The notes beneath the pieces were generated by a model that saw only the letters and a list, made by a program, of their open reading frames with translations, did no database searches and was not told where the DNA came from. A stretch of 64,000 bases of DNA, from assembly GCA_019637855.1 (NCBI GenBank), contig JAHBUX010000001.1:145337-209336 (forward strand), given 5' to 3'. Each line of letters opens with the position of its first letter. Within the stretch, counting starts at the first letter, position 1. The position numbers and the translations under genes were made by a program. This document shows, one piece after another, positions 1 through 64,000 of the stretch. Origin of the DNA: Bdellovibrionales bacterium (GTDB lineage Bacteria; Bdellovibrionota; Bdellovibrionia; Bdellovibrionales; UBA1609).

Positions 1-453
1 TTTTCAATTCCCCTTCTGTTCATCGGCGCCGAAGCTCTTTACGGGATACCCGTTTTTCGCAGTAGCACCAATGTCAATACCACGACAAGCGACAAGTACT
101 TCAAAGCGGATGACGAATCGCTGAACCTGGGTGGAACTCTTATTCTTAAACTTGGCCCGATGCGAATTTTGGGAACCGCTTACCTGTATTCGCAAGCGAA
201 GGGCAAAGTTCACAGCATGACCGCCTTTGGCGAGGATGCCACCTACGAACGCAATGGCACCGGCTCACGCTATGGCATGGACGTTACCTTGTTTAAGGGT
301 TTGAATATCGGCATCGGTGGATTTAACTATCACTACTCCACGCACTCAATTGACCGCGACATCAATTCATTCACCAAAGTGAGCGGCGCCAAGTCGCCCA
401 TGACCGCCAGCGGAACCTACTACACCATCAGCTGGACGCACGCCATCGACTAG
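1..453 (+). CDS. C-terminal part of a probable outer-membrane beta-barrel protein (5' end lies outside the window)
   Basis: Frame +1 is open from nt 1 to the TAG at 451-453; the ORF track shows it only from an internal Met at 160. The sequence has a beta-strand-like alternating pattern (FNYHYSTHSI, GTYYTISWTHAI). Confidence 0.4.
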   Translation, partial: FSIPLLFIGAEALYGIPVFRSSTNVNTTTSDKYFKADDESLNLGGTLILKLGPMRILGTAYLYSQAKGKVHSMTAFGEDATYERNGTGSRYGMDVTLFKGLNIGIGGFNYHYSTHSIDRDINSFTKVSGAKSPMTASGTYYTISWTHAID

Positions 454-1433
454 ATCGACTTCAACGCCTCGTGAACGGCGTAGTCTTGCCAACGCTTGCT
501 TCCCAACGGCGTCTTGTACCTCGTCAAATACCCCATATGGCCGCCGAACTCCTCAACGTGCAGATGCACCTGCGGGGAAAGCTTGGCTTCTTGGTAACTC
601 TCAAACGGCACAAACGGGTCGTCCTTGGACATAATGATGGTGGTGGGCACCTTGATACGTTCGAGCAAGGTGTGCGTCGAGCAGCTAGTGTAGTAATCTT
701 CACGACTCTTAAAGCCGCCTGCCGGCGCCGTGTACAAGTCGTCTAACTCATACAGAGTCGTGAAGCGGGGGACGCGAGCCTTGATAGCGGCATCCGCCTT
801 ACCGGCGATGATATCACGGCGACACTGCAGATAAAATTTAGCGTCGTAAATGCGATTCAACCCCTGGCGCAAAAGCACCGACGTGCGATGCAGATGAATC
901 GGCGCATTCACCGCGATGGCCGCATCGGGCAGAACTTCACCGCGCTGGCCGGACAGCAACAATAAGAGCGCATTGGCACTCAACGAGAAGCCAACGGCCA
1001 CATGCCGCAGGCGAGGATACATTTTTTTGCCAAAATCGATCACGGCGGCAAGGTCCTCACCCCGACCCGAATGATACGGCCCCCTAGCCATACCCACGCC
1101 CTCACCGCAACCGCGATGATTCACAACAAAAACCGTATGTCCCTGCTTTTGCGCAAGCAGCGACGTGCGGTGGATGTAGGTGGAGTCCGTGCTACCCGCC
1201 AAACCGTGGAAGATATAAACCGCGGTGCTAGAGGCGCCCGGTTGAACAAATCCGATCAACACATCCCCGTCAGGCAACGGGATCTCAATGCGCCGGCCTT
1301 TACTCTTGAGTTGAGGCGAAGGCAGCAAATGGCCCAAAATCGTTTGTGCGTGACCCCCGCGAGCCCAAACCGGCGGCACACATGGCTCTAGTTGCATGCT
1401 GCCTACATTGCCCAAAAATCCTCCAGATGTCAT
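450..1433 (-). CDS. alpha/beta-fold hydrolase, YheT/ABHD1-3-like
   Basis: 327-aa ORF with an HG oxyanion motif (FHGLAGS), a nucleophile elbow (VGFSLSAN) and the N-terminal ARGGHAQTILGHLLP typical of YheT-type hydrolases. The start could instead be the internal Met13. Confidence 0.75.
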   Translation of the reverse strand: MTSGGFLGNVGSMQLEPCVPPVWARGGHAQTILGHLLPSPQLKSKGRRIEIPLPDGDVLIGFVQPGASSTAVYIFHGLAGSTDSTYIHRTSLLAQKQGHTVFVVNHRGCGEGVGMARGPYHSGRGEDLAAVIDFGKKMYPRLRHVAVGFSLSANALLLLLSGQRGEVLPDAAIAVNAPIHLHRTSVLLRQGLNRIYDAKFYLQCRRDIIAGKADAAIKARVPRFTTLYELDDLYTAPAGGFKSREDYYTSCSTHTLLERIKVPTTIIMSKDDPFVPFESYQEAKLSPQVHLHVEEFGGHMGYLTRYKTPLGSKRWQDYAVHEALKSI

Positions 1434-1487
1434 TGCGCGCTCATGTCTTGCGACCTATCCTCCAGATAAGTAGCGGGAGAGACACGT

Positions 1488-2618
1488 ATGAAATGGATCA
1501 AATACATCTTGGGCGGGATTCTGGCTTTTCTGGTAGCGCTGCTGCTTTTGGTCCTAGTGGTGAATGGTTTTGATAAAAAACTAAAACCCGAAGTCAAAGC
1601 GGCGCTCGAGAAGCCCTTAGTCGCCACCGAAACAGAAAAACGCGCTTACTTTTTTCTTCTCGGTCTATATGGAGGCGCGCCAGCCACAGAGGCAGAGAAA
1701 AAAGGCGAAGCGCTTTGGACGCGCAAAGATGAACCCGGCTTCTGGGATCCTCTACGCAAGAACGACATCTTTAAAATGGGCTCCACCGGCTGCCCCCATG
1801 CGATGTGCAATGCCCAAGCATTGAAAGATGACCCTTCTTTGCTTGAAAAACTAAAGGCGGAACTACCGCGGGTTCAAGACTACATGCGCCTGATCTCTTA
1901 CGGCGAAGGCATCACGCTTTTTCGTGGCGACGAACACACCATCTTTCCGCCGATCTCGGCCCTCCCCTATTCACCGCACCAATGGTTCTTATTGCAATTG
2001 TCAGAGTGGTCACTGAAAGGAGGTCAGCTGCGCGTAATCGACCTGCTGATCGCCAGCAATCATTACCTGGTTTCATTCGTCAAAAACGGCACACTGATTG
2101 AGCGTGCTATTGGAGTGGCAGGCCTGAGAGCGAATGCGGCCTTTGTGAAAAGCGAGATCGAACGCAATCCTAGATTTCCGGCCAATGTGGATCTGATGAA
2201 ATCGTTCAATTTTCCCCGCAGCGAAGACATTATCTTTGGCGCAGTAGAGGTCGAACTTAAGATCGTAGCGAACATGGTACACTCCATCGAAAGCCTCTCA
2301 GATTCTGGGGGAATAGAAAATGGCCTGCCCGCATTGGTGCCGGCCCGGTTGATGTTTCGACCCAACGACACTTTAAATCACTATTTCGATATCAGTACGC
2401 AAGCCGCCAGCGCGGACTGCCCGAACGCCGATTTGGTGGCTTGTGTTCCCGCCGCTAAATGGATGCGACTTAAATATCCGTGGCAATGGATCAGCAACCC
2501 GGTGGGACGAGCAATGGTGGGAATCACTGTTGTTCACATCATCCGTCAACAGCAGATCATTGAGCGACGGCGCGCTGAGATCATGGCCGTACAAGATCTG
2601 ATGCGTGAGCAAAATTAA
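1488..2618 (+). CDS. hypothetical membrane-anchored protein
   Basis: 376-aa ORF with an N-terminal TM helix (ILGGILAFLVALLLLVLVV). No recognisable catalytic motif. Confidence 0.6.
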   Translation: MKWIKYILGGILAFLVALLLLVLVVNGFDKKLKPEVKAALEKPLVATETEKRAYFFLLGLYGGAPATEAEKKGEALWTRKDEPGFWDPLRKNDIFKMGSTGCPHAMCNAQALKDDPSLLEKLKAELPRVQDYMRLISYGEGITLFRGDEHTIFPPISALPYSPHQWFLLQLSEWSLKGGQLRVIDLLIASNHYLVSFVKNGTLIERAIGVAGLRANAAFVKSEIERNPRFPANVDLMKSFNFPRSEDIIFGAVEVELKIVANMVHSIESLSDSGGIENGLPALVPARLMFRPNDTLNHYFDISTQAASADCPNADLVACVPAAKWMRLKYPWQWISNPVGRAMVGITVVHIIRQQQIIERRRAEIMAVQDLMREQN

Positions 2619-3013
2619 GCGGGCGGAGGCGGAATCACCTTTCCTTCGCGGAAGTACCAAACGCCACCTTGTTTGCGAAAGCGTGAAAGCTCATGGTGCG
2701 TTTCTTCCGCTTTGTCGCCCGTACGAAAACGGGCTTTGAATTCAACCACGCCCTTGTTGCCCTCTTCCGAGGACTTCAAAATCTCTAGTCCTGTGAAAGT
2801 CGAGCCGTCCATCCATTCACGGCTGGCGGCATGATCAAAATCCAAACGCCGTTGCGGGTCGGTGGTGTTGAGGATGTATTCGAAATCGCGCTGAGCATAG
2901 GCTGTGTAACGTGAACGCATCAAAGCTTCAGCCGAGGCGGCGGCTTCATCACCGGCGAGCAGAGGACCACAGCAGGTTTCAAAGGACTTAGCGGAACAGC
3001 ATGGGCATTGCAT
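2615..3013 (-). CDS. ychJ: YchJ-family (UPF0225) protein
   Basis: 132 aa with the N-terminal CPCCS..F..CCGP motif characteristic of YchJ. Abuts the upstream gene, whose stop is at 3014. Confidence 0.7.
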   Translation of the reverse strand: MQCPCCSAKSFETCCGPLLAGDEAAASAEALMRSRYTAYAQRDFEYILNTTDPQRRLDFDHAASREWMDGSTFTGLEILKSSEEGNKGVVEFKARFRTGDKAEETHHELSRFRKQGGVWYFREGKVIPPPPA

Positions 3014-4876
3014 TTATTCTCCTTCAAGTAAACTGCGCACTTGCGCTTCTAAGAGGATGGCCTTCGCCTGCGTGGCAGGAATAGGCACGCTGATCACCAA
3101 ATCCACGCGACTAAGCCAATGCTTAGGCATCTTTAAAAAAGGCAACCCATGACCAAAAGAAAACCATGTTCCCCACAAACCGCGTAATGCCATGGGAATC
3201 ACGGTTACCGGATCTCTTTCTAACGCACGCTCTATACCTGGACGGAAACCAGCCATACTGCCATCGCGCGTGATCGTGCCTTCTGGAAAAATACACACCA
3301 ATTCGCCGGCTCGCAGGGCAGCAGAGATCTGGGCGAATGCCTCTTCGAGCATTTTTGCATCTTCTTTTTTACCAGCGATGGGAATCACACCCGCCTGGCG
3401 CATAAGAGTGCGAATGATCGGAATCCCCCAGAACTTGTAATGCATCACGAATCGCACGGGTCTGCGAATCATCGCAAAGATCAACATCCAGTCCACGTAA
3501 GTCACATGATTGCACACCAAGATCGCCGCGCCCTCCTTAGGAATATTCTCTTCCCCACGCGCGCGGATACGATAGACGAAACGTGAGGCCAGCCAGGCCC
3601 AGAAACGCAGAGTGAATTCAGGCACCACGGTGTAGATGTAAATCGAGGCCAGCAGATTCATAATGGCCAGCACGGCAAACATCTCTTGGAAGCTAAGCTT
3701 GATAGCGTGAAACCACATCACCAAGCCACTGGATACCACCATAAACACGGCATTCAGGATATTGTTGGCCGCAATCACCCGCGAACGCTCACCGCGCTCA
3801 CTGCGCTCTTGGATCAAGGTGTACAAAGGCAGAATGAAAAAGCCGGCGAACACGCACATCAGAAAAAAAGCGGCGAGCATCCATGGCCCCACGCTCGAAG
3901 CAAGAAAGGCCCGCAAACCGATGACCTGATCGGTGGACCACGAAGGTTCAGCAAAATAAAGTGCGAAAACAAAAACCGACATGCCGAGGGAACCAATGGG
4001 AACAAGCCCAAGCTCAACTCGGCCAAAGGAAAGCTTCTCACACAGAATTGAACCTAGGGCGATGCCGATCGTGAACATGGCCAGAAAGGCTGTCACCACG
4101 TGGCTGTCCACGTTCAGCATATCTTTGCAGTACACCGGAAGAATGGCCAAAATCGCGGCACCGAAAAACCAGAACCAGGAGATGGCTAGGATCGAATTGT
4201 AGACCGCACGATTCTTGTTCAGAATGCGATGAAGCGCGACAAAATTAGGGATCGGATTGTATTGCACCTTCAGATCTGGCGCGCCACCTGGAATACGCGG
4301 GACGAAGTGCGCCGACACTACCCCCAAAAGGGCGATCACCAACACTGCGGCGGACACCCAAAACTCGGGTAGATCGGCAAGCAGACCTCCAGCGATCGTG
4401 CCGGCTAAAATCGCGAGGAAGGTTCCACTCTCCACATAGGCGTTGGCTTCCACCAGTTTGGCGGGCGGAACCAACTCTGGAATAATGCTGTATTTGACCG
4501 GGCCGAATATGGCCGAGTGCAGGCCCATAGCGAACAGCACCACCAAAAGCATCCCAAATTGATGCGTATAAAAGCCTACGACCGCCACCAACATGATTAG
4601 CACTTCAAAATACTTTACGAAGCGAATCAGGCCGGACTTCTCGAGCTTGTCGCAAAATTGGCCGGCAATGTGCGAAAACAGAAAGAACGGCAGGATAAAC
4701 AACCCACCGGAGAGCGCCACAATGGCAGCTTTATCCATTCCCCACACGCTTAGCTCGCGAAACGTGATCATCAACACCAGTGTGTTCTTGAAAACGTTGT
4801 CATTGAGCACGCCCAAAAACTGCGTCCAGAACAACGGCGCGAAGCGGCGATCAGTCACGGTCATTTTTAGCGACAT
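3014..4876 (-). CDS. lysophospholipid transporter (LplT-like MFS) fused to a PlsC/Aas-type acyltransferase
   Basis: 620 aa. The N-terminus FAPLFWTQFLGVLNDNVFKNTL followed by ~12 TM helices is LplT-like. The C-terminal domain carries the acyltransferase H(X)4D motif (NHVTYVDW) and FPEGTITRDG. Confidence 0.8.
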   Translation of the reverse strand: MSLKMTVTDRRFAPLFWTQFLGVLNDNVFKNTLVLMITFRELSVWGMDKAAIVALSGGLFILPFFLFSHIAGQFCDKLEKSGLIRFVKYFEVLIMLVAVVGFYTHQFGMLLVVLFAMGLHSAIFGPVKYSIIPELVPPAKLVEANAYVESGTFLAILAGTIAGGLLADLPEFWVSAAVLVIALLGVVSAHFVPRIPGGAPDLKVQYNPIPNFVALHRILNKNRAVYNSILAISWFWFFGAAILAILPVYCKDMLNVDSHVVTAFLAMFTIGIALGSILCEKLSFGRVELGLVPIGSLGMSVFVFALYFAEPSWSTDQVIGLRAFLASSVGPWMLAAFFLMCVFAGFFILPLYTLIQERSERGERSRVIAANNILNAVFMVVSSGLVMWFHAIKLSFQEMFAVLAIMNLLASIYIYTVVPEFTLRFWAWLASRFVYRIRARGEENIPKEGAAILVCNHVTYVDWMLIFAMIRRPVRFVMHYKFWGIPIIRTLMRQAGVIPIAGKKEDAKMLEEAFAQISAALRAGELVCIFPEGTITRDGSMAGFRPGIERALERDPVTVIPMALRGLWGTWFSFGHGLPFLKMPKHWLSRVDLVISVPIPATQAKAILLEAQVRSLLEGE

Positions 4877-4943
4877 GCGCGAATCATCACATGATTCTCA
4901 GAATGAGTCACAACTTTTGACTAGCATTTGCCGATCAAGCCTC

Positions 4944-5780
4944 ATGTCCTCCCGCCCGGAGCAAGCCTTGATTTTGATTCACAAAAAGACCAAGCAGCGT
5001 TACCCGCTGCGGGGCGAGGACTTCGTGATCGGACGCTCGCAAGGCGACTTGGTTTTCGATCACGATCCCAAATTGTCAGGCCGCCATTGTTTGATTCGCC
5101 TCACGCCACAAGGCTTTGCCATTCATGATCTTAAAACGCGAACCGGAGTTCATATCAATGGCACCCAACTTCCCGCCGGCAAAGCCTGCATTTTGAAAGT
5201 AGGCGCCGAGGTCACCATCGGCGATCAGCATTTCACCGTCGCGCAGGATCGTCCGCGCAAGCACAAACGCACGTCCGCTCACTCCTCGGCCTGGCAACCG
5301 ATACTGTTTTTATTCTGTGCGCTTCTGTTAGGAGGCGCTTGGTATTTCGGCATGGCCAAACCCAACGGCGTCATCACTCAGATTTCGCCCGTCAATCTTT
5401 CACCCGCCAATATCGATGCGGAATTCGAGGAAGCCATCCGTCATCTCACCGCCTTCGGAGAAGCTCTACGCCGCCGCGAACTGACTGAAGAGCAAACCCT
5501 GAGTGCTATCCGCAAAGACCTCCTGCCGCGATTCACTAGCGTGCACCAACAGCTGCAAGCCTACCGCCCGGCCAAAGGAAAGCTCGAACCGCGCTTAGAT
5601 TTTCGCCGCCGTATCTCGGGCGCGCATGTTGGTCAGTTGACGGCTATGGCCAACTTTATTCAAACTAAAGAAGTTAAGTACTCAATGCAGATGGATCAGT
5701 TTCAACGCCAGATGGAAATCCTGATGGCGCAAGAAGCAGAAGAGTCCCGTCGACCCAGCTCGCTACCGGAGGCCAACTAG
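4944..5780 (+). CDS. FHA-domain protein with one TM helix
   Basis: FHA signature (YPLRGEDFVIGRSQGDLVFDHDPKLSGRHCLI...THDLKTRTGVHINGTQL). The ORF track starts at 4593, but that extension is antisense to the MFS gene. ATG 4944 is in frame; ATG 4875 is an alternative. Confidence 0.7.
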   Translation: MSSRPEQALILIHKKTKQRYPLRGEDFVIGRSQGDLVFDHDPKLSGRHCLIRLTPQGFAIHDLKTRTGVHINGTQLPAGKACILKVGAEVTIGDQHFTVAQDRPRKHKRTSAHSSAWQPILFLFCALLLGGAWYFGMAKPNGVITQISPVNLSPANIDAEFEEAIRHLTAFGEALRRRELTEEQTLSAIRKDLLPRFTSVHQQLQAYRPAKGKLEPRLDFRRRISGAHVGQLTAMANFIQTKEVKYSMQMDQFQRQMEILMAQEAEESRRPSSLPEAN

Positions 5781-5781
5781 A

Positions 5782-6576
5782 ATGCCATACACTCATCGCC
5801 AACAAGTGGGGATCTTTCTCGCTGTCACATTGAGTTTAAGCTGGCTGCTCGAGCTTTACATATTGAAGGTCGTTGGCAGCTTTCAAACGCCTTTGCTGTT
5901 CGTTCTGATGTGGATACCGGGTTTAGTCGGCATCGGTTGTTCGTATGTTTGCGGCAACGGCTTTCGCGATTTAGGTTTGGATCTGCCTCTGCCGAAATAC
6001 TGGGCCATCGCTTACGTCGTCCCCGCAGCCGTGGTTCTTCTTACTTTGATCGTATGCACGCTGATTGGAATCGGCTCGTTTGTGTTCGAACCCGGAAAGT
6101 TCTTAAGGCTCGCGATCTTTCTTCCGCTATTGGGCGTGGTGATGGCCTTGGTCACCCACTCGTCCAGCGAACTAGGTTGGCGTGGTTATCTGCAGTTTCA
6201 TGTGCGCCAAGCGAAGATCCCGGCGCCATATTTAATGGTGGGCTTGGTTTGGTCCGCATGGTTGTGGCCGCTTGTCGCCTTCAGCGACTACACGAGCAGT
6301 AAAGTTCCACTCCTCAGCCTCTTGACCTTCACTTTAACGATGACCGGTTTCTCAATATTCTTAGGCTGGTTGCGCGATCGCTCGCGCTCGGTGTTTACAG
6401 CCATGCTGGCCTATGCGGTTCACACCACATGGCTACGCGAAATCGTGCCGGGCTTTTACAAACCCGGCGATTTGAACCCTTACTTCGGTGGAGAAGCCGG
6501 GTTTGTGATGGCCATTCTTTACATCCTCGTCGCCGCCTACGTGGTTCGCCGCGAAGAGGGCTTTCTACAGGTCTAA
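5782..6576 (+). CDS. CPBP-family (CAAX/Abi-like) intramembrane protease candidate
   Basis: 264-aa polytopic membrane protein with an E..xR-type motif (SSELGWRGYLQ) and a downstream His motif (AYAVHTTW). Starts 1 nt after the FHA gene stop. Confidence 0.5.
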   Translation: MPYTHRQQVGIFLAVTLSLSWLLELYILKVVGSFQTPLLFVLMWIPGLVGIGCSYVCGNGFRDLGLDLPLPKYWAIAYVVPAAVVLLTLIVCTLIGIGSFVFEPGKFLRLAIFLPLLGVVMALVTHSSSELGWRGYLQFHVRQAKIPAPYLMVGLVWSAWLWPLVAFSDYTSSKVPLLSLLTFTLTMTGFSIFLGWLRDRSRSVFTAMLAYAVHTTWLREIVPGFYKPGDLNPYFGGEAGFVMAILYILVAAYVVRREEGFLQV

Positions 6577-6577
6577 C

Positions 6578-6784
6578 CTAGTAAGCCGGTGGATCGCTGG
6601 CCGGAAACGATTGCATCGACGCTTCATCGACCTTATCCACACGGCGCGGGGGGCGTTCCATCACGCGCGCCCGCACTGGCTGTCGAACCATGCGACGGGA
6701 CCAAAACCAAGCCAGCGCCGAACCCAACAGCGTGGCTCCGGCGAACATCAAATTTGGATGAGATTGCATCATTGTGGTCTTCAT
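6578..6784 (-). CDS. small membrane protein, unknown function
   Basis: One TM helix (LMFAGATLLGSALAWFW) and a C-terminal SFPASDPPAY tail. The start is uncertain: ATG 6784 is chosen here, while the track uses an alternative start at 6826. Confidence 0.4.
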   Translation of the reverse strand: MKTTMMQSHPNLMFAGATLLGSALAWFWSRRMVRQPVRARVMERPPRRVDKVDEASMQSFPASDPPAY

Positions 6785-7013
6785 GAAATCCAAGCCACTG
6801 CAAATCGCAATCCAAGCGCGAAGCACAGCGGGACTACACTCTCTTCTTGCGAAAATGTTTTAGCGGGGCAGAAAGCACGAACACGTGCGTAAATAACTAG
6901 GCAATTTTCCTCGCGCGAGACAGCCATAAAGCAATGAGCTTAGTCTGCTTTGAGGCCCCGATTTTGCTCTGTTCTCATCATGAGTTTTCTAACGAGAAGG
7001 AGGAACTCCAGTT

Positions 7014-7172
7014 ATGCCTAATCAAAATGATCAGAACCGTAACTCGCAGCAAGGTTCACGGCCGAACCAGAGCCGACAGCAAGTAACCCCAGAACGTCCG
7101 AATCAACAACAGCCCGGCCAGCGTGACTCTTCAACGAGCAACGGCAGCCGCGGCAATCGCATGAACGAATAG
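7014..7172 (+). CDS. 52-aa Gln/Asn/Arg/Ser-rich hydrophilic small protein (not in the ORF track)
   Basis: AAGGAGG at 6997-7003 sits 10 nt upstream of ATG 7014. The protein is MPNQNDQNRNSQQGSRPNQSRQQVTPERPNQQQPGQRDSSTSNGSRGNRMNE, with TAG at 7170-7172, followed by a strong terminator. Confidence 0.55.
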   Translation: MPNQNDQNRNSQQGSRPNQSRQQVTPERPNQQQPGQRDSSTSNGSRGNRMNE

Positions 7173-7195
7173 CTTTTTGATTTAAAGCTTTGATA

Positions 7196-7226
7196 AAAAG
7201 CCAGGCCACGCGCCTGGCTTTTTTTA
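7196..7226. terminator. bidirectional rho-independent terminator
   Basis: AAAAA-GCCAGGC(7200-7206)-CACGC-GCCTGGC(7212-7218)-TTTTTTT. It lies between the convergent small ORF (+) and the ABC permease gene (-). Confidence 0.75.
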
Positions 7227-8747
7227 TTTTCCGCTCACTGATTGGGTGGGGCGCGCATTGTGAGCATTGAGGTTTTTTTCGAAATGGCGTGAGAGGCGCA
7301 CAAACGGCAATCCAATCAGGAAATAAACGGCAGCAGTAAGCAAACCGATACCAAGATAGTCAAAGTATGTGGAAGCCAGCTGTCCATACGTGGCTGTCAG
7401 CTCTACCATCGTGATCACCGACACCAGCGAAGAGTCTTTGAGCAACGCAATAAAATCATTGGTCACCGGCGGAATCACCACACGGATGGCCTGCGGCAAA
7501 ATAATATGACGAAGCGACTGACGACGGCTCAAGCCCAAAGCTTGCGAGGCGTCCATTTGCGCCTTTGGGATCGAGAGAATGCCGGCACGGTAGTTTTCCG
7601 CTTCACAGGCACCGTAGTTCAAACCCAGACCGATGACCGCGGCCATGAATGGATCGAAGCGAATGCCCAAATGAGGAAGCCCGTAGAAAATTAGAAAAAG
7701 TTGAATCAAAAGAGGAGTGCCGCGAAACACCTCCACAAACGCCATCGCCACAAATGAAACCACGCGGTTGCCGTAAAGCCGCGCCACTGCCGTGATCAAT
7801 CCGATCACGATCGCTAGAATCATGGACAGCACCGAGATCTGCAACGTCATCCACGCGCCCTTGGCCAACAACGGCAAGAACGAAACGTAGCGCTTTACCC
7901 GCTCTTTGAAGCCGTAGTCCTTGAAGGCGGTTTTTAGATAGTCATCATATGCGGTGGATGGAGTTTGCGGGTCTGCACTTTGTCCCCAGGCCTTTGCACA
8001 GAGAGGGTTCCATAGACCCCATTTTTCCAAAATGCCGCGAATGGTGCCATCGCTGATCAGCTTTTGTAAGGCCTGATCAATGCGAGCGGAAAACTCCGGA
8101 TCGTTTTTACGGGTGGCGATACCATAGTCCATGAGCCCAATAGGTCCACCCACGATCTTAAGCTGTGGGTTGGGCTTGGCATAATAAAGCGCGATGGGCT
8201 CATCCAACAGCACCGCATCGATCCGACCGAAAGCCAGATCGTTGTAGAGATGCATCTCTTCGTCGTAGGTCACAAGCTTCATCGGAAAAGATTGCTCGTT
8301 CAAAATTCTCTGCGCCAACGAGGCTGTCAGAGTTCCGACGCGCTGATTTTCCAGATCTTCTAGACGATGGATATCGTCGGTGGACTTGCGAACGGTCAAA
8401 ACTTCGGAGGTGATGTAGTACGGCCGCGAAAAAGTCACCTCACGCGCCCGATCGGGAGTGATCTCGATACCGTTGACCACGATGTCGTAGTCCTTACGCT
8501 CAAGACCCTGGATCAAACCACCCCAATTGTTCTGAAAGAACTGAGCGCGCATACCCAATTCTTTGGCCAGCGCCTCGACGATCTCCGCTTCAAAGCCCAC
8601 GATCTTATCCGGCTGTGCGGGATCTTTGTACGCGAAGGGCGCTCCGCTCTCGATATCCGCACCCCAGCGCAAAATGCCGGCGCTTTGCGCGAAGAGCGCA
8701 TTCGACGTCAGTAGAAGAAGTGTTAAAAGCCCTCTTCTTAGGATCAT
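7224..8747 (-). CDS. polar amino-acid ABC transporter, fused periplasmic substrate-binding domain and permease
   Basis: 507 aa. It has a signal peptide, a family-3 SBP-like N-terminal half (WGADIESGAPFAYKD, DIVVNGIEITPDR) and a HisM/GlnP-type permease C-terminal half (EAENYRAGILSIPKAQMDASQALGLSRRQ). Confidence 0.85.
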   Translation of the reverse strand: MILRRGLLTLLLLTSNALFAQSAGILRWGADIESGAPFAYKDPAQPDKIVGFEAEIVEALAKELGMRAQFFQNNWGGLIQGLERKDYDIVVNGIEITPDRAREVTFSRPYYITSEVLTVRKSTDDIHRLEDLENQRVGTLTASLAQRILNEQSFPMKLVTYDEEMHLYNDLAFGRIDAVLLDEPIALYYAKPNPQLKIVGGPIGLMDYGIATRKNDPEFSARIDQALQKLISDGTIRGILEKWGLWNPLCAKAWGQSADPQTPSTAYDDYLKTAFKDYGFKERVKRYVSFLPLLAKGAWMTLQISVLSMILAIVIGLITAVARLYGNRVVSFVAMAFVEVFRGTPLLIQLFLIFYGLPHLGIRFDPFMAAVIGLGLNYGACEAENYRAGILSIPKAQMDASQALGLSRRQSLRHIILPQAIRVVIPPVTNDFIALLKDSSLVSVITMVELTATYGQLASTYFDYLGIGLLTAAVYFLIGLPFVRLSRHFEKNLNAHNARPTQSVSGK

Positions 8748-9514
8748 AAGAAGTGCCTTAAATAGTTGCGCGTGCGCTCGTCGCGCGGGCTGCCGAAGAT
8801 CTGCTCGGGCGGCCCCATCTCAACGATTTTACCGTGTTCGATAAATACGATGCGATCGGCGACATCGCGGGCAAAGCGCATCTCGTGAGTCACCACGATT
8901 TGAGTCATGCCCTCTTGATCCAGTTGTTTCATCACGCGCAGCACTTCATTTACCAAAGTGGGATCCAGCGCGCTGGTCGGCTCATCATAAAGCATCAGCT
9001 TCGGCGTCATCATCAAAGCCCGAGCAATCGCCGCCCGCTGCTGTTGACCGCCCGAAAGCTGAATCGGATAACGATCCGCCTTGTCAGCCAATCCCACTTT
9101 CGCCAGATGCTCGTGAGCCAACGCCTCCGCCTCCACGCGATCGCTCTTACGCACCACTTGCGGCGCCATCGTCAGGTTCTGCAGGATCGTCAGGTGCGGA
9201 AAGAGATTGAAATTCTGAAACACCATGCCGGTGTGGCGGCGCACAGCCTGCGCGCGTTTGATAAAACAAGACTGGCCAATCTGCGTAGGGCACTTGAGAG
9301 TCGTCCCCAACACATCGATGGCGCCTTCGTCCACCGTCTCCAGGCCATTGATGCAACGGAGGAGCGTCGACTTTCCACAGCCCGAAGGACCGATGAGCGC
9401 AACCAAGTCCCCTTCTTCAACCTCGAGGCTAATGCCATCGACGACGAATTTGTCGTGAAAGGCTTTACGAATGTTCTCAATGGAAACGACCAATTCCCGC
9501 GCTCTCCTGACCAA
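8744..9514 (-). CDS. amino-acid ABC transporter ATP-binding protein (GlnQ/HisP-like)
   Basis: Walker A GPSGCGKST, signature LSGGQQQRAAIARAL and Walker B LMLYDEPTSALD. There is a 4-nt overlap with the downstream permease gene. Confidence 0.9.
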   Translation of the reverse strand: MVRRARELVVSIENIRKAFHDKFVVDGISLEVEEGDLVALIGPSGCGKSTLLRCINGLETVDEGAIDVLGTTLKCPTQIGQSCFIKRAQAVRRHTGMVFQNFNLFPHLTILQNLTMAPQVVRKSDRVEAEALAHEHLAKVGLADKADRYPIQLSGGQQQRAAIARALMMTPKLMLYDEPTSALDPTLVNEVLRVMKQLDQEGMTQIVVTHEMRFARDVADRIVFIEHGKIVEMGPPEQIFGSPRDERTRNYLRHFL

Positions 9515-9541
9515 AATATAAAAATTCGCGCCAATATATGG

Positions 9542-10636
9542 TCAAAGGCCGGCAAAAGTAAATAGAGCAATCCACTCAGCGTGGGCAGAATGAGGAAATT
9601 GATCCACTCCGCGCAGCTGTTCAAGCTTGTAGCCCAGCTGGCGCAGCTTCTCGGCCTCTTGCACGAAGACATCAGTGAAGCAAGACACGTACACCAGCGC
9701 CTGAGGACGTTCGCCTTCAGCCAGCCAATCCAGAACTTGGCGTAGACCGGCGCGGGGAGGATCGACCAGCAAACCACGGCCCTTCAATGCGGGTAAAGTT
9801 TTCGCCTTTAAGTAGGCATCAGCACGTTGAACTTCAAGCGCCAGTTCGGGCCGCTCGGCCTTTGAACGTTCAAGTCCCTGTATCGCGAAGCTATCGAGCT
9901 CAACCGCAGTTACACGCTTCCCGCGCGCCGCTAAGGCCAGCGCAAAATTGCCATTGCCACTGAACAATTCCACCCAATCGCTAAGGCCCGACGCCTCCAC
10001 TTGGCGCGCGACTTCGCTGACCAACGCACGATTGGCCACAAAGCCCGCTTGCGAAAAACCTCCGACCGGCCCGTACAACGGGATCGAACGCATGTTTGCG
10101 TCATAGGTCTCAAACCAAGGTTGCAAAATCGGATCGGTGAGCTTGGGTGCCCCGTCCCTCCACACCAGAGCCTTGCGGCGCTGGCCAATCTCAACAAAGG
10201 CCATCGAACTTAGCCACTGCAGGTAGGTCTTCTCATCAAACAACGTCTTTACATCTTGATTGGCGAAATCGAGCCACACCCCACGCGCGCCCGTGGGCGA
10301 TACGCGCAAGCGCACACTTCCCTTACGCACCGGCGGCTTGCGCTCGCGATAAGCTTTGAAGAAGGCCTCTAATGCGGGAGACATCATCGCGCAGTTCTCT
10401 AGATCCAAAACTTCGCGCTTCGCCAGAGCGTAGAGACCCAAGCGCCCGTCTTCCCAAATCAGATCTACGCGATCGCGTAGCCCTAGAGAGGGCGTGTCGG
10501 CAAAAGCGATCTCCTTGGAGAGAGCTTTCAACTCGGCAAGCTTCATCGCTCTTTGTTCAAGAAGTGGACGTGTGCCGAGGGCACAACCTCCACACTCTCC
10601 CAATTGAGAGCAAAACCGTGGTGAATTTTCACTCAT
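9542..10636 (-). CDS. RNA (uracil-5-)-methyltransferase, RumA/TrmA family
   Basis: N-terminal Cys cluster (CSQLGECGGC), SAM-binding VELFSGNGNFALALA, DPPRAGL and the catalytic-Cys motif VYVSCF. Confidence 0.7.
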   Translation of the reverse strand: MSENSPRFCSQLGECGGCALGTRPLLEQRAMKLAELKALSKEIAFADTPSLGLRDRVDLIWEDGRLGLYALAKREVLDLENCAMMSPALEAFFKAYRERKPPVRKGSVRLRVSPTGARGVWLDFANQDVKTLFDEKTYLQWLSSMAFVEIGQRRKALVWRDGAPKLTDPILQPWFETYDANMRSIPLYGPVGGFSQAGFVANRALVSEVARQVEASGLSDWVELFSGNGNFALALAARGKRVTAVELDSFAIQGLERSKAERPELALEVQRADAYLKAKTLPALKGRGLLVDPPRAGLRQVLDWLAEGERPQALVYVSCFTDVFVQEAEKLRQLGYKLEQLRGVDQFPHSAHAEWIALFTFAGL

Positions 10637-10966
10637 GCGATCATCCAGGTAACAGGGCTTAGAAGCACTTGGTCGACTGAGATTCTAAGCGAGGGTTTAT
10701 ATTCAGATCGCTTATACACCAAGGGCGCCAATTTTCAGCCGAGGAGACGTGTTTCGGGCCTGTTGATTTTTCAAAGCCACCCTAGAAACATTTTAGGGGC
10801 AATTGACGCGAAACATGCACTGGTTCACAACTTGCTTTCCTTACACGCGGAACGTTGGTAGAAGCAGCACGTTTGTTGAATAGAACTTCTTGAGTCCTCG
10901 CGGCGGGCGCTTTCCCCCTCCCCCCTAAGAAAGTCGAAGTCGTCAAAAACTTCTAAGCACGTCGCA

Positions 10967-10988
10967 GGGACCTCAAGGGGTCCTTTTT
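10967..10988 (+). terminator. short plus-strand terminator-like hairpin with no annotated plus-strand gene upstream
   Basis: GGACC(10968-10972)-TCAAGG-GGTCC(10979-10983)-TTTTT(10984-10988). The T-run is only on the plus strand. The stem is only 5-6 bp. Confidence 0.3.
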
Positions 10989-12030
10989 AGTTTTCGCCCT
11001 TACTCTCTGTAGTCACCGGAAATAACTGAATATTGAGCTGGAACACGCGATTGCCCTTAATGGCCTTGCGGGCCACGCCCACATCCTTTGCCCAGCGTTT
11101 GCGGAATTGCCGCAGTTCGAATTTGAGCACTTCAAACTCATCCTCGGTCAGTGCCATCGTTTGGGCGCCGATCTCGCGATCCTGCGGTTGATCTTGGAAG
11201 AGGGATTCTAAACCTAAATAAATAAGCTCGGCTTGGAGCTTGCGCACCAATGCCACAGGCACGCTCTCAGAGCCGCTCATCAGCTCGCGCCCCTTGCCGA
11301 TCTCTCCGGTTAAGGGGTCCTTGGTGAGCTCACCTGAAGCCAACAGGCGTTCAAGGCTGCGGCGAATCTCGTCGGGGCGGGCCTTCCCGCGCATCATCTC
11401 GAATAGGCGATCAGGCTCGAACTTCACCCCGGCCTGATCGGTCAGTGCGTATAAAACCCAGGTGACCCAACCGGGGACTTTCTCCCAGGTCTCCGCGTTG
11501 ATCTCACCGCTCTTAAGCTGCTGGCGCACGCGCAAGTCCGACAGCACCTTAAGGCAGCGGTTACGTTCCAGCGGTTCAATTGCCTGCGTGTACTCGACCA
11601 GAGCTAGAAACTCTTCGGTCTCTTCTTTGCCCATACCAAGGCCACGCGCAAATTTCTTGGCCATGTCGATGGAGAGATTGCGCTGTCCTTCGATGATCAG
11701 CTTCAAATAGTTAGGAGAGCGAATATTGGCAGCGGCGGAAAATGTGCCGTAGCCATAAGGTCTCAGCTCACCTTTGGTGATTTCGCGTTTGTAATCGTAA
11801 AACTCTTTGAGAAAAACACGGTAATCGGTAAAGGCGTTCAAACGCGGAGCGACCGGAACATTGGGGCGGCCTTCAGAACTGGGCGCGCTGACTTCTTTAG
11901 GTGTAATTTCCACGTTGTGATCCTTGACGCCATTTTTCCCGGCCTCTCGGAAAATTACAACCCCTTGACGGCTTGCACGATCACTTCGCGGTCTGAACAG
12001 GTCCCTGTAGCTCGGGACGCGTGGGCTCAA
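10987..12030 (-). CDS. TIGR02147/DUF4423-like protein (putative DNA-binding, family of unknown function)
   Basis: The segment FLKEFYDYKRE...FSAAANIRSPNYLKLIIEGQRNLSIDMAKKFARGLG matches my recollection of that family. The annotated N-terminus overlaps the upstream gene by 50 nt, so the true start may be an internal GTG (..NVEITPK). Confidence 0.5.
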   Translation of the reverse strand: MSPRVPSYRDLFRPRSDRASRQGVVIFREAGKNGVKDHNVEITPKEVSAPSSEGRPNVPVAPRLNAFTDYRVFLKEFYDYKREITKGELRPYGYGTFSAAANIRSPNYLKLIIEGQRNLSIDMAKKFARGLGMGKEETEEFLALVEYTQAIEPLERNRCLKVLSDLRVRQQLKSGEINAETWEKVPGWVTWVLYALTDQAGVKFEPDRLFEMMRGKARPDEIRRSLERLLASGELTKDPLTGEIGKGRELMSGSESVPVALVRKLQAELIYLGLESLFQDQPQDREIGAQTMALTEDEFEVLKFELRQFRKRWAKDVGVARKAIKGNRVFQLNIQLFPVTTESKGEN

Positions 12031-13405
12031 ACAGAGTCGATATGCTAAAACGCGTGTGAGAATTGGGTTTACCTTTAAAAACCAATTGCAAATTCAGATT
12101 TCCGCCACCGTCATTGGCGATCAAATGAGCCGTATGTATACCAACTGCTTCTTCGACGTGCAGTTTGTTTGGCCAAACCGGGCGCTCACCCGAAACCACC
12201 AAGGGGCCTTTGATCACTAAACGCGAGTTTTGTGAGTTGGGATCATTATCTTTATCGATAGCGGCAAACTCAAAACCGGCGCGGCCATAAGCAATGGCGA
12301 ATGTACGTATAGCAAAAGCTTTGGCCGCCGGAAGCAGTAGCTGATTGCGTTGGCCACCACATTGTTGCTCAAGGCGCTTCACGCGGCACTGGTCCATCTT
12401 GCGACCGGCACGTTTCACCTCATAGAGAGCGGCCATACAGCTATTGTTGACCGTGTTGGCAAAATACTGAGCGAGAATCGCATGATTGCGATTTTGAATG
12501 GTGCGGACGGAGAGCTGATCTTGCTCAGCGACTTGCACATGGGCCGAACCAAAACGATGCACGACGTGAGCCTCGGTACCAATCATGCCTCTTTTTGTGA
12601 GACGCTGAATGGTGATCATGGTGTTCTCACAACCGCCGTTCAAATCCGCGCAAGTGATGCGACCGGCGAAACGACCGGCGTTTTGCCCTTCGGTCTGACG
12701 CAGCTGAGTGTTCACGCGGCCGCCCGCACTCTTGGCGCGCATCTGACCGCGCATGGCAATGGCGGCGAATTGACCAGGTTTGTATTCGAAATTAAAACGT
12801 ACTTCTACGGCGCCTGAGCTATTGATGTCGGTAAAAGCGCTCACGTCGTCTAAACGATTGGCGAAGACGCGGTTTTCATCTTGAGTTTCCGCACCGAGAG
12901 CGTGCACTTGGTCAATGGCCAGATTTAACAAACCATCGCGGCTGGCATCGGTGTACTGAAACTGCTCGCGACCGCCACCGGTCACTTTGGGCGCTTGCGC
13001 AGGCATATAAGGCAAACCCGGAAACCAATTCTTGTCGTTACGCCCCCAAGCCGACCCGCAGGGCTCCGCCAATTGCGGAGGCTGATTGTCTACAGGTGCT
13101 GTCGTGACCGGTGGGGGCACATCGCCCATGCTCATCGGTGCATCGGGAGCATCTGGAGATTCAGGTAAAGGCAGCGGAGTATTTTTAGCGCGTGGTTTGA
13201 CGATGGTTTGCGTATCTTCTTCGTCTGCGTCGGCCTGAGCAGCGGGGGCGCCATCGGTATCCGCAGGAACGGTGGGCACTTGCGCCTTCACGGCGGCGGC
13301 CGCCGTGCTACGCGGGATCTGCAAATTCGAACGTTTTTGCGTGCACGCCGTAAGCGTGAGCAGCGATAAAACAAGCAGGTGAAAGGCCAACCGTAAACGC
13401 GACAT
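11981..13405 (-). CDS. lipoprotein with Pro/Ala-rich linker, unknown function
   Basis: ATG 13405 is preceded by GGAGA with a 6-nt spacer. Lipobox LLTLTAC, then a P/A/D-rich linker, then a ~330-aa C-terminal domain. Confidence 0.65.
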   Translation of the reverse strand: MSRLRLAFHLLVLSLLTLTACTQKRSNLQIPRSTAAAAVKAQVPTVPADTDGAPAAQADADEEDTQTIVKPRAKNTPLPLPESPDAPDAPMSMGDVPPPVTTAPVDNQPPQLAEPCGSAWGRNDKNWFPGLPYMPAQAPKVTGGGREQFQYTDASRDGLLNLAIDQVHALGAETQDENRVFANRLDDVSAFTDINSSGAVEVRFNFEYKPGQFAAIAMRGQMRAKSAGGRVNTQLRQTEGQNAGRFAGRITCADLNGGCENTMITIQRLTKRGMIGTEAHVVHRFGSAHVQVAEQDQLSVRTIQNRNHAILAQYFANTVNNSCMAALYEVKRAGRKMDQCRVKRLEQQCGGQRNQLLLPAAKAFAIRTFAIAYGRAGFEFAAIDKDNDPNSQNSRLVIKGPLVVSGERPVWPNKLHVEEAVGIHTAHLIANDGGGNLNLQLVFKGKPNSHTRFSISTLFEPTRPELQGPVQTAK

Positions 13406-13697
13406 ATATATCTCCAACTCGGTGGCAAATCAGAGCAAGCCCGAGACCAAGGTGCTCTACGCTATATTGGATTCTATTCTGTCACGGTGACGGAAATGGG
13501 CACTTGGGCTCGAAATTAAGCGTCTTTGCTGCAGGAGCGGCATCCACATTGGTGGTGATCAACAGGTAAATGCCCAGTAAAAGTAAAAAGGCCCAAGCTC
13601 GTAACGTCATACGCGGCTCTCCAGCAGCACGAGCTATGCCAGTGTAGGCGCGGATTTAACAAGCTTTTAAAGCTTTCTTGTAGACATTCTTCGGCGC

Positions 13698-15368
13698 TCA
13701 TTCGCCATCTTCTTGCGGCGGTGCCAACAGGGTTTCAATTCCACCCTCGGGTGACGAGTCGCCGGAGTCTTCACAAACAGGAACAAGTCCCTGCTCTTTC
13801 AGAATACGGGTAGCGATCTCGAGATTACGGGCATGATGGGGTTCAGCCGGCTTTACGCGATAGGCTTCGCATAGGTACTGATAGCCGCGCTCATAATCCT
13901 TAAGCTCGATCATGCTGGTGCCGATGCTGGCGAGGAAACTTGAATACGCGGTCGGTTGCGTGCGTTCGAGATTTTCGAGATCCAAGCTGTCGAGATGGGC
14001 ATCGAGCTCTGTGACTTTGAAATGATTCCCCGCATGCAGATAGCAGTAGGCTTGATTACCCAAGGCTAAAATGTCATTCGGGCGAGCTTTGAGCGCCACC
14101 TCGGTCCAACGCACACCCTCTTCGTACTCCTTGAGGTCCTGACACATCACAATCGACATACCGATGCCGCTTGAATACGAGTGCGGCGCGTAGCTAGCCA
14201 TATCTTTGAAGAAAGCTTCGTCAGAAGTCCACACTTGCACCCGCCAAAAGCTCACGACCAAAAACGCCAAAAGCACGACCGTACCGAGTATATAGAACGG
14301 TCGGTGCCAACGGACCAATCGATCGGCGCTCCACACAACTCCAGCGGCAACAGCGGCCATGGCAAGATAGTGATAGTGATCGGCGGGGGTCGAAATCTTT
14401 TGAAAGGCGAAGGACACAAGGCCGCTCACCGGCAGCAGCAAAAGCAGCCAGGCAGCAATGACTGGCAAAATGCGGCGGTCTTTACGGAACGCCCAGCCAG
14501 CAAAGCTAACGAGCGCCGCCAAGAAGATCAGCGCTGGAATAAGTGTGCGGGTTTGTGAAAGCACATACTCCGGCGTACGCGCATAATTGGCCGAGAGCGG
14601 CCACGGCCATAGGAGACCGCGCACATAAAACGCGAAGGTATCAAGCATGATCCAAGGGCGCTGCCACCACTCGACGCTGGGAATATGATCCGCTTGCGCC
14701 GCACGCGTTTGATAAATCGCCGCCAGGCTGAAAAGCAACCAGATCGCCAAACGTGGATACAACTGACGGATAGACTGACGACGTAAAAATAAATCGAACA
14801 GCGCGAACAACACTGGCAGAACAACCACACTGGGTTTGGAGAGCAGCGCCAAGACGAAAAAAACGGTAGCTAAGATAAAACTGCGCCAGCGCTCGTCGCG
14901 AAAGTAAAAACACACGGCGATCAGAGTGAAGAATGCTGACAGGGCATCGCGACCACCTGAGATCCATGCCACGGTTTCTACCTGCAAAGGATGCAGAGCG
15001 AACAAGGCGGTGCCCAGGATGGCGGGCCACAACGTGTTTAATTTCCAACGCGTAGAAAGTGAGCGCAGAAGGACAAATACCAAACCGACATTGGCCAAAT
15101 GCAAGTACAGGTTCAGCGCGCGATACGGCCAGAAAGCGCCGTTGCTGTACGTGTAAATCACCTGCCATACAAAACTGGTCACAGGGACATAGAGACCGAA
15201 ATAGGCGGATTGCCAGAACGTAAGCCACCAGCCAGCGCGAAAGTACGGGTTGTTAAAGATATTGGAGTCATCATCCCACGTAAGCGGTGGCGCCGACCAC
15301 AGTGTAGCGAACACGGCGGCGGTACCAACAACGATAAGTAAGAAGACGACACGCTGATATTTAGTCAC
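13698..15368 (-). CDS. GT-C-fold membrane protein with C-terminal TPR repeats (TMTC/PMT_2-like glycosyltransferase candidate)
   Basis: About 11 TM helices, a first periplasmic loop WDDDSNIFNNPYF and a TPR-like C-terminus. A GTG start at 15368 is chosen because the 123-aa N-terminal extension in the ORF track is basic, non-membrane and overlaps the divergent tam gene. Confidence 0.7.
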   Translation of the reverse strand: MTKYQRVVFLLIVVGTAAVFATLWSAPPLTWDDDSNIFNNPYFRAGWWLTFWQSAYFGLYVPVTSFVWQVIYTYSNGAFWPYRALNLYLHLANVGLVFVLLRSLSTRWKLNTLWPAILGTALFALHPLQVETVAWISGGRDALSAFFTLIAVCFYFRDERWRSFILATVFFVLALLSKPSVVVLPVLFALFDLFLRRQSIRQLYPRLAIWLLFSLAAIYQTRAAQADHIPSVEWWQRPWIMLDTFAFYVRGLLWPWPLSANYARTPEYVLSQTRTLIPALIFLAALVSFAGWAFRKDRRILPVIAAWLLLLLPVSGLVSFAFQKISTPADHYHYLAMAAVAAGVVWSADRLVRWHRPFYILGTVVLLAFLVVSFWRVQVWTSDEAFFKDMASYAPHSYSSGIGMSIVMCQDLKEYEEGVRWTEVALKARPNDILALGNQAYCYLHAGNHFKVTELDAHLDSLDLENLERTQPTAYSSFLASIGTSMIELKDYERGYQYLCEAYRVKPAEPHHARNLEIATRILKEQGLVPVCEDSGDSSPEGGIETLLAPPQEDGE

Positions 15369-15391
15369 TCTATCTCTAAGGCTGTCATGAG

Positions 15392-16177
15392 TTGCATCTT
15401 CCGGCAAGAAGGGACAGTATTCCTGCCGTGGATGCTTGGAATCCGAATCAGTACAATCGTTTTCAGAGCGAACGTTCGCAACCCTTCTGGGATTTGGCCG
15501 CGTTGGTTGATCCGGGAGGTGTGAATCGCTGGTTAGATGTGGGCTGTGGCACCGGCGAGCTAACCCGCGCTTTACATGACCTACGCTCCATCCCCTATAC
15601 GCTCGGCATTGACTCTTCCGATAAAATGCTCGCAGAGGCGCGTAAAACCGCAACACCCAATCTGTTTTTTCAGACAGCGCAGATCGAATCCTTTCAACCG
15701 GAAGGGCCATTTGACGTGGTTTTTTCGAATGCGGCACTCCAATGGGTCGAAGATCATCGCGAACTCTTCCCCCGGCTGTTGAACTGGTTGGCGCCGCAAG
15801 GTCAGCTGGCCGTGCAAATGCCTGTCAACTTCGACCATCCCTCGCATATTTTAGCTGAACGCGTGGGTGAGAAGTTCGGCCTAAAGGTTCGGCGCACACC
15901 CGTGCTCGCGCCCGAAGAGTACGCCCAGCTGTTTTGGCAAAGGGGCCTACGTGATATTCAGATTTTCGTGAAAGTCTATTTGCATCCGCTGGACTCGGCC
16001 CGCGAAGTGATCGAGTGGACGCGCGGCACTCTTCTGACTTTCTATGAGAGGCAAATGGATGATGCCGGCTTCAAAGATTTCTTGCGCGTGTACTCTGAAT
16101 CCTTCTTACGATTGACCGGCGAAGGACCCTACCTCTATCCGTTCAAACGACTTTTGATTCGCGCCCGCAAGCCCTAA
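15392..16177 (+). CDS. tam: trans-aconitate 2-methyltransferase-like class I SAM methyltransferase
   Basis: WNPNQYNRFQSERSQPFWDL N-terminus and SAM motif LDVGCGTGELT. The start may be GTG 15428. Confidence 0.75.
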   Translation: MHLPARRDSIPAVDAWNPNQYNRFQSERSQPFWDLAALVDPGGVNRWLDVGCGTGELTRALHDLRSIPYTLGIDSSDKMLAEARKTATPNLFFQTAQIESFQPEGPFDVVFSNAALQWVEDHRELFPRLLNWLAPQGQLAVQMPVNFDHPSHILAERVGEKFGLKVRRTPVLAPEEYAQLFWQRGLRDIQIFVKVYLHPLDSAREVIEWTRGTLLTFYERQMDDAGFKDFLRVYSESFLRLTGEGPYLYPFKRLLIRARKP

Positions 16178-16188
16178 GCGGCCACACA

Positions 16189-17397
16189 TCAATCCCAAAA
16201 GGCACCGGAGAGTTTCTCGCAAGATTTGCGAGCGTAGATTTGGCGGGCTTGCACATGCACGGCCTCACCCGCCTGCGGCCATTGACAGGCGATCATCACA
16301 TGTTTTTGTGACTGAATATCACTGGCGGTCCACGCCACCTTCAGACCTGAGGGCAAGGCCACCTCGCCCTCGGGCGTGAAAACCAAAGCGCGTTCTTTGA
16401 CACGAAAACGACTGCGTGACTTCAACTGTTCGACGATCTCTTTCCAGGCGGGAGTCTTGGTCACGTCGACGGTCAGCTCCCAGTGTGTCGGTGCTTCCAC
16501 ATCGAGTTCTTTCAATGTGCGTTTCAAAGCCAGCTGGCCTTCAGCGCTCTTTGAGATCCCCAAGTTGTCGGCGTAGTCGTTCAAGCTGGTGCTGAACCAC
16601 TCGACTAAGCTCTCTACGCCAGGGTCTTCAACGGACCCGACCACGGGCAGTGCCACCGACTCGCGCACTCGGTCTAAGACATGAATCTGCTCTTGCAACG
16701 GCAGTTTATCAAAGGCACGCCATAGAGCTGCAGCCAGTAGCGGGCGGAACCCCCATACAGCTTCGCCATCAGTGGGGGGATCCGGCAATTGACACAGGCG
16801 ATAGTGCGCCAAAGAGCGAAAGGGCGACTGACAGTACTGATTCAACGATGGCGCGGCGGTGGGGAACTTAACGTCATGGCGCAAAGAATAGCCGTCATGC
16901 AAAACGCCATCTTGATAAACAGCCAAGAGAAGAAAATCGGCCAACACTTCCATTTGAAACTGATTGTAAACTCCGTCACGCTTGAGCAGCGCCATCACCA
17001 GCGCACGACGCACTTGCACAGAATCACTCAACCACTCGAGGCCCAACCGCAACGCGCGAGGCGCGATTTCAAAAGCACGTGGATCACGCCGACTGAGCTC
17101 AACGGTCAGCGACGGGCCATCGCCTTTGAACAAAGTGGCCAGCGGTTCTAATACCTCCAACTGGCGCAGCTGATCGATATGTTCGCGGGTCAGTGGCGAG
17201 GTCAGGGTGCGTAGGTTCAAGCGGCTCTCGGCACTGCAGTTGTCGACCTGAATACCGTCCACCAGCACATGGGCGATGAAAGAGGAACTGATGCAGGTCT
17301 CCCGCACCTGGAGCGCGCGATGGGCCACCCAACACAACAGCACAAAGCTGAAGATGGTGAGGGCGCGGGCCATGGATTCCAGGGTCGAGGTTTTCAA
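16189..17397 (-). CDS. hypothetical membrane-anchored protein
   Basis: 402-aa ORF with a single N-terminal TM helix (ALTIFSFVLLCWV). No recognised motif. Confidence 0.6.
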   Translation of the reverse strand: MKTSTLESMARALTIFSFVLLCWVAHRALQVRETCISSSFIAHVLVDGIQVDNCSAESRLNLRTLTSPLTREHIDQLRQLEVLEPLATLFKGDGPSLTVELSRRDPRAFEIAPRALRLGLEWLSDSVQVRRALVMALLKRDGVYNQFQMEVLADFLLLAVYQDGVLHDGYSLRHDVKFPTAAPSLNQYCQSPFRSLAHYRLCQLPDPPTDGEAVWGFRPLLAAALWRAFDKLPLQEQIHVLDRVRESVALPVVGSVEDPGVESLVEWFSTSLNDYADNLGISKSAEGQLALKRTLKELDVEAPTHWELTVDVTKTPAWKEIVEQLKSRSRFRVKERALVFTPEGEVALPSGLKVAWTASDIQSQKHVMIACQWPQAGEAVHVQARQIYARKSCEKLSGAFWD

Positions 17398-17726
17398 ATC
17401 AGCCGCCAGTAATGAGTGGATATAACCCCTTTTGCCTAATCAAAAATCAGGCCTAGAACACAGACAACGCAGTGCCTCCGCAGGGTTAAAGACGTGGAAA
17501 TTTTTCCGGGACCGTATAGCGAAAGGGCGATTTCGTACCCTCGCTTCTATTCCATTGGTTTACGACTGGCCCGGCTTTCGCAAACCCAGAGGGGTATGAA
17601 TACGCTTGAAATTAAAAATCTATTGCCGCTTTCGATCCTGCTCCTGGCCATCTTTTTGGCCAACGCGACAGCCAAGACCGCAGTTCTGGAGACCCTGTCG
17701 CATCAGTTCTTTTCGCAGGCGAAACG

Positions 17727-18635
17727 CTAGGTCACTAGCCTTGGTACCCCCGCCTCCGCCGTGCGCGAAGGCAGTTTATGCCCGATCTCTTCTTGCATCC
17801 GGGCCGAATAACTCAACAGCTTGTTAAGATCCACTCCAGTTTTCAACCCCATGCCTTCCAACATGTAAACCAGGTCGTCGGTAGCGAGATTGCCGCTGGC
17901 GCCTTTGGCGTAAGGACAACCGCCTAGGCCACCAAAGCTTGAGTCAAAGACCTCAACGCCGGCCTCGAGACTCGCCAACACATTGGCCAAAGCCGTGCCG
18001 CGAGTGTCGTGAAAATGCATGGCCACTTTGGTGAGTGGTAAGCGGCTCTTCAGTTTCTTGAGCAGAGAGCGCACCTGTTTAGGTGTGGCCACACCGATAG
18101 TGTCCCCGATCGAAATCTCATGCACGCCAAGCTTAGCCAGTTTCAAAATCAAATCGATCACACGTTTTTCCGGCACAGCGCCCTCGTAGGGACAACCGAA
18201 GGCCACGCTAAGATAGGCGCGCACTTTGCGCTTGTGTTTGCGGGCCATCGCAATGACCTGCTCGAAGCGCTCAAAACTCTCCGCGATCGTGCAGTTGATG
18301 TTTTTCTTAGAAAACGATTCCGTGCAGGCGCCGAAGATCGCCACTTCTTTGAGTGGGGTGGTCAGCGCGTCGAGCATGCCTTTGACGTTGGGAACCAGCG
18401 CCGAAAACTGAACGGTCTTAGCGAACTCGTCGCGCCGGCGATAGATCTCAGTGACCAATTGCAGGCTGCCCTCCATTTGCGGTACCCACTTGGGCGATAC
18501 AAAGGCGCCAACCTCAATGCGCTTGAGCCCGCTGGCTGACAAGTGCTTGATAAATTCAAAGCGTTGCTCGGGTGTGAGCGTGCGTTTTTCGTTTTGTAGG
18601 CCATCGCGCGGGCCGACTTCGACGATCTCGATCAT
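17727..18635 (-). CDS. liuE: hydroxymethylglutaryl-CoA lyase
   Basis: IEIVEVGPRDGLQNE N-terminus and HFHDTRGTALAN metal-binding motif. Its ATG overlaps the upstream TGA (ATGA at 18632-18635). Confidence 0.9.
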   Translation of the reverse strand: MIEIVEVGPRDGLQNEKRTLTPEQRFEFIKHLSASGLKRIEVGAFVSPKWVPQMEGSLQLVTEIYRRRDEFAKTVQFSALVPNVKGMLDALTTPLKEVAIFGACTESFSKKNINCTIAESFERFEQVIAMARKHKRKVRAYLSVAFGCPYEGAVPEKRVIDLILKLAKLGVHEISIGDTIGVATPKQVRSLLKKLKSRLPLTKVAMHFHDTRGTALANVLASLEAGVEVFDSSFGGLGGCPYAKGASGNLATDDLVYMLEGMGLKTGVDLNKLLSYSARMQEEIGHKLPSRTAEAGVPRLVT

Positions 18636-19006
18636 GCCTCACCTACTCGTACCAAAACTTCGCCCAGACCGACCTGCATGCCGGTTTGCACGTTGACCTC
18701 GGTCACCTGACCTTCGCGGTCCGCCTCCAGAGTGTACTCCATCTTCATGGCTTCCATAACCACCAGAGCTTGGCCTTTGCTCACGCGGTCGCCATTTTTA
18801 ACACCGACACGGGTGATCTTTCCCGGCATAGGAGCCGCAATGACTCCCGGATGACTCTTGCCTTTATCCGAGCCCGCACGGCGCGAGCCGCCACCAACGT
18901 CAAACGCAAACGTCTCGCCTTGCCAGTGCACCCAAAGTTTACCTTGCGACTTCACGGCCGGTACACGCAGTCGACGGCCTTGAAATTCAACTTCGATCCA
19001 CTTCAT
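18632..19006 (-). CDS. stand-alone biotin carboxyl carrier (BCCP/biotinyl-lipoyl) protein of methylcrotonyl-CoA carboxylase
   Basis: 124 aa from ATG 19006 (MKWIEVEF...). Biotinylation motif VVMEAMKMEY. The ATG overlaps the TGA of the biotin carboxylase gene (ATGA at 19003-19006). Confidence 0.8.
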   Translation of the reverse strand: MKWIEVEFQGRRLRVPAVKSQGKLWVHWQGETFAFDVGGGSRRAGSDKGKSHPGVIAAPMPGKITRVGVKNGDRVSKGQALVVMEAMKMEYTLEADREGQVTEVNVQTGMQVGLGEVLVRVGEA

Positions 19007-20502
19007 GACTGCCCCCAAGTGTGGGCCCACGGATTAGCTTCAATAGAACCTTGACCGCCAGTGCTGCCGCTTGAGGTCTCGGCCAGCTGGGCTGAGAGGG
19101 TTTGCAACATTTTGTTTTCGGATTCCGAGAATTCGGGGCGCGGCAATGCCTTGTTGAAGTGGGTTTCAAAAAAGCGCGTAGTCATCTTTCCACTCAGAAA
19201 TTCTTCGTGACTGAGAATCTGCTGCAGCAAGGGAATATTCGTATGCACTCCGAACACGATGGTGTCTTGCAAAGTACGCTTCATTTTTTGAATGGCGCGC
19301 ACGCGCGTTTCATCCCATACGATCACTTTGGCGATCATCGAGTCGTAGTGGCTCGTGACCTCATCACCAGCCTCGAAACCGACTTCAAAGCGGCGACCCG
19401 GGCCATGCGGCCAATCAGTGCCAAGCATGCGGCCAGTGCTGGGAATTCCGTTTTGATAAGGGTCTTCGGCGTAAAGGCGGCATTCGATGGCATGACCACG
19501 CGGTTGCAGATCTTTGGGCCAACCGGTGGACTCGCCCATTGCGGTCAGAATCTGCGCCTTTACCAAATCGACGCCCATAACTAGCTCGGTGACGGGATGC
19601 TCGACCTGAAGCCGCGTGTTCATTTCCATAAAATAAAACTGACCGTCTTGCAGTAGAAACTCGACCGTACCGGCGTTGCGGTAGCCGGCGCTCTCGGCGA
19701 GCTCACGCGCCGTTGCGGCGATTTGGCGACGCAAGTCTTCATCGAGCGACGGTGACAATGCTTCCTCGATGATCTTTTGATGACGCCGCTGAACCGAGCA
19801 CTCACGTTCCAGTAACGCCGTCACGTGACCGCTGGCATGACCGAACACTTGTACTTCGATGTGCTTGGCGTGATCGAGGTATTTTTCCAAGAAAACTTGC
19901 GAGGAACCAAATGCACTCTGCGCTTCGCGCTGAGCCGATTGAATCAGGTCTTGCGCTTCGAATGAGTTGCGGATGACTTTCAGTCCGCGGCCACCACCAC
20001 CAGCGGCGGCCTTGCAAATCACCGGATAACCAATGCGCTCGCACTCTTTCAGCAAACGATCCATACTTTGATCACCGCCCTGATACCCAGGGATCACCGG
20101 GCCACCCGCTTTTTCAACATGGGATTTGGCTGAGATCTTGTCACCGAACAAACGAATGTTGGCGCTGCTGGGACCTACGAACACCATGCCGGCATTAGTG
20201 ACCGCATCGGCGAAATCGGCATTCTCAGACAGAAAACCAAAGCCAGGATGAATGGCATCGGCACCGGCAGCCAGTGCACCTTGTACATTGGCTTGAATGT
20301 TCAAGTAGCTCGCGGCCGAAGGAGCCTCACCAATGCAAACCGTCTCATCAGCCATGCGTGCCGCCAACGTTCGCTCGTCCGCCGACGAGTGCAGAAGCAC
20401 CGTTTCAATACCGAGTTCTTGGCATGCGCGGATGATGCGCACGGCGACCTCGCCGCGATTGGCGATGGCCAGCTTTTCAAATCTGCGCGGCTTGGCCATC
20501 AT
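19003..20502 (-). CDS. liuD: biotin carboxylase subunit of methylcrotonyl-CoA carboxylase (alpha subunit lacking a BCCP domain)
   Basis: 499 aa. ATP-grasp motifs GYPVICKAAAGGGGRGLKV and EMNTRLQVEHPVTE. Ends ..NPWAHTWGQS without a biotinyl domain. Confidence 0.9.
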   Translation of the reverse strand: MMAKPRRFEKLAIANRGEVAVRIIRACQELGIETVLLHSSADERTLAARMADETVCIGEAPSAASYLNIQANVQGALAAGADAIHPGFGFLSENADFADAVTNAGMVFVGPSSANIRLFGDKISAKSHVEKAGGPVIPGYQGGDQSMDRLLKECERIGYPVICKAAAGGGGRGLKVIRNSFEAQDLIQSAQREAQSAFGSSQVFLEKYLDHAKHIEVQVFGHASGHVTALLERECSVQRRHQKIIEEALSPSLDEDLRRQIAATARELAESAGYRNAGTVEFLLQDGQFYFMEMNTRLQVEHPVTELVMGVDLVKAQILTAMGESTGWPKDLQPRGHAIECRLYAEDPYQNGIPSTGRMLGTDWPHGPGRRFEVGFEAGDEVTSHYDSMIAKVIVWDETRVRAIQKMKRTLQDTIVFGVHTNIPLLQQILSHEEFLSGKMTTRFFETHFNKALPRPEFSESENKMLQTLSAQLAETSSGSTGGQGSIEANPWAHTWGQS

Positions 20503-21283
20503 CGCTCCATTTGGGACTGCGTTTTTCCAGGAAAGCCTTCAAACCCTTTTGTCCCTCTTTGCTCACTCGGCGAGCGGCAATCAGCTTGGTGACTTTGGGG
20601 CGAGCTTGCTTCCAATTGATCGGAGAGTAAGACTGGTGCAGTTTTTTTGTTTCACGCAAAGCTTCGGGGGCGGCCGCCATCCACAACTTCAGCGTCTCTT
20701 CGATAAAGCCATCGACCTGATCGATGCTACCACTGAAATTAATCAAACCACCTTGAAGCGCTTCGCTGGCGTTAAAGACTTTCGCAGTGGTGAACCATTC
20801 GCGCACTTTCGCCGGGTGGGCGCGTTCACTCACGAAAGGGCTGATCACCGCCGGAACCAAGCCCCATTTCACTTCGGAAAAGCAAACTTGAGTTTTCTCT
20901 TCGGCCGCCACCACATCGCAAACGGCGGCCAGTCCGGCGCCGCCACCAAAGGCATGACCAAACACTTTGCCGATGACCGGCACTGGTGTGTTGCGAATGG
21001 TCCAATACATTTCAAACAGCTCTTCGGCGTCCTTCACGTTTTGCTTCAAAGTGTAGTCAGCCATGGATTTCATCCACTCAAGATCACCGCCGGAACAGAA
21101 GCTCTGTCCTTCGCCCGTCAGCAAGATGGCACGAACCGTTTTTTCTTTAGCGGCGACTTTAAAAGCCTTAGTGATCTCTTGAATCATTTCCGGGAAGAAG
21201 GCGTTACGTTTCTCTGGCCGGTTAAGCGAAATGGTACGTACACCCAGATTTTGTGTGACCTTTAACAAAGACATTTTGCTCAC
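20477..21283 (-). CDS. liuC: enoyl-CoA hydratase family (methylglutaconyl-CoA hydratase by context)
   Basis: Crotonase fold motifs ([26 protein letters not shown]). Positioned between the carboxylase subunits. The start is GTG 21283 (overlapping the liuB stop) or ATG 21274. Confidence 0.8.
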
Positions 21284-22887
21284 ATCCTAAAGACGCCCTT
21301 GGTCTTATCAGGCCAAGGTTTGTTGAAAGAGGCATGCAACGCCAGGCTTAAAACTTTGCGCGTGTCCGCCGGATCAATAATGCCGTCATCCCATAGACGA
21401 GCGGTGGAAAAATAAGCCGAGCTTTCGCGCTCGTACTTCTCAAGCGTGGGGCGTTTGAATTCCGCCGCCTCTTTCTCGTTCATGCTTTGGCCTTTGGCCT
21501 TGAGCTGATCCTGTTTTACTGTCAGCAAAACATTCGCTGCCTGCTCGCCGCCCATCACCGAGATGCGCGCATTGGGCCACATCCACATGAAGCGCGGTTG
21601 ATAGGCGCGGCCGCACATACCGTAGTTACCGGCGCCAAAAGAGCCACCAATCACCACCGTGTACTTGGGCACCCGCGCGTTGCTGACCGCCATCACCATT
21701 TTAGCGCCATGCTTGGCGATACCTTCGTTTTCATATTTTTTGCCGACCATAAAACCAGTGATGTTTTGCAAGAAGACCAAAGGAATCATGCGCTGATCAC
21801 ACAGCTCAACAAAGTGTGCCGCCTTTTGCGCCGACTCACTGAACAGTACGCCGTTGTTAGCCACGATACCGACTGGGTAACCAAAAATATGCGCAAAACC
21901 GGTGACCAGAGTGTTGCCATAGCTAGCTTTGAACTCGTGAAAGCGACTGCCGTCCACCAAACGTGCGATCACCTCACGCACGTCGTACGGCACTTTGGGG
22001 TCCTTAGGAATCACACCGTACAGATCCGCCGTTGGATACAAAGGCTCTTCCGGAGTTTCGATGGCGTAAGGAACAAAACGACGTTGCGGGATCTGCGCCA
22101 CGATATCGCGCGCGATCTCCAACGCCTCTTGATCATCGTTGGCAAAATGATCGGTCACGCCACTCACTTCACAGTGGACTTCGGCACCGCCCAACTCTTG
22201 CGCAGTCACTTCTTCGCCGGTGGCCGCTTTGACCAGGGGTGGGCCGCCAAGGAAGATGGTGCCGTTCTCTTTGACAATCACGTTCTCATCGCTCATGGCG
22301 GGAACGTAAGCGCCGCCCGCTGTGCAGCTGCCCATCACAATCGAGATTTGCGAAATCCCCGCCGCCGACAAGCGCGCTTGGTTGTAGAAGATGCGACCGA
22401 AGTGGTCGCGATCGGGGAACACTTCGGATTGCAGCGGCAAGAAAGCGCCACCACTATCGACTAAATACAAACAGGGTAAGCCGTTTTCATAGGCGATCTC
22501 TTGCGCGCGAAGATGTTTTTTTACGGTCATCGGAAAGTACGTGCCGCCCTTGACCGTGGCATCGTTGGCCACGATCACACACTCGCGCCCTTGCACAACC
22601 GCAAGTCCCGTCACCACGCCCGCACCCGGGGCATCGCCGTCGTACATGTCATTGGCTGCTAAAGACGAGAACTCTAAAAACTCTGTGCCGGGATCGATCA
22701 GCGCCTGAATGCGTTCACGGGCGAGAAGTTTACCACGCGATTTGTGTCGAGCCGCGGCTTCGGCGCCACCACCCTGACGGGCTTGGCTCTGTTTAGCGAG
22801 GAAACTGTCGGTGAGCTCTTTTAAAGCGGCACGATTGGCGACAAAGCTTTGCGATTGCGGAGAGATGCGTGTTTCAAGGATGGCCAT
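21280..22887 (-). CDS. liuB: methylcrotonyl-CoA carboxylase beta (carboxyltransferase) subunit
   Basis: 535 aa with a two-domain carboxyltransferase ([27 protein letters not shown]) and liu operon context. Confidence 0.9.
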
Positions 22888-22899
22888 CCACCATCTGTA

Positions 22900-23418
22900 T
22901 TATGCAGGCAACAATTTCTCAAGCTGAAAGGCCACCTGAAAAGTGAAGGTGGCGGCAACGCGGCCGTCGGCCAAGTAGGAGTGAAACACAAACTCCGACT
23001 CACCTTGTGAATGGCTCGCCAATTCCAGACGCAGGCGCTCCCATTCCTCGAAGGCGATAGCAAACTTGTAATCGACCGCTTGATCCAGGGCATGGTGGAC
23101 CTCCACCCGACTGCCTCTGATTCGGTAACGGAAAGGAAACTCCTGGCGATAGCGCAGCAGCAGCAAACGCAGAGTCAGTTCGGCTCCCAAGAGGAGATGC
23201 CCCTGGCAAAGTTCGCCATCCACGGAGGTGCGTAAAGAAAAAGGCAGATGTACACAAGCCTGGCGGTCGGTCCACTCTTTGATGGACAAGCCTGAAAACC
23301 AAAATGGCCAGTCGGCCGCCCGGCGAGCCATCTGACGCGAGAGCCAAGGACTGACTTTTTGCACCTGTTCGATCACGCCCAGGAAAGTGTCCCACCCTAT
23401 GTATTTGTTGTGCCGCAT
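22900..23418 (-). CDS. hypothetical protein (possibly hot-dog-fold/thioesterase-like), first gene of the liu transcription unit
   Basis: 172-aa ORF ending 12 nt upstream of liuB. The fold guess is based only on size and pattern. Confidence 0.5.
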   Translation of the reverse strand: MRHNKYIGWDTFLGVIEQVQKVSPWLSRQMARRAADWPFWFSGLSIKEWTDRQACVHLPFSLRTSVDGELCQGHLLLGAELTLRLLLLRYRQEFPFRYRIRGSRVEVHHALDQAVDYKFAIAFEEWERLRLELASHSQGESEFVFHSYLADGRVAATFTFQVAFQLEKLLPA

Positions 23419-23457
23419 TTATTTCTCCGCTAGGATTCCCATTGAATTTAAATCTTC

Positions 23458-23943
23458 ATGAGGTCGCCGCAAATGAAAATAGTGAGTGTGATCTTCTTCG
23501 CTCTAGCGTTAACGGGCACATGGTTTCTAGCGCATGCCAACAAACCCGTAGCGGAGTCAGTTCACATCGGCATTCAGAACGACCTGAAGCGCATCATCAC
23601 TGAATATGTGCAGAAAAACCTTCCCGAAAGCAAGAACCTACGCTTCACCAAATTTTGGACAGAGACCCTGAAAAACGACAAAGTGAAGGCCTACTTCCTC
23701 TATTCGTTTGAAGACACCACCGAAGAAGGTGAACCCGCCGAAGTTGAGATCGATGGTTCAGCTATCTTGAACAAGGTGGACGAAACAGCCGAGAACTCCA
23801 CTTGGAGTTTCGACGAATTGCAGATCCTCGACACCAAGGTCCGCTTCAACGAACCCATTCAGATCAATGCCCGCGCCGGTGAGTTGGAAAGCCAACAGCC
23901 TGCCCAAGAAGAAAAAAAAGAAGACCATAAGGAGCAGCACTAA
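23458..23943 (+). CDS. hypothetical exported/anchored protein with acidic C-terminus
   Basis: 161 aa with an N-terminal hydrophobic segment (IVSVIFFALALTGTWFLAHA) and a Glu/Lys-rich tail. Confidence 0.55.
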   Translation: MRSPQMKIVSVIFFALALTGTWFLAHANKPVAESVHIGIQNDLKRIITEYVQKNLPESKNLRFTKFWTETLKNDKVKAYFLYSFEDTTEEGEPAEVEIDGSAILNKVDETAENSTWSFDELQILDTKVRFNEPIQINARAGELESQQPAQEEKKEDHKEQH

Positions 23944-23946
23944 CGG

Positions 23947-24984
23947 ATGTCTACCGATCGCTATCTGCCAATTGACGAAGAGGGGTATTTTGTCTTCGAC
24001 GGACGGCGGGTGGACGATGAGGAGCTGGGACGCCTGTTGCTCAACAATATCAAACCGGCCGACGCCAATGCTTACGTCACATCGATGGATGGACAAGAGG
24101 CCTGGGTCGAAGCCTTCGATGCCCCGTTGATCGCGCGCCATGTGCGCTTTGCCCCTGACGGCAAAAGCGGTGAAATCGACCTGGCCTATCACAGCCAAGC
24201 ACGTTTTGATTTTTCCACTTTGAGCGTGGATGAGTGGGATCGCTTTCATGGCTTTACCCAATCTGGGATTCCCTTTGTATTTTCACGCGGAGCTCAAGTG
24301 GAGTTCTTTGATCTGCTCGACAGCTTCGACGACGATTCCGTGACCGTAAAGGGCACGCGCTTTGAGGTGCCACCGTGGCTCGCCTCGTTTCCGGAAGCCA
24401 GCACGGCCAAATTTTGGAACGACATTTATCAAAGTCCCGAGCAGCCCTGGGAGTTAAATGGCGAAACCCCGGTGCTGACCTATGTGTTGCCACAACTGAA
24501 GCTGAGCAAAGCGAGAGTTTTGGTTTTGGGATCGGGTGCCGGTCACGATGCAGCGTACTTGGCCCGCCAAGGTCACGCCGTGACCGCAGTGGATATGAGT
24601 TCCGATGCGATTCAAAAAGCCAAGCAAGCCTACGGCGCCATTGAAAACCTAAAGTTTGTGCAGGCCGATGCCTTTGCTCTGCCTCAAGAATGGAATGGCA
24701 AATTCGATCTCGTATTTGAACACACCTGCTATTGCGCCATCACACCGGATCGACGCAACGAACTGGTGAGCGCGTGGCGCCGCATGCTGCATTCACAAGG
24801 TCATCTGCTAGGCGTATTTTTTGTCATGGAAAAACGCGGGGGCCCGGCCTTCGGTGGCAGCGAATGGGAAGTGCGTGAGCGTCTGCGCAAGAATTTCGAC
24901 TTCCTATTCTGGACGCGCTGGCACGCTTCGATCGAACGCCGCAAGAGCAAAGAGCTTGTGGTGTACGCCAAGAAAAAATCCTAA
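23947..24984 (+). CDS. two-domain protein: DUF1285-like N-terminal domain fused to a TPMT-like SAM methyltransferase
   Basis: C-terminal half: VLVLGSGAGHDAAYLARQGHAVTAVDMS, DLVFEHTCYCAI. N-terminal half: GYFVFDGRRVDDEELGRLLLNNI...VEAFDAPLIARHV. Confidence 0.65.
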   Translation: MSTDRYLPIDEEGYFVFDGRRVDDEELGRLLLNNIKPADANAYVTSMDGQEAWVEAFDAPLIARHVRFAPDGKSGEIDLAYHSQARFDFSTLSVDEWDRFHGFTQSGIPFVFSRGAQVEFFDLLDSFDDDSVTVKGTRFEVPPWLASFPEASTAKFWNDIYQSPEQPWELNGETPVLTYVLPQLKLSKARVLVLGSGAGHDAAYLARQGHAVTAVDMSSDAIQKAKQAYGAIENLKFVQADAFALPQEWNGKFDLVFEHTCYCAITPDRRNELVSAWRRMLHSQGHLLGVFFVMEKRGGPAFGGSEWEVRERLRKNFDFLFWTRWHASIERRKSKELVVYAKKKS

Positions 24985-25093
24985 CTCTCCAGGTACACCA
25001 ACCTTCGTCCAGTTCTAAACTGGAACCAAGGGTGCATGCTTGTTCACGCCTTAGGTCCGGAGAGATGATTTCCCTCTACATCTTGGAGGATGC

Positions 25094-26602
25094 ATGCGGA
25101 TTTTTATCTTAATGGCCGTATTGGCAGTGGCTCCTTATGCCGGTGCCCAAGTGAACATTGAAAAACTGAATCAGATTCTCAAGAAAAGCGATGCTCAGTG
25201 GGTGGCCAAATCCACTCCGATCTCGCAGCTAAGTGCCGCGGAGGCGCGACTGCGGATGGGACTGCCGATGCAAGAAAGCTCGGTTGAGTTTCAACTTCCT
25301 GCAGTGAAATCGCTAACTCATCTGCCCCCTCGTCTGGACTGGCGTGAAAAAGACGGCGGCAACTGGGTCACCCCCATCCTGGATCAAGGTCAGTGCGGAA
25401 GCTGCGTGGCCTTCGCCACCATCGGTGTTTTGGAAACACAAACGCGTATCGCCACCGGATTTTCCGGCTTCAATGTGCGCCTGTCTCCGCAACATGCCTT
25501 TGCTTGCGGTGGCGGCGCCTGTCAGTTCGGATGGTTTCCTGAAGTGGCCGCCCGCTACTTGCAACGCAGCGGTGTTCCGGATGAAGCTTGCATGCCTTAT
25601 ACATCCGGCGCCACTGGCGTCGACCTGGCCTGCAACTCCGCTTGCTCGGACAGCAACGCCCGCAGCGTGAAACTGGCGTCTTACAGCACACCTACTCGCA
25701 GCGCCAAAAACATCGAAGCGGCTAAACAAGCCCTGCAAAACGGCCCGTTAGTCACAACGTTAATGGTTTACGAAGACTTTATGGCCTACGCGAGCGGTGT
25801 TTACAAGCACACTACGGGCGAGATGATGGGCGGTCACGCGATCTCCATCGTCGGCTACGACGACAATCTGCGCGCCTTCGCCATCCGCAATAGCTGGGGC
25901 GAGACGTGGGGTGAAAAAGGTTTCGGTTGGGTAAGCTACGACGACCTCTCGGGTGTGGGCGATTCGACTTGGAGCTACAATGTTGCACCCATCACCGGCG
26001 GTGTTACAGTGCAATCACCGGTGGACTGGTCCTATGCGAGCGGCGTGACCAGCTTGCAAGCGCAATCCACGTTTAGCGGCACCGATAGCATGATGCTAGT
26101 GATCGACAACAACAGCACGGGCAGTCTGAGCAAGCAGTCTTGCTCCACAGTTCCGCATTGCGCGCAGGATTTCGACACCACTCAATGGCCCGACGGACGT
26201 TATGAGATTTATGCCATTGCTTTTGACAGCAACGGCCGTGAGTTGGGTAAATCACATCGCCAGTTCTTTTACATCTCGAACACTACCCCCACTTTGAGCC
26301 TATCGTTCAGCGGCAACAAGGGTTTGGATCTCTCGCGCCCTTTGCGTGAACGGGTGGAGATCTTGGTGTCCGCCTCGTCCTCCACGGTGCCGATGAACTC
26401 GGCCGAATTCCACTATCGCGGCGCCGATGGCGTCGTTCATTCGCGCACGGCTTCCGTGGTAGTCAATGGCATGATCATGGGTTGGCGCACCACTTTAGTG
26501 CCCAACGGTTCCTATGAGATTTGGATGACGGGCCGTTTGAAAACAGCCACACAAGAGACTGTGGTTGAAAGTGCCCACATGACCGTACAAGTCGCCAACT
26601 AA
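25094..26602 (+). CDS. secreted papain-family (C1A) cysteine protease with C-terminal Ig-like domains
   Basis: GGAGG RBS and a signal peptide. Catalytic Cys motif DQGQCGSCVAFA, His motif GGHAISIVGYDD, Asn/Trp motif RNSWGETWGEKGF, and a ~200-aa beta-rich C-terminus. Confidence 0.85.
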   Translation: MRIFILMAVLAVAPYAGAQVNIEKLNQILKKSDAQWVAKSTPISQLSAAEARLRMGLPMQESSVEFQLPAVKSLTHLPPRLDWREKDGGNWVTPILDQGQCGSCVAFATIGVLETQTRIATGFSGFNVRLSPQHAFACGGGACQFGWFPEVAARYLQRSGVPDEACMPYTSGATGVDLACNSACSDSNARSVKLASYSTPTRSAKNIEAAKQALQNGPLVTTLMVYEDFMAYASGVYKHTTGEMMGGHAISIVGYDDNLRAFAIRNSWGETWGEKGFGWVSYDDLSGVGDSTWSYNVAPITGGVTVQSPVDWSYASGVTSLQAQSTFSGTDSMMLVIDNNSTGSLSKQSCSTVPHCAQDFDTTQWPDGRYEIYAIAFDSNGRELGKSHRQFFYISNTTPTLSLSFSGNKGLDLSRPLRERVEILVSASSSTVPMNSAEFHYRGADGVVHSRTASVVVNGMIMGWRTTLVPNGSYEIWMTGRLKTATQETVVESAHMTVQVAN

Positions 26603-27294
26603 CGCGACGGAATCACACTGGCCGGCAGGCGGGAGGCAGCCCGCGGCCGGCCCTCCTTCGGACCGATCACGATCATCTCCAACACATCTAAATTGTGCTT
26701 CAGGTTGCGGGCCAAACCCGGAGTTTTACGACTAATATGCTCGCAGTTTTCCATTTTGTGCTTGTTCATTTGATCGCGTTTCACACGCCCATCAGTGATA
26801 GCCGTAAGCGTGTTCTCTGAGGTTTCGTAAATCGCATACTCTAAGTTCGGCAGCATATAGTCGGCTTTGCGCACCGACGCGAGATCATAATCGAGTTCAT
26901 CACGGCCAATTGGCGGTTTGTCAGCGGAAAAATCAAAGTAACGCGAGCGAAATACACCATCGTGCACGTAGCTGAGATAGAAAATTTTAGGCTTCGGCGA
27001 AGATTGCGTAGGCAATTGAAAGCGCAAGCGGTTGACCCCAGCATTGGGCAAAGCCAAAGTATAAGTTCCTGAACCGGCGCTTAAGATTAGAAACTTGCCT
27101 CCGCCTTGTACTTCGGTGGAAGTGAAGACCAAAGGGCCTTCGCTAAATACGGGGCCGACTTGCTGCCCGCGCTCGACAATGGTCGAGACATTGCGGGCGC
27201 AGATGTAAGATAGAAGTTCATCGGAGTTAGTTTGCGCGGCGACAGAAGTGGCGACAGCAAATGTCAGAAGAAAAGCGGTTAACTTAAGCACCAT
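26599..27294 (-). CDS. hypothetical secreted protein
   Basis: 231 aa with a signal peptide (LTAFLLTFAVATSVAAQ). Confidence 0.55.
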   Translation of the reverse strand: MVLKLTAFLLTFAVATSVAAQTNSDELLSYICARNVSTIVERGQQVGPVFSEGPLVFTSTEVQGGGKFLILSAGSGTYTLALPNAGVNRLRFQLPTQSSPKPKIFYLSYVHDGVFRSRYFDFSADKPPIGRDELDYDLASVRKADYMLPNLEYAIYETSENTLTAITDGRVKRDQMNKHKMENCEHISRKTPGLARNLKHNLDVLEMIVIGPKEGRPRAASRLPASVIPSR

Positions 27295-27446
27295 CGGTTA
27301 GCCAGTCCTTTCGATCCCCTTTGGTCACCCGCTCTCACCACTTGAACATTACAAATGTGAGTCCATATCACGGCCAACGGAGAGTCATTTCAAGGCAGGG
27401 ACCTGTCTAAAGGTTGGTGGTCCGTCAATTTAGATGACCTGAAAGC

Positions 27447-27959
27447 TTGCTCGGCCTTATCCTAGACAGGATGTCTAGCCAATCTGCTCCCTCGCAAGGA
27501 ATGCAAGCCGTTCCCCCGCCGCCAGAAAAGCACAAGCGCAGCACTGTGCTGCAAATGATGAACAATGCGGGACGACAGTTCTGGGGGCAGTTGGCGGTGG
27601 CGATCTTGTTCCTGCTTCCGGTGGTAGGAGTTTACGCCGGTCATCTCTTATATAAAGTGATGGGCGAAATCATGGCCTTGCCGATCGATGCCGCCGCCGC
27701 CGAACATGTGGTGCACGAGCTGCGCTCGGTGGGCTTTCTGTTTTTAAGCGTGATTATCTTGCTCTGTTTGCTAGGGATCTACTTCATTATTTTCTTGTCC
27801 GTGCGCGTGTACGGTCCACAGGTCGCACTTTTACGCTTTATTGAGCAGATGAAACAGGGCAACTACACGCCCTATCGAAATTTGCGCAAAGACGATCAGC
27901 TCAAAGAGATCTGGCAAGCTCTGCAAGAGCTTGCCGCCTCCCTAAAACGTCGCGGTTAG
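27447..27959 (+). CDS. small membrane protein with HAMP-like C-terminal helix
   Basis: Two TM helices followed by FIEQMKQGNYTPYRNLRKDDQLKEIWQALQELAASL. The start is uncertain (TTG 27447 or ATG 27471). Confidence 0.45.
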   Translation: MLGLILDRMSSQSAPSQGMQAVPPPPEKHKRSTVLQMMNNAGRQFWGQLAVAILFLLPVVGVYAGHLLYKVMGEIMALPIDAAAAEHVVHELRSVGFLFLSVIILLCLLGIYFIIFLSVRVYGPQVALLRFIEQMKQGNYTPYRNLRKDDQLKEIWQALQELAASLKRRG

Positions 27960-29974
27960 TAGCCGTAAAAGTTCAATTTCCAATTGGTGAGACGAGCGCT
28001 GTTGCACGAGCTCTTGCCATCGATCACCTTCAGCGCCCAGGTTCCCGTAATGGTCTCGCCGTAGAAAGCGTTGCTTAAGAACACGTGATTGTCGATCCCA
28101 CCGGGAATTTTGCTGTTGATATTCATCAATATGCTTTTTGTTCCACTGGGTGACGTCAGTTCAAGTCCGATATCGCCGGCGCACGAGCTGATACTGATGC
28201 GCAATTGCACCGCTTCAGCTTTCATATTCTCCGTCACCATCATGCCGCGGTTGAGACCCGCGGCGCTGTTGTCAGGCACGGCGACGTTGATGCTGCCCGA
28301 ATCGTGTTTCCAGTTTGTGCTTTTGAAAGTTCCGAGCGGTGAAACGTAGTTCTTCGCCATAGCCACAGCATTATCCACATGAATACGGCCAAAGCCGTAC
28401 CAGTTATGAAAGTTAAATCCAGCCGCATTGGTGATCCATGGCATTTCATAAGTGTGACCAGAGAGATTGAGTCCCATGGGATGCCCTTGCGCACTTATCC
28501 CTGAGTGCACCTTCTGCGCTGTTTTGGCCAGAATGTACTTCACATCCCGCCATGTAAGATTGGGGTTGGCCTGCAGAAGAATCGCCGCCACACCACTAAC
28601 AATCGGGGCGGCGCCGGAGGTGCCGTTCATCGTGTTGATGTAACTACAACCAGGGTTGTTGGTGCCTTTAGCGAAATCACTCTTGTCCTTATCGAGCGAG
28701 CTGAGTCCGTTGTTACAGCCCGGATAGTCGGTGGTGATCAAAGCCGGTTGAGTGTATTCGGCAGCTTGGCCTGACTTGGTCTGTGACCAGCCGTACTCGC
28801 CTCCTGTGCTAGCAATCCAAATCGCTGACCCGGGAGTAGAATAGCTAGCCGACATTCCATTGGCCGCAACCGCCGCCACGTTGATCGTAAACGGCGTAGT
28901 GTTGAGCTCCGAGAAACTGCTATTGCCGAGTACGTAGTCAGAGCCCGGCGTGACATAGTAGCAATCGCTGAGGTCGTTGATAAATCCGTTGCCCGCAGCC
29001 ATCACGTAAATAGAGCCGCGGCCACCACGTTGAGTGGCGATTCCCGTCGCCAGTTTATCGGCGTAGCTTTGGTCATACTCGCTGAACGCACACTGCAGGT
29101 CGCCCCAGCTGAAATTAAAAATGTCAAAGTTGCCGGCGAACTGATCATTAGTGGCGAACACGGTCATGCCCGTGGAAGCCAATTTGTCTTGTGCCGATAA
29201 AAAGGCAAACGCGGCAAAACGCGCTTCGGGGGCCGAGCCGCGGCCACCAATACCATTCCAACCTTTAGCGGCCGCGAGTCCCGCCACAGCCGTACCATGC
29301 GCGTCTTCGGGGCTGCTCACGGCTGGCGAGGGATCACCCAGCCAATTGCCGCTATAGTTTCCTCCATAGTTGCGCGATTCTCCAACCAGCACATTGTCGA
29401 TCAGATCAGGATGCGAAATATAAGTGCCTGAATCTGAAATCGCGATACGCAAACCACCGCCAAGCAGGTTGCTCTTCACCGATTCCGTGTAGTGAATGTC
29501 TTGGTCTGCAATTCCGGGCGTGAGCGCATAGGCCGTCTGCCCGGTGTTGATCAAATGCCATTGCTGCTCTTTGTACGCGTCGCCGACAATCGTGATAGTG
29601 AAAGGACCATAGGTCGCTCCACCGACTTTGCTAATGGTGAAAGTACTGCCGCCATCGCTGAGGCGACGGGGAACTCCACGCACCCGCCCCGTCGTCGTGT
29701 CGAAACTGGCCCAAGCCGGTAGACCTAGCGCTGTGTACACGCCTGGCGCGCCATCGGTGGGCGAATAGCTCAGCTCCTTGTCTTGCCAAACTTTGACGGT
29801 GCCGTCAGTTCCGACTTGAAACGAATTGATCGCCTCCGAAGGAACATAGGGAATATCGTAATTTCCACCGCCTCCGTCACTACCACCGCCGCCCGACTTC
29901 GAACTTGAGCAGTTGAAATAGAGCAAAGGCAGCACCGCCAAAAGCAACCAGGTCAGCCCGCGCGTGTTTTTCAC
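27956..29974 (-). CDS. secreted subtilisin-family (S8) protease with C-terminal proprotein-convertase P-domain (kexin/furin-like)
   Basis: Catalytic triad contexts IAISDSGT (Asp), HGTAVAGLAAA (His) and NGTSGAAPIVSG (Ser). P-domain-like C-terminus (DIGLELTSPSGTKSIL...GETITGTWALKVID...LTNWKLNFYG). Signal peptide with Cys22. The GTG start overlaps the upstream stop. Confidence 0.85.
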   Translation of the reverse strand: MKNTRGLTWLLLAVLPLLYFNCSSSKSGGGGSDGGGGNYDIPYVPSEAINSFQVGTDGTVKVWQDKELSYSPTDGAPGVYTALGLPAWASFDTTTGRVRGVPRRLSDGGSTFTISKVGGATYGPFTITIVGDAYKEQQWHLINTGQTAYALTPGIADQDIHYTESVKSNLLGGGLRIAISDSGTYISHPDLIDNVLVGESRNYGGNYSGNWLGDPSPAVSSPEDAHGTAVAGLAAAKGWNGIGGRGSAPEARFAAFAFLSAQDKLASTGMTVFATNDQFAGNFDIFNFSWGDLQCAFSEYDQSYADKLATGIATQRGGRGSIYVMAAGNGFINDLSDCYYVTPGSDYVLGNSSFSELNTTPFTINVAAVAANGMSASYSTPGSAIWIASTGGEYGWSQTKSGQAAEYTQPALITTDYPGCNNGLSSLDKDKSDFAKGTNNPGCSYINTMNGTSGAAPIVSGVAAILLQANPNLTWRDVKYILAKTAQKVHSGISAQGHPMGLNLSGHTYEMPWITNAAGFNFHNWYGFGRIHVDNAVAMAKNYVSPLGTFKSTNWKHDSGSINVAVPDNSAAGLNRGMMVTENMKAEAVQLRISISSCAGDIGLELTSPSGTKSILMNINSKIPGGIDNHVFLSNAFYGETITGTWALKVIDGKSSCNSARLTNWKLNFYGY

Positions 29975-30741
29975 TGGGCCTCCTTGCGTGCTTGATAGAG
30001 CTCGATATCGACATATTCGACATCCGCATTTTGCGTAAGACGTTGCTGGCCCGCCAGCATCAAATAGCCCGCCGGAGCGCGATAGTAGACGGTACGAGTC
30101 GCTTCATCGATGGCCGCCACGGTAAGATTCTCCTGCGAGGCCACACGGTCAGCCGAGGAAATCTCTTTGAGCTTCACCACCAAGGTTCCCGTGACGATGG
30201 CCAGGCGACCACTTGTAGAGTTGATTAAAACCGGGCGATCGATTTCGTTCCACGACAAATCACGCCACCTATCGCCGGCTGCGGGATCGAGCTCAACAAT
30301 GGCAAAGCCATTCTGTTCCACCAGAATATCACCCATCGAAGCGCTATATTGAGCGCGCGGCACAGCCCGAGCGGCCAGAATTTGAAATGGGCGTTGATTG
30401 ATTCGGCGAACTCCACTTTTCGGTAGACTATTGAATACGGGAGACACTGAAGGAGCGGCGCCACTCTGCGCGGCCTCCTGCTGTTTGTGTCGGAAAGCCC
30501 GAATAGCAGAAGCACGTGGGTTGAAATCTGCAGATGGTGCTACCGGCTGGGCGGTCGGGGAGCTTTTCGCAGCCGCCGATGGAACCGCGACTTGCGGCGC
30601 GGACTTTGCCGTCTCATTTTGAGACGAAGGTTGTTGCGAAGACTGCTCGCTCACCTTGGTCTCAGGACGAGACGTGTTCAACCGCCATAGCAGCAACACA
30701 AGCAACGAAAGCCCAGCAATATATAGGAAGCGTTTATTCAT
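29971..30741 (-). CDS. hypothetical anchored protein co-transcribed with the S8 protease
   Basis: ATG 30741 (MNKRFLYIAGLSLLVLLLW). It has a Ser/Ala/Pro/Gln-rich linker and a ~150-aa C-terminal domain. Its TGA overlaps the protease GTG (GTGA at 29971-29974). Confidence 0.55.
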   Translation of the reverse strand: MNKRFLYIAGLSLLVLLLWRLNTSRPETKVSEQSSQQPSSQNETAKSAPQVAVPSAAAKSSPTAQPVAPSADFNPRASAIRAFRHKQQEAAQSGAAPSVSPVFNSLPKSGVRRINQRPFQILAARAVPRAQYSASMGDILVEQNGFAIVELDPAAGDRWRDLSWNEIDRPVLINSTSGRLAIVTGTLVVKLKEISSADRVASQENLTVAAIDEATRTVYYRAPAGYLMLAGQQRLTQNADVEYVDIELYQARKEAQ

Positions 30742-30890
30742 AGTCCGTCTTGATCCCACCAAAATATTCGGCGGGGTCGAGACTGCACTTAAAGAATCTG
30801 TCCAAGATTTTTAAAACTATGTAAGCTGCTGGAATAACTAGGGTTAGAATTGTCGTCGAGGCGCCACATTTGGCCAGATGTTCAACAGGG

Positions 30891-30924
30891 AAAAAGAGAG
30901 GCCCGGGTTTATGGCCCAGGCCTC
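30891..30924 (-). terminator. rho-independent terminator of rnpB
   Basis: On the minus strand: GAGGCCUGGG-CCAUAAA-CCCGGGCCUC followed by UCUUUUU. Confidence 0.65.
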
Positions 30925-30928
30925 ACAA

Positions 30929-31356
30929 GGTCATCGTTATCTGTCCGCTATAAGCCGGATTCTGTCTGATCCTCAAGCCTCACGATGAATGGCTTTAAGG
31001 ACTGGGCGGTCATTCCTCTGGGAAGCGAATCTCTTCGCCCCTCAAGCAATCAACCCGGAAGCCAAGATGCAGGCGGCATCGTGAAGCTCCCCTATTTGAT
31101 CTTGCTCCGCGCAGAGTTTGGCTGTTTTCACTCCAGCGGCTCCCCTGACCCTCCCGTTCCCGGTATCAGGCTCAATGCCCTGGACATTCTCTCTGTTCCA
31201 CTGTTCCTCGCCTTACGGCGGAAGGACGTTATCCTTTGCGCTGCCTTGTGGAGTCCGGACTTTCCTCGGCGGCTTTAAGAAAAGCCAACGCGAACGCCCG
31301 CGGACTGCGACGTAGGTAACACCTTTTCGGGGCGATCTCAAGATAAGACAGTGACC
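30929..31356 (-). ncRNA. rnpB: RNase P RNA, bacterial type A (ends approximate)
   Basis: The minus strand contains the universal motifs GAGGAAAGUCCGGACUCC, GCAAGAUCAAAUAGGGG, UUGCUUGAGG, AGAGGAAUGACCGCCC and ACAGAAUCCGGCUUAU. P1 pairing is GGUCA(31352-31356)/UGACC(30929-30933). The plus-strand ORFs 30985-31278 and 31118-31315 lie inside it. Confidence 0.85.
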
Positions 31357-31501
31357 AAGGAGTGCTCAGATCACAGGAATTTGACGGAGTGACTAATTTT
31401 CATAGAGGCAGTGACGTCGAGTGCCCCCTAAAGTCTCTGCCCCGTGGTCCTTTCCTTGCTCAAGGACTAACCCACGAGAGGGAATCAAAGGGAGGTAACC
31501 A

Positions 31502-32638
31502 GTGATCATATACAGAAAACTAAACAGCATTTCTTTAAGAGTCGCAACAGTCCTATCCTTGGCTATTAGCGCCGTTCCGGCCCATGCCGGCTGGCAAATG
31601 GCCTTTAGTGATGACTTCAACGGCACCGAGCTCGATTTGAATAAGTGGAAGCATGGTGACTACTTTGGTTTACAATCCGCTCCTCAACACGGTGATCAGC
31701 AGTGCTACAATCAAGGCAACGTGAGCGTGAGCGGTGGTTCCCTGGTGCTTGAAGCACGGGCCGAATATCCCATCGGCTGTAATCCGGACCCAGGCTATCT
31801 GACTTTTACGTCAGGTCAAATCAGCACCGGGTTCAGCTTTCAACAACAATACGGTTACTACGAAATGCGTGCGAAGCTGCCGAAGACAAAAGGTGTTGAG
31901 CCTTTGTTCCGCCTCTCGCGTCCCGCTGAATTCCAATCGCCTCCCCCTGACATTATCGTAGGCGCCACTAGCGGCACCTCCCCTCAAGCACTGGTCCGCT
32001 ACGACTATATTAATGAGGCTAGCACTTTAGATTCCTTCTCAGCGGCTTTGACCGCGGACTACTCCACGGATTTCCACCGCTTCGGCGTCGACTGGCAACC
32101 CGGTTTGCTGGTGTGGTATGTGGACGGCGTGGAAAAAGCCCGTTATGCCGATTCCAGTGTAACGCAAGATCAGCTCTACATGGTCTTGCAGATGGCTGTC
32201 GGTAACAACAAGACAGGCTTGCCTGACAACTCCACGATCTTGCCGCAACAGATGATGGTGGACTACGTAAAGGTCTACTCGCGAGTTCAAGACGGTCAAC
32301 CCGACACTTTGCCCCCTGGCGCGGTGAACCCTGACTCGAAAGCTCCGACGGTTGCGATCACAGCGCCCTTGCTGCTCGCTCGTATCCAAGGTGACGGCAA
32401 GAAGTTCACCGCCAAAGCCGCGGCTTCCGATGACACCGGCGTTGCTAAGGTGGAGTTCTTACTCGAAGGTCAGCTGATCTGCACGGACACCACGGCTCCT
32501 TACGAGTGCCAGATCACCACTCCGGTATTGCCTAAACATGTGTTACTGAAGACTATGACTCTCACCATGCGCGCTAGCGATGCGGCTGGCAACAAGGTTA
32601 GTAAGAGCCGTGAGATCTTGATCGTCAACGTGAAGTAA
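31502..32638 (+). CDS. secreted GH16-like (concanavalin-like jelly-roll) protein with C-terminal Ig-like domain; the catalytic ExDxxE motif appears absent
   Basis: GGAGG sits 7 nt before GTG 31502, followed by a signal peptide. GH16-type N-terminus WQMAFSDDFNGTELDLNKWKH and YGYYEMRAKLP. Where WPxxGEIDIxE is expected, the sequence reads FQSPPPDIIVGA. Confidence 0.65.
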   Translation: MIIYRKLNSISLRVATVLSLAISAVPAHAGWQMAFSDDFNGTELDLNKWKHGDYFGLQSAPQHGDQQCYNQGNVSVSGGSLVLEARAEYPIGCNPDPGYLTFTSGQISTGFSFQQQYGYYEMRAKLPKTKGVEPLFRLSRPAEFQSPPPDIIVGATSGTSPQALVRYDYINEASTLDSFSAALTADYSTDFHRFGVDWQPGLLVWYVDGVEKARYADSSVTQDQLYMVLQMAVGNNKTGLPDNSTILPQQMMVDYVKVYSRVQDGQPDTLPPGAVNPDSKAPTVAITAPLLLARIQGDGKKFTAKAAASDDTGVAKVEFLLEGQLICTDTTAPYECQITTPVLPKHVLLKTMTLTMRASDAAGNKVSKSREILIVNVK

Positions 32639-32747
32639 GATCTCTGTTCACGAGACAAGGCGCAAGGCCCGGCTAAGAGCTGGGCCTGCGTGCGTTTACG
32701 GCGGGCTTCGCCTTGCATCTCCACGCGGACGGTCCTATAAATCGGGA

Positions 32748-34190
32748 ATGGGTTCGAGCTACGCTCTCTCTTCCTGGATCTTCACACGTGCGCTTTGCCT
32801 AGTGTACATTATTGCTTTTCTATCTTTGGCCTCTCAAGCTCGCGGTCTGTGGGGCGCGCAGGGTGTGCTTCCGATCAAAGGTTATCTGAATACAGTGGAT
32901 GAACGCGTGGGTGCTTCGCGTTTTGTCGATTTGCCCAGCCTGTTCTGGCTGAATTCTTCCGATGCGGCGATCACCGGTGCAGCGGTAGTGGGCGTGCTGT
33001 GTGCGGCGCTGGCGCTGTTCGGCGTAGCGCAAGGCTGGATGTTGTTGCTGTGCTATGTTCTGTATCTGTCCTTCTGTGCGGCGGGGCAGGATTTTTTGTC
33101 GTTTCAGTGGGACGCACTTTTACTTGAGGTGGGTTTTTTAGCACTGCTGATCGTCCCGTGGAGCTTCGGTTGGCAACTGAATGTGGCACACGAACCGCAC
33201 TGGGCGGTGCGCGGTTTGTTTTATCTGGTGCTGTTTAAGCTGATGTTTCTCTCGGGCGTGGTCAAGCTGATGAGTGGTGATCCGGCTTGGCGGGACATGA
33301 GTGCCCTTAGTTACCATTACTGGACGCAGCCGTTGCCCAATCCTCTGTCGCCGTTCATGCATGCGCTACCGATGTGGTTTCACAAGCTCTCCACAGCTGG
33401 AACTTTCATGCTGGAGCTTGGCTTTCCATTTTTGATCTTCTGGCCACGCACCCGCTTGATCGCCGCTGCGGGCTTTATCGGTTTGTCGTTATTTATTTTT
33501 ATTTCCGGTAACTACACTTTCTTCAATTTACTAACCATCGCGATTTGTTTTTGGCTGATTCCCGATCGCGTATGGTCGGTGTTGTTTGAGCGCGTCGGTT
33601 GGAATGTGGATGTCGCAACAACCGCGGCGGCCAACCTCTCCCCGGCGTTGGCTGTATTGTGTGGTGGGCTTGCCGGGTTAAGTTTTTACTGGTGTACGCG
33701 CTTTGTGTGGCCCGAGGCCGTAGAGCGTCTTGTCTTCCCGGTGTTGCGTTACGCGCAGACGTTTCATATTTCCAACTCCTACGGTCTGTTTGCGACCATG
33801 ACCAAAGATCGTCCTGAGATCGTGATCGAGGGTTCTAATGACGGTAAGGATTGGAAAGAGTACGAATTTCGCTATAAGCCGGGGGCGCTGAATCGGCCTC
33901 CGCCTGTGATCGAGCCTTTTCATCCACGCCTGGATTGGCAAATGTGGTTCGCGGCTCTGGGCTCCTTCCGCGACAGTCCATGGCTACAGAATTTGATGCT
34001 ACGGATATTTGAGGGTTCGCCGGATGTGCTGGGATTTTTCAGCCACAACCCGTTCCCGGATGCCCCTCCACGCTATCTACGCGCTAGGCTCTATATGTAC
34101 GAGTTCACCAAGCCGGGCGATATCTTGAAAGGTCTTTGGTGGAAGCGCACCCCGGCTGGAGACTTCTCGCCAACGTTCCGGCGCCCCTAA
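32748..34190 (+). CDS. lipase maturation factor (LMF1/DUF1222) family membrane protein
   Basis: 480 aa and polytopic. The C-terminal domain has the conserved PFHPRLDWQMWFAAL motif. Confidence 0.7.
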   Translation: MGSSYALSSWIFTRALCLVYIIAFLSLASQARGLWGAQGVLPIKGYLNTVDERVGASRFVDLPSLFWLNSSDAAITGAAVVGVLCAALALFGVAQGWMLLLCYVLYLSFCAAGQDFLSFQWDALLLEVGFLALLIVPWSFGWQLNVAHEPHWAVRGLFYLVLFKLMFLSGVVKLMSGDPAWRDMSALSYHYWTQPLPNPLSPFMHALPMWFHKLSTAGTFMLELGFPFLIFWPRTRLIAAAGFIGLSLFIFISGNYTFFNLLTIAICFWLIPDRVWSVLFERVGWNVDVATTAAANLSPALAVLCGGLAGLSFYWCTRFVWPEAVERLVFPVLRYAQTFHISNSYGLFATMTKDRPEIVIEGSNDGKDWKEYEFRYKPGALNRPPPVIEPFHPRLDWQMWFAALGSFRDSPWLQNLMLRIFEGSPDVLGFFSHNPFPDAPPRYLRARLYMYEFTKPGDILKGLWWKRTPAGDFSPTFRRP

Positions 34191-34286
34191 CCGCCCGTCG
34201 CGCCACGGGACGCACCGCTTAAACGAACATGAGAAATCGCTGCACCGAAAGCCCGACTTCGCTATACTGGCGCGGATTTCCCATGT

Positions 34287-34363
34287 GGGGCCTTAGCTTA
34301 GTTGGTTAAAGCAGCCGGCTCATAACCGGCGGACCCCAGGTTCGAGTCCTGGAGGCCCTACCA
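34287..34363 (+). tRNA. tRNA with CAT anticodon (elongator tRNA-Met, or tRNA-Ile2 if lysidine-modified)
   Basis: 77-nt cloverleaf: acceptor GGGGCCU/AGGCCCU, D-arm GCUU-AGUUGGUUA-AAGC, anticodon arm GCCGG-CUCAUAA-CCGGC, T-arm CCAGG-UUCGAGU-CCUGG, encoded CCA. Confidence 0.9.
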
Positions 34364-34368
34364 AATTT
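34354..34368 (+). repeat. left copy of a 15-nt imperfect direct repeat (tRNA 3' end, att-like)
   Basis: GGCCCTACCAAATTT here versus GCCCCTACCAGATTT at 37340-37354 (13/15 identical). Confidence 0.45.
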
Positions 34369-34477
34369 GAAGACCGCTTTTTACGGAATGAGAGAAGCGG
34401 CAAGAATCTGAAAAAACTAAGCAATCTTGGGTCTCAAGTCTCATTTTTTCCAATATCCCGCGAAATAACGGCATCTG

Positions 34478-34534
34478 CTACGTTTCCGTAGTAGGCCCTG
34501 TAGTAGATGGTCGCGCTACTACAAATCTACTACG
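34478..34534. repeat. compound inverted repeat built from five CTAC/GTAG units
   Basis: CTACG(34478-34482)-TTTC-CGTAGTAG(34487-34494)-GCCC-TGTAGTAG(34499-34506)-ATGGTCGCG-CTACTACA(34516-34523)-AAT-CTACTACG(34527-34534). This gives two nested 8-bp perfect stems. Confidence 0.6.
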
Positions 34535-34568
34535 ACGACGTCACAGCCGTCATGGTTGTCACCTCTGA

Positions 34569-34823
34569 CCTGTCTTAGCCACTAGGTTAATCACTCAGGA
34601 GACAACGTGGCTTTACTCAAACGTCCGAAGGCATTCCGCCGTCCAGACTCTTCACGGGTGGCTTCAAGGATCTGAGCCAAAAAATATTCGTCAGCTCAAG
34701 GCTATCGCCGACCATTTGCGAGTTGATCTCGATTATTTATACTTTGGGATCGTACCAAATTTCGATACCGAAAAAATCGAATCGTTCAAAGACGAGATCA
34801 ATGCGGGAATTTTTGAAGTGTAG
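34569..34823 (+). pseudogene. remnant of an XRE/Cro-type HTH gene (no start codon)
   Basis: The open frame has no ATG and ends ..HGWLQGSEPKNIRQLKAIADHLRVDLDYLYFGI.., which resembles the C-terminal half of XRE-family HTH domains. Confidence 0.3.
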
Positions 34824-34838
34824 TAAGGAGGGTAAAAA

Positions 34839-34958
34839 ATGAGATGGAACTTCTCCGTCGTCAAAGAGATTTTCGGCCAATGCGACTATGAAGTCACCTG
34901 CACTCCCATGGGATCGGACAACTCCTATGAACTGGCCAACAGGGCCTTATCTAGCTGA
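34839..34958 (+). CDS. 39-aa ORF with strong RBS (not in the ORF track)
   Basis: AAGGAGGG sits 8 nt upstream of ATG 34839. The protein is MRWNFSVVKEIFGQCDYEVTCTPMGSDNSYELANRALSS. It may be a gene fragment. Confidence 0.3.
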   Translation: MRWNFSVVKEIFGQCDYEVTCTPMGSDNSYELANRALSS

Positions 34959-35006
34959 ATCTGTTGCATCTCATTTCTATTAATATTAAATTCTTCGAGT
35001 GCATTT

Positions 35007-35879
35007 ATGAAACTCCTAAAAACAGTAAGACTCATAATAAATAAGTTCTGTCTTAATTTAAAAATTGATTTCAATTGGCTCACCAATGGACCCGATCCCC
35101 TTGTCCAACGAGTTAAATATCTATTTTGGAAGTATATCTCGATCGGACTCAATCTGAATTATACCTGGATCCATCGGATCAAGTGCACGTACGATAATCG
35201 TCTTACGCCAGCTCTTCTCTCTGAATACTTTTTTGAAATTGCCAGTTTAGAAAAGCTAGTCGATTTTAATAAAATGCACGTGGTTATTGATATTGGCGCA
35301 AATATCGGTCAGTTCGCATTTGTCTTAAAATTGCGGCATCCAAATTTAAAAATTTATTCCTTTGAGCCCAATTCAACAATCTTCCCCCTCCTTCTTGAAA
35401 ATTCAAAACGTTTTAAGAACTGGGAATGCTTCAATTTTGGAATAGGAGAATCGTCGGGAAATCTTCCCCTCTATTTTGTTCTGGGGAAGTCTGCTCAGGG
35501 AAGCGTCTTCCCTAAAAATGCAAGCATTGGACTGATCTCGGACCAGATAAAAGAAATCGATGCTGAGTTCATATGTCTAACTGATTCGTTTCTAAATGAA
35601 CTGAGTATTCCTCATATTTTTGACTTCATCAAAATTGACGTCGAAGGTTCGGAAATGTCAGTCATCAAAGGATTGGAGAGTGTGAAATGGACTTACTTAT
35701 ATACGGAACTATCTGAAGAAAGATTAGGAGGGGGATCAATCACAGAAGTACTTGACCAGCTTCGCCGATCCAGATCATTAAAAGTCGACGTTTTAAATAC
35801 CACGACTCCGTCTGGACCAAGCAAAACTTTCCAGGCACTATTTGTCTGCGACCAAAGCCCACCCTCCAATCTTCGGTAA
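35007..35879 (+). CDS. FkbM-family methyltransferase
   Basis: VIDIGANIGQFAFVL, YSFEPNSTIF and FIKIDVEGSEMSVIKGL motifs. Very AT-rich codon usage compared with the flanks. Confidence 0.8.
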   Translation: MKLLKTVRLIINKFCLNLKIDFNWLTNGPDPLVQRVKYLFWKYISIGLNLNYTWIHRIKCTYDNRLTPALLSEYFFEIASLEKLVDFNKMHVVIDIGANIGQFAFVLKLRHPNLKIYSFEPNSTIFPLLLENSKRFKNWECFNFGIGESSGNLPLYFVLGKSAQGSVFPKNASIGLISDQIKEIDAEFICLTDSFLNELSIPHIFDFIKIDVEGSEMSVIKGLESVKWTYLYTELSEERLGGGSITEVLDQLRRSRSLKVDVLNTTTPSGPSKTFQALFVCDQSPPSNLR

Positions 35880-35882
35880 GCT

Positions 35883-36449
35883 CTAGCGAGGGCCGACACA
35901 GATTACGTTGATATAGCCTTCAGCGGCACCAGGAGTGCCATTATTTTCAACGCTCATACTAATTTGCGTTGAGCTACCGGAGTCTTTTACACTGCAAAGT
36001 TGGTGAGCCACGTTTGGGTCCATTGAACTACAAGTGCACGTTGGCATCTCCGAAAAAGTGCCGGAAGCGATATTTAACGTATAAACGTGAGCTGAAGTAT
36101 TATGGCTGACAGATGAAACCCATGAACCGCTTTGAGAGTATATAGTGCACGTAGAACTGGTACACTTAGAGTTATTCGTTGCACCCCCAAATCTGATCCG
36201 CTCGGTTCTGTCTGAACTTGACAGATTTGACCAGTCACCGTGTGAGTTAAGGCCCTTGAATAGGTTATCTGACATGTCAAATACAATCATTCCAACCTGA
36301 CTGTTTGTGACAACTGCTGTGGACGGAATACTTGGTGCCACGAAGTTTAAACTCTCGGCTTTTGCGAATGTTCCATCAACACTTGATGCAGAGGCGGATA
36401 GCCCCCCAATTCCTATTAGAACCGACATGACAAGATAGATTTTTTTCAT
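35883..36449 (-). CDS. secreted Cys-rich protein, unknown function
   Basis: ATG 36449 is preceded by GGGGGA. Signal peptide MKKIYLVMSVLIGIGGLSASA. The N-terminal motif SQVGMIVFDMSDNLFKGLNSHGDW is followed by a 9-Cys C-terminal region. AT-rich. Confidence 0.6.
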   Translation of the reverse strand: MKKIYLVMSVLIGIGGLSASASSVDGTFAKAESLNFVAPSIPSTAVVTNSQVGMIVFDMSDNLFKGLNSHGDWSNLSSSDRTERIRFGGATNNSKCTSSTCTIYSQSGSWVSSVSHNTSAHVYTLNIASGTFSEMPTCTCSSMDPNVAHQLCSVKDSGSSTQISMSVENNGTPGAAEGYINVICVGPR

Positions 36450-36768
36450 TTTTGTCCCCCATGGACAGATGGTCACCACAACTAGTGACAGATTAGAATC
36501 GTACCTAATGCAGCAAAGCAAATAATATTTTTCTACTTCATCTTTCCTCATATGTAAGTTGTTTGTTTACTATTGGCCATTCCAAATCAGGTTCGCGCTT
36601 ACGTCAAATCGTTTAATAATATTATTTTAGTTTATAAATCGCGATCAAGTTATCCACAACCACCTCCGCTTGCCACCAAGCCGCAAGCGTGTGATTCCTC
36701 TCAACCCCCTCCAAACCTGTTCAAACATTCAGCGTGTCACGCCTCATTGGGGTCCAGCGCCAAAACTA

Positions 36769-36793
36769 GCGGCCTTTCAGGCCGCGCGTTTTT
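36769..36793. terminator. GC hairpin flanked by A-run and T-run (bidirectional terminator-like)
   Basis: GCGGCC-TTTCA-GGCCGC at 36769-36785, then GCGTTTTT on the plus strand and TAGTTTTGG on the minus strand. It lies downstream of the transposase stub. Confidence 0.4.
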
Positions 36794-36861
36794 GGAGTGA
36801 TTCGAAGCGATTCATAGTTGCTTGGACTTTTTCGAACATTTTCCTCCGCATGGTGGTGCGG

Positions 36862-37020
36862 TTAGTCCCGGATTCTGGCCAGCCGGAACTTCCAACGTCC
36901 GGTGTTAATCGTGTCTAAGGCCGAGTGTGGTCGCTCTTCGGTGTAGTAGCGTCGCCACGTTTCGATCTTCTTCTGCGCGTGTTCCAGATCTCGAAAGGCG
37001 TGTCCAAGGAACTCAAAGAC
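36862..37020 (-). pseudogene. C-terminal stub of an IS3-family (rve/DDE) transposase
   Basis: The minus-strand translation ..EFLGHAFRDLEHAQKKIETWRRYYTEERPHSALD.. matches the conserved F.sL..A...I..W...YN..RPHS.L end of IS3 OrfB. The rest of the transposase is missing, and the region after RPHSAL appears frameshifted. Confidence 0.6.
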
Positions 37021-37259
37021 CTGGACTATGCGCGTACCTTCTGTCGGAGCTTCTGGACGAGGGTTACGATTTACAAACGGCTCTGGGTCGCTTGATTCGC
37101 CTTTACGGCGTGAAAGAGTACGCCCGCCTCGTCAAGATGGACTCCCCGGCTGTACAACGGGCGATTGCCCCGGAACACAACCCGACCAAACTCACTTTGG
37201 AGAAGCTTCTTGCTCCTCTCAAGCTTGAGTTGGATATCAAGCCAACGGATGCCGCGTAG
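37003..37259 (+). pseudogene. COG3636/HigA-like addiction-module antidote gene, 5'-truncated and frameshifted
   Basis: Frame B reads YLLSELLDEGYDLQTALGRLIRLYGVKEYARLVKMDSPAVQRAIAPEHNPTKLTLEKLLAPLKLELDIKP, an antidote-family pattern. The expected preceding ..ELKDLDYARTF is in another frame, implying a 1-nt deletion near 37035-37041. No toxin partner is present. Confidence 0.5.
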
Positions 37260-37339
37260 CCAAAACCTGGGTCAATGTAGTAGCCTGTCGTAGGTGGCAA
37301 AAACGAGCCTGGAATCATTCAAGAATTTCAGGCTCCAAA

Positions 37340-37354
37340 GCCCCTACCAGATTT
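37340..37354 (+). repeat. right copy of the 15-nt imperfect direct repeat (att-like)
   Basis: GCCCCTACCAGATTT, located exactly where the AT-rich/remnant region ends. Confidence 0.45.
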
Positions 37355-37362
37355 TCGATTGT

Positions 37363-37536
37363 CTATTTACGCTTCTTGGCGATGCACTTTTGCAGTGCCT
37401 TTGCCTTTAACTGCGGGTCTTCTTTCAGACACTCTTTTTTTGCTATTGCGTAGCTCTCCTTCTTTTTCGGGGTCGCAAAAGTGGAACCGGCGGATAGAAG
37501 AAACGCGAAGGCAATCGTAAAACTCCACATATTCAT
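37363..37536 (-). CDS. 57-aa secreted Lys-rich small protein (not in the ORF track)
   Basis: AGGAG sits 7 nt upstream of ATG 37536. The protein is MNMWSFTIAFAFLLSAGSTFA-TPKKKESYAIAKKECLKEDPQLKAKALQKCIAKKRK. Confidence 0.5.
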   Translation of the reverse strand: MNMWSFTIAFAFLLSAGSTFATPKKKESYAIAKKECLKEDPQLKAKALQKCIAKKRK

Positions 37537-37553
37537 AAATCACTCCTGCAAAA

Positions 37554-37778
37554 TTACTTCGTTTTCTTAGCGGACTTTTTCACGGTCTTCTTGCCCTTCT
37601 TCGCCGTCTTTTTAACCGGCTCGGGAGTGGGCTCGTCGGCTTGAAAGGATTGTGCGGCCTCAGCTTCTTGGCTGACTTGTGTCAACTCGGCAGGTGCAGG
37701 AGGCGGCTCTTCTTTTTTGCTAGAGGCGCAAGAGACAGAAAAAAGGCTCAGTGAAGCTAGAATCAAGAGATACTTCAT
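37554..37778 (-). CDS. 74-aa exported Lys/Pro/Glu-rich small protein (possible lipoprotein)
   Basis: ATG 37778 with GGGAG upstream. The protein is MKYLLILASLSLFSVSCASS... The 169-aa ORF in the track is an unlikely N-terminal extension. Confidence 0.5.
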   Translation of the reverse strand: MKYLLILASLSLFSVSCASSKKEEPPPAPAELTQVSQEAEAAQSFQADEPTPEPVKKTAKKGKKTVKKSAKKTK

Positions 37779-37926
37779 TGTCGATAACTCCCATGGTGGT
37801 TGAAGTGAAATTGTAACAACGGCCCACAAGCAGAACCTGATTGGAAAATAAAATCTCTTTGATCTTGGTTGGGCAGTGCGTTGGCCGGCTGTTTTCGACC
37901 CGTAAGTTTTGTTACCGTTTTTAGCT

Positions 37927-38601
37927 ATGGAACGCATTCTAGTCGTAGAAGACGATAGCCGTTTAGGAGAACATGTTTGCGGACTGGTCCAGTCCGCAGG
38001 ATTTGTTCCACGACTCGTTTCACGAATGAGCGAGTTGGACCTGTGTTTTGTCGAGAAACCCACCCTTCATGCCATTATTCTAGACCGCTTAGTCGGCGGG
38101 CAAGATACGAAGGCGCGAGTCGCGGACTTGAAGAAGCGCTGGCCGCTGACGCCCATCTTAGTTTTGTCAGCCATCAACACCCCTCTTGAGCGAGCCGAAC
38201 TTCTGAACCTTGGCGCCGATGACTACCTAGGAAAGCCTTTTTTATCGCAAGAACTTTTAGCGCGAGTTCGCGCCCTCACCCGGCGCTTTCATGGCGTACA
38301 AACCAACTACAGAGAGATAGGCGATTTGATCTTGGATATTCCTAAACGTCTTCTGATCTTTGGAGACAAACAGGATCAACTCCCCGCAAAGGAGTTTTTA
38401 CTTATCAAAATTCTTTCCGACGAAATCGCTCGGGTCATCAGTAAAAATGAGTTGCTAGACGTCGTTTGGGGCGGAGGCTTGGACGTGGAAACCAACGTTG
38501 TGGAGGCCACGGTCGCGAATTTACGTAGGCGCATGGCCGGCCTAGGGGCCACCGTCGAAATCCGCAACTCTAGAAATATAGGCTACTGGATTGAGGAGTA
38601 G
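37927..38601 (+). CDS. OmpR-family response regulator
   Basis: MERILVVEDD, receiver Asp context AIILDRLV, and a winged-helix C-terminus (ELLARVRALTRR, RNIGYWIE). Confidence 0.85.
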   Translation: MERILVVEDDSRLGEHVCGLVQSAGFVPRLVSRMSELDLCFVEKPTLHAIILDRLVGGQDTKARVADLKKRWPLTPILVLSAINTPLERAELLNLGADDYLGKPFLSQELLARVRALTRRFHGVQTNYREIGDLILDIPKRLLIFGDKQDQLPAKEFLLIKILSDEIARVISKNELLDVVWGGGLDVETNVVEATVANLRRRMAGLGATVEIRNSRNIGYWIEE

Positions 38602-39976
38602 GTTCTTCTGGATCATTTTGTCGGTGATCTCAGTGGTCGTCGTAGGGACAACCGTACTGCATGGAAAATTCTTACGCCGAGAAAAGGAAGCTCTGATCGA
38701 CCAACAGGTGCGCGAGACCGCCACCGCCCTGCTCGACTCGGAGCTAGGCGACCTACGTAAAGTCGAATTCGAAAAGGTTGAGAGCATTCTTTCCGAAGAG
38801 CTCGGTGAAAATCGAATCGGCAAATTTTTTGTCATTCGTAACAATGCCGGTGAGATCCTCTTTGAAAGCGCCGGAGCCAAACTGCTCCCCATATCCGAAC
38901 TTCCGCGCAAGCCCCGTTGGATCACCATCCAGGAAAAGGGCAAATACATACGACTACTCAATCTCAGCTTACCCAAAATTCCAGATCGGACTCTTCAAGT
39001 TGGCCTTGTGATTGGTCAAGAGCTGCTATCGCCGGGGTATTTCTCACGCGCCAATCTTTTTTTTACCGCTGCCATTATGCTTGGCGGACTTTTTTTGGCC
39101 TGGATGCTCACCACCATGCTTATGCGTCCCATTTCATGGCTCTCGAATTTTATCGGCCTTGCCGCCCAAGACTCCGGCCAAAAATTAGAACTGCCGCCTT
39201 TGCCCAAAGATTTGAAAAGCTTTGTAACGAAATCGAACTCCAAGGATGAGTTGGTCGGACTACTGGCGGGCTTTGAGAACCTGATTGAGCGTGTGAACCG
39301 AGACTACAAAATGTCGCGCGTGTGGTCCTATCAGATGGCGCATGAACTGAAGACGCCCATGGCACTGATAGAAGCCAAAATCACTGAAGGCCAGCGTCTC
39401 GGAGCCATCAAAGACCCATTGGCCAAAGATATTCTCATGGAAGTCTTTGAAATCTCCGAAACCATCACCGCGTTTTTAGCCTGGGCCGAACTTGAAAACT
39501 CGACCGGTCAAAAGCGATTGTTTGTGGTTTCCATAGCCAAAGTGCTGCAGGGACTTCGACAACGATTTGAAGTGACCTTTCCCGGTCGGATTGAAATTCG
39601 AATCACCGAAGACTTTAACGTGATGACTAATATTCAACATCTTGAGCATGCCGTTGGAAACATCATTTTGAATGCACTAATCTACTCTACGCTAGAAACA
39701 AAGGTGGTCATTGAATCGTCCGCCAATTCGATCCGCGTGCACGATCTTGGCTCGGGCATACCCACCACTGTGGTGGAGCGGCTGGGCGAACCCTTTAACA
39801 AGGGTTCGCATTCCACGCTGAGTGAATCAAAAGGCCACGGTTTAGGACTTGCTTTAGTGCAGTCGATCTGCCGAATCTACGAATGGCGACTCAATATCTC
39901 GACAGGTTCCAATGGATCCTGCGTGTCCATCGCATTCCCCGCTATTCAAAGCGAGCTGGTGAGCTATAACGGGTAA
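38591..39976 (+). CDS. sensor histidine kinase
   Basis: Two TM helices flank a ~140-aa periplasmic loop. H-box MAHELKTPMALIEA, N-box NIILNALIYS and G-box GHGLGLALV. The TTG start overlaps the regulator gene by 11 nt. Confidence 0.85.
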   Translation: MRSRFFWIILSVISVVVVGTTVLHGKFLRREKEALIDQQVRETATALLDSELGDLRKVEFEKVESILSEELGENRIGKFFVIRNNAGEILFESAGAKLLPISELPRKPRWITIQEKGKYIRLLNLSLPKIPDRTLQVGLVIGQELLSPGYFSRANLFFTAAIMLGGLFLAWMLTTMLMRPISWLSNFIGLAAQDSGQKLELPPLPKDLKSFVTKSNSKDELVGLLAGFENLIERVNRDYKMSRVWSYQMAHELKTPMALIEAKITEGQRLGAIKDPLAKDILMEVFEISETITAFLAWAELENSTGQKRLFVVSIAKVLQGLRQRFEVTFPGRIEIRITEDFNVMTNIQHLEHAVGNIILNALIYSTLETKVVIESSANSIRVHDLGSGIPTTVVERLGEPFNKGSHSTLSESKGHGLGLALVQSICRIYEWRLNISTGSNGSCVSIAFPAIQSELVSYNG

Positions 39977-39988
39977 GAGCCACGACAA

Positions 39989-41590
39989 CTAAACTTGCTT
40001 CGGCGCCTCGATCAACGACACGATCTTCCCGTTCTGCTCCGCGAGTACTGTCCCGCGAGCTGTGACTGGGGATGGGGCGCGTAATAACGTTGCGATCGAG
40101 GCCGACATATTGCCGCCATCCAGGTTCGTACCTCCCAACGTGGTCACAGGCGCGGCGTCGCCGTAGCTGCCGGCGCCGCCGGAGTTGTTGCGGACGTTGC
40201 CGACAACCATCGGTCCCTGAATGATGCCGCTATAAAATGAAGCGATACCTGCCGCACCTGCGTGATCGGAGCCAGAACCATCGTCACGACCGAAGCGACC
40301 GAATTCACCGCGCACATCGATCACAGTTTCATTGAACAGATTGGCGGCCTTCAGACGGTCTATCAACTCAAGCATACAACCGGCAAAAGCACGGTTATAA
40401 AGTGAATTACTCACTAGGCTGATCATGTCACCGGTTTCGTGCTCGTCGAAGTACAAGTCTAAGTTGCCGGGAATACCGAAGAACTGTTGTGGCGCGATTG
40501 TGATCGATCCACTGATATTGTTGAGCAATACGTACTCAGCCAAAGCGAAATGTTCCGCCAAACGAGGGATATAGGCACTGTTGAAAATCGTTCTTACGTC
40601 CGTCGCATTGATAATACTGGTGCCGTACACCCGATAGCGATTGTTGCGGGTGGTGTCGCCGATCGGCAGATCCGTGATACCGGCCATCGGCTCAGTCGCC
40701 GGCAAAATGGCGCGCTTCACGATGTCATTGTATTTGCCGTAGAGGGTATTCCAGATCGACGTTAAATCTCCCAGCGCTCCGCGCAGCAACTTATCTGCAC
40801 CTTTCTGGCTTTCAAAAATCGAGGCCGCGCCCGGGTGGCGTGAAACAGCGTAGGTTTGCAAAGAAGCCAGCGATTCATTGATAAATGACGACAATGCTGC
40901 CTGCTTAGAGCTAAACGTCGCACCGGTCTTGCTCACAAACGGGTCCAGAAGAGTCGAGATCAAGTTGCCATTGGTGAGTAAACGCACAGGCGTTATATTG
41001 GTCGAGGAGCGAAATGTATAGAACGTCGAATGCACATCCAACGCCGGGATGGGCGTGCCGGAGTTCATAGCGGCCAGCGCCACCAAACTTGTCGACGCAC
41101 TGACCGGCAAGAAGGCTTTGGCTTGTGCGGACTCATGCTGAAAGTCCTCAATATCAATCCCGCGCATGGTCAGCATATTGTTCATTAGATCCGCCATCGG
41201 GCGCATACCTCCGCCCGCTTTGGTGGTGTTGAACTGCCACAACCATGGCACGTTCAGACCTTTTAAATTCACGGTCTTGTATTCATTGGCCGTATAACGA
41301 CCGTTTGAGGCGATGTAGCTTGTGCCCACCATCGCGCTCGGCACGAAACCGGTGCTCGAATAAGGAGTTAAGAAAAGATCAAACGTCCAGCGCGGTGGCG
41401 CACCCACCATCTGTACAAAGAGATGTTTGCGCGGCTTCACTCCGGTCGCTTGCGCTAAAGCCCGATCGGCCATCCCGCTGACGATGCTGCCCATAAGCAC
41501 ATTCAACACCGAGCGCTGCAGTCCCGCGCCCAAAGTGGCCGCACCCATAATCTGTAGAGCGTCTCGGCGTGTGCATTTGTTTTTCTTCAT
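39989..41590 (-). CDS. Tat-signal protein, DUF1501/DUF1552-like (sulfatase/phosphatase-superfamily-like), unknown function
   Basis: GGGGGAG RBS before ATG 41590. Twin-arginine signal KCTRRDALQIMGAATLGAGL. The C-terminal motif GEFGRFGRDDGSGSDHAGAAG resembles the DUF1501 ..FGRTP...GRDH.. region. Confidence 0.6.
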   Translation of the reverse strand: MKKNKCTRRDALQIMGAATLGAGLQRSVLNVLMGSIVSGMADRALAQATGVKPRKHLFVQMVGAPPRWTFDLFLTPYSSTGFVPSAMVGTSYIASNGRYTANEYKTVNLKGLNVPWLWQFNTTKAGGGMRPMADLMNNMLTMRGIDIEDFQHESAQAKAFLPVSASTSLVALAAMNSGTPIPALDVHSTFYTFRSSTNITPVRLLTNGNLISTLLDPFVSKTGATFSSKQAALSSFINESLASLQTYAVSRHPGAASIFESQKGADKLLRGALGDLTSIWNTLYGKYNDIVKRAILPATEPMAGITDLPIGDTTRNNRYRVYGTSIINATDVRTIFNSAYIPRLAEHFALAEYVLLNNISGSITIAPQQFFGIPGNLDLYFDEHETGDMISLVSNSLYNRAFAGCMLELIDRLKAANLFNETVIDVRGEFGRFGRDDGSGSDHAGAAGIASFYSGIIQGPMVVGNVRNNSGGAGSYGDAAPVTTLGGTNLDGGNMSASIATLLRAPSPVTARGTVLAEQNGKIVSLIEAPKQV

Positions 41591-41612
41591 GGTCTCCCCC
41601 AACGAGCAGCGA

Positions 41613-42989
41613 TCAGTTCCCAGCTAAACCAAAATCCGAACTTCTGTACTGTGGCAGTTTCAAAATGTCCTCGATCAACAAACGAGTCTTCTGCGTGCTG
41701 CGCAGCTTTTTGCCCAAATCGATCACCGTCTGACGAACCGCTAGATCCGCCGCCGACAAAGTATGGCCATAGTCGGGATCGTTCAGATCACCGATATCCG
41801 CATTGATGCCGGTGAAGTATTGAAAGTAACGTTTAGCCGCGCAGATATAAAAGTCATCGTAGTTGGCAAGCTTAGCGCCTATATCCGCGACACTCGTAAC
41901 CGGTGTATTGATCAAAGTTCCATCGTACGAACGATAAAATAGTGTTCCGTTGGTCGGCCGTTTGCTGAATGAACTGTCACCGGTCGCTGGCCACGAAGTC
42001 TCCGCAGCCACACTGGAAGCTGAAAACTTAATGCCCACCGCCGAGTGAGCCGCACCATCTGTGGTCACCGAAAAGTATTTGAAGTTACGGATCACCGAAG
42101 CCGCACGATCCATGGAAGCATGGCACTTCGTGCAGGCGGCCGACTGACGAAAAGGCGCTTGCGCACCCGCGACCACCAACGATGTCACATCCGCCGTGCG
42201 TGCCACCGGTAGGGGGCGGCACAACACATCTTGGAACAAAGCGCGGCCCCAACGACGAGGTGTATTCACAGCACCATCGATCGCAAAGTTCACATCACCC
42301 GCCACAGTCGTTTGAATATAGGGAATCGTTCCGAGATAACCGCCACCCGCGGTAGTACCGACTTCCAATCCACCCGCGGTGAGCACGCCACTAGGCGCGG
42401 CACCGAGCAGAACTCCGGTCGGTACCAATGGCGTGGTGGCGCCGGAGGCAAACGATCCCTGTGACTGGCCTGAATAAACTCCTCTTGTGGGACTGGCCAC
42501 CGTGCGCACCGGGCGCAGATTGTCGGCACTTGTGATCACATCCTTGTAGGAAGCATTGGGATCAAACAGCGCCTTGGTGTAGTAGAGCGCGGGCGAACTG
42601 GGATCAAAAACGTCATAAGTCGCATTCGTCCACGACGGAGAGGAGTTGACCAAGAGAACGTATTGCTTGGCCGTGAACCAAGAATAGTGCAAACCCTGGA
42701 ACGTGCGCAGTACCGCTTGTGCCACCGTGTCTCCGCTATTACCGAGTGTGGTTCCACTGGCTGCAGTAAGGCGGGCACTGTCCAAAACTTCAAGACAAGC
42801 GGCAATCGGATCTTTAGTCCCTGCTTTGACCGCGGCTAAACGCGCATCGGCCGCAGGCACACGCAACTGGGTGATCTGGGCATAGCAGCGGTAATACAAG
42901 GCCACGTTCGACAGCTGTTCCGCAGCCGGGGCCGAGGGCGCAGTCGTAACAAGAGCGAGGATTGAAATCGATGCAAACGCCTTCATCAT
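41613..42989 (-). CDS. secreted CxxCH-motif protein (PSD/DUF1588-like by motif context)
   Basis: ATG 42989 overlaps the upstream TGA (ATGA). Sec signal MMKAFASISILALVTTAPSAPAA. Single CTKCH motif at nt 42120-42134, followed by ASMDRAASVIRNFKYF. Confidence 0.6.
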   Translation of the reverse strand: MMKAFASISILALVTTAPSAPAAEQLSNVALYYRCYAQITQLRVPAADARLAAVKAGTKDPIAACLEVLDSARLTAASGTTLGNSGDTVAQAVLRTFQGLHYSWFTAKQYVLLVNSSPSWTNATYDVFDPSSPALYYTKALFDPNASYKDVITSADNLRPVRTVASPTRGVYSGQSQGSFASGATTPLVPTGVLLGAAPSGVLTAGGLEVGTTAGGGYLGTIPYIQTTVAGDVNFAIDGAVNTPRRWGRALFQDVLCRPLPVARTADVTSLVVAGAQAPFRQSAACTKCHASMDRAASVIRNFKYFSVTTDGAAHSAVGIKFSASSVAAETSWPATGDSSFSKRPTNGTLFYRSYDGTLINTPVTSVADIGAKLANYDDFYICAAKRYFQYFTGINADIGDLNDPDYGHTLSAADLAVRQTVIDLGKKLRSTQKTRLLIEDILKLPQYRSSDFGLAGN

Positions 42990-45900
42990 AAAATATCCAA
43001 TGTTGAAGAGATGCAAAGAGGCAGGGCCACAAATCTCCACTGATCCAAGGCCGTATAACCCTTGGAGGCGGCCTGCGAGGCCACCGTAACCAGACTGCTC
43101 AAAACCGTATCGGGTGCCGAGCGGCCGGGATGGAATGTTTGAAAAAGCGTCTGAAGGTTGGTCGTGTTCAAGGCCGAAGCACTGGTCAAACCGGCTTTGC
43201 CTAAGACGTTGCTGACGGCTTTATCGATCTCTAAAATCTGTTCGCAAGTGCGCGTGCCGTAACCCTTGCGCATGGTATTTCCGGTCGGTGAAGCCAACGC
43301 CAAAGGCGCCGTATCACGCTCGGCCGAATTGCAACTCGAGTCATAACCTAAGCAGGGGCCGCCGTTGGCCACCACTTTGTTAAACATCATCGAATTCGAA
43401 ATGCCTTGAATCTTGGTGTCGTCAGCGGTGCTACCGGAAACAAAGAGCTCATTCATCGTCGATTCCATATAAGTGCGGGTACCCAGCGCTAGCTCATATT
43501 GACTGGCGGCTGCACCCACCGGCGGGGGTGGTGGCGGTTGCGAGCCCCCCATAAGAGCCGTGGCGATGGCCGTGATCTCATTCGCGCTCAAGAAGCTGAG
43601 TGAGCTCATCGAAGAGACTCCACCAATGGCCGCTGTGATCTGGACCGCCGTACGATTCTTTTTCGTCGAAGTGGCCAAGGCACCGTGGCAGATCGCACAG
43701 TTACTGGCGTAAAGCATCGAGCCATCTGCCGCTGGTGTGGTGCGGGTGAAATCACGCGACACATTGGCCGTGTTGCCCGCGGCATCCGTCTGACTCAGCA
43801 CGATCGTCTTTGTGCCGTCACCGTTGCTAAACGCAACATCCACGCTGTACGCACCGGCCGCGCAAGCTTTGGTCACGGGCGAAGTGAGTCCCGATCCGCT
43901 AGCGGTCACGTTGAAACTGCCTTCACAGCCCCCACTGATAGTCAGTCCTGTGGTGGCACTTGTACCCGCCGCTGGCGAATTGATCGTCAGCATCGGCGCC
44001 ACATTGTCGCGCACGAAGCTGCGGTTCAAAGTGGTGCTATTGCCCGCTGCATCGGTTTGAGCGACGACCACTGCTTTGCTACCGTCGTTATCGGAGAACA
44101 CAAGAGCGAACGAGTACGCGCCATTGGCGCAAGTGACGCTCCCTGCAGTCTTCAGACCCGTTCCAGAAAACGATACAGCCAAACCATTTTCGCAGGCGCC
44201 GGTGATGGTGACTCCCGTCTTGGCAGCGGTGTCGGCCGCAGGGCTGGCAATGGTCAGAGCCGGACCGGTGCTGTCTCTGTTAAAACTTCGGCTATCACTT
44301 CCGCTATTACCGGCTGCATCGGTCTGCGCAACGCTCACGCTTTTGACTCCGTCACCGGCCGATACCGTGAGCGTGGTTGCAAACGTCGCGTTGTTACAAG
44401 TCACTCCACCAGGAGTAGTGATGCCGCTTCCTGAAACTGTAACGGTCAATCCGGTCTCACAGGTTCCCGACAACATGAGGGATGCTCCCACCGCCGAGTT
44501 AGCTGCGGGCGCCGTGATCTTGGGTGCCGGCGCCACGTTGTCGCGCACGAAACTGCGCGTATCGCTGCCCGTGTTGCCTGCCGCATCCGTCTGGCTCACT
44601 TGCAAAGCTTTGCTGCCATCTCCGGAAGACAAATTCACCGAAACAGAGAACATGCCGTTCGAACAAGCCGTGCTCGCTGCGGCAGCAGCCCCTGCGCCGG
44701 CGATGTTCACGGTCAATCCCGAGATACAGGAGCCCGCCAACTGCAGAGATGTTTTATAAGCGCTACCAGCCGCAGGACTTGTGATCAAAATCACTGGAAC
44801 CGTATTGCTGCGGACGAAGTCGCGCGCCACCGAGCCCACATTGCCGGCCAAATCTGTCTGCGACACGCGAATATTCTTAGTGCCGTCACCGGCCGATAGA
44901 GACACTTGCACATCGTAAAGACCGTTGCTGCAAGTCGCCGATGTGGCCGTAGCACCGGTACCGGCGATCGCAACCGAAAGACCATTTTCACAACCACCTT
45001 GCAGGCGAATCGAGGCCTGGGCCTGCGTTCCCGCCGCGGGACTGTTGATGGTCACTGCCGGAGCCGTGGTGTCGCGATTGAAGCTGCGGCTGGCCGAACC
45101 TGTCTGTCCACTGGCATTGGTTTGCGAGGCGATCAGATTTTTACTGCCATCACCAGAGGTGAATGTGATCGCCGCACTGAACGCGCCATTGCTACACGTC
45201 GTATTGGCCGGCGATTGCCAACCCGAGCCGGAGAAGTTCACCGCTAAACCATTTTGACATGTTCCACTTACGGTCAAGGTGTTTACGAAAAGACTGTCCG
45301 CTGCAGGCGCCGTGATCGCCACGGCTGGACCGCTGAGTTCGGCATTTACATTGCGCGAGACCGAACCACTGTTACCGGCCGCATCCGTCTGTGTCGCGGT
45401 GATGGACTTCGCGCCATTGCCACCCATGAAAACGACGGTCGTACTATAGGCTGAATTGGCGCAATTCGCAGAAACGGCCGAAACACCGGAGCCCGTGATG
45501 TTCACCGGTAATCCGGTTTCGCAAGCCCCTGAAACAGTCACCGTTCCCGGTACACTCGCGCCTTCCGCAGGCTGAGCCACGGTTACTACGGGAGGTTTAC
45601 TGTCCTTAATAAAGGAGCGACTGGCAGTTCCACGATTGCCAGCGGCATCCGTCTGCGTAATCGTGATGTTTTTGCCGCCTTCAGCTGCCGAGAAGACAAT
45701 GGCTGCCGAATAGCGCGCCGATGTACAATTAACGCTCGATCCAGCGTTCACATCACCGCTGATCACCACCGATAGACCAGTTTCGCAAGCGCCTTGCAGA
45801 GTGACGCCGTCTTTGCCGGCGGTACCGGCAATCGGCGCATCGATGGTCGGCTGCGGCCCGCTGCTATCGCGTACAAAAGAGCGAGTGCCCGTACCCACAT

Positions 45901-47053
45901 TTCCCGCGGCATCCGTCTGCGCGACGGTCACGTTTTTAGCGCCGTCGCCAGCTGAGAACACGATGTTGGCGTTAAACGCCGAGTTGGCGCAAGTCACATT
46001 CATCGGCGCTTGCAGACCTGCGCCGCTGATCGCGACCGTCAGTCCGTTTTCGCACGTGCCGCTCAAGCTTAAACCCGTACCGCCGATAGTACCTGCCGCC
46101 GGAGCACTGATAGTGACCGCCGGTGCCGTAGTGTCACGGACGAAAGAGCGCTGCACGGAAGCCGTATTGCCCGCGGCATCGGTTTGCGAAACCGTCAGTG
46201 CCTTCGCGCCGTCACCGGCACTCAAGGCCACACTCGTGCTGAATGCCTTGTTCACACAGACCACGCTGCTCATCGCGGCAGCGCCATTTCCAGAGATGTC
46301 CACATTCAGCCCGTTTTCACAGGTTCCCTGCAGATTCACCACACTCTGAACGCTAGTACCTGCGGCGGGCTGACTCAACGTCAACAGTGGCGCGCCGGTA
46401 TCTTTAACCACATTCAATGCTCTTGAGGATTTATTGCCCGCAATATCTGTCTGCGCAAAAGTGATCTGAATGGAGCCATCCGCCGAAGTGAGCGGCAACG
46501 TGGTAGCAAACGCCCCCGCGGTGCAAATCAGAGAGTAGGTCTTTTGCCCCTCAGTCACCTGCACCGGGAGCTCGTTTTCACAAAGGCCTTGGATAATTAC
46601 GCTGGCGCCAGCCGCCGTACCCTCGGCCGGAGTTACCACACTCACAGCCGGACCCACGGTGTCGCGCACGAAAGTGCGGCCACTCGCCAAAGAACGATTC
46701 AAGCGATCGCGCTGATAAACCTGCACCGTCTTCATTCCATCCGGTGCCGTCAAGCTGACCGCCACCGAAAACTTGCCATCGGCGCAGCCCACATCCTGAC
46801 TTTGTTCAATGTCACCCGAAACAGAAACGCTAAGCCCGGCGGCGCAAGCACCTACCAGTTGCAATGAGCCTTGTGTGGGAAGACGATCGGCCGGTTCATC
46901 AATCGCCAATCGCGAATTGCTTCCGATCAAAGAACCGGAGCCGGGATCTACAGAAGAAGCCAGCGTCTTCTGCTCGCTATGGAAGGAACGGCCGCACGCC
47001 ACCAAAAGCATGGTGAACATCACCCACGCGAACATGCACAACAGCCGTCCCAT
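42986..47053 (-). CDS. giant lipoprotein: 12 tandem Ig-like modules followed by a CxxCH cytochrome-c-like domain and a ~180-aa tail
   Basis: ATG 47053 is preceded by GGGGG. Lipobox MLLVAC. Modules have the form ..F(V/N)RD...P...I..PA.G.....L.G.CE.GL.V..SG.......C..G.F......S.GDG.K...V.QTDAAGN. CAICH is at nt 43685-43699. The track's TTG start at 47122 adds 23 unlikely residues. Confidence 0.8.
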   Translation of the reverse strand: MGRLLCMFAWVMFTMLLVACGRSFHSEQKTLASSVDPGSGSLIGSNSRLAIDEPADRLPTQGSLQLVGACAAGLSVSVSGDIEQSQDVGCADGKFSVAVSLTAPDGMKTVQVYQRDRLNRSLASGRTFVRDTVGPAVSVVTPAEGTAAGASVIIQGLCENELPVQVTEGQKTYSLICTAGAFATTLPLTSADGSIQITFAQTDIAGNKSSRALNVVKDTGAPLLTLSQPAAGTSVQSVVNLQGTCENGLNVDISGNGAAAMSSVVCVNKAFSTSVALSAGDGAKALTVSQTDAAGNTASVQRSFVRDTTAPAVTISAPAAGTIGGTGLSLSGTCENGLTVAISGAGLQAPMNVTCANSAFNANIVFSAGDGAKNVTVAQTDAAGNVGTGTRSFVRDSSGPQPTIDAPIAGTAGKDGVTLQGACETGLSVVISGDVNAGSSVNCTSARYSAAIVFSAAEGGKNITITQTDAAGNRGTASRSFIKDSKPPVVTVAQPAEGASVPGTVTVSGACETGLPVNITGSGVSAVSANCANSAYSTTVVFMGGNGAKSITATQTDAAGNSGSVSRNVNAELSGPAVAITAPAADSLFVNTLTVSGTCQNGLAVNFSGSGWQSPANTTCSNGAFSAAITFTSGDGSKNLIASQTNASGQTGSASRSFNRDTTAPAVTINSPAAGTQAQASIRLQGGCENGLSVAIAGTGATATSATCSNGLYDVQVSLSAGDGTKNIRVSQTDLAGNVGSVARDFVRSNTVPVILITSPAAGSAYKTSLQLAGSCISGLTVNIAGAGAAAAASTACSNGMFSVSVNLSSGDGSKALQVSQTDAAGNTGSDTRSFVRDNVAPAPKITAPAANSAVGASLMLSGTCETGLTVTVSGSGITTPGGVTCNNATFATTLTVSAGDGVKSVSVAQTDAAGNSGSDSRSFNRDSTGPALTIASPAADTAAKTGVTITGACENGLAVSFSGTGLKTAGSVTCANGAYSFALVFSDNDGSKAVVVAQTDAAGNSTTLNRSFVRDNVAPMLTINSPAAGTSATTGLTISGGCEGSFNVTASGSGLTSPVTKACAAGAYSVDVAFSNGDGTKTIVLSQTDAAGNTANVSRDFTRTTPAADGSMLYASNCAICHGALATSTKKNRTAVQITAAIGGVSSMSSLSFLSANEITAIATALMGGSQPPPPPPVGAAASQYELALGTRTYMESTMNELFVSGSTADDTKIQGISNSMMFNKVVANGGPCLGYDSSCNSAERDTAPLALASPTGNTMRKGYGTRTCEQILEIDKAVSNVLGKAGLTSASALNTTNLQTLFQTFHPGRSAPDTVLSSLVTVASQAASKGYTALDQWRFVALPLCISSTLDIL
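43718..46906 (-). repeat. in-frame tandem coding repeats, 12 units of about 267 nt (89 aa)
   Basis: Repeat boundaries were read from the translated protein (residues ~73-1135 of the 1378-aa ORF). Each unit keeps two Cys and the QTDAAGN motif. Confidence 0.8.
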
Positions 47054-47156
47054 AAAGCCCCCTAGCACATATAGGATAGGAAACCGGAGGTCTCTCAACC
47101 ATCCACAAATCGAACGGTGCAAATTCGCAATTCTATAATAATATCAATTACTAACC

Positions 47157-47192
47157 GTTTTGAGACAGTTCACAATAAGTTCGTCTCAAAAC
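47157..47192. promoter_or_regulatory. perfect 10-bp inverted repeat in the divergent intergenic region (candidate operator)
   Basis: GTTTTGAGAC(47157-47166)-16 nt-GTCTCAAAAC(47183-47192). TATAAT is at 47134-47139. It sits between the giant lipoprotein gene (-) and the 47343 gene (+). Confidence 0.4.
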
Positions 47193-47342
47193 AAAACAAG
47201 TTTATCAAAAGCGAATAGATCGACGCGGATTCAAGAAACCTTAACTGCGCTTGGCCTAAATCCCAGCAACGCCCGAATCGAAAACTCCCCTAACACTTGC
47301 ATTTTTCCTGACAATCTTCCTATTCTCCGGCGATAGAGGGTC

Positions 47343-48029
47343 ATGAAAATGTTTCTGCCGTGGTTTCGCCGTGCGTCTGTTGAATTGAGTAAAGAAGAGC
47401 AATCTGAGATCCGTGACCTTTGCCTACGGATTTCCAACAAACTGCAAGGCGCCGGTAAATGCACTGAAGCCTTCAGCTCCGACAAACATGAGCTGCCGCG
47501 CGATATCCGTGAGCGTATAGAATTGATGCGGATTTATGATCAGGTTCTCACGGCTCACCTCGAAGAGGGTTCTAAGGATCATCGCAATATGCTGTGGAAA
47601 TTCTTTTCCAAGATGGGCTACGCGCCGACTTCGGATATCTTCGACCGGATCGAAGATGGTGACATTATAGAAGTCTATTCAATGGATCATCAGCAGCTCT
47701 ACCGCAATCTGAATTACTTTGATGTGGTCAGCATGACGGTTGAAGACCTTATCAACCTCAATTGGCAACGCGCCTACAAGCGCAACCGGCGAGTGATGTT
47801 GCACTTGATCGGGCTTATGGTCCGCTTCACAACCGGCACCTTTCATCAAACCTACAATTGCACGCGTATCCCAGTTCACCAGGTACAGGAGATGCTGGCA
47901 AAACGCTATTTGGTCGAATTAAATTTTCGCTATATTTCGCCGCTTAAAAAAAATGGAAAGTGCGTGGCTGTTCTAGTGGGCACGCGCTGCCGGCTTTTGA
48001 AGCCAGAGCGCGTAGCGCCTTCACTGTAG
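47343..48029 (+). CDS. hypothetical cytoplasmic protein (PAS-like segment)
   Basis: 228-aa ORF. The segment DIIEVYSMDHQQLYRNLNYFDVVSMTVEDLINLNW has a PAS-like pattern. No other motif was seen. Confidence 0.5.
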   Translation: MKMFLPWFRRASVELSKEEQSEIRDLCLRISNKLQGAGKCTEAFSSDKHELPRDIRERIELMRIYDQVLTAHLEEGSKDHRNMLWKFFSKMGYAPTSDIFDRIEDGDIIEVYSMDHQQLYRNLNYFDVVSMTVEDLINLNWQRAYKRNRRVMLHLIGLMVRFTTGTFHQTYNCTRIPVHQVQEMLAKRYLVELNFRYISPLKKNGKCVAVLVGTRCRLLKPERVAPSL

Positions 48030-48626
48030 CGAACGACCTGACTCTCGATTCATTGAGGCATTTGGGCCCACTGGCCGATGGCGTCCTTCCAAGATCTCCT
48101 CGGCCACTTTTTTCGTAAAGGCTGGGATATCTTCTGGCTTCCGACTGGTGACAAGACCGTTGTCGGTCACCACCGGCTCATCCACCCACTCTGCCCCCGC
48201 ATTGATCAAATCTGTTTTGAGTGAAGGCCACGAGGTCATGCGGCGGCCAGAGACGATTCCTGCTTCAATCAATGTCCACGGTCCATGACAGATGGCTGCG
48301 ATGACTTTTCCAGCGGAGGCAAAGTCACGTACGAAATCGACCGCTTGCTCATTGGCGCGCAGTTTGTCCGGATTCATCACGCCGCCGGGTAAAACCACGG
48401 CATCGAAATCCGCAGCGCTGCATTCATCGACGGTTTTGTCTACGGGAAGGCTTTTGCCCCAGTCGTTTTTGCTCCATGCTTTAATCTCTCCAGATTTTAA
48501 CGACACAACGGTGATTTCAGCCCCCGCATCCTCAAGAGACTGTTTGGGATCGAAAAGCTCCGACTGCTCGAATCCATCTGTAGCAAGAATGGCGATTTTT
48601 TTACCGTGCAGATCTGCTATGGCCAA
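48021..48626 (-). CDS. DJ-1/PfpI-family protein (type 1 glutamine amidotransferase-like)
   Basis: KIAILATDGFEQSE, nucleophile elbow AAICHGPWTL, DNGLVTSRKPEDIPAF. Confidence 0.85.
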   Translation of the reverse strand: MAIADLHGKKIAILATDGFEQSELFDPKQSLEDAGAEITVVSLKSGEIKAWSKNDWGKSLPVDKTVDECSAADFDAVVLPGGVMNPDKLRANEQAVDFVRDFASAGKVIAAICHGPWTLIEAGIVSGRRMTSWPSLKTDLINAGAEWVDEPVVTDNGLVTSRKPEDIPAFTKKVAEEILEGRHRPVGPNASMNRESGRSLQ

Positions 48627-48690
48627 AATTTCCTCCTTATTAAGGTCACACGCGTGACGCTCGCAAAGGAGTGCAAAATCAAAGCCTGTA

Positions 48691-49407
48691 TTAACGGAAC
48701 ATGGTCTGCCAACCTAAACTCAGTTGGGTGGCTTTCCACATATACATATCGGTGACAGCAAACTGCAGCTGCGAGCGCGGCGTGATCTGCAACGCAAAAA
48801 TTCCACTCAACCCCGCATTGAAACTGCTATCGCGCCCCGGATTGGTGGGGCTTCCCGGGGTCAAACGCCAAGAGATCATGCGGTAAGCAACAGGAAGGCT
48901 GAAGGTCAGAGAGGAAACCACGGATGTGCGGTAATTAAATCCCAGACTACCACCAGCCATAAACCAGGCCTGATTGGCAAAGTTATCGGGAATCGCCGCA
49001 GAATCTCCTTTCCCTTTAATCATCCCCGCACCAACATCCACCGTGTAGAGCATGCTCCAACGCGGACCACGGAAGGGACGATTCCAAACATAGCTCAACA
49101 GAGCGCCTTGCGACTGAGTCTCCATATGGGCGTCGGTGGTTCCGTTGGTCAGTTCAATGGACTCTTGCCAGAATAGGAGTTGCGCACGCCAACCACTCTG
49201 ATTCGGACGACGGCTGCGGCCCGCACTAGGCACCGGCGCAGTGGATGTCGCCGACGTGGAAGGAGAAGACGTCGCGGGTTTTGCCGAACGCTTCGTTTTC
49301 GCCGACGGCTTGGTGGCGGGTTTGGCGGCCGATTCTGAACTTTGCGCGTGGGCATTCATCACCATCAAGGTGCTTGCCAACAAAAACAGACTTAAGCGTA
49401 GGTTCAT
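48691..49407 (-). CDS. probable outer-membrane beta-barrel protein with basic Ser/Thr/Pro/Lys-rich N-terminal linker
   Basis: GGAGTG RBS before ATG 49407 and signal peptide MNLRLSLFLLASTLMVMNAHA. The C-terminal half has alternating beta-strand patterns and ends ..GWQTMFR. Confidence 0.5.
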   Translation of the reverse strand: MNLRLSLFLLASTLMVMNAHAQSSESAAKPATKPSAKTKRSAKPATSSPSTSATSTAPVPSAGRSRRPNQSGWRAQLLFWQESIELTNGTTDAHMETQSQGALLSYVWNRPFRGPRWSMLYTVDVGAGMIKGKGDSAAIPDNFANQAWFMAGGSLGFNYRTSVVSSLTFSLPVAYRMISWRLTPGSPTNPGRDSSFNAGLSGIFALQITPRSQLQFAVTDMYMWKATQLSLGWQTMFR

Positions 49408-49418
49408 ACGCACTCCAC

Positions 49419-50609
49419 TCACAACGACACGTGAATCTGCGCCAGCGCCTGCCAAGTGTCCTTAGACACTTCCGAAGATTCGCTGTACTTCATGAAGTTT
49501 TCGAACTCGATACGAAATTCAACCCGCTGCATGGGGAAAGCGAGCAAGCCGAAACTCGCGACTAAGTTATTGGCTCTTCCCGCCACCATATTGTCCTTGT
49601 AAGCCTGACCCGAAACAAAAATATGGTAGCCGCGCGTGAAACGCTGCATGGCTTCCGAAAAAATATAGTAACCTTGCGTTTTCTCTGTGGACTTCGGTTT
49701 ATCAATAAGTAAACCGCCTTCAAACAAAATGGCGGAGCCATGACCAAGGCCGGAACGCGAAAGCAAACCGATACGTTGATTGGCCACAAACTTATTAGAA
49801 GAAGACAGGGCCGTGAGTCCCAATCGCCAAGCTTCGGCCACTTCAACTTCAGCCAACATAGAAGCGCCCGCTTGTCTTAACTCCGCTTTTTGAAACAAGT
49901 TTCCAGCGAAACCATGGAGTGTAAATTCCCACGTAGGCTTGATGTAATGCAAAGCCAAACCGTGCGCTTGATCGTTCTGATTGAGTCCAACTGCCATCCG
50001 ACTGTAGGCCATGTGATTGGCAATGCGAATGCCATACACCTTGTCCATCATTCCCGCGTACACCCATAAACTATCGGTGGCGGCCCAGCGAAAATAGTGT
50101 TCGCGCGAAATCCACGTCTTGGTGTCGCCAGGATTTCCTTTGAGTCGACGCGGGACTGGAATGTAACCATAGGAACCGACGAAGGTCTTCTTCTGATCGC
50201 GGTCAAAAAAGACCGCAACGTTGGCTTCGGCCTGCATTAATATGGTACGCAACTCACCTTGCGCTCCCGGATTGGGACGAACGGCCATATAGCGGCCTTT
50301 CAATCCGGGACGGATCCACCACGGCATCTGTGCGCTGCCCAGAAACCCAGAGGCTTCGCCAAGTTGCTCATCACTGCGACCAAAAGCAGTTAAGCGCCCA
50401 CCGATTTCACTGGCCCATAGAGCTCGACCATAATCATTTAATGGACCATTGCCCTGTCCATTGTAATGACAGGTCAAACAGGATGCGTACTTATAGCCGA
50501 TAAATTCGGGATAAGCCCAAGCGCTGGCCGAGAAGAGAAGTCCGAAGATGATGCAAAGAATTGGCATTCTTTGCAAAGCGTAGCTACAATCTATAGTTGA
50601 ATCAAACAT
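49419..50609 (-). CDS. exported protein with N-terminal CxxCH motif followed by a beta-rich (barrel-like) domain
   Basis: Signal peptide from Met15 (MPILCIIFGLLFSASAWA; ATG 50567 is the alternative start). CLTCH is at nt 50466-50480, immediately after the predicted cleavage site. About 340 aa of alternating-pattern sequence follows. Confidence 0.55.
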   Translation of the reverse strand: MFDSTIDCSYALQRMPILCIIFGLLFSASAWAYPEFIGYKYASCLTCHYNGQGNGPLNDYGRALWASEIGGRLTAFGRSDEQLGEASGFLGSAQMPWWIRPGLKGRYMAVRPNPGAQGELRTILMQAEANVAVFFDRDQKKTFVGSYGYIPVPRRLKGNPGDTKTWISREHYFRWAATDSLWVYAGMMDKVYGIRIANHMAYSRMAVGLNQNDQAHGLALHYIKPTWEFTLHGFAGNLFQKAELRQAGASMLAEVEVAEAWRLGLTALSSSNKFVANQRIGLLSRSGLGHGSAILFEGGLLIDKPKSTEKTQGYYIFSEAMQRFTRGYHIFVSGQAYKDNMVAGRANNLVASFGLLAFPMQRVEFRIEFENFMKYSESSEVSKDTWQALAQIHVSL

Positions 50610-50626
50610 TGATTTTAGGGGGCATA

Positions 50627-51157
50627 ATGGGTTTACGCGGTTTGCACTCCACGATTCTTTGGACTGTTCTCTGCTGCGGCAGCTATTCTTTCGCCGCCAA
50701 TGTGGAAATCGACGTCACTTTAAGCCCGGCCGGCAGTTACAAAGCCACCACAAAAAAAGTCACGGGCAGCGCATGGAAAACAGCTGACGGCGGTGTTGCG
50801 GCAGAAAATGTGGCGATCGACATGCGCACTCTGTCCACCGGAATCGGTCTGCGCGATAAACATACCAAAGAACATTTGATGGTAGGTAAGTTCCCGCAAG
50901 CCAAATTGGTTAAAGCCAGCGGCAAAGACGGTAAAGGTACCGCCACTATCGAAATCAAAGGCATGAAGGTCGACGTGGCCGGCACTTACAAAGTCGACGG
51001 CAACACACTGCATGCAGAATTCCCCATGCAGCTTTCTAACCTTGAGATTAAAGATGTGCGTTACATGGGTGTCGGCGTTAAAGACACTGTGAAAGTGCAC
51101 TTGGAGATTCCGCTCACGGACGCTCCTCAACGAGCAGCCGCTTCGGCCAAAAAATAG
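50627..51157 (+). CDS. YceI-family periplasmic protein
   Basis: AGGGGG RBS before ATG 50627 and a signal peptide. YceI-type motif MRTLSTGIGLRDKHTKEHL and FPQAKL. Confidence 0.75.
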   Translation: MGLRGLHSTILWTVLCCGSYSFAANVEIDVTLSPAGSYKATTKKVTGSAWKTADGGVAAENVAIDMRTLSTGIGLRDKHTKEHLMVGKFPQAKLVKASGKDGKGTATIEIKGMKVDVAGTYKVDGNTLHAEFPMQLSNLEIKDVRYMGVGVKDTVKVHLEIPLTDAPQRAAASAKK

Positions 51158-51166
51158 AGAGTAGCT

Positions 51167-51541
51167 GTGAAGTTCCTAGGTGCGGTTGTGCTGACAGTTT
51201 TGCTGGTCAACGCTTCGGGCTGCGTGCAGACCGAAAATTCGAGCGCGCTCGACGGCAGTCGATATGACGATATTGGCGGCAGCGCCGCCTTTATCGCCGC
51301 GCGCACCATCATCACCAACAATTGCACGGCCAGCGGTTGCCATCCGGATATGGCTGCTGCCACCGAAGACGACTATATTTCCGCCAATCGCTTGGTTCCC
51401 GGTAACCCTGAAGGCTCAACAATCTACAATTATCTGCAAGGAAGTACGGGCAGTGGGCCAAAGAGCATGCCGAAGAACGCCTCCGCACTTAGCAGTGCGG
51501 ATATCTTAACGATTCGTGATTGGGTGCAGAACGCTCAATAA
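51167..51541 (+). CDS. small lipoprotein with PSCyt-like cytochrome-c-type domain carrying a CX4CH motif
   Basis: Lipobox LVNASGC. CTASGCH at nt 51323-51343. The downstream LVPGNPEGSTIYNYLQG....MPKNASALSSADILTIRDWVQNA matches the planctomycete-cytochrome-C-domain pattern. Confidence 0.55.
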   Translation: MKFLGAVVLTVLLVNASGCVQTENSSALDGSRYDDIGGSAAFIAARTIITNNCTASGCHPDMAAATEDDYISANRLVPGNPEGSTIYNYLQGSTGSGPKSMPKNASALSSADILTIRDWVQNAQ

Positions 51542-51551
51542 CCTTTGAATG

Positions 51552-52610
51552 TTAAAGCTGCCAGTGCAAGAGCAGACGGCCCGCCCACTCATCACGCAAC
51601 ACAACAGACTGCTCATCAATCAAACGCTCGGCTCTAAGTAAGAGCATCGGCGCCAGTTGCATCTGCACAAACGCTAAACGGGAGTTTTCACGCGGCAAAC
51701 TCGTACTATTTGTGGCTGTTACTAAGCGAGCTGAGGCCTCGCTAAAACGATAGCCTGCCGCCAAGCGCCAGAAATCCACTTGGCCCACCAACAAATAACC
51801 ATTCGTCCGCTCATCCGGGCCACTACGCTGAATCTGCTCGATCTGCCAAAACTCACCGGTCACACTGCCTTTGAGCAGACCGAACCATTGCGGTGTTCGG
51901 AATTCTCCACCAAATCCGTAAGCGCGCAGTGGATCGTAAAAAGCCAGGTCGTGCTCGAAGTACGTGAGAAAAACATCGTGATGTTCAGAATGACTTTTTA
52001 AGCTGGCCACACGCGGAGCTTTTTCCGGCTCACCCAAACGCGCATCTTGCTCTCGCACCATTTGGCCCGAGAACACACCGCCTTCAATCATCAGCCAAGC
52101 ATTGCCAAGCGGTTGCACGCGAGCAACCACGCCCAGATCGATAGGCTTCGCACCGCCAACCAGCTTATCCATAAAGGGAGGATTGGCGGTAAACCAATGT
52201 TCGCGCGGCAAGGTCAACCCGATCGGCAGAAACTGTTGCCCGGCCAGCACTTGCAAGCGCTCCTCCCAAGCCTCGCCTTTGACGTAAGCTTGCTTTACGA
52301 AAAATGTCGATTCGTCATGAAGCTGCTCAACGCTTAGCTCGAGCTCGGCTGAGAAGTGTGAATCAAAACGATAACCGCCACCGACGGAAAGTTCGTGCAG
52401 ACTTTGCCGATTGCGCGTTTGCGGCCGATCGCGACGTTCATCGTTCGTAGCGCGCAGTTCAGCAGTTAAGTCGAACGACCACGGTTTGCCTGAATGCTCG
52501 ACTTCATCTTCTGACTTCACATTCAAATAAGACTGTGACTCTTGCGCACGAGCGACACTCGCCAGTGTCAGTCCCGTCAGAAAAAATGCCAGCCATGGAC
52601 TAATGCGCAT
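51552..52610 (-). CDS. probable outer-membrane porin-like beta-barrel protein
   Basis: GTGAGG RBS before ATG 52610 and signal peptide MRISPWLAFFLTGLTLASVARAQ. Alternating beta patterns throughout, ending ..LLLHWQL. Confidence 0.5.
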   Translation of the reverse strand: MRISPWLAFFLTGLTLASVARAQESQSYLNVKSEDEVEHSGKPWSFDLTAELRATNDERRDRPQTRNRQSLHELSVGGGYRFDSHFSAELELSVEQLHDESTFFVKQAYVKGEAWEERLQVLAGQQFLPIGLTLPREHWFTANPPFMDKLVGGAKPIDLGVVARVQPLGNAWLMIEGGVFSGQMVREQDARLGEPEKAPRVASLKSHSEHHDVFLTYFEHDLAFYDPLRAYGFGGEFRTPQWFGLLKGSVTGEFWQIEQIQRSGPDERTNGYLLVGQVDFWRLAAGYRFSEASARLVTATNSTSLPRENSRLAFVQMQLAPMLLLRAERLIDEQSVVLRDEWAGRLLLHWQL

Positions 52611-53226
52611 AGGGGGCCTCACCATAAATCTTCAACATGCGTGTGTTGGCGAACTCCACACCCCACAAAACACCACGACCATGAGTTTGAAAAATCAGCT
52701 TCTCGGCCTGAGAGTCGAAATCCGCATTGGCCGCGGAAATAAATGGACGTGGTTGCTCGATTTCGCCTTGCAGACTTTGCGTCGCCTTCCACACCAAAAC
52801 GCGGGGACCACCGGCGCCACTGTTGTGCACTTCGAGGCGCAGACGCAAGCGACCATCAAGGCCCATCCAATCCGCCGGAAGATCAAACGTCTTCTCTGCC
52901 AGATCGGGCGCCGAAATTCCCATGCTCAGTTTATCGCCGTCGCGGGTGAAGCGGATCCGCATCCCATCACGCCAGGCAAAGCCATTGAAGTGTGAATGCA
53001 GCGTGAAACTCGCCTGCGGCTGCAAGAACTGAGCTTCGATCACGAAGTGTTCGCGTGAGGTCAAGCCACGCAAAGGACGAATGAACTGCCATTGCCCGGC
53101 CGCTGAGATATTGCGCTCGTCGGTCCGCACGTGTGGCTCAACGTCAGGACTTAACGCCTTAGTCGAAGGCTTCATTCCGCAAGCGCAAATGAATAAGAAA
53201 GACAGAATCCACAAACTATTGCGCAT
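52600..53226 (-). CDS. lipoprotein, unknown function
   Basis: MRNSLWILSFLFICACG lipobox-like signal and 208 aa of beta-rich sequence. It overlaps both neighbours by 11 nt. Confidence 0.55.
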   Translation of the reverse strand: MRNSLWILSFLFICACGMKPSTKALSPDVEPHVRTDERNISAAGQWQFIRPLRGLTSREHFVIEAQFLQPQASFTLHSHFNGFAWRDGMRIRFTRDGDKLSMGISAPDLAEKTFDLPADWMGLDGRLRLRLEVHNSGAGGPRVLVWKATQSLQGEIEQPRPFISAANADFDSQAEKLIFQTHGRGVLWGVEFANTRMLKIYGEAPYAH

Positions 53227-54454
53227 GCCGCTTCACTTGCTCCTGACGGGCTTTGAACAGGCTCTCGGCACTGCGACCTTTTGCATCTAATGCATAGATG
53301 TCGCCAATGGTCGCCAGCTGTTGATAGAAATACGGATCGGCCAAACCTGCCGCTAAGTGCAAAGGCGTGTTGCCATCGGCATTCACTCGATTGACTCGAT
53401 ACGAAGGAGTAGCCAAACGCAGAAGTGTGTTTTTAGCCAATAAGAAACTAAAGGTCTCGCGCGCTTCTTTGTCTTGCGTCGCCAAAAAAGGATTCAAAGC
53501 TTCGAGAAAGGCGTGCAGAGGCGTGTCGTAGTGCGCGTCCTGCAGATCGAAATCTAAAAATCGGCAACTAGCCAAAGCCCGCACGGAATTCCAACGGCGC
53601 TCAGCCACCGCAACATGCAAAGCCGACATATAGTCGTTGTCGGTGCGATTGACCAAAACGTCTGTCGGCAAACCCCAATCTCCGAGCGCATGCGTTTGCA
53701 AAGCGCGAAGCCCATAGGTCAATCCCTGGCTCGGCCACGCTAGCCACCAATGATCGCTTTTTTCCCAATTCCCCGGGGCGCACAACCGCTCATTGGCCCA
53801 ACTGATCACATCGTCACGTCCATCGGCCGCCGCCCAATGCAAGAAGCTGCGCGAACGGTTGTCGGAATGCATGGTGAAATTCCAAAACGGAGCCTCTAGG
53901 AAGCCACGGTAGTACTGACGTTCGAGCGCTTCGGCCACGGAGCGATCGGCGGCCACGGAAAGAGCGCGGCGGCCTTCACCATCTTCGCGATCGAGCACCT
54001 TGAACTCATAGTCGTCCAATACGCCACCGAGCGAACTGTAATATTTGTCAGCGATGGCTGTGATAAACTCAGGAAATCCCGAGCGGGCCGCCAAGAAGAC
54101 GTAGCCTTCGCCCTTGGCATTTTGATGAGTCAAACCTTCGATGGGCATGACTTGCAAAAGTCGATCTGCCACCGATTTATAACCCGCGCGCAGAGCCAAA
54201 CCCAGAGGCGTGTCACCGGCTACATTCTGCGACAGCAGCTGAACGGGAGAGTGTTGCGCAACCTTATCCACCTGAGCGGGCGAGTTGTTATAAACGGCCT
54301 TAAAAAGATCGTTAGGAAGAGTCTGTGCACGCTCTTTGGCCGGGATCTCAAGCGCACGGTCTTGAGGTGCAGCGTTTTGACCGAAGTCTTCTTTGGCAGG
54401 CGCACAAGCGACAAGCCAGGCAAAAGCCGCAACGACGGCAGTTTTCAGTTTCAA
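53216..54454 (-). CDS. ankyrin-repeat lipoprotein
   Basis: Lipobox AWLVACAP. Ankyrin-type repeats include GDTPLGLALRAGYKSVADRLL, SFLHWAAADGRDDVISW, MSALHVAVAERRWNSVRAL and GNTPLHLAAGLADPYFYQQL. Confidence 0.8.
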   Translation of the reverse strand: MKLKTAVVAAFAWLVACAPAKEDFGQNAAPQDRALEIPAKERAQTLPNDLFKAVYNNSPAQVDKVAQHSPVQLLSQNVAGDTPLGLALRAGYKSVADRLLQVMPIEGLTHQNAKGEGYVFLAARSGFPEFITAIADKYYSSLGGVLDDYEFKVLDREDGEGRRALSVAADRSVAEALERQYYRGFLEAPFWNFTMHSDNRSRSFLHWAAADGRDDVISWANERLCAPGNWEKSDHWWLAWPSQGLTYGLRALQTHALGDWGLPTDVLVNRTDNDYMSALHVAVAERRWNSVRALASCRFLDFDLQDAHYDTPLHAFLEALNPFLATQDKEARETFSFLLAKNTLLRLATPSYRVNRVNADGNTPLHLAAGLADPYFYQQLATIGDIYALDAKGRSAESLFKARQEQVKRHAQ

Positions 54455-54621
54455 AGTATCCTCCGCAAGTGGAGTTCACGGCATAAACAACCGCACTCAC
54501 CTTGTCCATCCTCACGACGGAATCTCGCTCCTTCATTGCAAGAGTTACAGCCTGAGTTTTCGTTTAGAATTCAGTTGTCTGCGGTGCTTTCCTTTTGCTC
54601 TGGGAGCGGTTACTGGCAGGG

Positions 54622-56250
54622 ATGCTTAAGTTTTTCCTCCTCACAGTTTTACTGGTCCATGTCCCCTCGTGGGCGCATGGCCACGGCGATGAAGATGCCG
54701 CGAAAGCCACAGTGGCTCACTTCGCTCGCATCGTGGAATTGGAGCCCTCAATCACGGCCGAGAGCTCAATCAGTGTCCCTTACGTTAAAATCTCCGGCCA
54801 ACGCGTCTACATGAATGGCCCGTTCTGGGAGCTAGTGCAGGGTTGGGTCCGTCTCTACTATCGTGAAATGCAGCACGAGTGTGACGATTGCATCGACTGG
54901 AGCGAAGAGCGCTTCACCCAGGCCGCCACCGACGTGGCCGCCAAATCCTTTATGGAGCTTAAAGTGACCGGCCCTGCGCTGGAGGGCTTAGAACATATTT
55001 CCGTCGGTACCGCCGATATCGGTTCGCAACTCGGCAAGACTGCCGCTGTCGCTAAGATCACGGCCGAAGTCGCTGAAACTGTGGTTTCAAAATTCGTGGG
55101 TGGCGGTGGAGTGCACCTGGTTTGCCACGTGCTCGACGCCATCATTTTGTTTGGCACTCGTCATATTCAAACGGCCACGCGCGCCTTCACTTGGGCGCCA
55201 GCCTTTGATCGCTCGCGCCTGGCGACGGCCGTCAAAATGGGCTTTGTTTCGCAGGTGATCCGACGAGCGCAGAAGAAAGTGAGTTTTGTCGCAGGCCCCG
55301 TTCGTGTAGATGAAGAAGAATTGGCCGAATTGGATGCCGAAGGTCCTAATCGCTGGTGGGGTGCGGTTAAGGCCGGCAAACGCGCCACCTGGCTAAAGAA
55401 ACTAGCAGCCGCTGGTGAAAACCCACTGCGCCTCTCACGACCGGAATTCCTAGGTGGGCGAATGAAGCGTTATCTTTTTCTAAAAGGACGCCGCCGAGGC
55501 CACGCCACGTACATGAAGGGCTCCGGCGAGATGGACGGTTCGCTCAATCATAGCATGGTGTGGATTTTAGAAGTGCAAGAGAGCATGATTCAACGGGCCT
55601 TCGAACCTGACGGCGAAAGCCCCCGCAAAGCGCTGAGCTTGGCCGATACCAGCACTCCCGACTATGATGAAGTGCGGGCAGGCCTGGCGCAAGAGTTTGC
55701 CGGTGATCCTGAGCAAGCGGAGTTCTTCGACCGCCTGCTGCGTGACGTGGATGTCGTGTTCCAACCCAATATTCCAAGCCGTATTCGTTATTTTCACGTG
55801 GCTAAGCTCGAAGCTCTATTGGCCGGCTTCCTTTACTCGCGTTTCTCGGCCGCGCTTAGCGAGCAAGGCGATATTCATGGTTCTTCCTTCGGTGGCATTA
55901 TCAAACAAATCAAGCTGCATTGGCGTGCCGGACGCTTTGGCAGTTACCTCTTAGAGTGGGCAGATTTTCTGAAGCTGGCCTCTTTGCAGAACGATCCCGA
56001 GCGCTTGCTCAAGCATAAGTATGAATCGATGGAAGCACTAATGCGCGTGCTGCGCTCATTCAAGCGCTCGGGCGAGATCGCGGCGGCCGACGCTCATCAC
56101 CAGCTCAAAGAGTTTGAAGATGTGATGGCGGCTGAATATCAAGGCTTGCGAACCTTCACACCGTGGAAAGAGAAGCGCACCGCCTACTCTTGGATTCCGT
56201 TTCGCAATCGCGCACCTCAATGCTCCCAAATGAATAGGGAGGTCATGTGA
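54622..56250 (+). CDS. hypothetical secreted protein
   Basis: ATG 54622 gives MLKFFLLTVLLVHVPSWAHG. 542 aa with no recognised motif. Confidence 0.55.
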   Translation: MLKFFLLTVLLVHVPSWAHGHGDEDAAKATVAHFARIVELEPSITAESSISVPYVKISGQRVYMNGPFWELVQGWVRLYYREMQHECDDCIDWSEERFTQAATDVAAKSFMELKVTGPALEGLEHISVGTADIGSQLGKTAAVAKITAEVAETVVSKFVGGGGVHLVCHVLDAIILFGTRHIQTATRAFTWAPAFDRSRLATAVKMGFVSQVIRRAQKKVSFVAGPVRVDEEELAELDAEGPNRWWGAVKAGKRATWLKKLAAAGENPLRLSRPEFLGGRMKRYLFLKGRRRGHATYMKGSGEMDGSLNHSMVWILEVQESMIQRAFEPDGESPRKALSLADTSTPDYDEVRAGLAQEFAGDPEQAEFFDRLLRDVDVVFQPNIPSRIRYFHVAKLEALLAGFLYSRFSAALSEQGDIHGSSFGGIIKQIKLHWRAGRFGSYLLEWADFLKLASLQNDPERLLKHKYESMEALMRVLRSFKRSGEIAAADAHHQLKEFEDVMAAEYQGLRTFTPWKEKRTAYSWIPFRNRAPQCSQMNREVM

Positions 56251-56663
56251 TACGTGCTCTCTTTCTTGTAGTTGTAGCTTACTCCATTCCGGTGCAGGCC
56301 CACGAATCGCGGCCTGAAGGGTCAGTTGTTTGCGCCGACTTTTTAGCGTTAACACCTTTGCAAATGGCCCAGCGGGCGGCGCAGACCAAGCTTGCCCATA
56401 TCGACTTCGCGCAAGACGGAATTTCGGCGCAAGAACGTTCGTACTATCAACCGATCGTGGACGCCGCTCATGCCGCGCTTGAAAAGCATCATCCACTCTA
56501 TTCGGATCCGGCCAAACTGAAGACGCTCGATATCCCCCGGCACATGACTATTCTGCGGGCGATAGCCGCATTCGACAGTCAAAAGGCGAAGCTTTCTCTG
56601 TATCGCATTAAGCGCGCTATTGAAGGCCGCCACTCTCTGCAAGAGTACACGAACTGCCGCTAA
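56247..56663 (+). CDS. hypothetical secreted protein
   Basis: GTG 56247 overlaps the upstream TGA. Signal peptide IRALFLVVVAYSIPVQAHE. 138 aa. Confidence 0.45.
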   Translation: MIRALFLVVVAYSIPVQAHESRPEGSVVCADFLALTPLQMAQRAAQTKLAHIDFAQDGISAQERSYYQPIVDAAHAALEKHHPLYSDPAKLKTLDIPRHMTILRAIAAFDSQKAKLSLYRIKRAIEGRHSLQEYTNCR

Positions 56664-56732
56664 GTCGATCTTCGGCCCCGTCTTTAAGTCCAGGTCAAGT
56701 CGACGGCCCTCGTCGGCCGATATATCCAATGT

Positions 56733-57899
56733 ATGCAAACGCAACGCTCAGCTGAGCTAGATGGCCTGCGTGGACTAGCAATCTTGTTGGTCATGGGGTT
56801 TCATTTTTACTTCTTCCCACGCCAGTTCGGCGTTCCCTTAGCCGAATTCGCTTCGCCCTGGTTAGACAGCGGTTGGATCGGCGTGGATTTGTTCTTCGTG
56901 CTTTCAGGCTTTTTGATCACAGGTCTATTGGCGGACAGTCGTGGTTCGCAAACTTACTTTCGCCGCTTCTATTTGCGTCGAACGTTAAGAATCTTCCCGC
57001 TCTATTATTTCCTTCTCCTCATTTACTTTGTCGGCCGCAACGCTTTGCCCTTGGGGCTAAACAGCGAAGGCCATGCTCTAGCAACGTCTTCCCTATGGTC
57101 TTATACGTCCAACTTTCTACTCGCCGCAAAAGGCTGGGACAGCCTTCCCGTTCTGGTCGGTCACTTGTGGACGTTAGCGATCGAAGAACAGTTCTATCTG
57201 CTGTGGCCTTTTGTTATTGCCTTTGTGCCGACTCGCCTCGTCCTATGGATCTGCGCGGTTCTAATTTTACTCTGTCCTGTCGCCCGCGCTTGGCAAGGTG
57301 ATCTTGCAGCCTATGTTCTCACTCCCTTTCGCATGGATACATTGGCTGCCGGTGCCGGACTGGCGCTGTTATTACGTGGCCCCTATGCCTCTCGGGTGCG
57401 CAGACTTAGCCTGCCACTTCTCGCCTTCAGCGGGGCCATGTTGGTCGCACTTTTTGTATTGCGCGCACCATTTCGCGGTGAGGACCCACTGATCCTAAGC
57501 TTGGGTCTATCGCTCTTCGCTCTGTTTTTCACCGCGCTGATCAGTTCGCTCTTGTCTGGACCCAGCTGGTTAAGCGCTGTGTTTCGGTGGCGCGAACTGC
57601 GCACTTTGGGACGCATTAGCTATGCACTTTACCTGGTCCATCAACCCGTGTGTTTGCTTTTACTGTTCGGCGGTTTCACACCGGCAGTGCTTCAGTACTT
57701 CGATCCATCCTCAGCTGTCGCGCTATTTGCATTCTTCGCTCTGCCGTTCGCGGCAAGTGTGGTCTTGGCCCTTGTCTGTTGGTTCGTGATCGAACGGCCC
57801 GTGCTGCGCCTCAAAGATCGTTGGAGCCAACCTCAAGGCGAAGCTTTCGAACGCGTATCGAAAATCAATAATGAGCCTAAGCGCGCCGTGGGTTTATAA
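56733..57899 (+). CDS. acyltransferase family 3 (OafA/NolL-like) membrane protein
   Basis: LDGLRGLAILLVMGFH N-terminal motif, ~10 TM helices, and WTLAIEEQFYLLWP. Confidence 0.8.
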   Translation: MQTQRSAELDGLRGLAILLVMGFHFYFFPRQFGVPLAEFASPWLDSGWIGVDLFFVLSGFLITGLLADSRGSQTYFRRFYLRRTLRIFPLYYFLLLIYFVGRNALPLGLNSEGHALATSSLWSYTSNFLLAAKGWDSLPVLVGHLWTLAIEEQFYLLWPFVIAFVPTRLVLWICAVLILLCPVARAWQGDLAAYVLTPFRMDTLAAGAGLALLLRGPYASRVRRLSLPLLAFSGAMLVALFVLRAPFRGEDPLILSLGLSLFALFFTALISSLLSGPSWLSAVFRWRELRTLGRISYALYLVHQPVCLLLLFGGFTPAVLQYFDPSSAVALFAFFALPFAASVVLALVCWFVIERPVLRLKDRWSQPQGEAFERVSKINNEPKRAVGL

Positions 57900-59470
57900 G
57901 CACGCAACCAATGCAAGCGATCGCCCGAGACCTCCGCCCACGCCCCATCCGGAGTTGGAGCCACATAGTTCATACCTTTAAAAAAGTTAGCGCTCACTAC
58001 CACGTCTCCTTCGACCGGATGATCTGGCACCATCTCCCACTGCAGGCCGTAAAGCGACGGCGACACATGGCCAAAGTACAATAGATAAAGTGGTCCACCC
58101 TGACCTTGCCATTCTCGCAAGCGATAGAGGTCCTGTCCCCAATCCAAATTGGAATCAAGCAAGAGGTCCTCGTGTGGACCTAAGCGATCCGCCAACGCGT
58201 TGAAGTAAGACAGATGCGAAGGACTCGCCCACACGGCACTTCCTGTCCACACTACGAACAGCACCGCCATCAAACCGTAAGCCACTTTGGGTTTCAAACG
58301 AAGGATCTGATCCAGAACATAGCCTACGATGATAAACACAAACGGGAACACGGGGAGCAGATAACGAATGCCGACCTGTAAAGGGTTAGCAAAAATCATC
58401 GGTAGCGCGATTAGAAAAACTGTTGCCAAGGCCCAGCACATGCCGGTCGAAAACCCTCTACGAACGAGAACAAAGGGCGCAGCGATGAGGAGAAGGAGTG
58501 TCAAAATATTCTCTTTTAAGAGAAGTGCCACAAAGCTGTAATACCACCAGCCTTCACGCGACCATTGGCCTAGCAAGAAGTTGCTAAACTCACCGGTCTC
58601 CGTGTCACCCACTTGTGCATCAAACCCAAGTACAAAATCCTGAGGTAGAGGCACCGGCAACGCGTGCGGCAAAAGGTTTTGCATAGCGAGGAATGCACGC
58701 GAGACAAATTTGAAATCACCCAACCACGTAAAGGGATGCGAAAACAAATAGCACAGTTGCAAAGTACATACGGCCGCAAACAGACCGATCACCATACGTG
58801 TAGCCGCTCTTGGCGGACGCCCCAGCGCTACGAGCAAAAGCGGGAGAGCAAATACTGCGGTGAACTTGGACGCAAGAGCCGCTGCAAAACTCATCCCAAG
58901 AACAGCAGCCGAGCCTAAACTCACACGGGGCTGGCTGGCGTAAAAAGCAAACAGCAGAAGCGCAAAGCAAAAACCAACATCCACCGTCGCCAGATGCGCA
59001 TGAGCCAAAACTGTTTGCGAAAGCCAGAACCCTCCCGCGGCCATCGCCGCCGGAAGATCATCCGTTTCTCTTCTTAACCACAAGAAGATCAAGAATCCGC
59101 TAGCTACGGACAGCAAAAGCACCATGATCCGGGCCGCAAAAAAAGCATCCAGGTAAACTGTCGGATTGAGTTTTTCAAACTTCATTCCATACAGCCATGG
59201 TCCCCAACCGAAAGAAGGCACATCAGGTTGGGGCACTTGTATGTCACCCGCCCAACCCGCTTGTGCGGGCAGCGATGTCCACAGCTTTATCAACGGAGGA
59301 TTCTTGGAATACAGAGCCCAAGTGCCGTGCGAGCCATAAGACAAACCCGCCGGCATGTGAGCATACTCATCAACCGTCGGCGTTTCTTGGCGAGCGGCAT
59401 AGAGGCCGAGCATCAAATGCACAAGCACGCACAATAGCAGGATCAGCAGAACGGATTGTCTGAAGCGCAC
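57833..59470 (-). CDS. GT-C-fold glycosyltransferase, family 39/ArnT/PMT_2-like
   Basis: Polytopic protein whose first loop has TVDEYAHMPAGLSY, a DE motif typical of GT-C enzymes. It has a GTG start. Its 3' end overlaps the convergent acyltransferase gene by 67 nt. Confidence 0.7.
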   Translation of the reverse strand: MRFRQSVLLILLLCVLVHLMLGLYAARQETPTVDEYAHMPAGLSYGSHGTWALYSKNPPLIKLWTSLPAQAGWAGDIQVPQPDVPSFGWGPWLYGMKFEKLNPTVYLDAFFAARIMVLLLSVASGFLIFLWLRRETDDLPAAMAAGGFWLSQTVLAHAHLATVDVGFCFALLLFAFYASQPRVSLGSAAVLGMSFAAALASKFTAVFALPLLLVALGRPPRAATRMVIGLFAAVCTLQLCYLFSHPFTWLGDFKFVSRAFLAMQNLLPHALPVPLPQDFVLGFDAQVGDTETGEFSNFLLGQWSREGWWYYSFVALLLKENILTLLLLIAAPFVLVRRGFSTGMCWALATVFLIALPMIFANPLQVGIRYLLPVFPFVFIIVGYVLDQILRLKPKVAYGLMAVLFVVWTGSAVWASPSHLSYFNALADRLGPHEDLLLDSNLDWGQDLYRLREWQGQGGPLYLLYFGHVSPSLYGLQWEMVPDHPVEGDVVVSANFFKGMNYVAPTPDGAWAEVSGDRLHWLRAYKPTARLGSLLIFDTRSKASP

Positions 59471-59491
59471 AGGTCATGGTCCAATAGAGAA

Positions 59492-61297
59492 ATGCAAAGG
59501 TCAATCCCGCTCGGTCAGCTGCTCCCTCTCTTCGGCTCCCTCTGGTTTGCGATGACCGCCATGTGGTCGCAATTCTGGTTGGCTGGCAATATCCTGTGCG
59601 CGCTCTATCTGATTTTGCTTTTTGTGGGAGCGAAAGTTTTGACCTCACCTCTCCCATTGCGGATCGCCCGGCCGCCCACAGGCCCCAGCGCTCCACAGAT
59701 TCTGCTCGGTGTTGCCCTGTCTTTGCCGACGGCCGTCTATTTATGTCTCACCTGGCAGCAAGAATACCCATTTGGCGGCGATCACGACCACCACGTGCGG
59801 ATGACTCAACAGTGGTTTCAGATTTTCGATCTGTATATTCTCCTTGTCCCGTTAAGTTTAGCTATCGCCGCCTTTCTGGCGCGGTTCACCCGTTTTGCCT
59901 TCAGTCTGTGGCTGGTGGCCGCCTTCGCTTTGAGCTTTATGTTCACCGGTCCGATGGAGTCTGTCGTGCGCTACCCAGCTGCCTTCTACTCTCTCGCTTG
60001 GCCTTTCAACGTCGGCTTAACCTTCTTTCCCGATGCGGATCCGCTACTAGCTCTGCGATTTGTGAATGTACTCTCGATACCTTGCTGGCTCTTTGCTTTA
60101 CGTCCTTTAGTCACCCAACGTTGGCCCGATGGCCGAGCCCTGCTGTTGGCTTGTGCCTTTTTGTTTCAAAAGGATTGGATCTACTTCGGCGCTTCCACCT
60201 ACTTGGAACCTTGGGCCTTGATATTTATGCTCCTCGCCCTTGAAACGGCAATCAGTGACGATATCTCGGATCTGTGGCGGGCCGCTCTTCTCGCCGGTAT
60301 CGCTACCGCCTTTAAAGAACAGGCCATCTTTCTATTAGGTCCGCTCTTGCTCTTAGCCGTTTGGCAGTCGCGCCGCACGCTCGGGTTTGGCCGCGCCTTT
60401 CTCAGCGCCCTGCTGATCGGTCTGCCATTCACCCTATACTACGCCGCTCGTCGCAACTCGAACATCTGGCGCCGGGAAGAGGCGATCGATATCTTCAGTG
60501 ACGCGTTTCAAAGCACGCACTTTGAAACCTATGGCCGCATGCTCCAAGAACATCTGCACATCGCTGGACTTATCGTAATCCTTCTTGTTCTGGGACTATC
60601 GATTTTCGGCGTGTGGAAGACGCGTTCGCAACGCGCTTTACTGGCACTGCTCTTTGCTTCCGTGATCGCGTCCGAATTGCTTTATCTTCTCGATCGAATT
60701 TCGCTTGAATACGTAGGCTATCCCCGCTTTCACTATCTGACCTGGCCGTTGCTCGCCGCGGGCCTCGTCGTGCTCTATCAAAAGCGCCAGGCTTGGCGTA
60801 AGCCTTTGCTAGCCATAGCAACCGCGTTTTCTCTGCTGCAATTGGCGCAGTCGGGTCGCCTGTACGCACGCGCCTTGCAAGCGGACTATCATCGCAATTT
60901 CAATGAATATTATTTTGCGCCTATGTACTTTCCGATTCGCAGTCTTCTGAACAACGTGCCGCAACCACGCGGCGAACGCGAACTAGTTCTGAATCTGCCG
61001 GCGCCTTACGCCTTCTTTCCAGCAGGTTTGCAAACGGGCTATTCGCGACTGTTTTCCACTTTTCGTAATGCGCGATTGGCGCAAGGGTTGGTGTGCGAAT
61101 GCACTTCGCCAACACAAACCGTCTTGATGATCAACCTTTTCACTCCCGAAGACGGCCTAGGCGTATTGGCGATCAAATCGTTTTTCGATCAACCCACGCT
61201 CATCGCCTGCGTAGCCCGGCTTGAGCATTCCTGCGCCAAGGTCGTAACCGAAAAGAGTGGTGACTTTATCGTCGGTGCCGTCGGTTATTCTCTCTGA
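59492..61297 (+). CDS. large polytopic membrane protein (GT-C-like by topology only)
   Basis: About 600 aa with 12+ TM helices and a loop reading YPFGGDHDHH. ATG 59492 is chosen because the track's TTG at 59456 would overlap the divergent gene. Confidence 0.5.
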   Translation: MQRSIPLGQLLPLFGSLWFAMTAMWSQFWLAGNILCALYLILLFVGAKVLTSPLPLRIARPPTGPSAPQILLGVALSLPTAVYLCLTWQQEYPFGGDHDHHVRMTQQWFQIFDLYILLVPLSLAIAAFLARFTRFAFSLWLVAAFALSFMFTGPMESVVRYPAAFYSLAWPFNVGLTFFPDADPLLALRFVNVLSIPCWLFALRPLVTQRWPDGRALLLACAFLFQKDWIYFGASTYLEPWALIFMLLALETAISDDISDLWRAALLAGIATAFKEQAIFLLGPLLLLAVWQSRRTLGFGRAFLSALLIGLPFTLYYAARRNSNIWRREEAIDIFSDAFQSTHFETYGRMLQEHLHIAGLIVILLVLGLSIFGVWKTRSQRALLALLFASVIASELLYLLDRISLEYVGYPRFHYLTWPLLAAGLVVLYQKRQAWRKPLLAIATAFSLLQLAQSGRLYARALQADYHRNFNEYYFAPMYFPIRSLLNNVPQPRGERELVLNLPAPYAFFPAGLQTGYSRLFSTFRNARLAQGLVCECTSPTQTVLMINLFTPEDGLGVLAIKSFFDQPTLIACVARLEHSCAKVVTEKSGDFIVGAVGYSL

Positions 61298-63081
61298 GCA
61301 TCCAACAAGGCGCGCAGTTGAAGCAGTTGCGGACTCTGTGCGTTCAACTTCAAACCGCGATCAACCGCCTCTCTAGCCAGATCAAATTGACGACGCTGAA
61401 GATAGATCACACCTAATCCAATATACGGCTGATAATGATAAGGCATCACGGCGAGGGATTTGTTGTAGAGTTCCAGCGCGCCATTCGGGCGGCCATGCTC
61501 AAAGTGAAAGCGCCCGAGATTATAAAATGTAAAACCGTCATAGGGATAGATCCGAACCGCCTCCTCGAGCAGTGACTGCGCGCGCGGCAAGTCACCCAAA
61601 CGCTCATAAGAGGTCGAAGCCGTGATGTACGCCTGCGCGCTCACCGACTCTGGACCCGCCTTTACCGCTTTCTCTATGGCTTCAACCGCCTCGCGATCGC
61701 GCCCGGCATCGGAATACAGAGTCGCCTGCAGGCCCCAACTGTAACCATCCGACACCTGCTGCGCCACCGGCAATGGCCAAAAGCAAAGCGCGGCCATCGG
61801 CAAAACGGGCAAAGCCCCCTTTATCAACCAACGCCATTGCCGCAAAACCATCAACTCACTGAAGGCCGCAGTTCCCGCCCCAGCTATAGGAAACAAAAAC
61901 AGCAAGACCGGCAGCCGATAGCGATCAGTCACGTAAAATAGTAGCGCCGAACCCATGTACAGCAAAGTTAGACTCAAAAGAAACTGCGCCGGCAACGAGC
62001 GCCGAACCATCAGCGCAAAACCAAACACGGCAAACAAGACGACGAAGCCAAAAGTGACCATGGGCCATGTGAGAACAGTGCCGCCTTCGCGACTTAAAAA
62101 CTCAGAATCATAGTTGTCTGCGACCTCATGATCGTTCCAGAAAAAACGAAACTTATTCCAAACCAGCGCCAGTGTTCGACCTGGATTCTCTTTCACAAAC
62201 TGAATGCCCTGCTGCAACCAATGGTGCGAAATCTGTGAAGGCGAAAGTCTCTCACCCCTCGCCTCTTCGGCCAAACGCCGTACGTCTGCTTCCTCTTGGG
62301 CTGCATCAGTCGACACGAAAGGAGGATAGCTGTTAGCTCCTGTTGCGGTCGGTGAATTGCCGATATAGAAATTGAAACCGCCGTTGTACGTCGACAATAC
62401 AAAATCACCACTCGCTTTGAAATTGTGAATCGCCGCCGGTGCCAGTATGAAAGCCAGGGCAAGGCTTGCCGCCAGGACCGGCCGCCAAGCCCGCCGACGG
62501 AATCTCCATGCAATAAATACGATCAGGGCGGGAAAGATCAGCAAGAGATTTCCGCGCAGCAAAACGGCAAGACCTAAAACGGCGCCACTGCCTAGCGCAG
62601 CCCAGCGCCTTCCCTCTAACGCGAGCAACGCAAGATGCACGAACAACGCGATACAAAACACCATCAGTGTTTCTTTGAGCAACGGAGCAGAATAAAAAAT
62701 CAACGCGCGCTGCATGGCTGCCAGTAGTCCCGCCTCTAGAGCCGCACGCGAACCGAAGTAACGACCTGCCGTCATCGCCACAAGCACACAGGTCAGCGCA
62801 CTCAAAAACGCTTGCAGCACGGAAACCAGTAGAGCTGAGGGGCCAGTGATTTTATAGAGCAACGCTAAAGCATATGGATACAAAGGTGATTGGTAGAAAG
62901 CCGTCGAACGCAGCCATTGACCGGCGGCGATTTCACGAGCCCATTCATCGTAGGCCTTGGCATCGAGAAACGGCGATAGGGCGTAAGGCAAATCCTGCCA
63001 CTGCCATACGAAAATCAGACGCAACAAGATTGCGACAGCAAATACAGTCCACAGTTCCCAATGAGCCAGACGCCACTTCAT
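61285..63081 (-). CDS. GT-C-fold (PMT_2-like) membrane protein with C-terminal TPR repeats
   Basis: First loop LDAKAYDEWAREIAAGQW, ~11 TM helices, then 5-6 TPR-like repeats (AYITASTSYERLGDLPRAQSLLEEAVRIYP ...). ATG 63081 is chosen; the track starts at TTG 63099. Confidence 0.7.
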   Translation of the reverse strand: MKWRLAHWELWTVFAVAILLRLIFVWQWQDLPYALSPFLDAKAYDEWAREIAAGQWLRSTAFYQSPLYPYALALLYKITGPSALLVSVLQAFLSALTCVLVAMTAGRYFGSRAALEAGLLAAMQRALIFYSAPLLKETLMVFCIALFVHLALLALEGRRWAALGSGAVLGLAVLLRGNLLLIFPALIVFIAWRFRRRAWRPVLAASLALAFILAPAAIHNFKASGDFVLSTYNGGFNFYIGNSPTATGANSYPPFVSTDAAQEEADVRRLAEEARGERLSPSQISHHWLQQGIQFVKENPGRTLALVWNKFRFFWNDHEVADNYDSEFLSREGGTVLTWPMVTFGFVVLFAVFGFALMVRRSLPAQFLLSLTLLYMGSALLFYVTDRYRLPVLLFLFPIAGAGTAAFSELMVLRQWRWLIKGALPVLPMAALCFWPLPVAQQVSDGYSWGLQATLYSDAGRDREAVEAIEKAVKAGPESVSAQAYITASTSYERLGDLPRAQSLLEEAVRIYPYDGFTFYNLGRFHFEHGRPNGALELYNKSLAVMPYHYQPYIGLGVIYLQRRQFDLAREAVDRGLKLNAQSPQLLQLRALLDAQRE

Positions 63082-63110
63082 ATAAATGAAAGGGTACAAG
63101 AAAATAAGAA

Positions 63111-63137
63111 CTGGTCGACCACTGTGTGGTCGACCAG
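63111..63137. promoter_or_regulatory. perfect 12-bp stem / 3-nt loop palindrome containing two GGTCGACC boxes
   Basis: CTGGTCGACCAC(63111-63122)-TGT-GTGGTCGACCAG(63126-63137). On the minus strand it is followed by TTCTTATTTTCTT, 12-30 nt upstream of the GT-C/TPR start codon. Confidence 0.55.
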
Positions 63138-63167
63138 TGGGCTTAAGGCTTGCTTAGTCTTAGGGTC

Positions 63168-63797
63168 ATGCACCTCAGCTGCCCTTATTGTGAGCTTTCA
63201 CGTGATTATGTGATCGATTCTCGGACGATCGTCCGGCACGGCGTCTTTCGCCGGACCTCCGATTCGAAATCTATTGAACGATTTCGCTGCTTAATCTGCA
63301 AAAAGACCTTCTCCAAAGCCACTTCACATCCCTTTGTCAGACAAAAGAAACGGCAGAAAAACCCGATGATCTTTGAGCTTTTGGCCTCAGGTGTTTCACA
63401 AAGAAGGATAGCCAGGCTTTTAAGAGTGAATAGAACCACCATTGCAAGAAGGCTTATTTTTTTAGGAGAGCTATGTAGAGAAAAGCTCTTTATGGACAAT
63501 GCGGATGAACCCATCACCGAGCTTCAGTTCGATGATCTGGAAACAATAGAGCATAGCAAGTGTAAGCCGGTCAGCGTGACCTTGGCGGTTGAGGGAAAGA
63601 CCCGTAGGTTCGTAGGTTTCCGTGTGGCTTCAATGCCCGCAAAAGGTCTTCTTTCAAAGAAGGCGATTCAAAAATATGGCTACCGTAAAGACGAGCGCTC
63701 TCAGAAGAGAAAGGAGCTCTTTAAAGAGCTACAGCCACTTATTAAACCCAGCACCTTGATTAAATCAGATTCCAATCAACATTTAAAGAAGGCTTAG
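63168..63797 (+). mobile_element. IS1-like transposase gene (Zn-ribbon + HTH + partial DDE), apparently truncated
   Basis: CPYC...CLICKKTF zinc ribbon, HTH GVSQRRIARLLRVNRTTIARRL, then FDDLETIEHSK...RRFVGFRV and LIKSDSNQHL, which are like the first two acidic motifs. The ORF stops before any third (Glu) motif. Lower G+C than the flanks. Confidence 0.5.
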
Positions 63798-63970
63798 GAA
63801 AGCTAAGATCCGTTGATCAAAATGATCCCGAAGAGATCATCGCTCCGTCCAAAAACCACAGGCTGGTCAGCCAGTTCTTGCGGTGCTGGGTTCCATTTAC
63901 AACCGCCCATCTGTTTTTTGCTGTCCTTGTTCTACGCCTTTGATAGCGTTGCCTCTTCAGGAGGTCCGCA

Positions 63971-64000
63971 TGATTCGTTACGCACTGGCTCTTCTCCTTT
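63971..64000 (+). CDS. start of an exported protein gene (continues beyond the window)
   Basis: AGGAGG sits 5 nt upstream of ATG 63971. The protein begins MIRYALALLL... Confidence 0.4.

Follow-up and report, generated by a model that had tools for sequence, protein, structure and literature searches.

A Bdellovibrionales operon as a putative stalked copy of a three-subunit extracytoplasmic system of Bdellovibrionota

The closest described systems are those of the PSCyt/PSD proteins. Group III "planctomycete-specific cytochrome" (PSCyt) proteins are paired with DUF1552 proteins (He et al. 2017, PMC5615132), and Group II PSCyt1/PSCyt2/PSD1 proteins with DUF1501 proteins (Kamneva et al. 2012, PMC3542564). 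According to the supplement of the former study, PSCyt3 pairs with DUF1552 and PSCyt2 with DUF1501; in the described proteins PSD4 is the constant companion of PSCyt3 (PMC5615132). The canonical Group III protein is a single chain comprising, in order, cytochrome c, PSD3, PSD5, PSD4, PSCyt3 and PSD2, and it is followed by a Tat-type DUF1552-like gene. The Group III work of He and colleagues reportedly builds on that of Studholme from 2004, and we know of no function for either the Group II or the Group III systems.

The window analysed here is a stretch of 64,000 nucleotides from a Bdellovibrionales bacterium (assembly GCA_019637855.1, contig JAHBUX010000001.1). Its features are collected in Table 1, and every sequence feature listed in the preliminary description of this DNA was recovered in its place. 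Genes 1 and 2 are translationally coupled in this copy: the ATG of gene 2 shares four nucleotides with the TGA of gene 1 (ATGA at 42986-42989). The spacer between genes 2 and 3 is 22 nt long and includes a Shine-Dalgarno-like run, GGGGGAG.

Table 1. Positions in the window of the three genes, their parts and the neighbouring genes
Feature	Position	Strand	Basis
Gene 1, lipoprotein subunit, 1355 aa	42986..47053	-	ORF and translation
Gene 1 signal peptide, lipobox LLVAC at its end, Cys20 as predicted lipidation site	46994..47053	-	Sequence
12 tandem Ig-like repeats, Ca_tandemer / Big_13 type	43736..46927	-	Periodicity, NCBIfam
Class-I cytochrome c domain of gene 1, candidate Met ligand in SSMSSL	43538..43735	-	Pfam, hhalign
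CAICH motif, gene 1 aa 1119	43685-43699	-	
Conserved tail domain, ~170-180 aa, behind poly-Pro hinge	42989..43498	-	Alignment A2
Gene 2, predicted Sec-exported monohaem subunit, 458 aa	41613..42989	-	ORF, family alignment
CTKCH motif, gene 2	42120-42134	-	
PSCyt3+PSD2-like C-terminal half of gene 2, aa about 208-458	41616-42368	-	hhalign
Gene 3, Tat-exported divergent DUF1501 protein (predicted), 533 aa	39989..41590	-	Pfam, AlphaFold2
Tat motif TRRDAL, gene 3	41555-41572	-	
DUF1501-matching segment, gene 3 aa 395-466	40193-40408	-	Pfam
OmpR-type response regulator, convergent with the triad	37909-38601		
Histidine kinase, convergent with the triad	38591-39976		
Exported 396-aa protein, CxxCH right behind signal peptide	49419..50609	-	Homologue neighbourhoods
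YceI-like protein	50597..51157	+	Pfam YceI 1.2e-9
PSCyt1-like small cytochrome c protein, 124 aa, CTASGCH replacing CxxCH	51167..51541	+	hhalign

On the evidence of its sequence, the operon is best read as one stalked copy of a widespread Bdellovibrionota three-subunit extracytoplasmic system, of which our literature search found no published description. Indeed, homologues of the tail domain, of gene 2 and of gene 3 stand side by side in about 50 Bdellovibrionota loci, cultured Bdellovibrio bacteriovorus strains included. The main gene orders are tail-gene 2-gene 3 and gene 2-gene 3-tail, with gene 2-tail-gene 3 occurring once (L026), and paralogous triads exist, as in the four loci of one MAG (L013, L020, L032 and L040). 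Furthermore, one relative encodes a fusion protein of 770 aa (P0096), in which lipobox, cytochrome c, tail domain and gene 2 form a single chain lacking the gene 2 signal peptide, and a gene 3 homologue follows it. Outside the PVC phyla, the three genes form a single conserved unit; both the arrangement and the non-planctomycete setting put forward in the preliminary description hold in the relatives.

Beyond the triad, no gene is common to all of the about 50 loci. The convergent OmpR/histidine kinase pair, which had also been pointed out, is present here but is not kept beside the triad in the other triad loci surveyed, and it lies outside the three-gene system. The genes at 49419-51541 are loosely associated with the triad. 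In 12 further loci, homologues of the exported CxxCH protein, which has no Pfam match, are encoded no more than 8 kb from the triad, and its motif YPxFIGYxYxxCxxCH..G.G.L.DYGRAL is kept in 13/13 loci; those of the YceI-like protein are close to the triad in 8 further loci. The family of the small cytochrome c protein aligned with the cytochrome c at the N-terminus of canonical Group III proteins (hhalign, Prob 95%, E 1.7e-8), and homologues of its domain are found, in Bdellovibrio-type loci, in a ~340-aa gene directly after the tail gene.

The product of gene 2 has a Sec-type signal peptide and contains only one CxxCH. Among 132 family members of only 28-44% identity, C286, C289, H290 and D294 never vary, so a chance match of the CxxCH motif is not a credible explanation. 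The family is large, with 888 clusters (50% identity) matching at E<1e-3. In Pfam, PSCyt3 was found in 58/97 members and PSD2 in 57/97, all under the curated gathering threshold, and a profile-profile comparison (hhalign) of the C-terminal half with bona fide Group III PSCyt3+PSD2 gave Prob 96% and E 4.4e-9, with z=15 over column shuffles. On these profiles, the C-terminal half of gene 2 is homologous to PSCyt3+PSD2, and the proposed kinship with PSCyt/PSD proteins is borne out. PSD4 was not detectable in gene 2 (Pfam scan of 97 family members; hhalign); the PSD4-like similarity of its N-terminal half is not significant alone, the comparisons of tail and N-terminal half spanning E 0.016 to 0.3.

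The part of gene 1 common to all loci is the tail domain, carried on a lipoprotein. Lipoprotein tail proteins occur at nearly all loci with complete N-termini, and most tail proteins elsewhere with an intact N-terminus carry a signal peptide with a terminal Cys (FQNC, LAAC, LVGC). The domain has four conserved Cys and a WR......C.S motif close to its end, with G81, C120, W189 and C197 invariant in alignment A2 (34 sequences). The preliminary description had not singled out this ~180-aa domain. It has no match in Pfam or PDB, and its likeness to PSD3 (E 0.1; 2/100 shuffles equal the real score) and then PSD5 (E 0.016; 0/100 shuffles) is weak, yet co-linear, and not significant taken alone. Together with the P0096 fusion, this co-linearity is suggestive of one PSCyt/PSD module split over genes 1 and 2, as had been proposed. 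The AlphaFold2 model of gene 2 is confident (pLDDT 92); for neither this model nor the tail domain did the PDB contain a matching fold.

Gene 3, in addition to its Tat motif, carries the stretch GEFGRFGRDDGSGSDH. Its Pfam match to DUF1501 (25.6 bits vs a cut-off of 27) is restricted to model positions 266-336 of 390, i.e., the C-terminal third, and in alignments the N-terminal half is closer to DUF1552-type proteins. Across the family, DUF1501 was found in 37/37 members (best 6.7e-11), and neither DUF1552 nor Pfam Sulfatase in any of the 37. Of the earlier assignment to DUF1501 or DUF1552, only the first half is retained: by these matches, gene 3 is a divergent DUF1501 protein. In its AlphaFold2 model (pLDDT 87), gene 3 is predicted to have a sulfatase/LtaS-like fold of the alkaline-phosphatase superfamily; all of the top 50 Foldseek matches in the PDB were sulfatases or LtaS, and the similarity is weak, with E about 6e-4, TM about 0.3 and ~10% sequence identity. 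The family shows 21 invariant residues, including H152, E352, D382, H384, E408, R432 and H443, a His/Asp/Glu/Arg set of the kind typically seen at active or metal sites. The D382-x-H384 pair and the late H443 sit where the metal ligands of the superfamily would be expected.

Our preferred reading, to which we give somewhat better than even credence, is that of a haem relay, tethered to the membrane, that feeds a metalloprotein with an alkaline-phosphatase fold. The composition of the triad is well supported, and its conservation, the homologies and the fusion are shown; complex formation, electron flow, metal and substrate are what we infer. The conserved C-terminal domain of the gene 1 lipoprotein would tether the system to the membrane, with the 12-module Ig stalk of this copy spacing the cytochrome c/tail end from the lipid anchor. 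The gene 2 product would be exported by Sec with one covalently bound haem and would be bound by the gene 1 product, as the translational coupling here and the single polypeptide in one relative suggest. The gene 3 product would fold in the cytoplasm, probably with a metal, before Tat export, and would present its His/Asp-rich conserved site on a sulfatase/alkaline-phosphatase fold without the sulfatase nucleophile motif. The haems of the first two subunits may then shuttle electrons between cytochromes, whether soluble or in the membrane, and the third subunit's metal centre; this last subunit would transform a substrate in a redox-dependent manner, either periplasmically or on the cell surface. 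Points that weigh against this reading are the weak fold matches of gene 3 and its GAPPRW segment described below, the lack of significance of the PSD3, PSD5 and PSD4 similarities taken singly, the classical B. bacteriovorus loci that have no nearby cytochrome c module, and the 12-Ig stalk, which at a roughly estimated ~40 nm or more exceeds a typical periplasm.

The architecture of gene 1 bears on where this could take place. From its N-terminus, MGRLLCMFAWVMFTMLLVAC, with signal peptide and lipobox, the protein continues with 12 Ig repeats, a class-I cytochrome c domain, the poly-Pro hinge and the tail domain. The repeats recur every 88-89 aa, are on average 43% identical in pairwise comparison and contain two conserved Cys each; they match Big_13, Big_6 and Glucodextran_B in Pfam and Ca_tandemer in NCBIfam (164.9 bits, 4e-49, 12 stretches). 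Tandem Repeats Finder detected no repeat at the DNA level in gene 1, which indicates an old, diverged array. The cytochrome c domain, scanned alone, reached 26.7 bits for Pfam Cytochrome_CBB3 vs a cut-off of 27, and matched the cytochrome c with which canonical Group III proteins begin at hhalign E 3e-7 over 18 aligned columns only, those surrounding CxxCH. Both the stalk and the CxxCH of gene 1, stressed in the preliminary description, are present here but are optional modules. Ca_tandemer-type repeats occur at only 3 of the about 50 loci (12 in this copy, 12 in L003 and 6 in L004), and the cytochrome c module is found in 0-6 copies inside the tail protein or as a separate PSCyt1-like gene. 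In the classical B. bacteriovorus loci L025, L030, L033 and L044 there is none within 8 kb, which means that the extra cytochrome is not essential.

A cell-surface location of the triad, as put forward in the preliminary description, is possible, though we regard it as unlikely. The lipoprotein would be surface-exposed, as the Gly, not Asp, at position +2 behind the lipid Cys would allow, and a Ca2+-stiffened stalk would keep the complex of haem proteins and metalloprotein tens of nanometres away from the cell, as a redox or substrate-capture device acting on prey or particles; the products of genes 2 and 3 would arrive by type II secretion after Sec or Tat. Coherently, the repeats are of a kind found in extracellular adhesins, and PA14 or other sizeable extensions at the N-terminus occur in some relatives. 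L003 keeps its 12 repeats at only 46% gene 2 identity, which suggests selection on stalk length. However, most family members are short lipoproteins with no stalk, no secretion or surface-sorting signal was found, and PSCyt proteins of PVC bacteria are predicted to be periplasmic or cytoplasmic (PMC5615132).

Gene 3 might also be a non-catalytic alkaline-phosphatase-fold binding protein or scaffold, with the triad acting as a haem-based sensor or a ligand-binding/transport accessory, which we consider quite improbable. Canonical DUF1501 proteins have GG.S..D after the first beta-strand; gene 3 has GAPPRW there, in the N-terminal motif region that the Pfam match does not reach, so it may miss one metal ligand or nucleophile and could be non-catalytic. 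Its similarity to real hydrolases is weak, and its sequence has no C/S-x-P-x-R sulfatase nucleophile (formylglycine) motif. Against this stand the 21 invariant residues and the Tat signal, since Tat export usually means cofactor or metal loading in the cytoplasm; the lack of conservation of the OmpR/histidine kinase pair beside the triad speaks against a tie to signalling. To read gene 3 as an ordinary sulfatase or phosphatase among unrelated haem-protein neighbours is hardly credible: its best fold matches are sulfatases and LtaS, but the formylglycine motif and Pfam Sulfatase matches (0/37) are missing, and the synteny in ~50 loci of varied gene order and the P0096 fusion of two of the genes contradict unrelated neighbours.

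Among known systems, sulfatases of the S1 family and LtaS share with gene 3 the overall fold, the Asp-x-His pair and the late His; gene 3 differs from them in its ~10% identity and TM of ~0.3, in the missing C/S-x-P-x-R, in its Tat export and in its obligatory haem-protein partner. The stalk of gene 1 resembles Ca2+-stabilised tandem Ig adhesin stalks in its 12 repeats of 88-89 aa and its Ca_tandemer match (4e-49), but it joins a lipid anchor to cytochrome c and tail instead of an adhesin tip, and each of its repeats has a conserved Cys pair.

With Group II, the triad shares a Tat-signal DUF1501 protein beside a CxxCH multidomain protein, paralogous copies in one genome, and carbohydrate- or protein-binding accessory domains. 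Unlike Group II, the gene 2 family matches PSD1 in 2/97 members only (E 0.05 or weaker) and PSCyt2 in 0/97 (Pfam), and gene 3 fits only the C-terminal third of DUF1501, its N-terminal half being nearer to DUF1552-type proteins.

The likeness to Group III extends to the CxxCH..(M/I)D motif and the GG.LG stretch in the C-terminal half of gene 2, a module opening with a cytochrome c domain, a Tat-exported alkaline-phosphatase-fold partner gene directly downstream, accessory Ig and PA14 domains, and a tail domain weakly resembling PSD3 and PSD5 in the right order. Conversely, the system consists of two or three polypeptides instead of one chain, its Pfam scores for PSCyt3 and PSD2 are all below threshold, PSD4, obligatory with PSCyt3 in Group III, is undetectable in gene 2, it begins with a lipoprotein subunit, its hosts belong to the phylum Bdellovibrionota, and the partner matches DUF1501 instead of DUF1552. 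Given the PSCyt3-DUF1552 and PSCyt2-DUF1501 pairs of the literature, a PSCyt3-like protein with a DUF1501 partner is a cross-type pairing. Overall, the triad looks like a variant of the PVC PSCyt/PSD–DUF1501/DUF1552 modules that has been taken apart into separate subunits.

The three minus-strand open reading frames of the preliminary description were recovered by ORF reading and translation with the same features and coordinates, which are collected in the table. The stop codon of gene 1 and the ATG of gene 2 overlap as ATGA, while gene 2 and gene 3 are separated by a gap of 22 nt with GGGGGAG inside. The promoter and terminator scan of the operon gave no signal beyond shuffle expectation, so the operon boundaries are placed on the basis of gene spacing alone. 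The OmpR-type regulator and histidine kinase convergent with the triad were also found as described. A dedicated regulatory role of this pair was discarded: homologues of the response regulator occur at 2 other loci only, and neither adjoins the triad. No canonical PSD or DUF1552 gene was found among the neighbouring genes of the window.

Coordinates of the triad, its parts and other features of the window
Feature	Position	Strand	Description
Gene 1 (subunit A)	42986-47053	minus	1355 aa; ORF and translation
CAICH of gene 1	43685-43699	minus	after the Ig repeats; followed by a poly-Pro hinge and ~170 further residues
Tail domain of gene 1	42989-43498	minus	C-terminal ~170-180 aa
Gene 2 (subunit B)	41613-42989	minus	458 aa; Sec-type signal peptide, single CTKCH
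Gene 3 (subunit C)	39989-41590	minus	533 aa; TRRDAL Tat motif
OmpR-type response regulator and histidine kinase	37909-39976	plus	11-nt mutual overlap; converge on gene 3 with a 12-nt gap
Lipase maturation factor protein	32634-34187	plus	LMF1 and LMF1_C domains, matched strongly (1e-49 to 1e-51)
Low-G+C stretch	34001-38000		G+C 0.45-0.48, against 0.52-0.58 elsewhere
FkbM-type methyltransferase	34959-35876		within the low-G+C stretch
Exported CxxCH protein	49419-50609	minus	396 aa; no Pfam match
YceI-like protein	50597-51157	plus	Pfam 1.2e-9
PSCyt1-like cytochrome c	51167-51541	plus	124 aa; 4 kb from the triad
Ankyrin-repeat protein	53216-54454	minus	Ank_2, 2e-13

The locus survey considered one genome per GTDB species and led to 49 loci, nearly all from Bdellovibrionota, including the complete genomes of cultured Bdellovibrio bacteriovorus and Bdellovibrio sp. 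strains. All the ORFs of these loci were searched with HMMs of the three proteins. The three genes adjoin in essentially every locus with a sufficiently long contig, mainly in the order tail protein (the gene 1 homologue), gene 2, gene 3, as in the window, or gene 2, gene 3, tail protein, as in B. bacteriovorus; in locus L026 the tail protein stands between the other two. When the flanking ORFs were clustered, the triad genes alone were common to all loci (50, 50 and 49 loci). Four separate triad loci (L013, L020, L032 and L040) come from one MAG, showing that paralogous copies exist. The neighbourhood survey proposed in the preliminary description thus found the three-gene arrangement conserved across the Bdellovibrionota loci, and the triad is one conserved unit, widespread in this phylum. 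In L026, the homologues of gene 2 and gene 3 are separated by an ORF of 1206 aa (L026:9578-13195) that carries roughly nine cytochrome-c-like modules.

The universal part of gene 1 is a C-terminal domain of ~180 aa, the tail domain. Among its 34 aligned sequences (alignment A2), G81, C120, W189 and C197 never vary, and C84 and C91 hardly vary. The conserved portion of the protein is this domain and not the eye-catching Ig and CxxCH parts. Both the 12-module Ig stalk and the CxxCH domain emphasised in the preliminary description are present in the window, but neither is universal: Ig repeats of this type are confined, among the loci surveyed, to the window (12 repeats), L003 (12) and L004 (6), and the CxxCH domains upstream of the tail domain range from 0 to 6 per protein across loci. 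The tail proteins of the B. bacteriovorus type are ~230 aa long, with zero CxxCH domains. Tail proteins without a cytochrome domain are often followed by another gene, ~340 aa long, whose product ends in a cytochrome c domain. The tail protein of L032 contains six CxxCH motifs.

The N-terminus of gene 1, MGRLLCMFAWVMFTMLLVAC, is a signal peptide with the lipobox LLVAC, closed by Cys20, as in bacterial lipoproteins, and lipidation is predicted. In nearly all the tail proteins with a complete N-terminus elsewhere, the signal peptide likewise ends in Cys (e.g., FQNC, LAAC, LVGC), which argues that subunit A is generally a lipoprotein. In the stalk, a module of 88-89 aa is repeated 12 times, with a mean pairwise identity of 43% and a conserved Cys pair in each copy. 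These tandem modules of ~90 aa belong to the Ca_tandemer / Big_13 group, with scores above the cut-offs for NCBIfam NF033510 (164.9 bits, cut-off 50; 4e-49, 12 stretches) and for Pfam Big_13 (102 bits, cut-off 27); Big_6 and Glucodextran_B were also matched. Tandem Repeats Finder detected no tandem repeat of gene 1 at the DNA level, thus the Ig array is old. The cytochrome domain of gene 1, scanned alone, reached 26.7 bits against Cytochrome_CBB3 (PF13442; cut-off 27), and a candidate distal Met in an (S/T/Q)M..L context, as in a class-I cytochrome c domain, was present in all five homologues inspected.

Word sharing identified 51 relatives of gene 2, all of them unnamed or labelled hypothetical proteins, with the named source organisms being Bdellovibrio, Pseudobdellovibrionaceae or Bdellovibrionia. 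The HMM search against 1.84 billion representative proteins retrieved 888 clusters at E<1e-3, of which 678 remained at E<1e-30; from these the best 150 full-length relatives were taken, while the proteins of the Planctomycetota/Verrucomicrobiota (PVC) type were retrieved separately. Across 132 gene 2 sequences sharing 28-44% identity, C286, C289, H290 and D294 are invariant, and the conservation of CxxCH at such divergence indicates that the haem motif is functional. In one homologue (P0187, 630 aa), a PA14 domain (5.5e-13) is inserted in the N-terminal half.

The kinship of gene 2 to the PSCyt/PSD proteins, put forward in the preliminary description, was borne out for the C-terminal half. At the level of Pfam models the similarity is faint: PSCyt3 (DUF1588) was matched by 58 of 97 members (best 1.1e-4) and PSD2 (DUF1585) by 57 (best 1.4e-5), all under the Pfam threshold, and the window protein scored 13.7 bits for PSCyt3 (cut-off 27). 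For the profile comparison, canonical reference proteins were obtained by scanning metagenome contigs with the motif C..CH...DP.GF..ENFD. In 10 of the proteins retrieved, Pfam confirmed the order cytochrome c (CBB3), PSD3, insert, PSD5, PSD4, PSCyt3 and PSD2, and PSCyt1 was also matched in 8. The hhalign comparison of the C-terminal half of gene 2 with canonical PSCyt3+PSD2 gave a probability of 96% and E 4.4e-9 over 184 columns, reaching the C-terminus, with a score of 64 compared to 15±3 over 100 column shuffles. We consider gene 2 a remote relative of the PSCyt3 proteins, lying outside the family as delimited by the Pfam threshold. The AlphaFold2 model (pLDDT 92, pTM 0.90) found no Foldseek match in the PDB with E<3 (best E 3), the PDB sequence search with the gene 2 profile returned nothing meaningful, and neither gene 2 nor gene 3 is covered by an NCBIfam model.

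The preliminary description also proposed that the PVC-type module is split across gene 1 and gene 2. The Pfam scan of the 34 tail domains found no recurrent family and no PSD3 or PSD5 match, and the PDB sequence search with the tail-domain profile found no relative. With hhalign, the tail domain gave weak signals for PSD5 (E 0.016; 0/100 shuffles as high) and for PSD3 (E 0.1; 2/100 shuffles as high), both measured against a lenient column-shuffle null. The PSD3 match lies on the R.Y..S....F helix near the N-terminus of the tail and the PSD5 match on its C-terminal WR.....C.S..W end, so that the two are co-linear and in the canonical order. Furthermore, when the tail and gene 2 profiles were concatenated, one local alignment spanned from the end of the tail to the N-terminus of mature gene 2, so that this junction was paired with the PSD5 end and the PSD4 start; the summed PSD3+PSD5+PSD4 score was above all the 100 shuffles (z 3.9), column shuffling being a lenient null.

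A natural fusion was also found. In P0096 (L054:335-2647, 770 aa), a lipobox, a cytochrome c domain and the tail domain are joined directly to mature gene 2, and a gene 3 homologue is next. P0096 is without the gene 2 signal peptide, which excludes a frameshift artefact, and the fusion independently supports A and B forming a physical unit. PSD4 is not detectable. It was matched in 0 of the 97 gene 2 members, even at E<=1, and PSD3 and PSD5 were also absent when these were scanned singly; the N-terminal half aligns with PSD4 co-linearly, at E 0.16-0.3, but 16/100 shuffles scored as high, and PSD4 in gene 2 is not supported. It is plausible, on the weak co-linear similarity and the P0096 fusion, that gene 1 and gene 2 together represent a split PSCyt3 protein.

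Gene 3 had been described as DUF1501/DUF1552-like, and only the first name held. DUF1501 (PF07394) was matched by 37/37 members of the gene 3 family (best 6.7e-11), and a precomputed PF07394 match exists for 26/36 gene 3 relatives (27/37 rows with the window protein). The window protein reached 25.6 bits (gathering threshold 27), with only the C-terminal model positions 266-336 of 390 aligned. The twin arginine (R8, R9) is nearly invariant, and the Tat signal looked for in DUF1501 proteins is thus present. The N-terminal third does resemble the DUF1552-like neighbours of the canonical Group III proteins (E 4.6e-5, partly from the Tat signal), but DUF1552 was matched in 0/37 members and this assignment was rejected. 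The PDB sequence search with the gene 3 profile had a Tat signal peptide as its sole match. With the AlphaFold2 model (pLDDT 87), Foldseek gave as top matches in the PDB solely enzymes of the alkaline-phosphatase superfamily (sulfatases, LtaS), weakly (E about 6e-4, TM about 0.3). The invariant residues of the family, which include H152, E352, D382, H384, E408, R432 and H443, are compatible with a candidate metal site. Behind the first strand the sequence is GAPPRW, at the position where canonical DUF1501 presumably carries GG.S..D. An S1 formylglycine sulfatase, suggested by the Foldseek relatives, is dismissed by the lack of a conserved C/S-x-P-x-R nucleophile motif in the family and of any Sulfatase match (0/37).

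By their export signals, all three triad proteins appear to be extracytoplasmic. Subunit A would be lipid-anchored, subunit B would carry one c-type haem, and subunit C would leave through Tat, a route expected for a protein that folds or loads metal in the cytoplasm. Since the cytochrome c modules are nearby yet interchangeable, a role as a wire by which electrons enter or leave suits them better than one as catalytic core. Most economically, a tethered A-B haem relay would serve a metal centre in C. A polymeric or surface-bound substrate is indicated by the PA14 domain of P0187, by the Ig modules and by the carbohydrate-binding modules that PVC relatives are reported to have.

Three further genes of the window recur near triads. 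In 12 other loci, a homologue of the exported CxxCH protein is encoded no more than 8 kb from the triad; the motif YPxFIGYxYxxCxxCH..G.G.L.DYGRAL in the mature N-terminus is strictly conserved, and the protein could be a haem-bearing outer-membrane protein. The YceI-like gene overlaps divergently with its start, and the pair recurs in 8 other triad loci. The PSCyt1-like cytochrome c recurs near the triad in several other loci, and its family matches the N-terminal PSCyt1/CBB3-type cytochrome of the canonical PSCyt3 proteins (hhalign, probability 95%, E 1.7e-8); it is a homologue of the cytochrome domain that ends the ~340-aa gene following the tail protein. It has CTASGCH where its homologues usually have CxSCH; this is a CX4CH motif, or else the site has degenerated. 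The loci with these neighbours are mostly of Bdellovibrio spp., with the other of the two main gene orders, and the three may form a looser redox neighbourhood with the triad. Elsewhere in the window, the low-G+C stretch, which also holds several ORFs without family match, may be an acquired islet. The lipase maturation factor family is best known from eukaryotes. Several large ORFs (350-620 aa) without Pfam match flank the ankyrin-repeat gene.

In Planctomycetota and Verrucomicrobiota, few unexplained gene families are as large as the PSCyt/PSD proteins with their DUF1501/DUF1552 partners, of which some genomes have dozens of copies. According to He et al. 2017 (PMC5615132 supplement), PSCyt2 is paired with PSD1 and adjacent to DUF1501; PSCyt3 has PSD4 as its exclusive partner, is often accompanied by PSD2, PSD3 and PSD5, and is adjacent to DUF1552. 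The DUF1501–PSCyt module is preferentially found in PVC, with a possible role in electron transport (Kamneva et al. 2012, PMC3542564). Our full-text literature search on the domain names found nothing on Bdellovibrio and nowhere a demonstrated function, in agreement with the preliminary description. Overall, the interpretation given there is supported in part. The locus is a variant of a known, functionally unexplained system, and no description of it was found in the literature.

The locus shows a related system to be a core feature of another phylum, Bdellovibrionota, where a long-standing puzzle takes a simpler form, resolved into subunits, in organisms that include cultured ones. The split identifies as essential the tail domain, the protein resembling PSCyt3/PSD2 and the one with the alkaline-phosphatase fold. 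Neither the tail domain nor the second gene's N-terminal half has a counterpart in Pfam or the PDB, and both are undescribed. Knockouts and biochemistry should be feasible on the small, single-copy triads of cultured B. bacteriovorus. A broader reading, which we regard as somewhat unlikely, is that the triad is a naturally disassembled homologue of the greatly expanded PVC PSCyt/PSD–DUF1501/1552 machines and that the superfamily as a whole represents a hitherto unrecognised type of extracytoplasmic enzyme, one that couples a haem relay to a metalloenzyme with the alkaline-phosphatase fold. The subunit boundaries would then fall between the cytochrome c, the PSD3..PSD5-like lipoprotein domain, the PSD4-position domain with PSCyt3-PSD2, and the alkaline-phosphatase-fold protein. 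If this were true, the stalked variant of the window would put the enzyme tens of nanometres off its membrane anchor, and the single, small versions of B. bacteriovorus would make the function of the superfamily genetically testable.

Compared with the canonical Group III proteins, in which PSD3 and PSD5 lie upstream in the same chain, the triad has its tail domain on a separate polypeptide. In general, the triad is made of separate subunits (lipoprotein, monohaem protein, Tat-exported protein), to which the cytochrome c and the stalk are added as plug-in modules. The neighbour genes of Group III are DUF1552-like with an HxxSHH motif, whereas gene 3 matches DUF1501. The triad thus breaks both pairing rules of He et al., being PSCyt3/PSD2-like without a detectable PSD4 and having a DUF1501-like neighbour.
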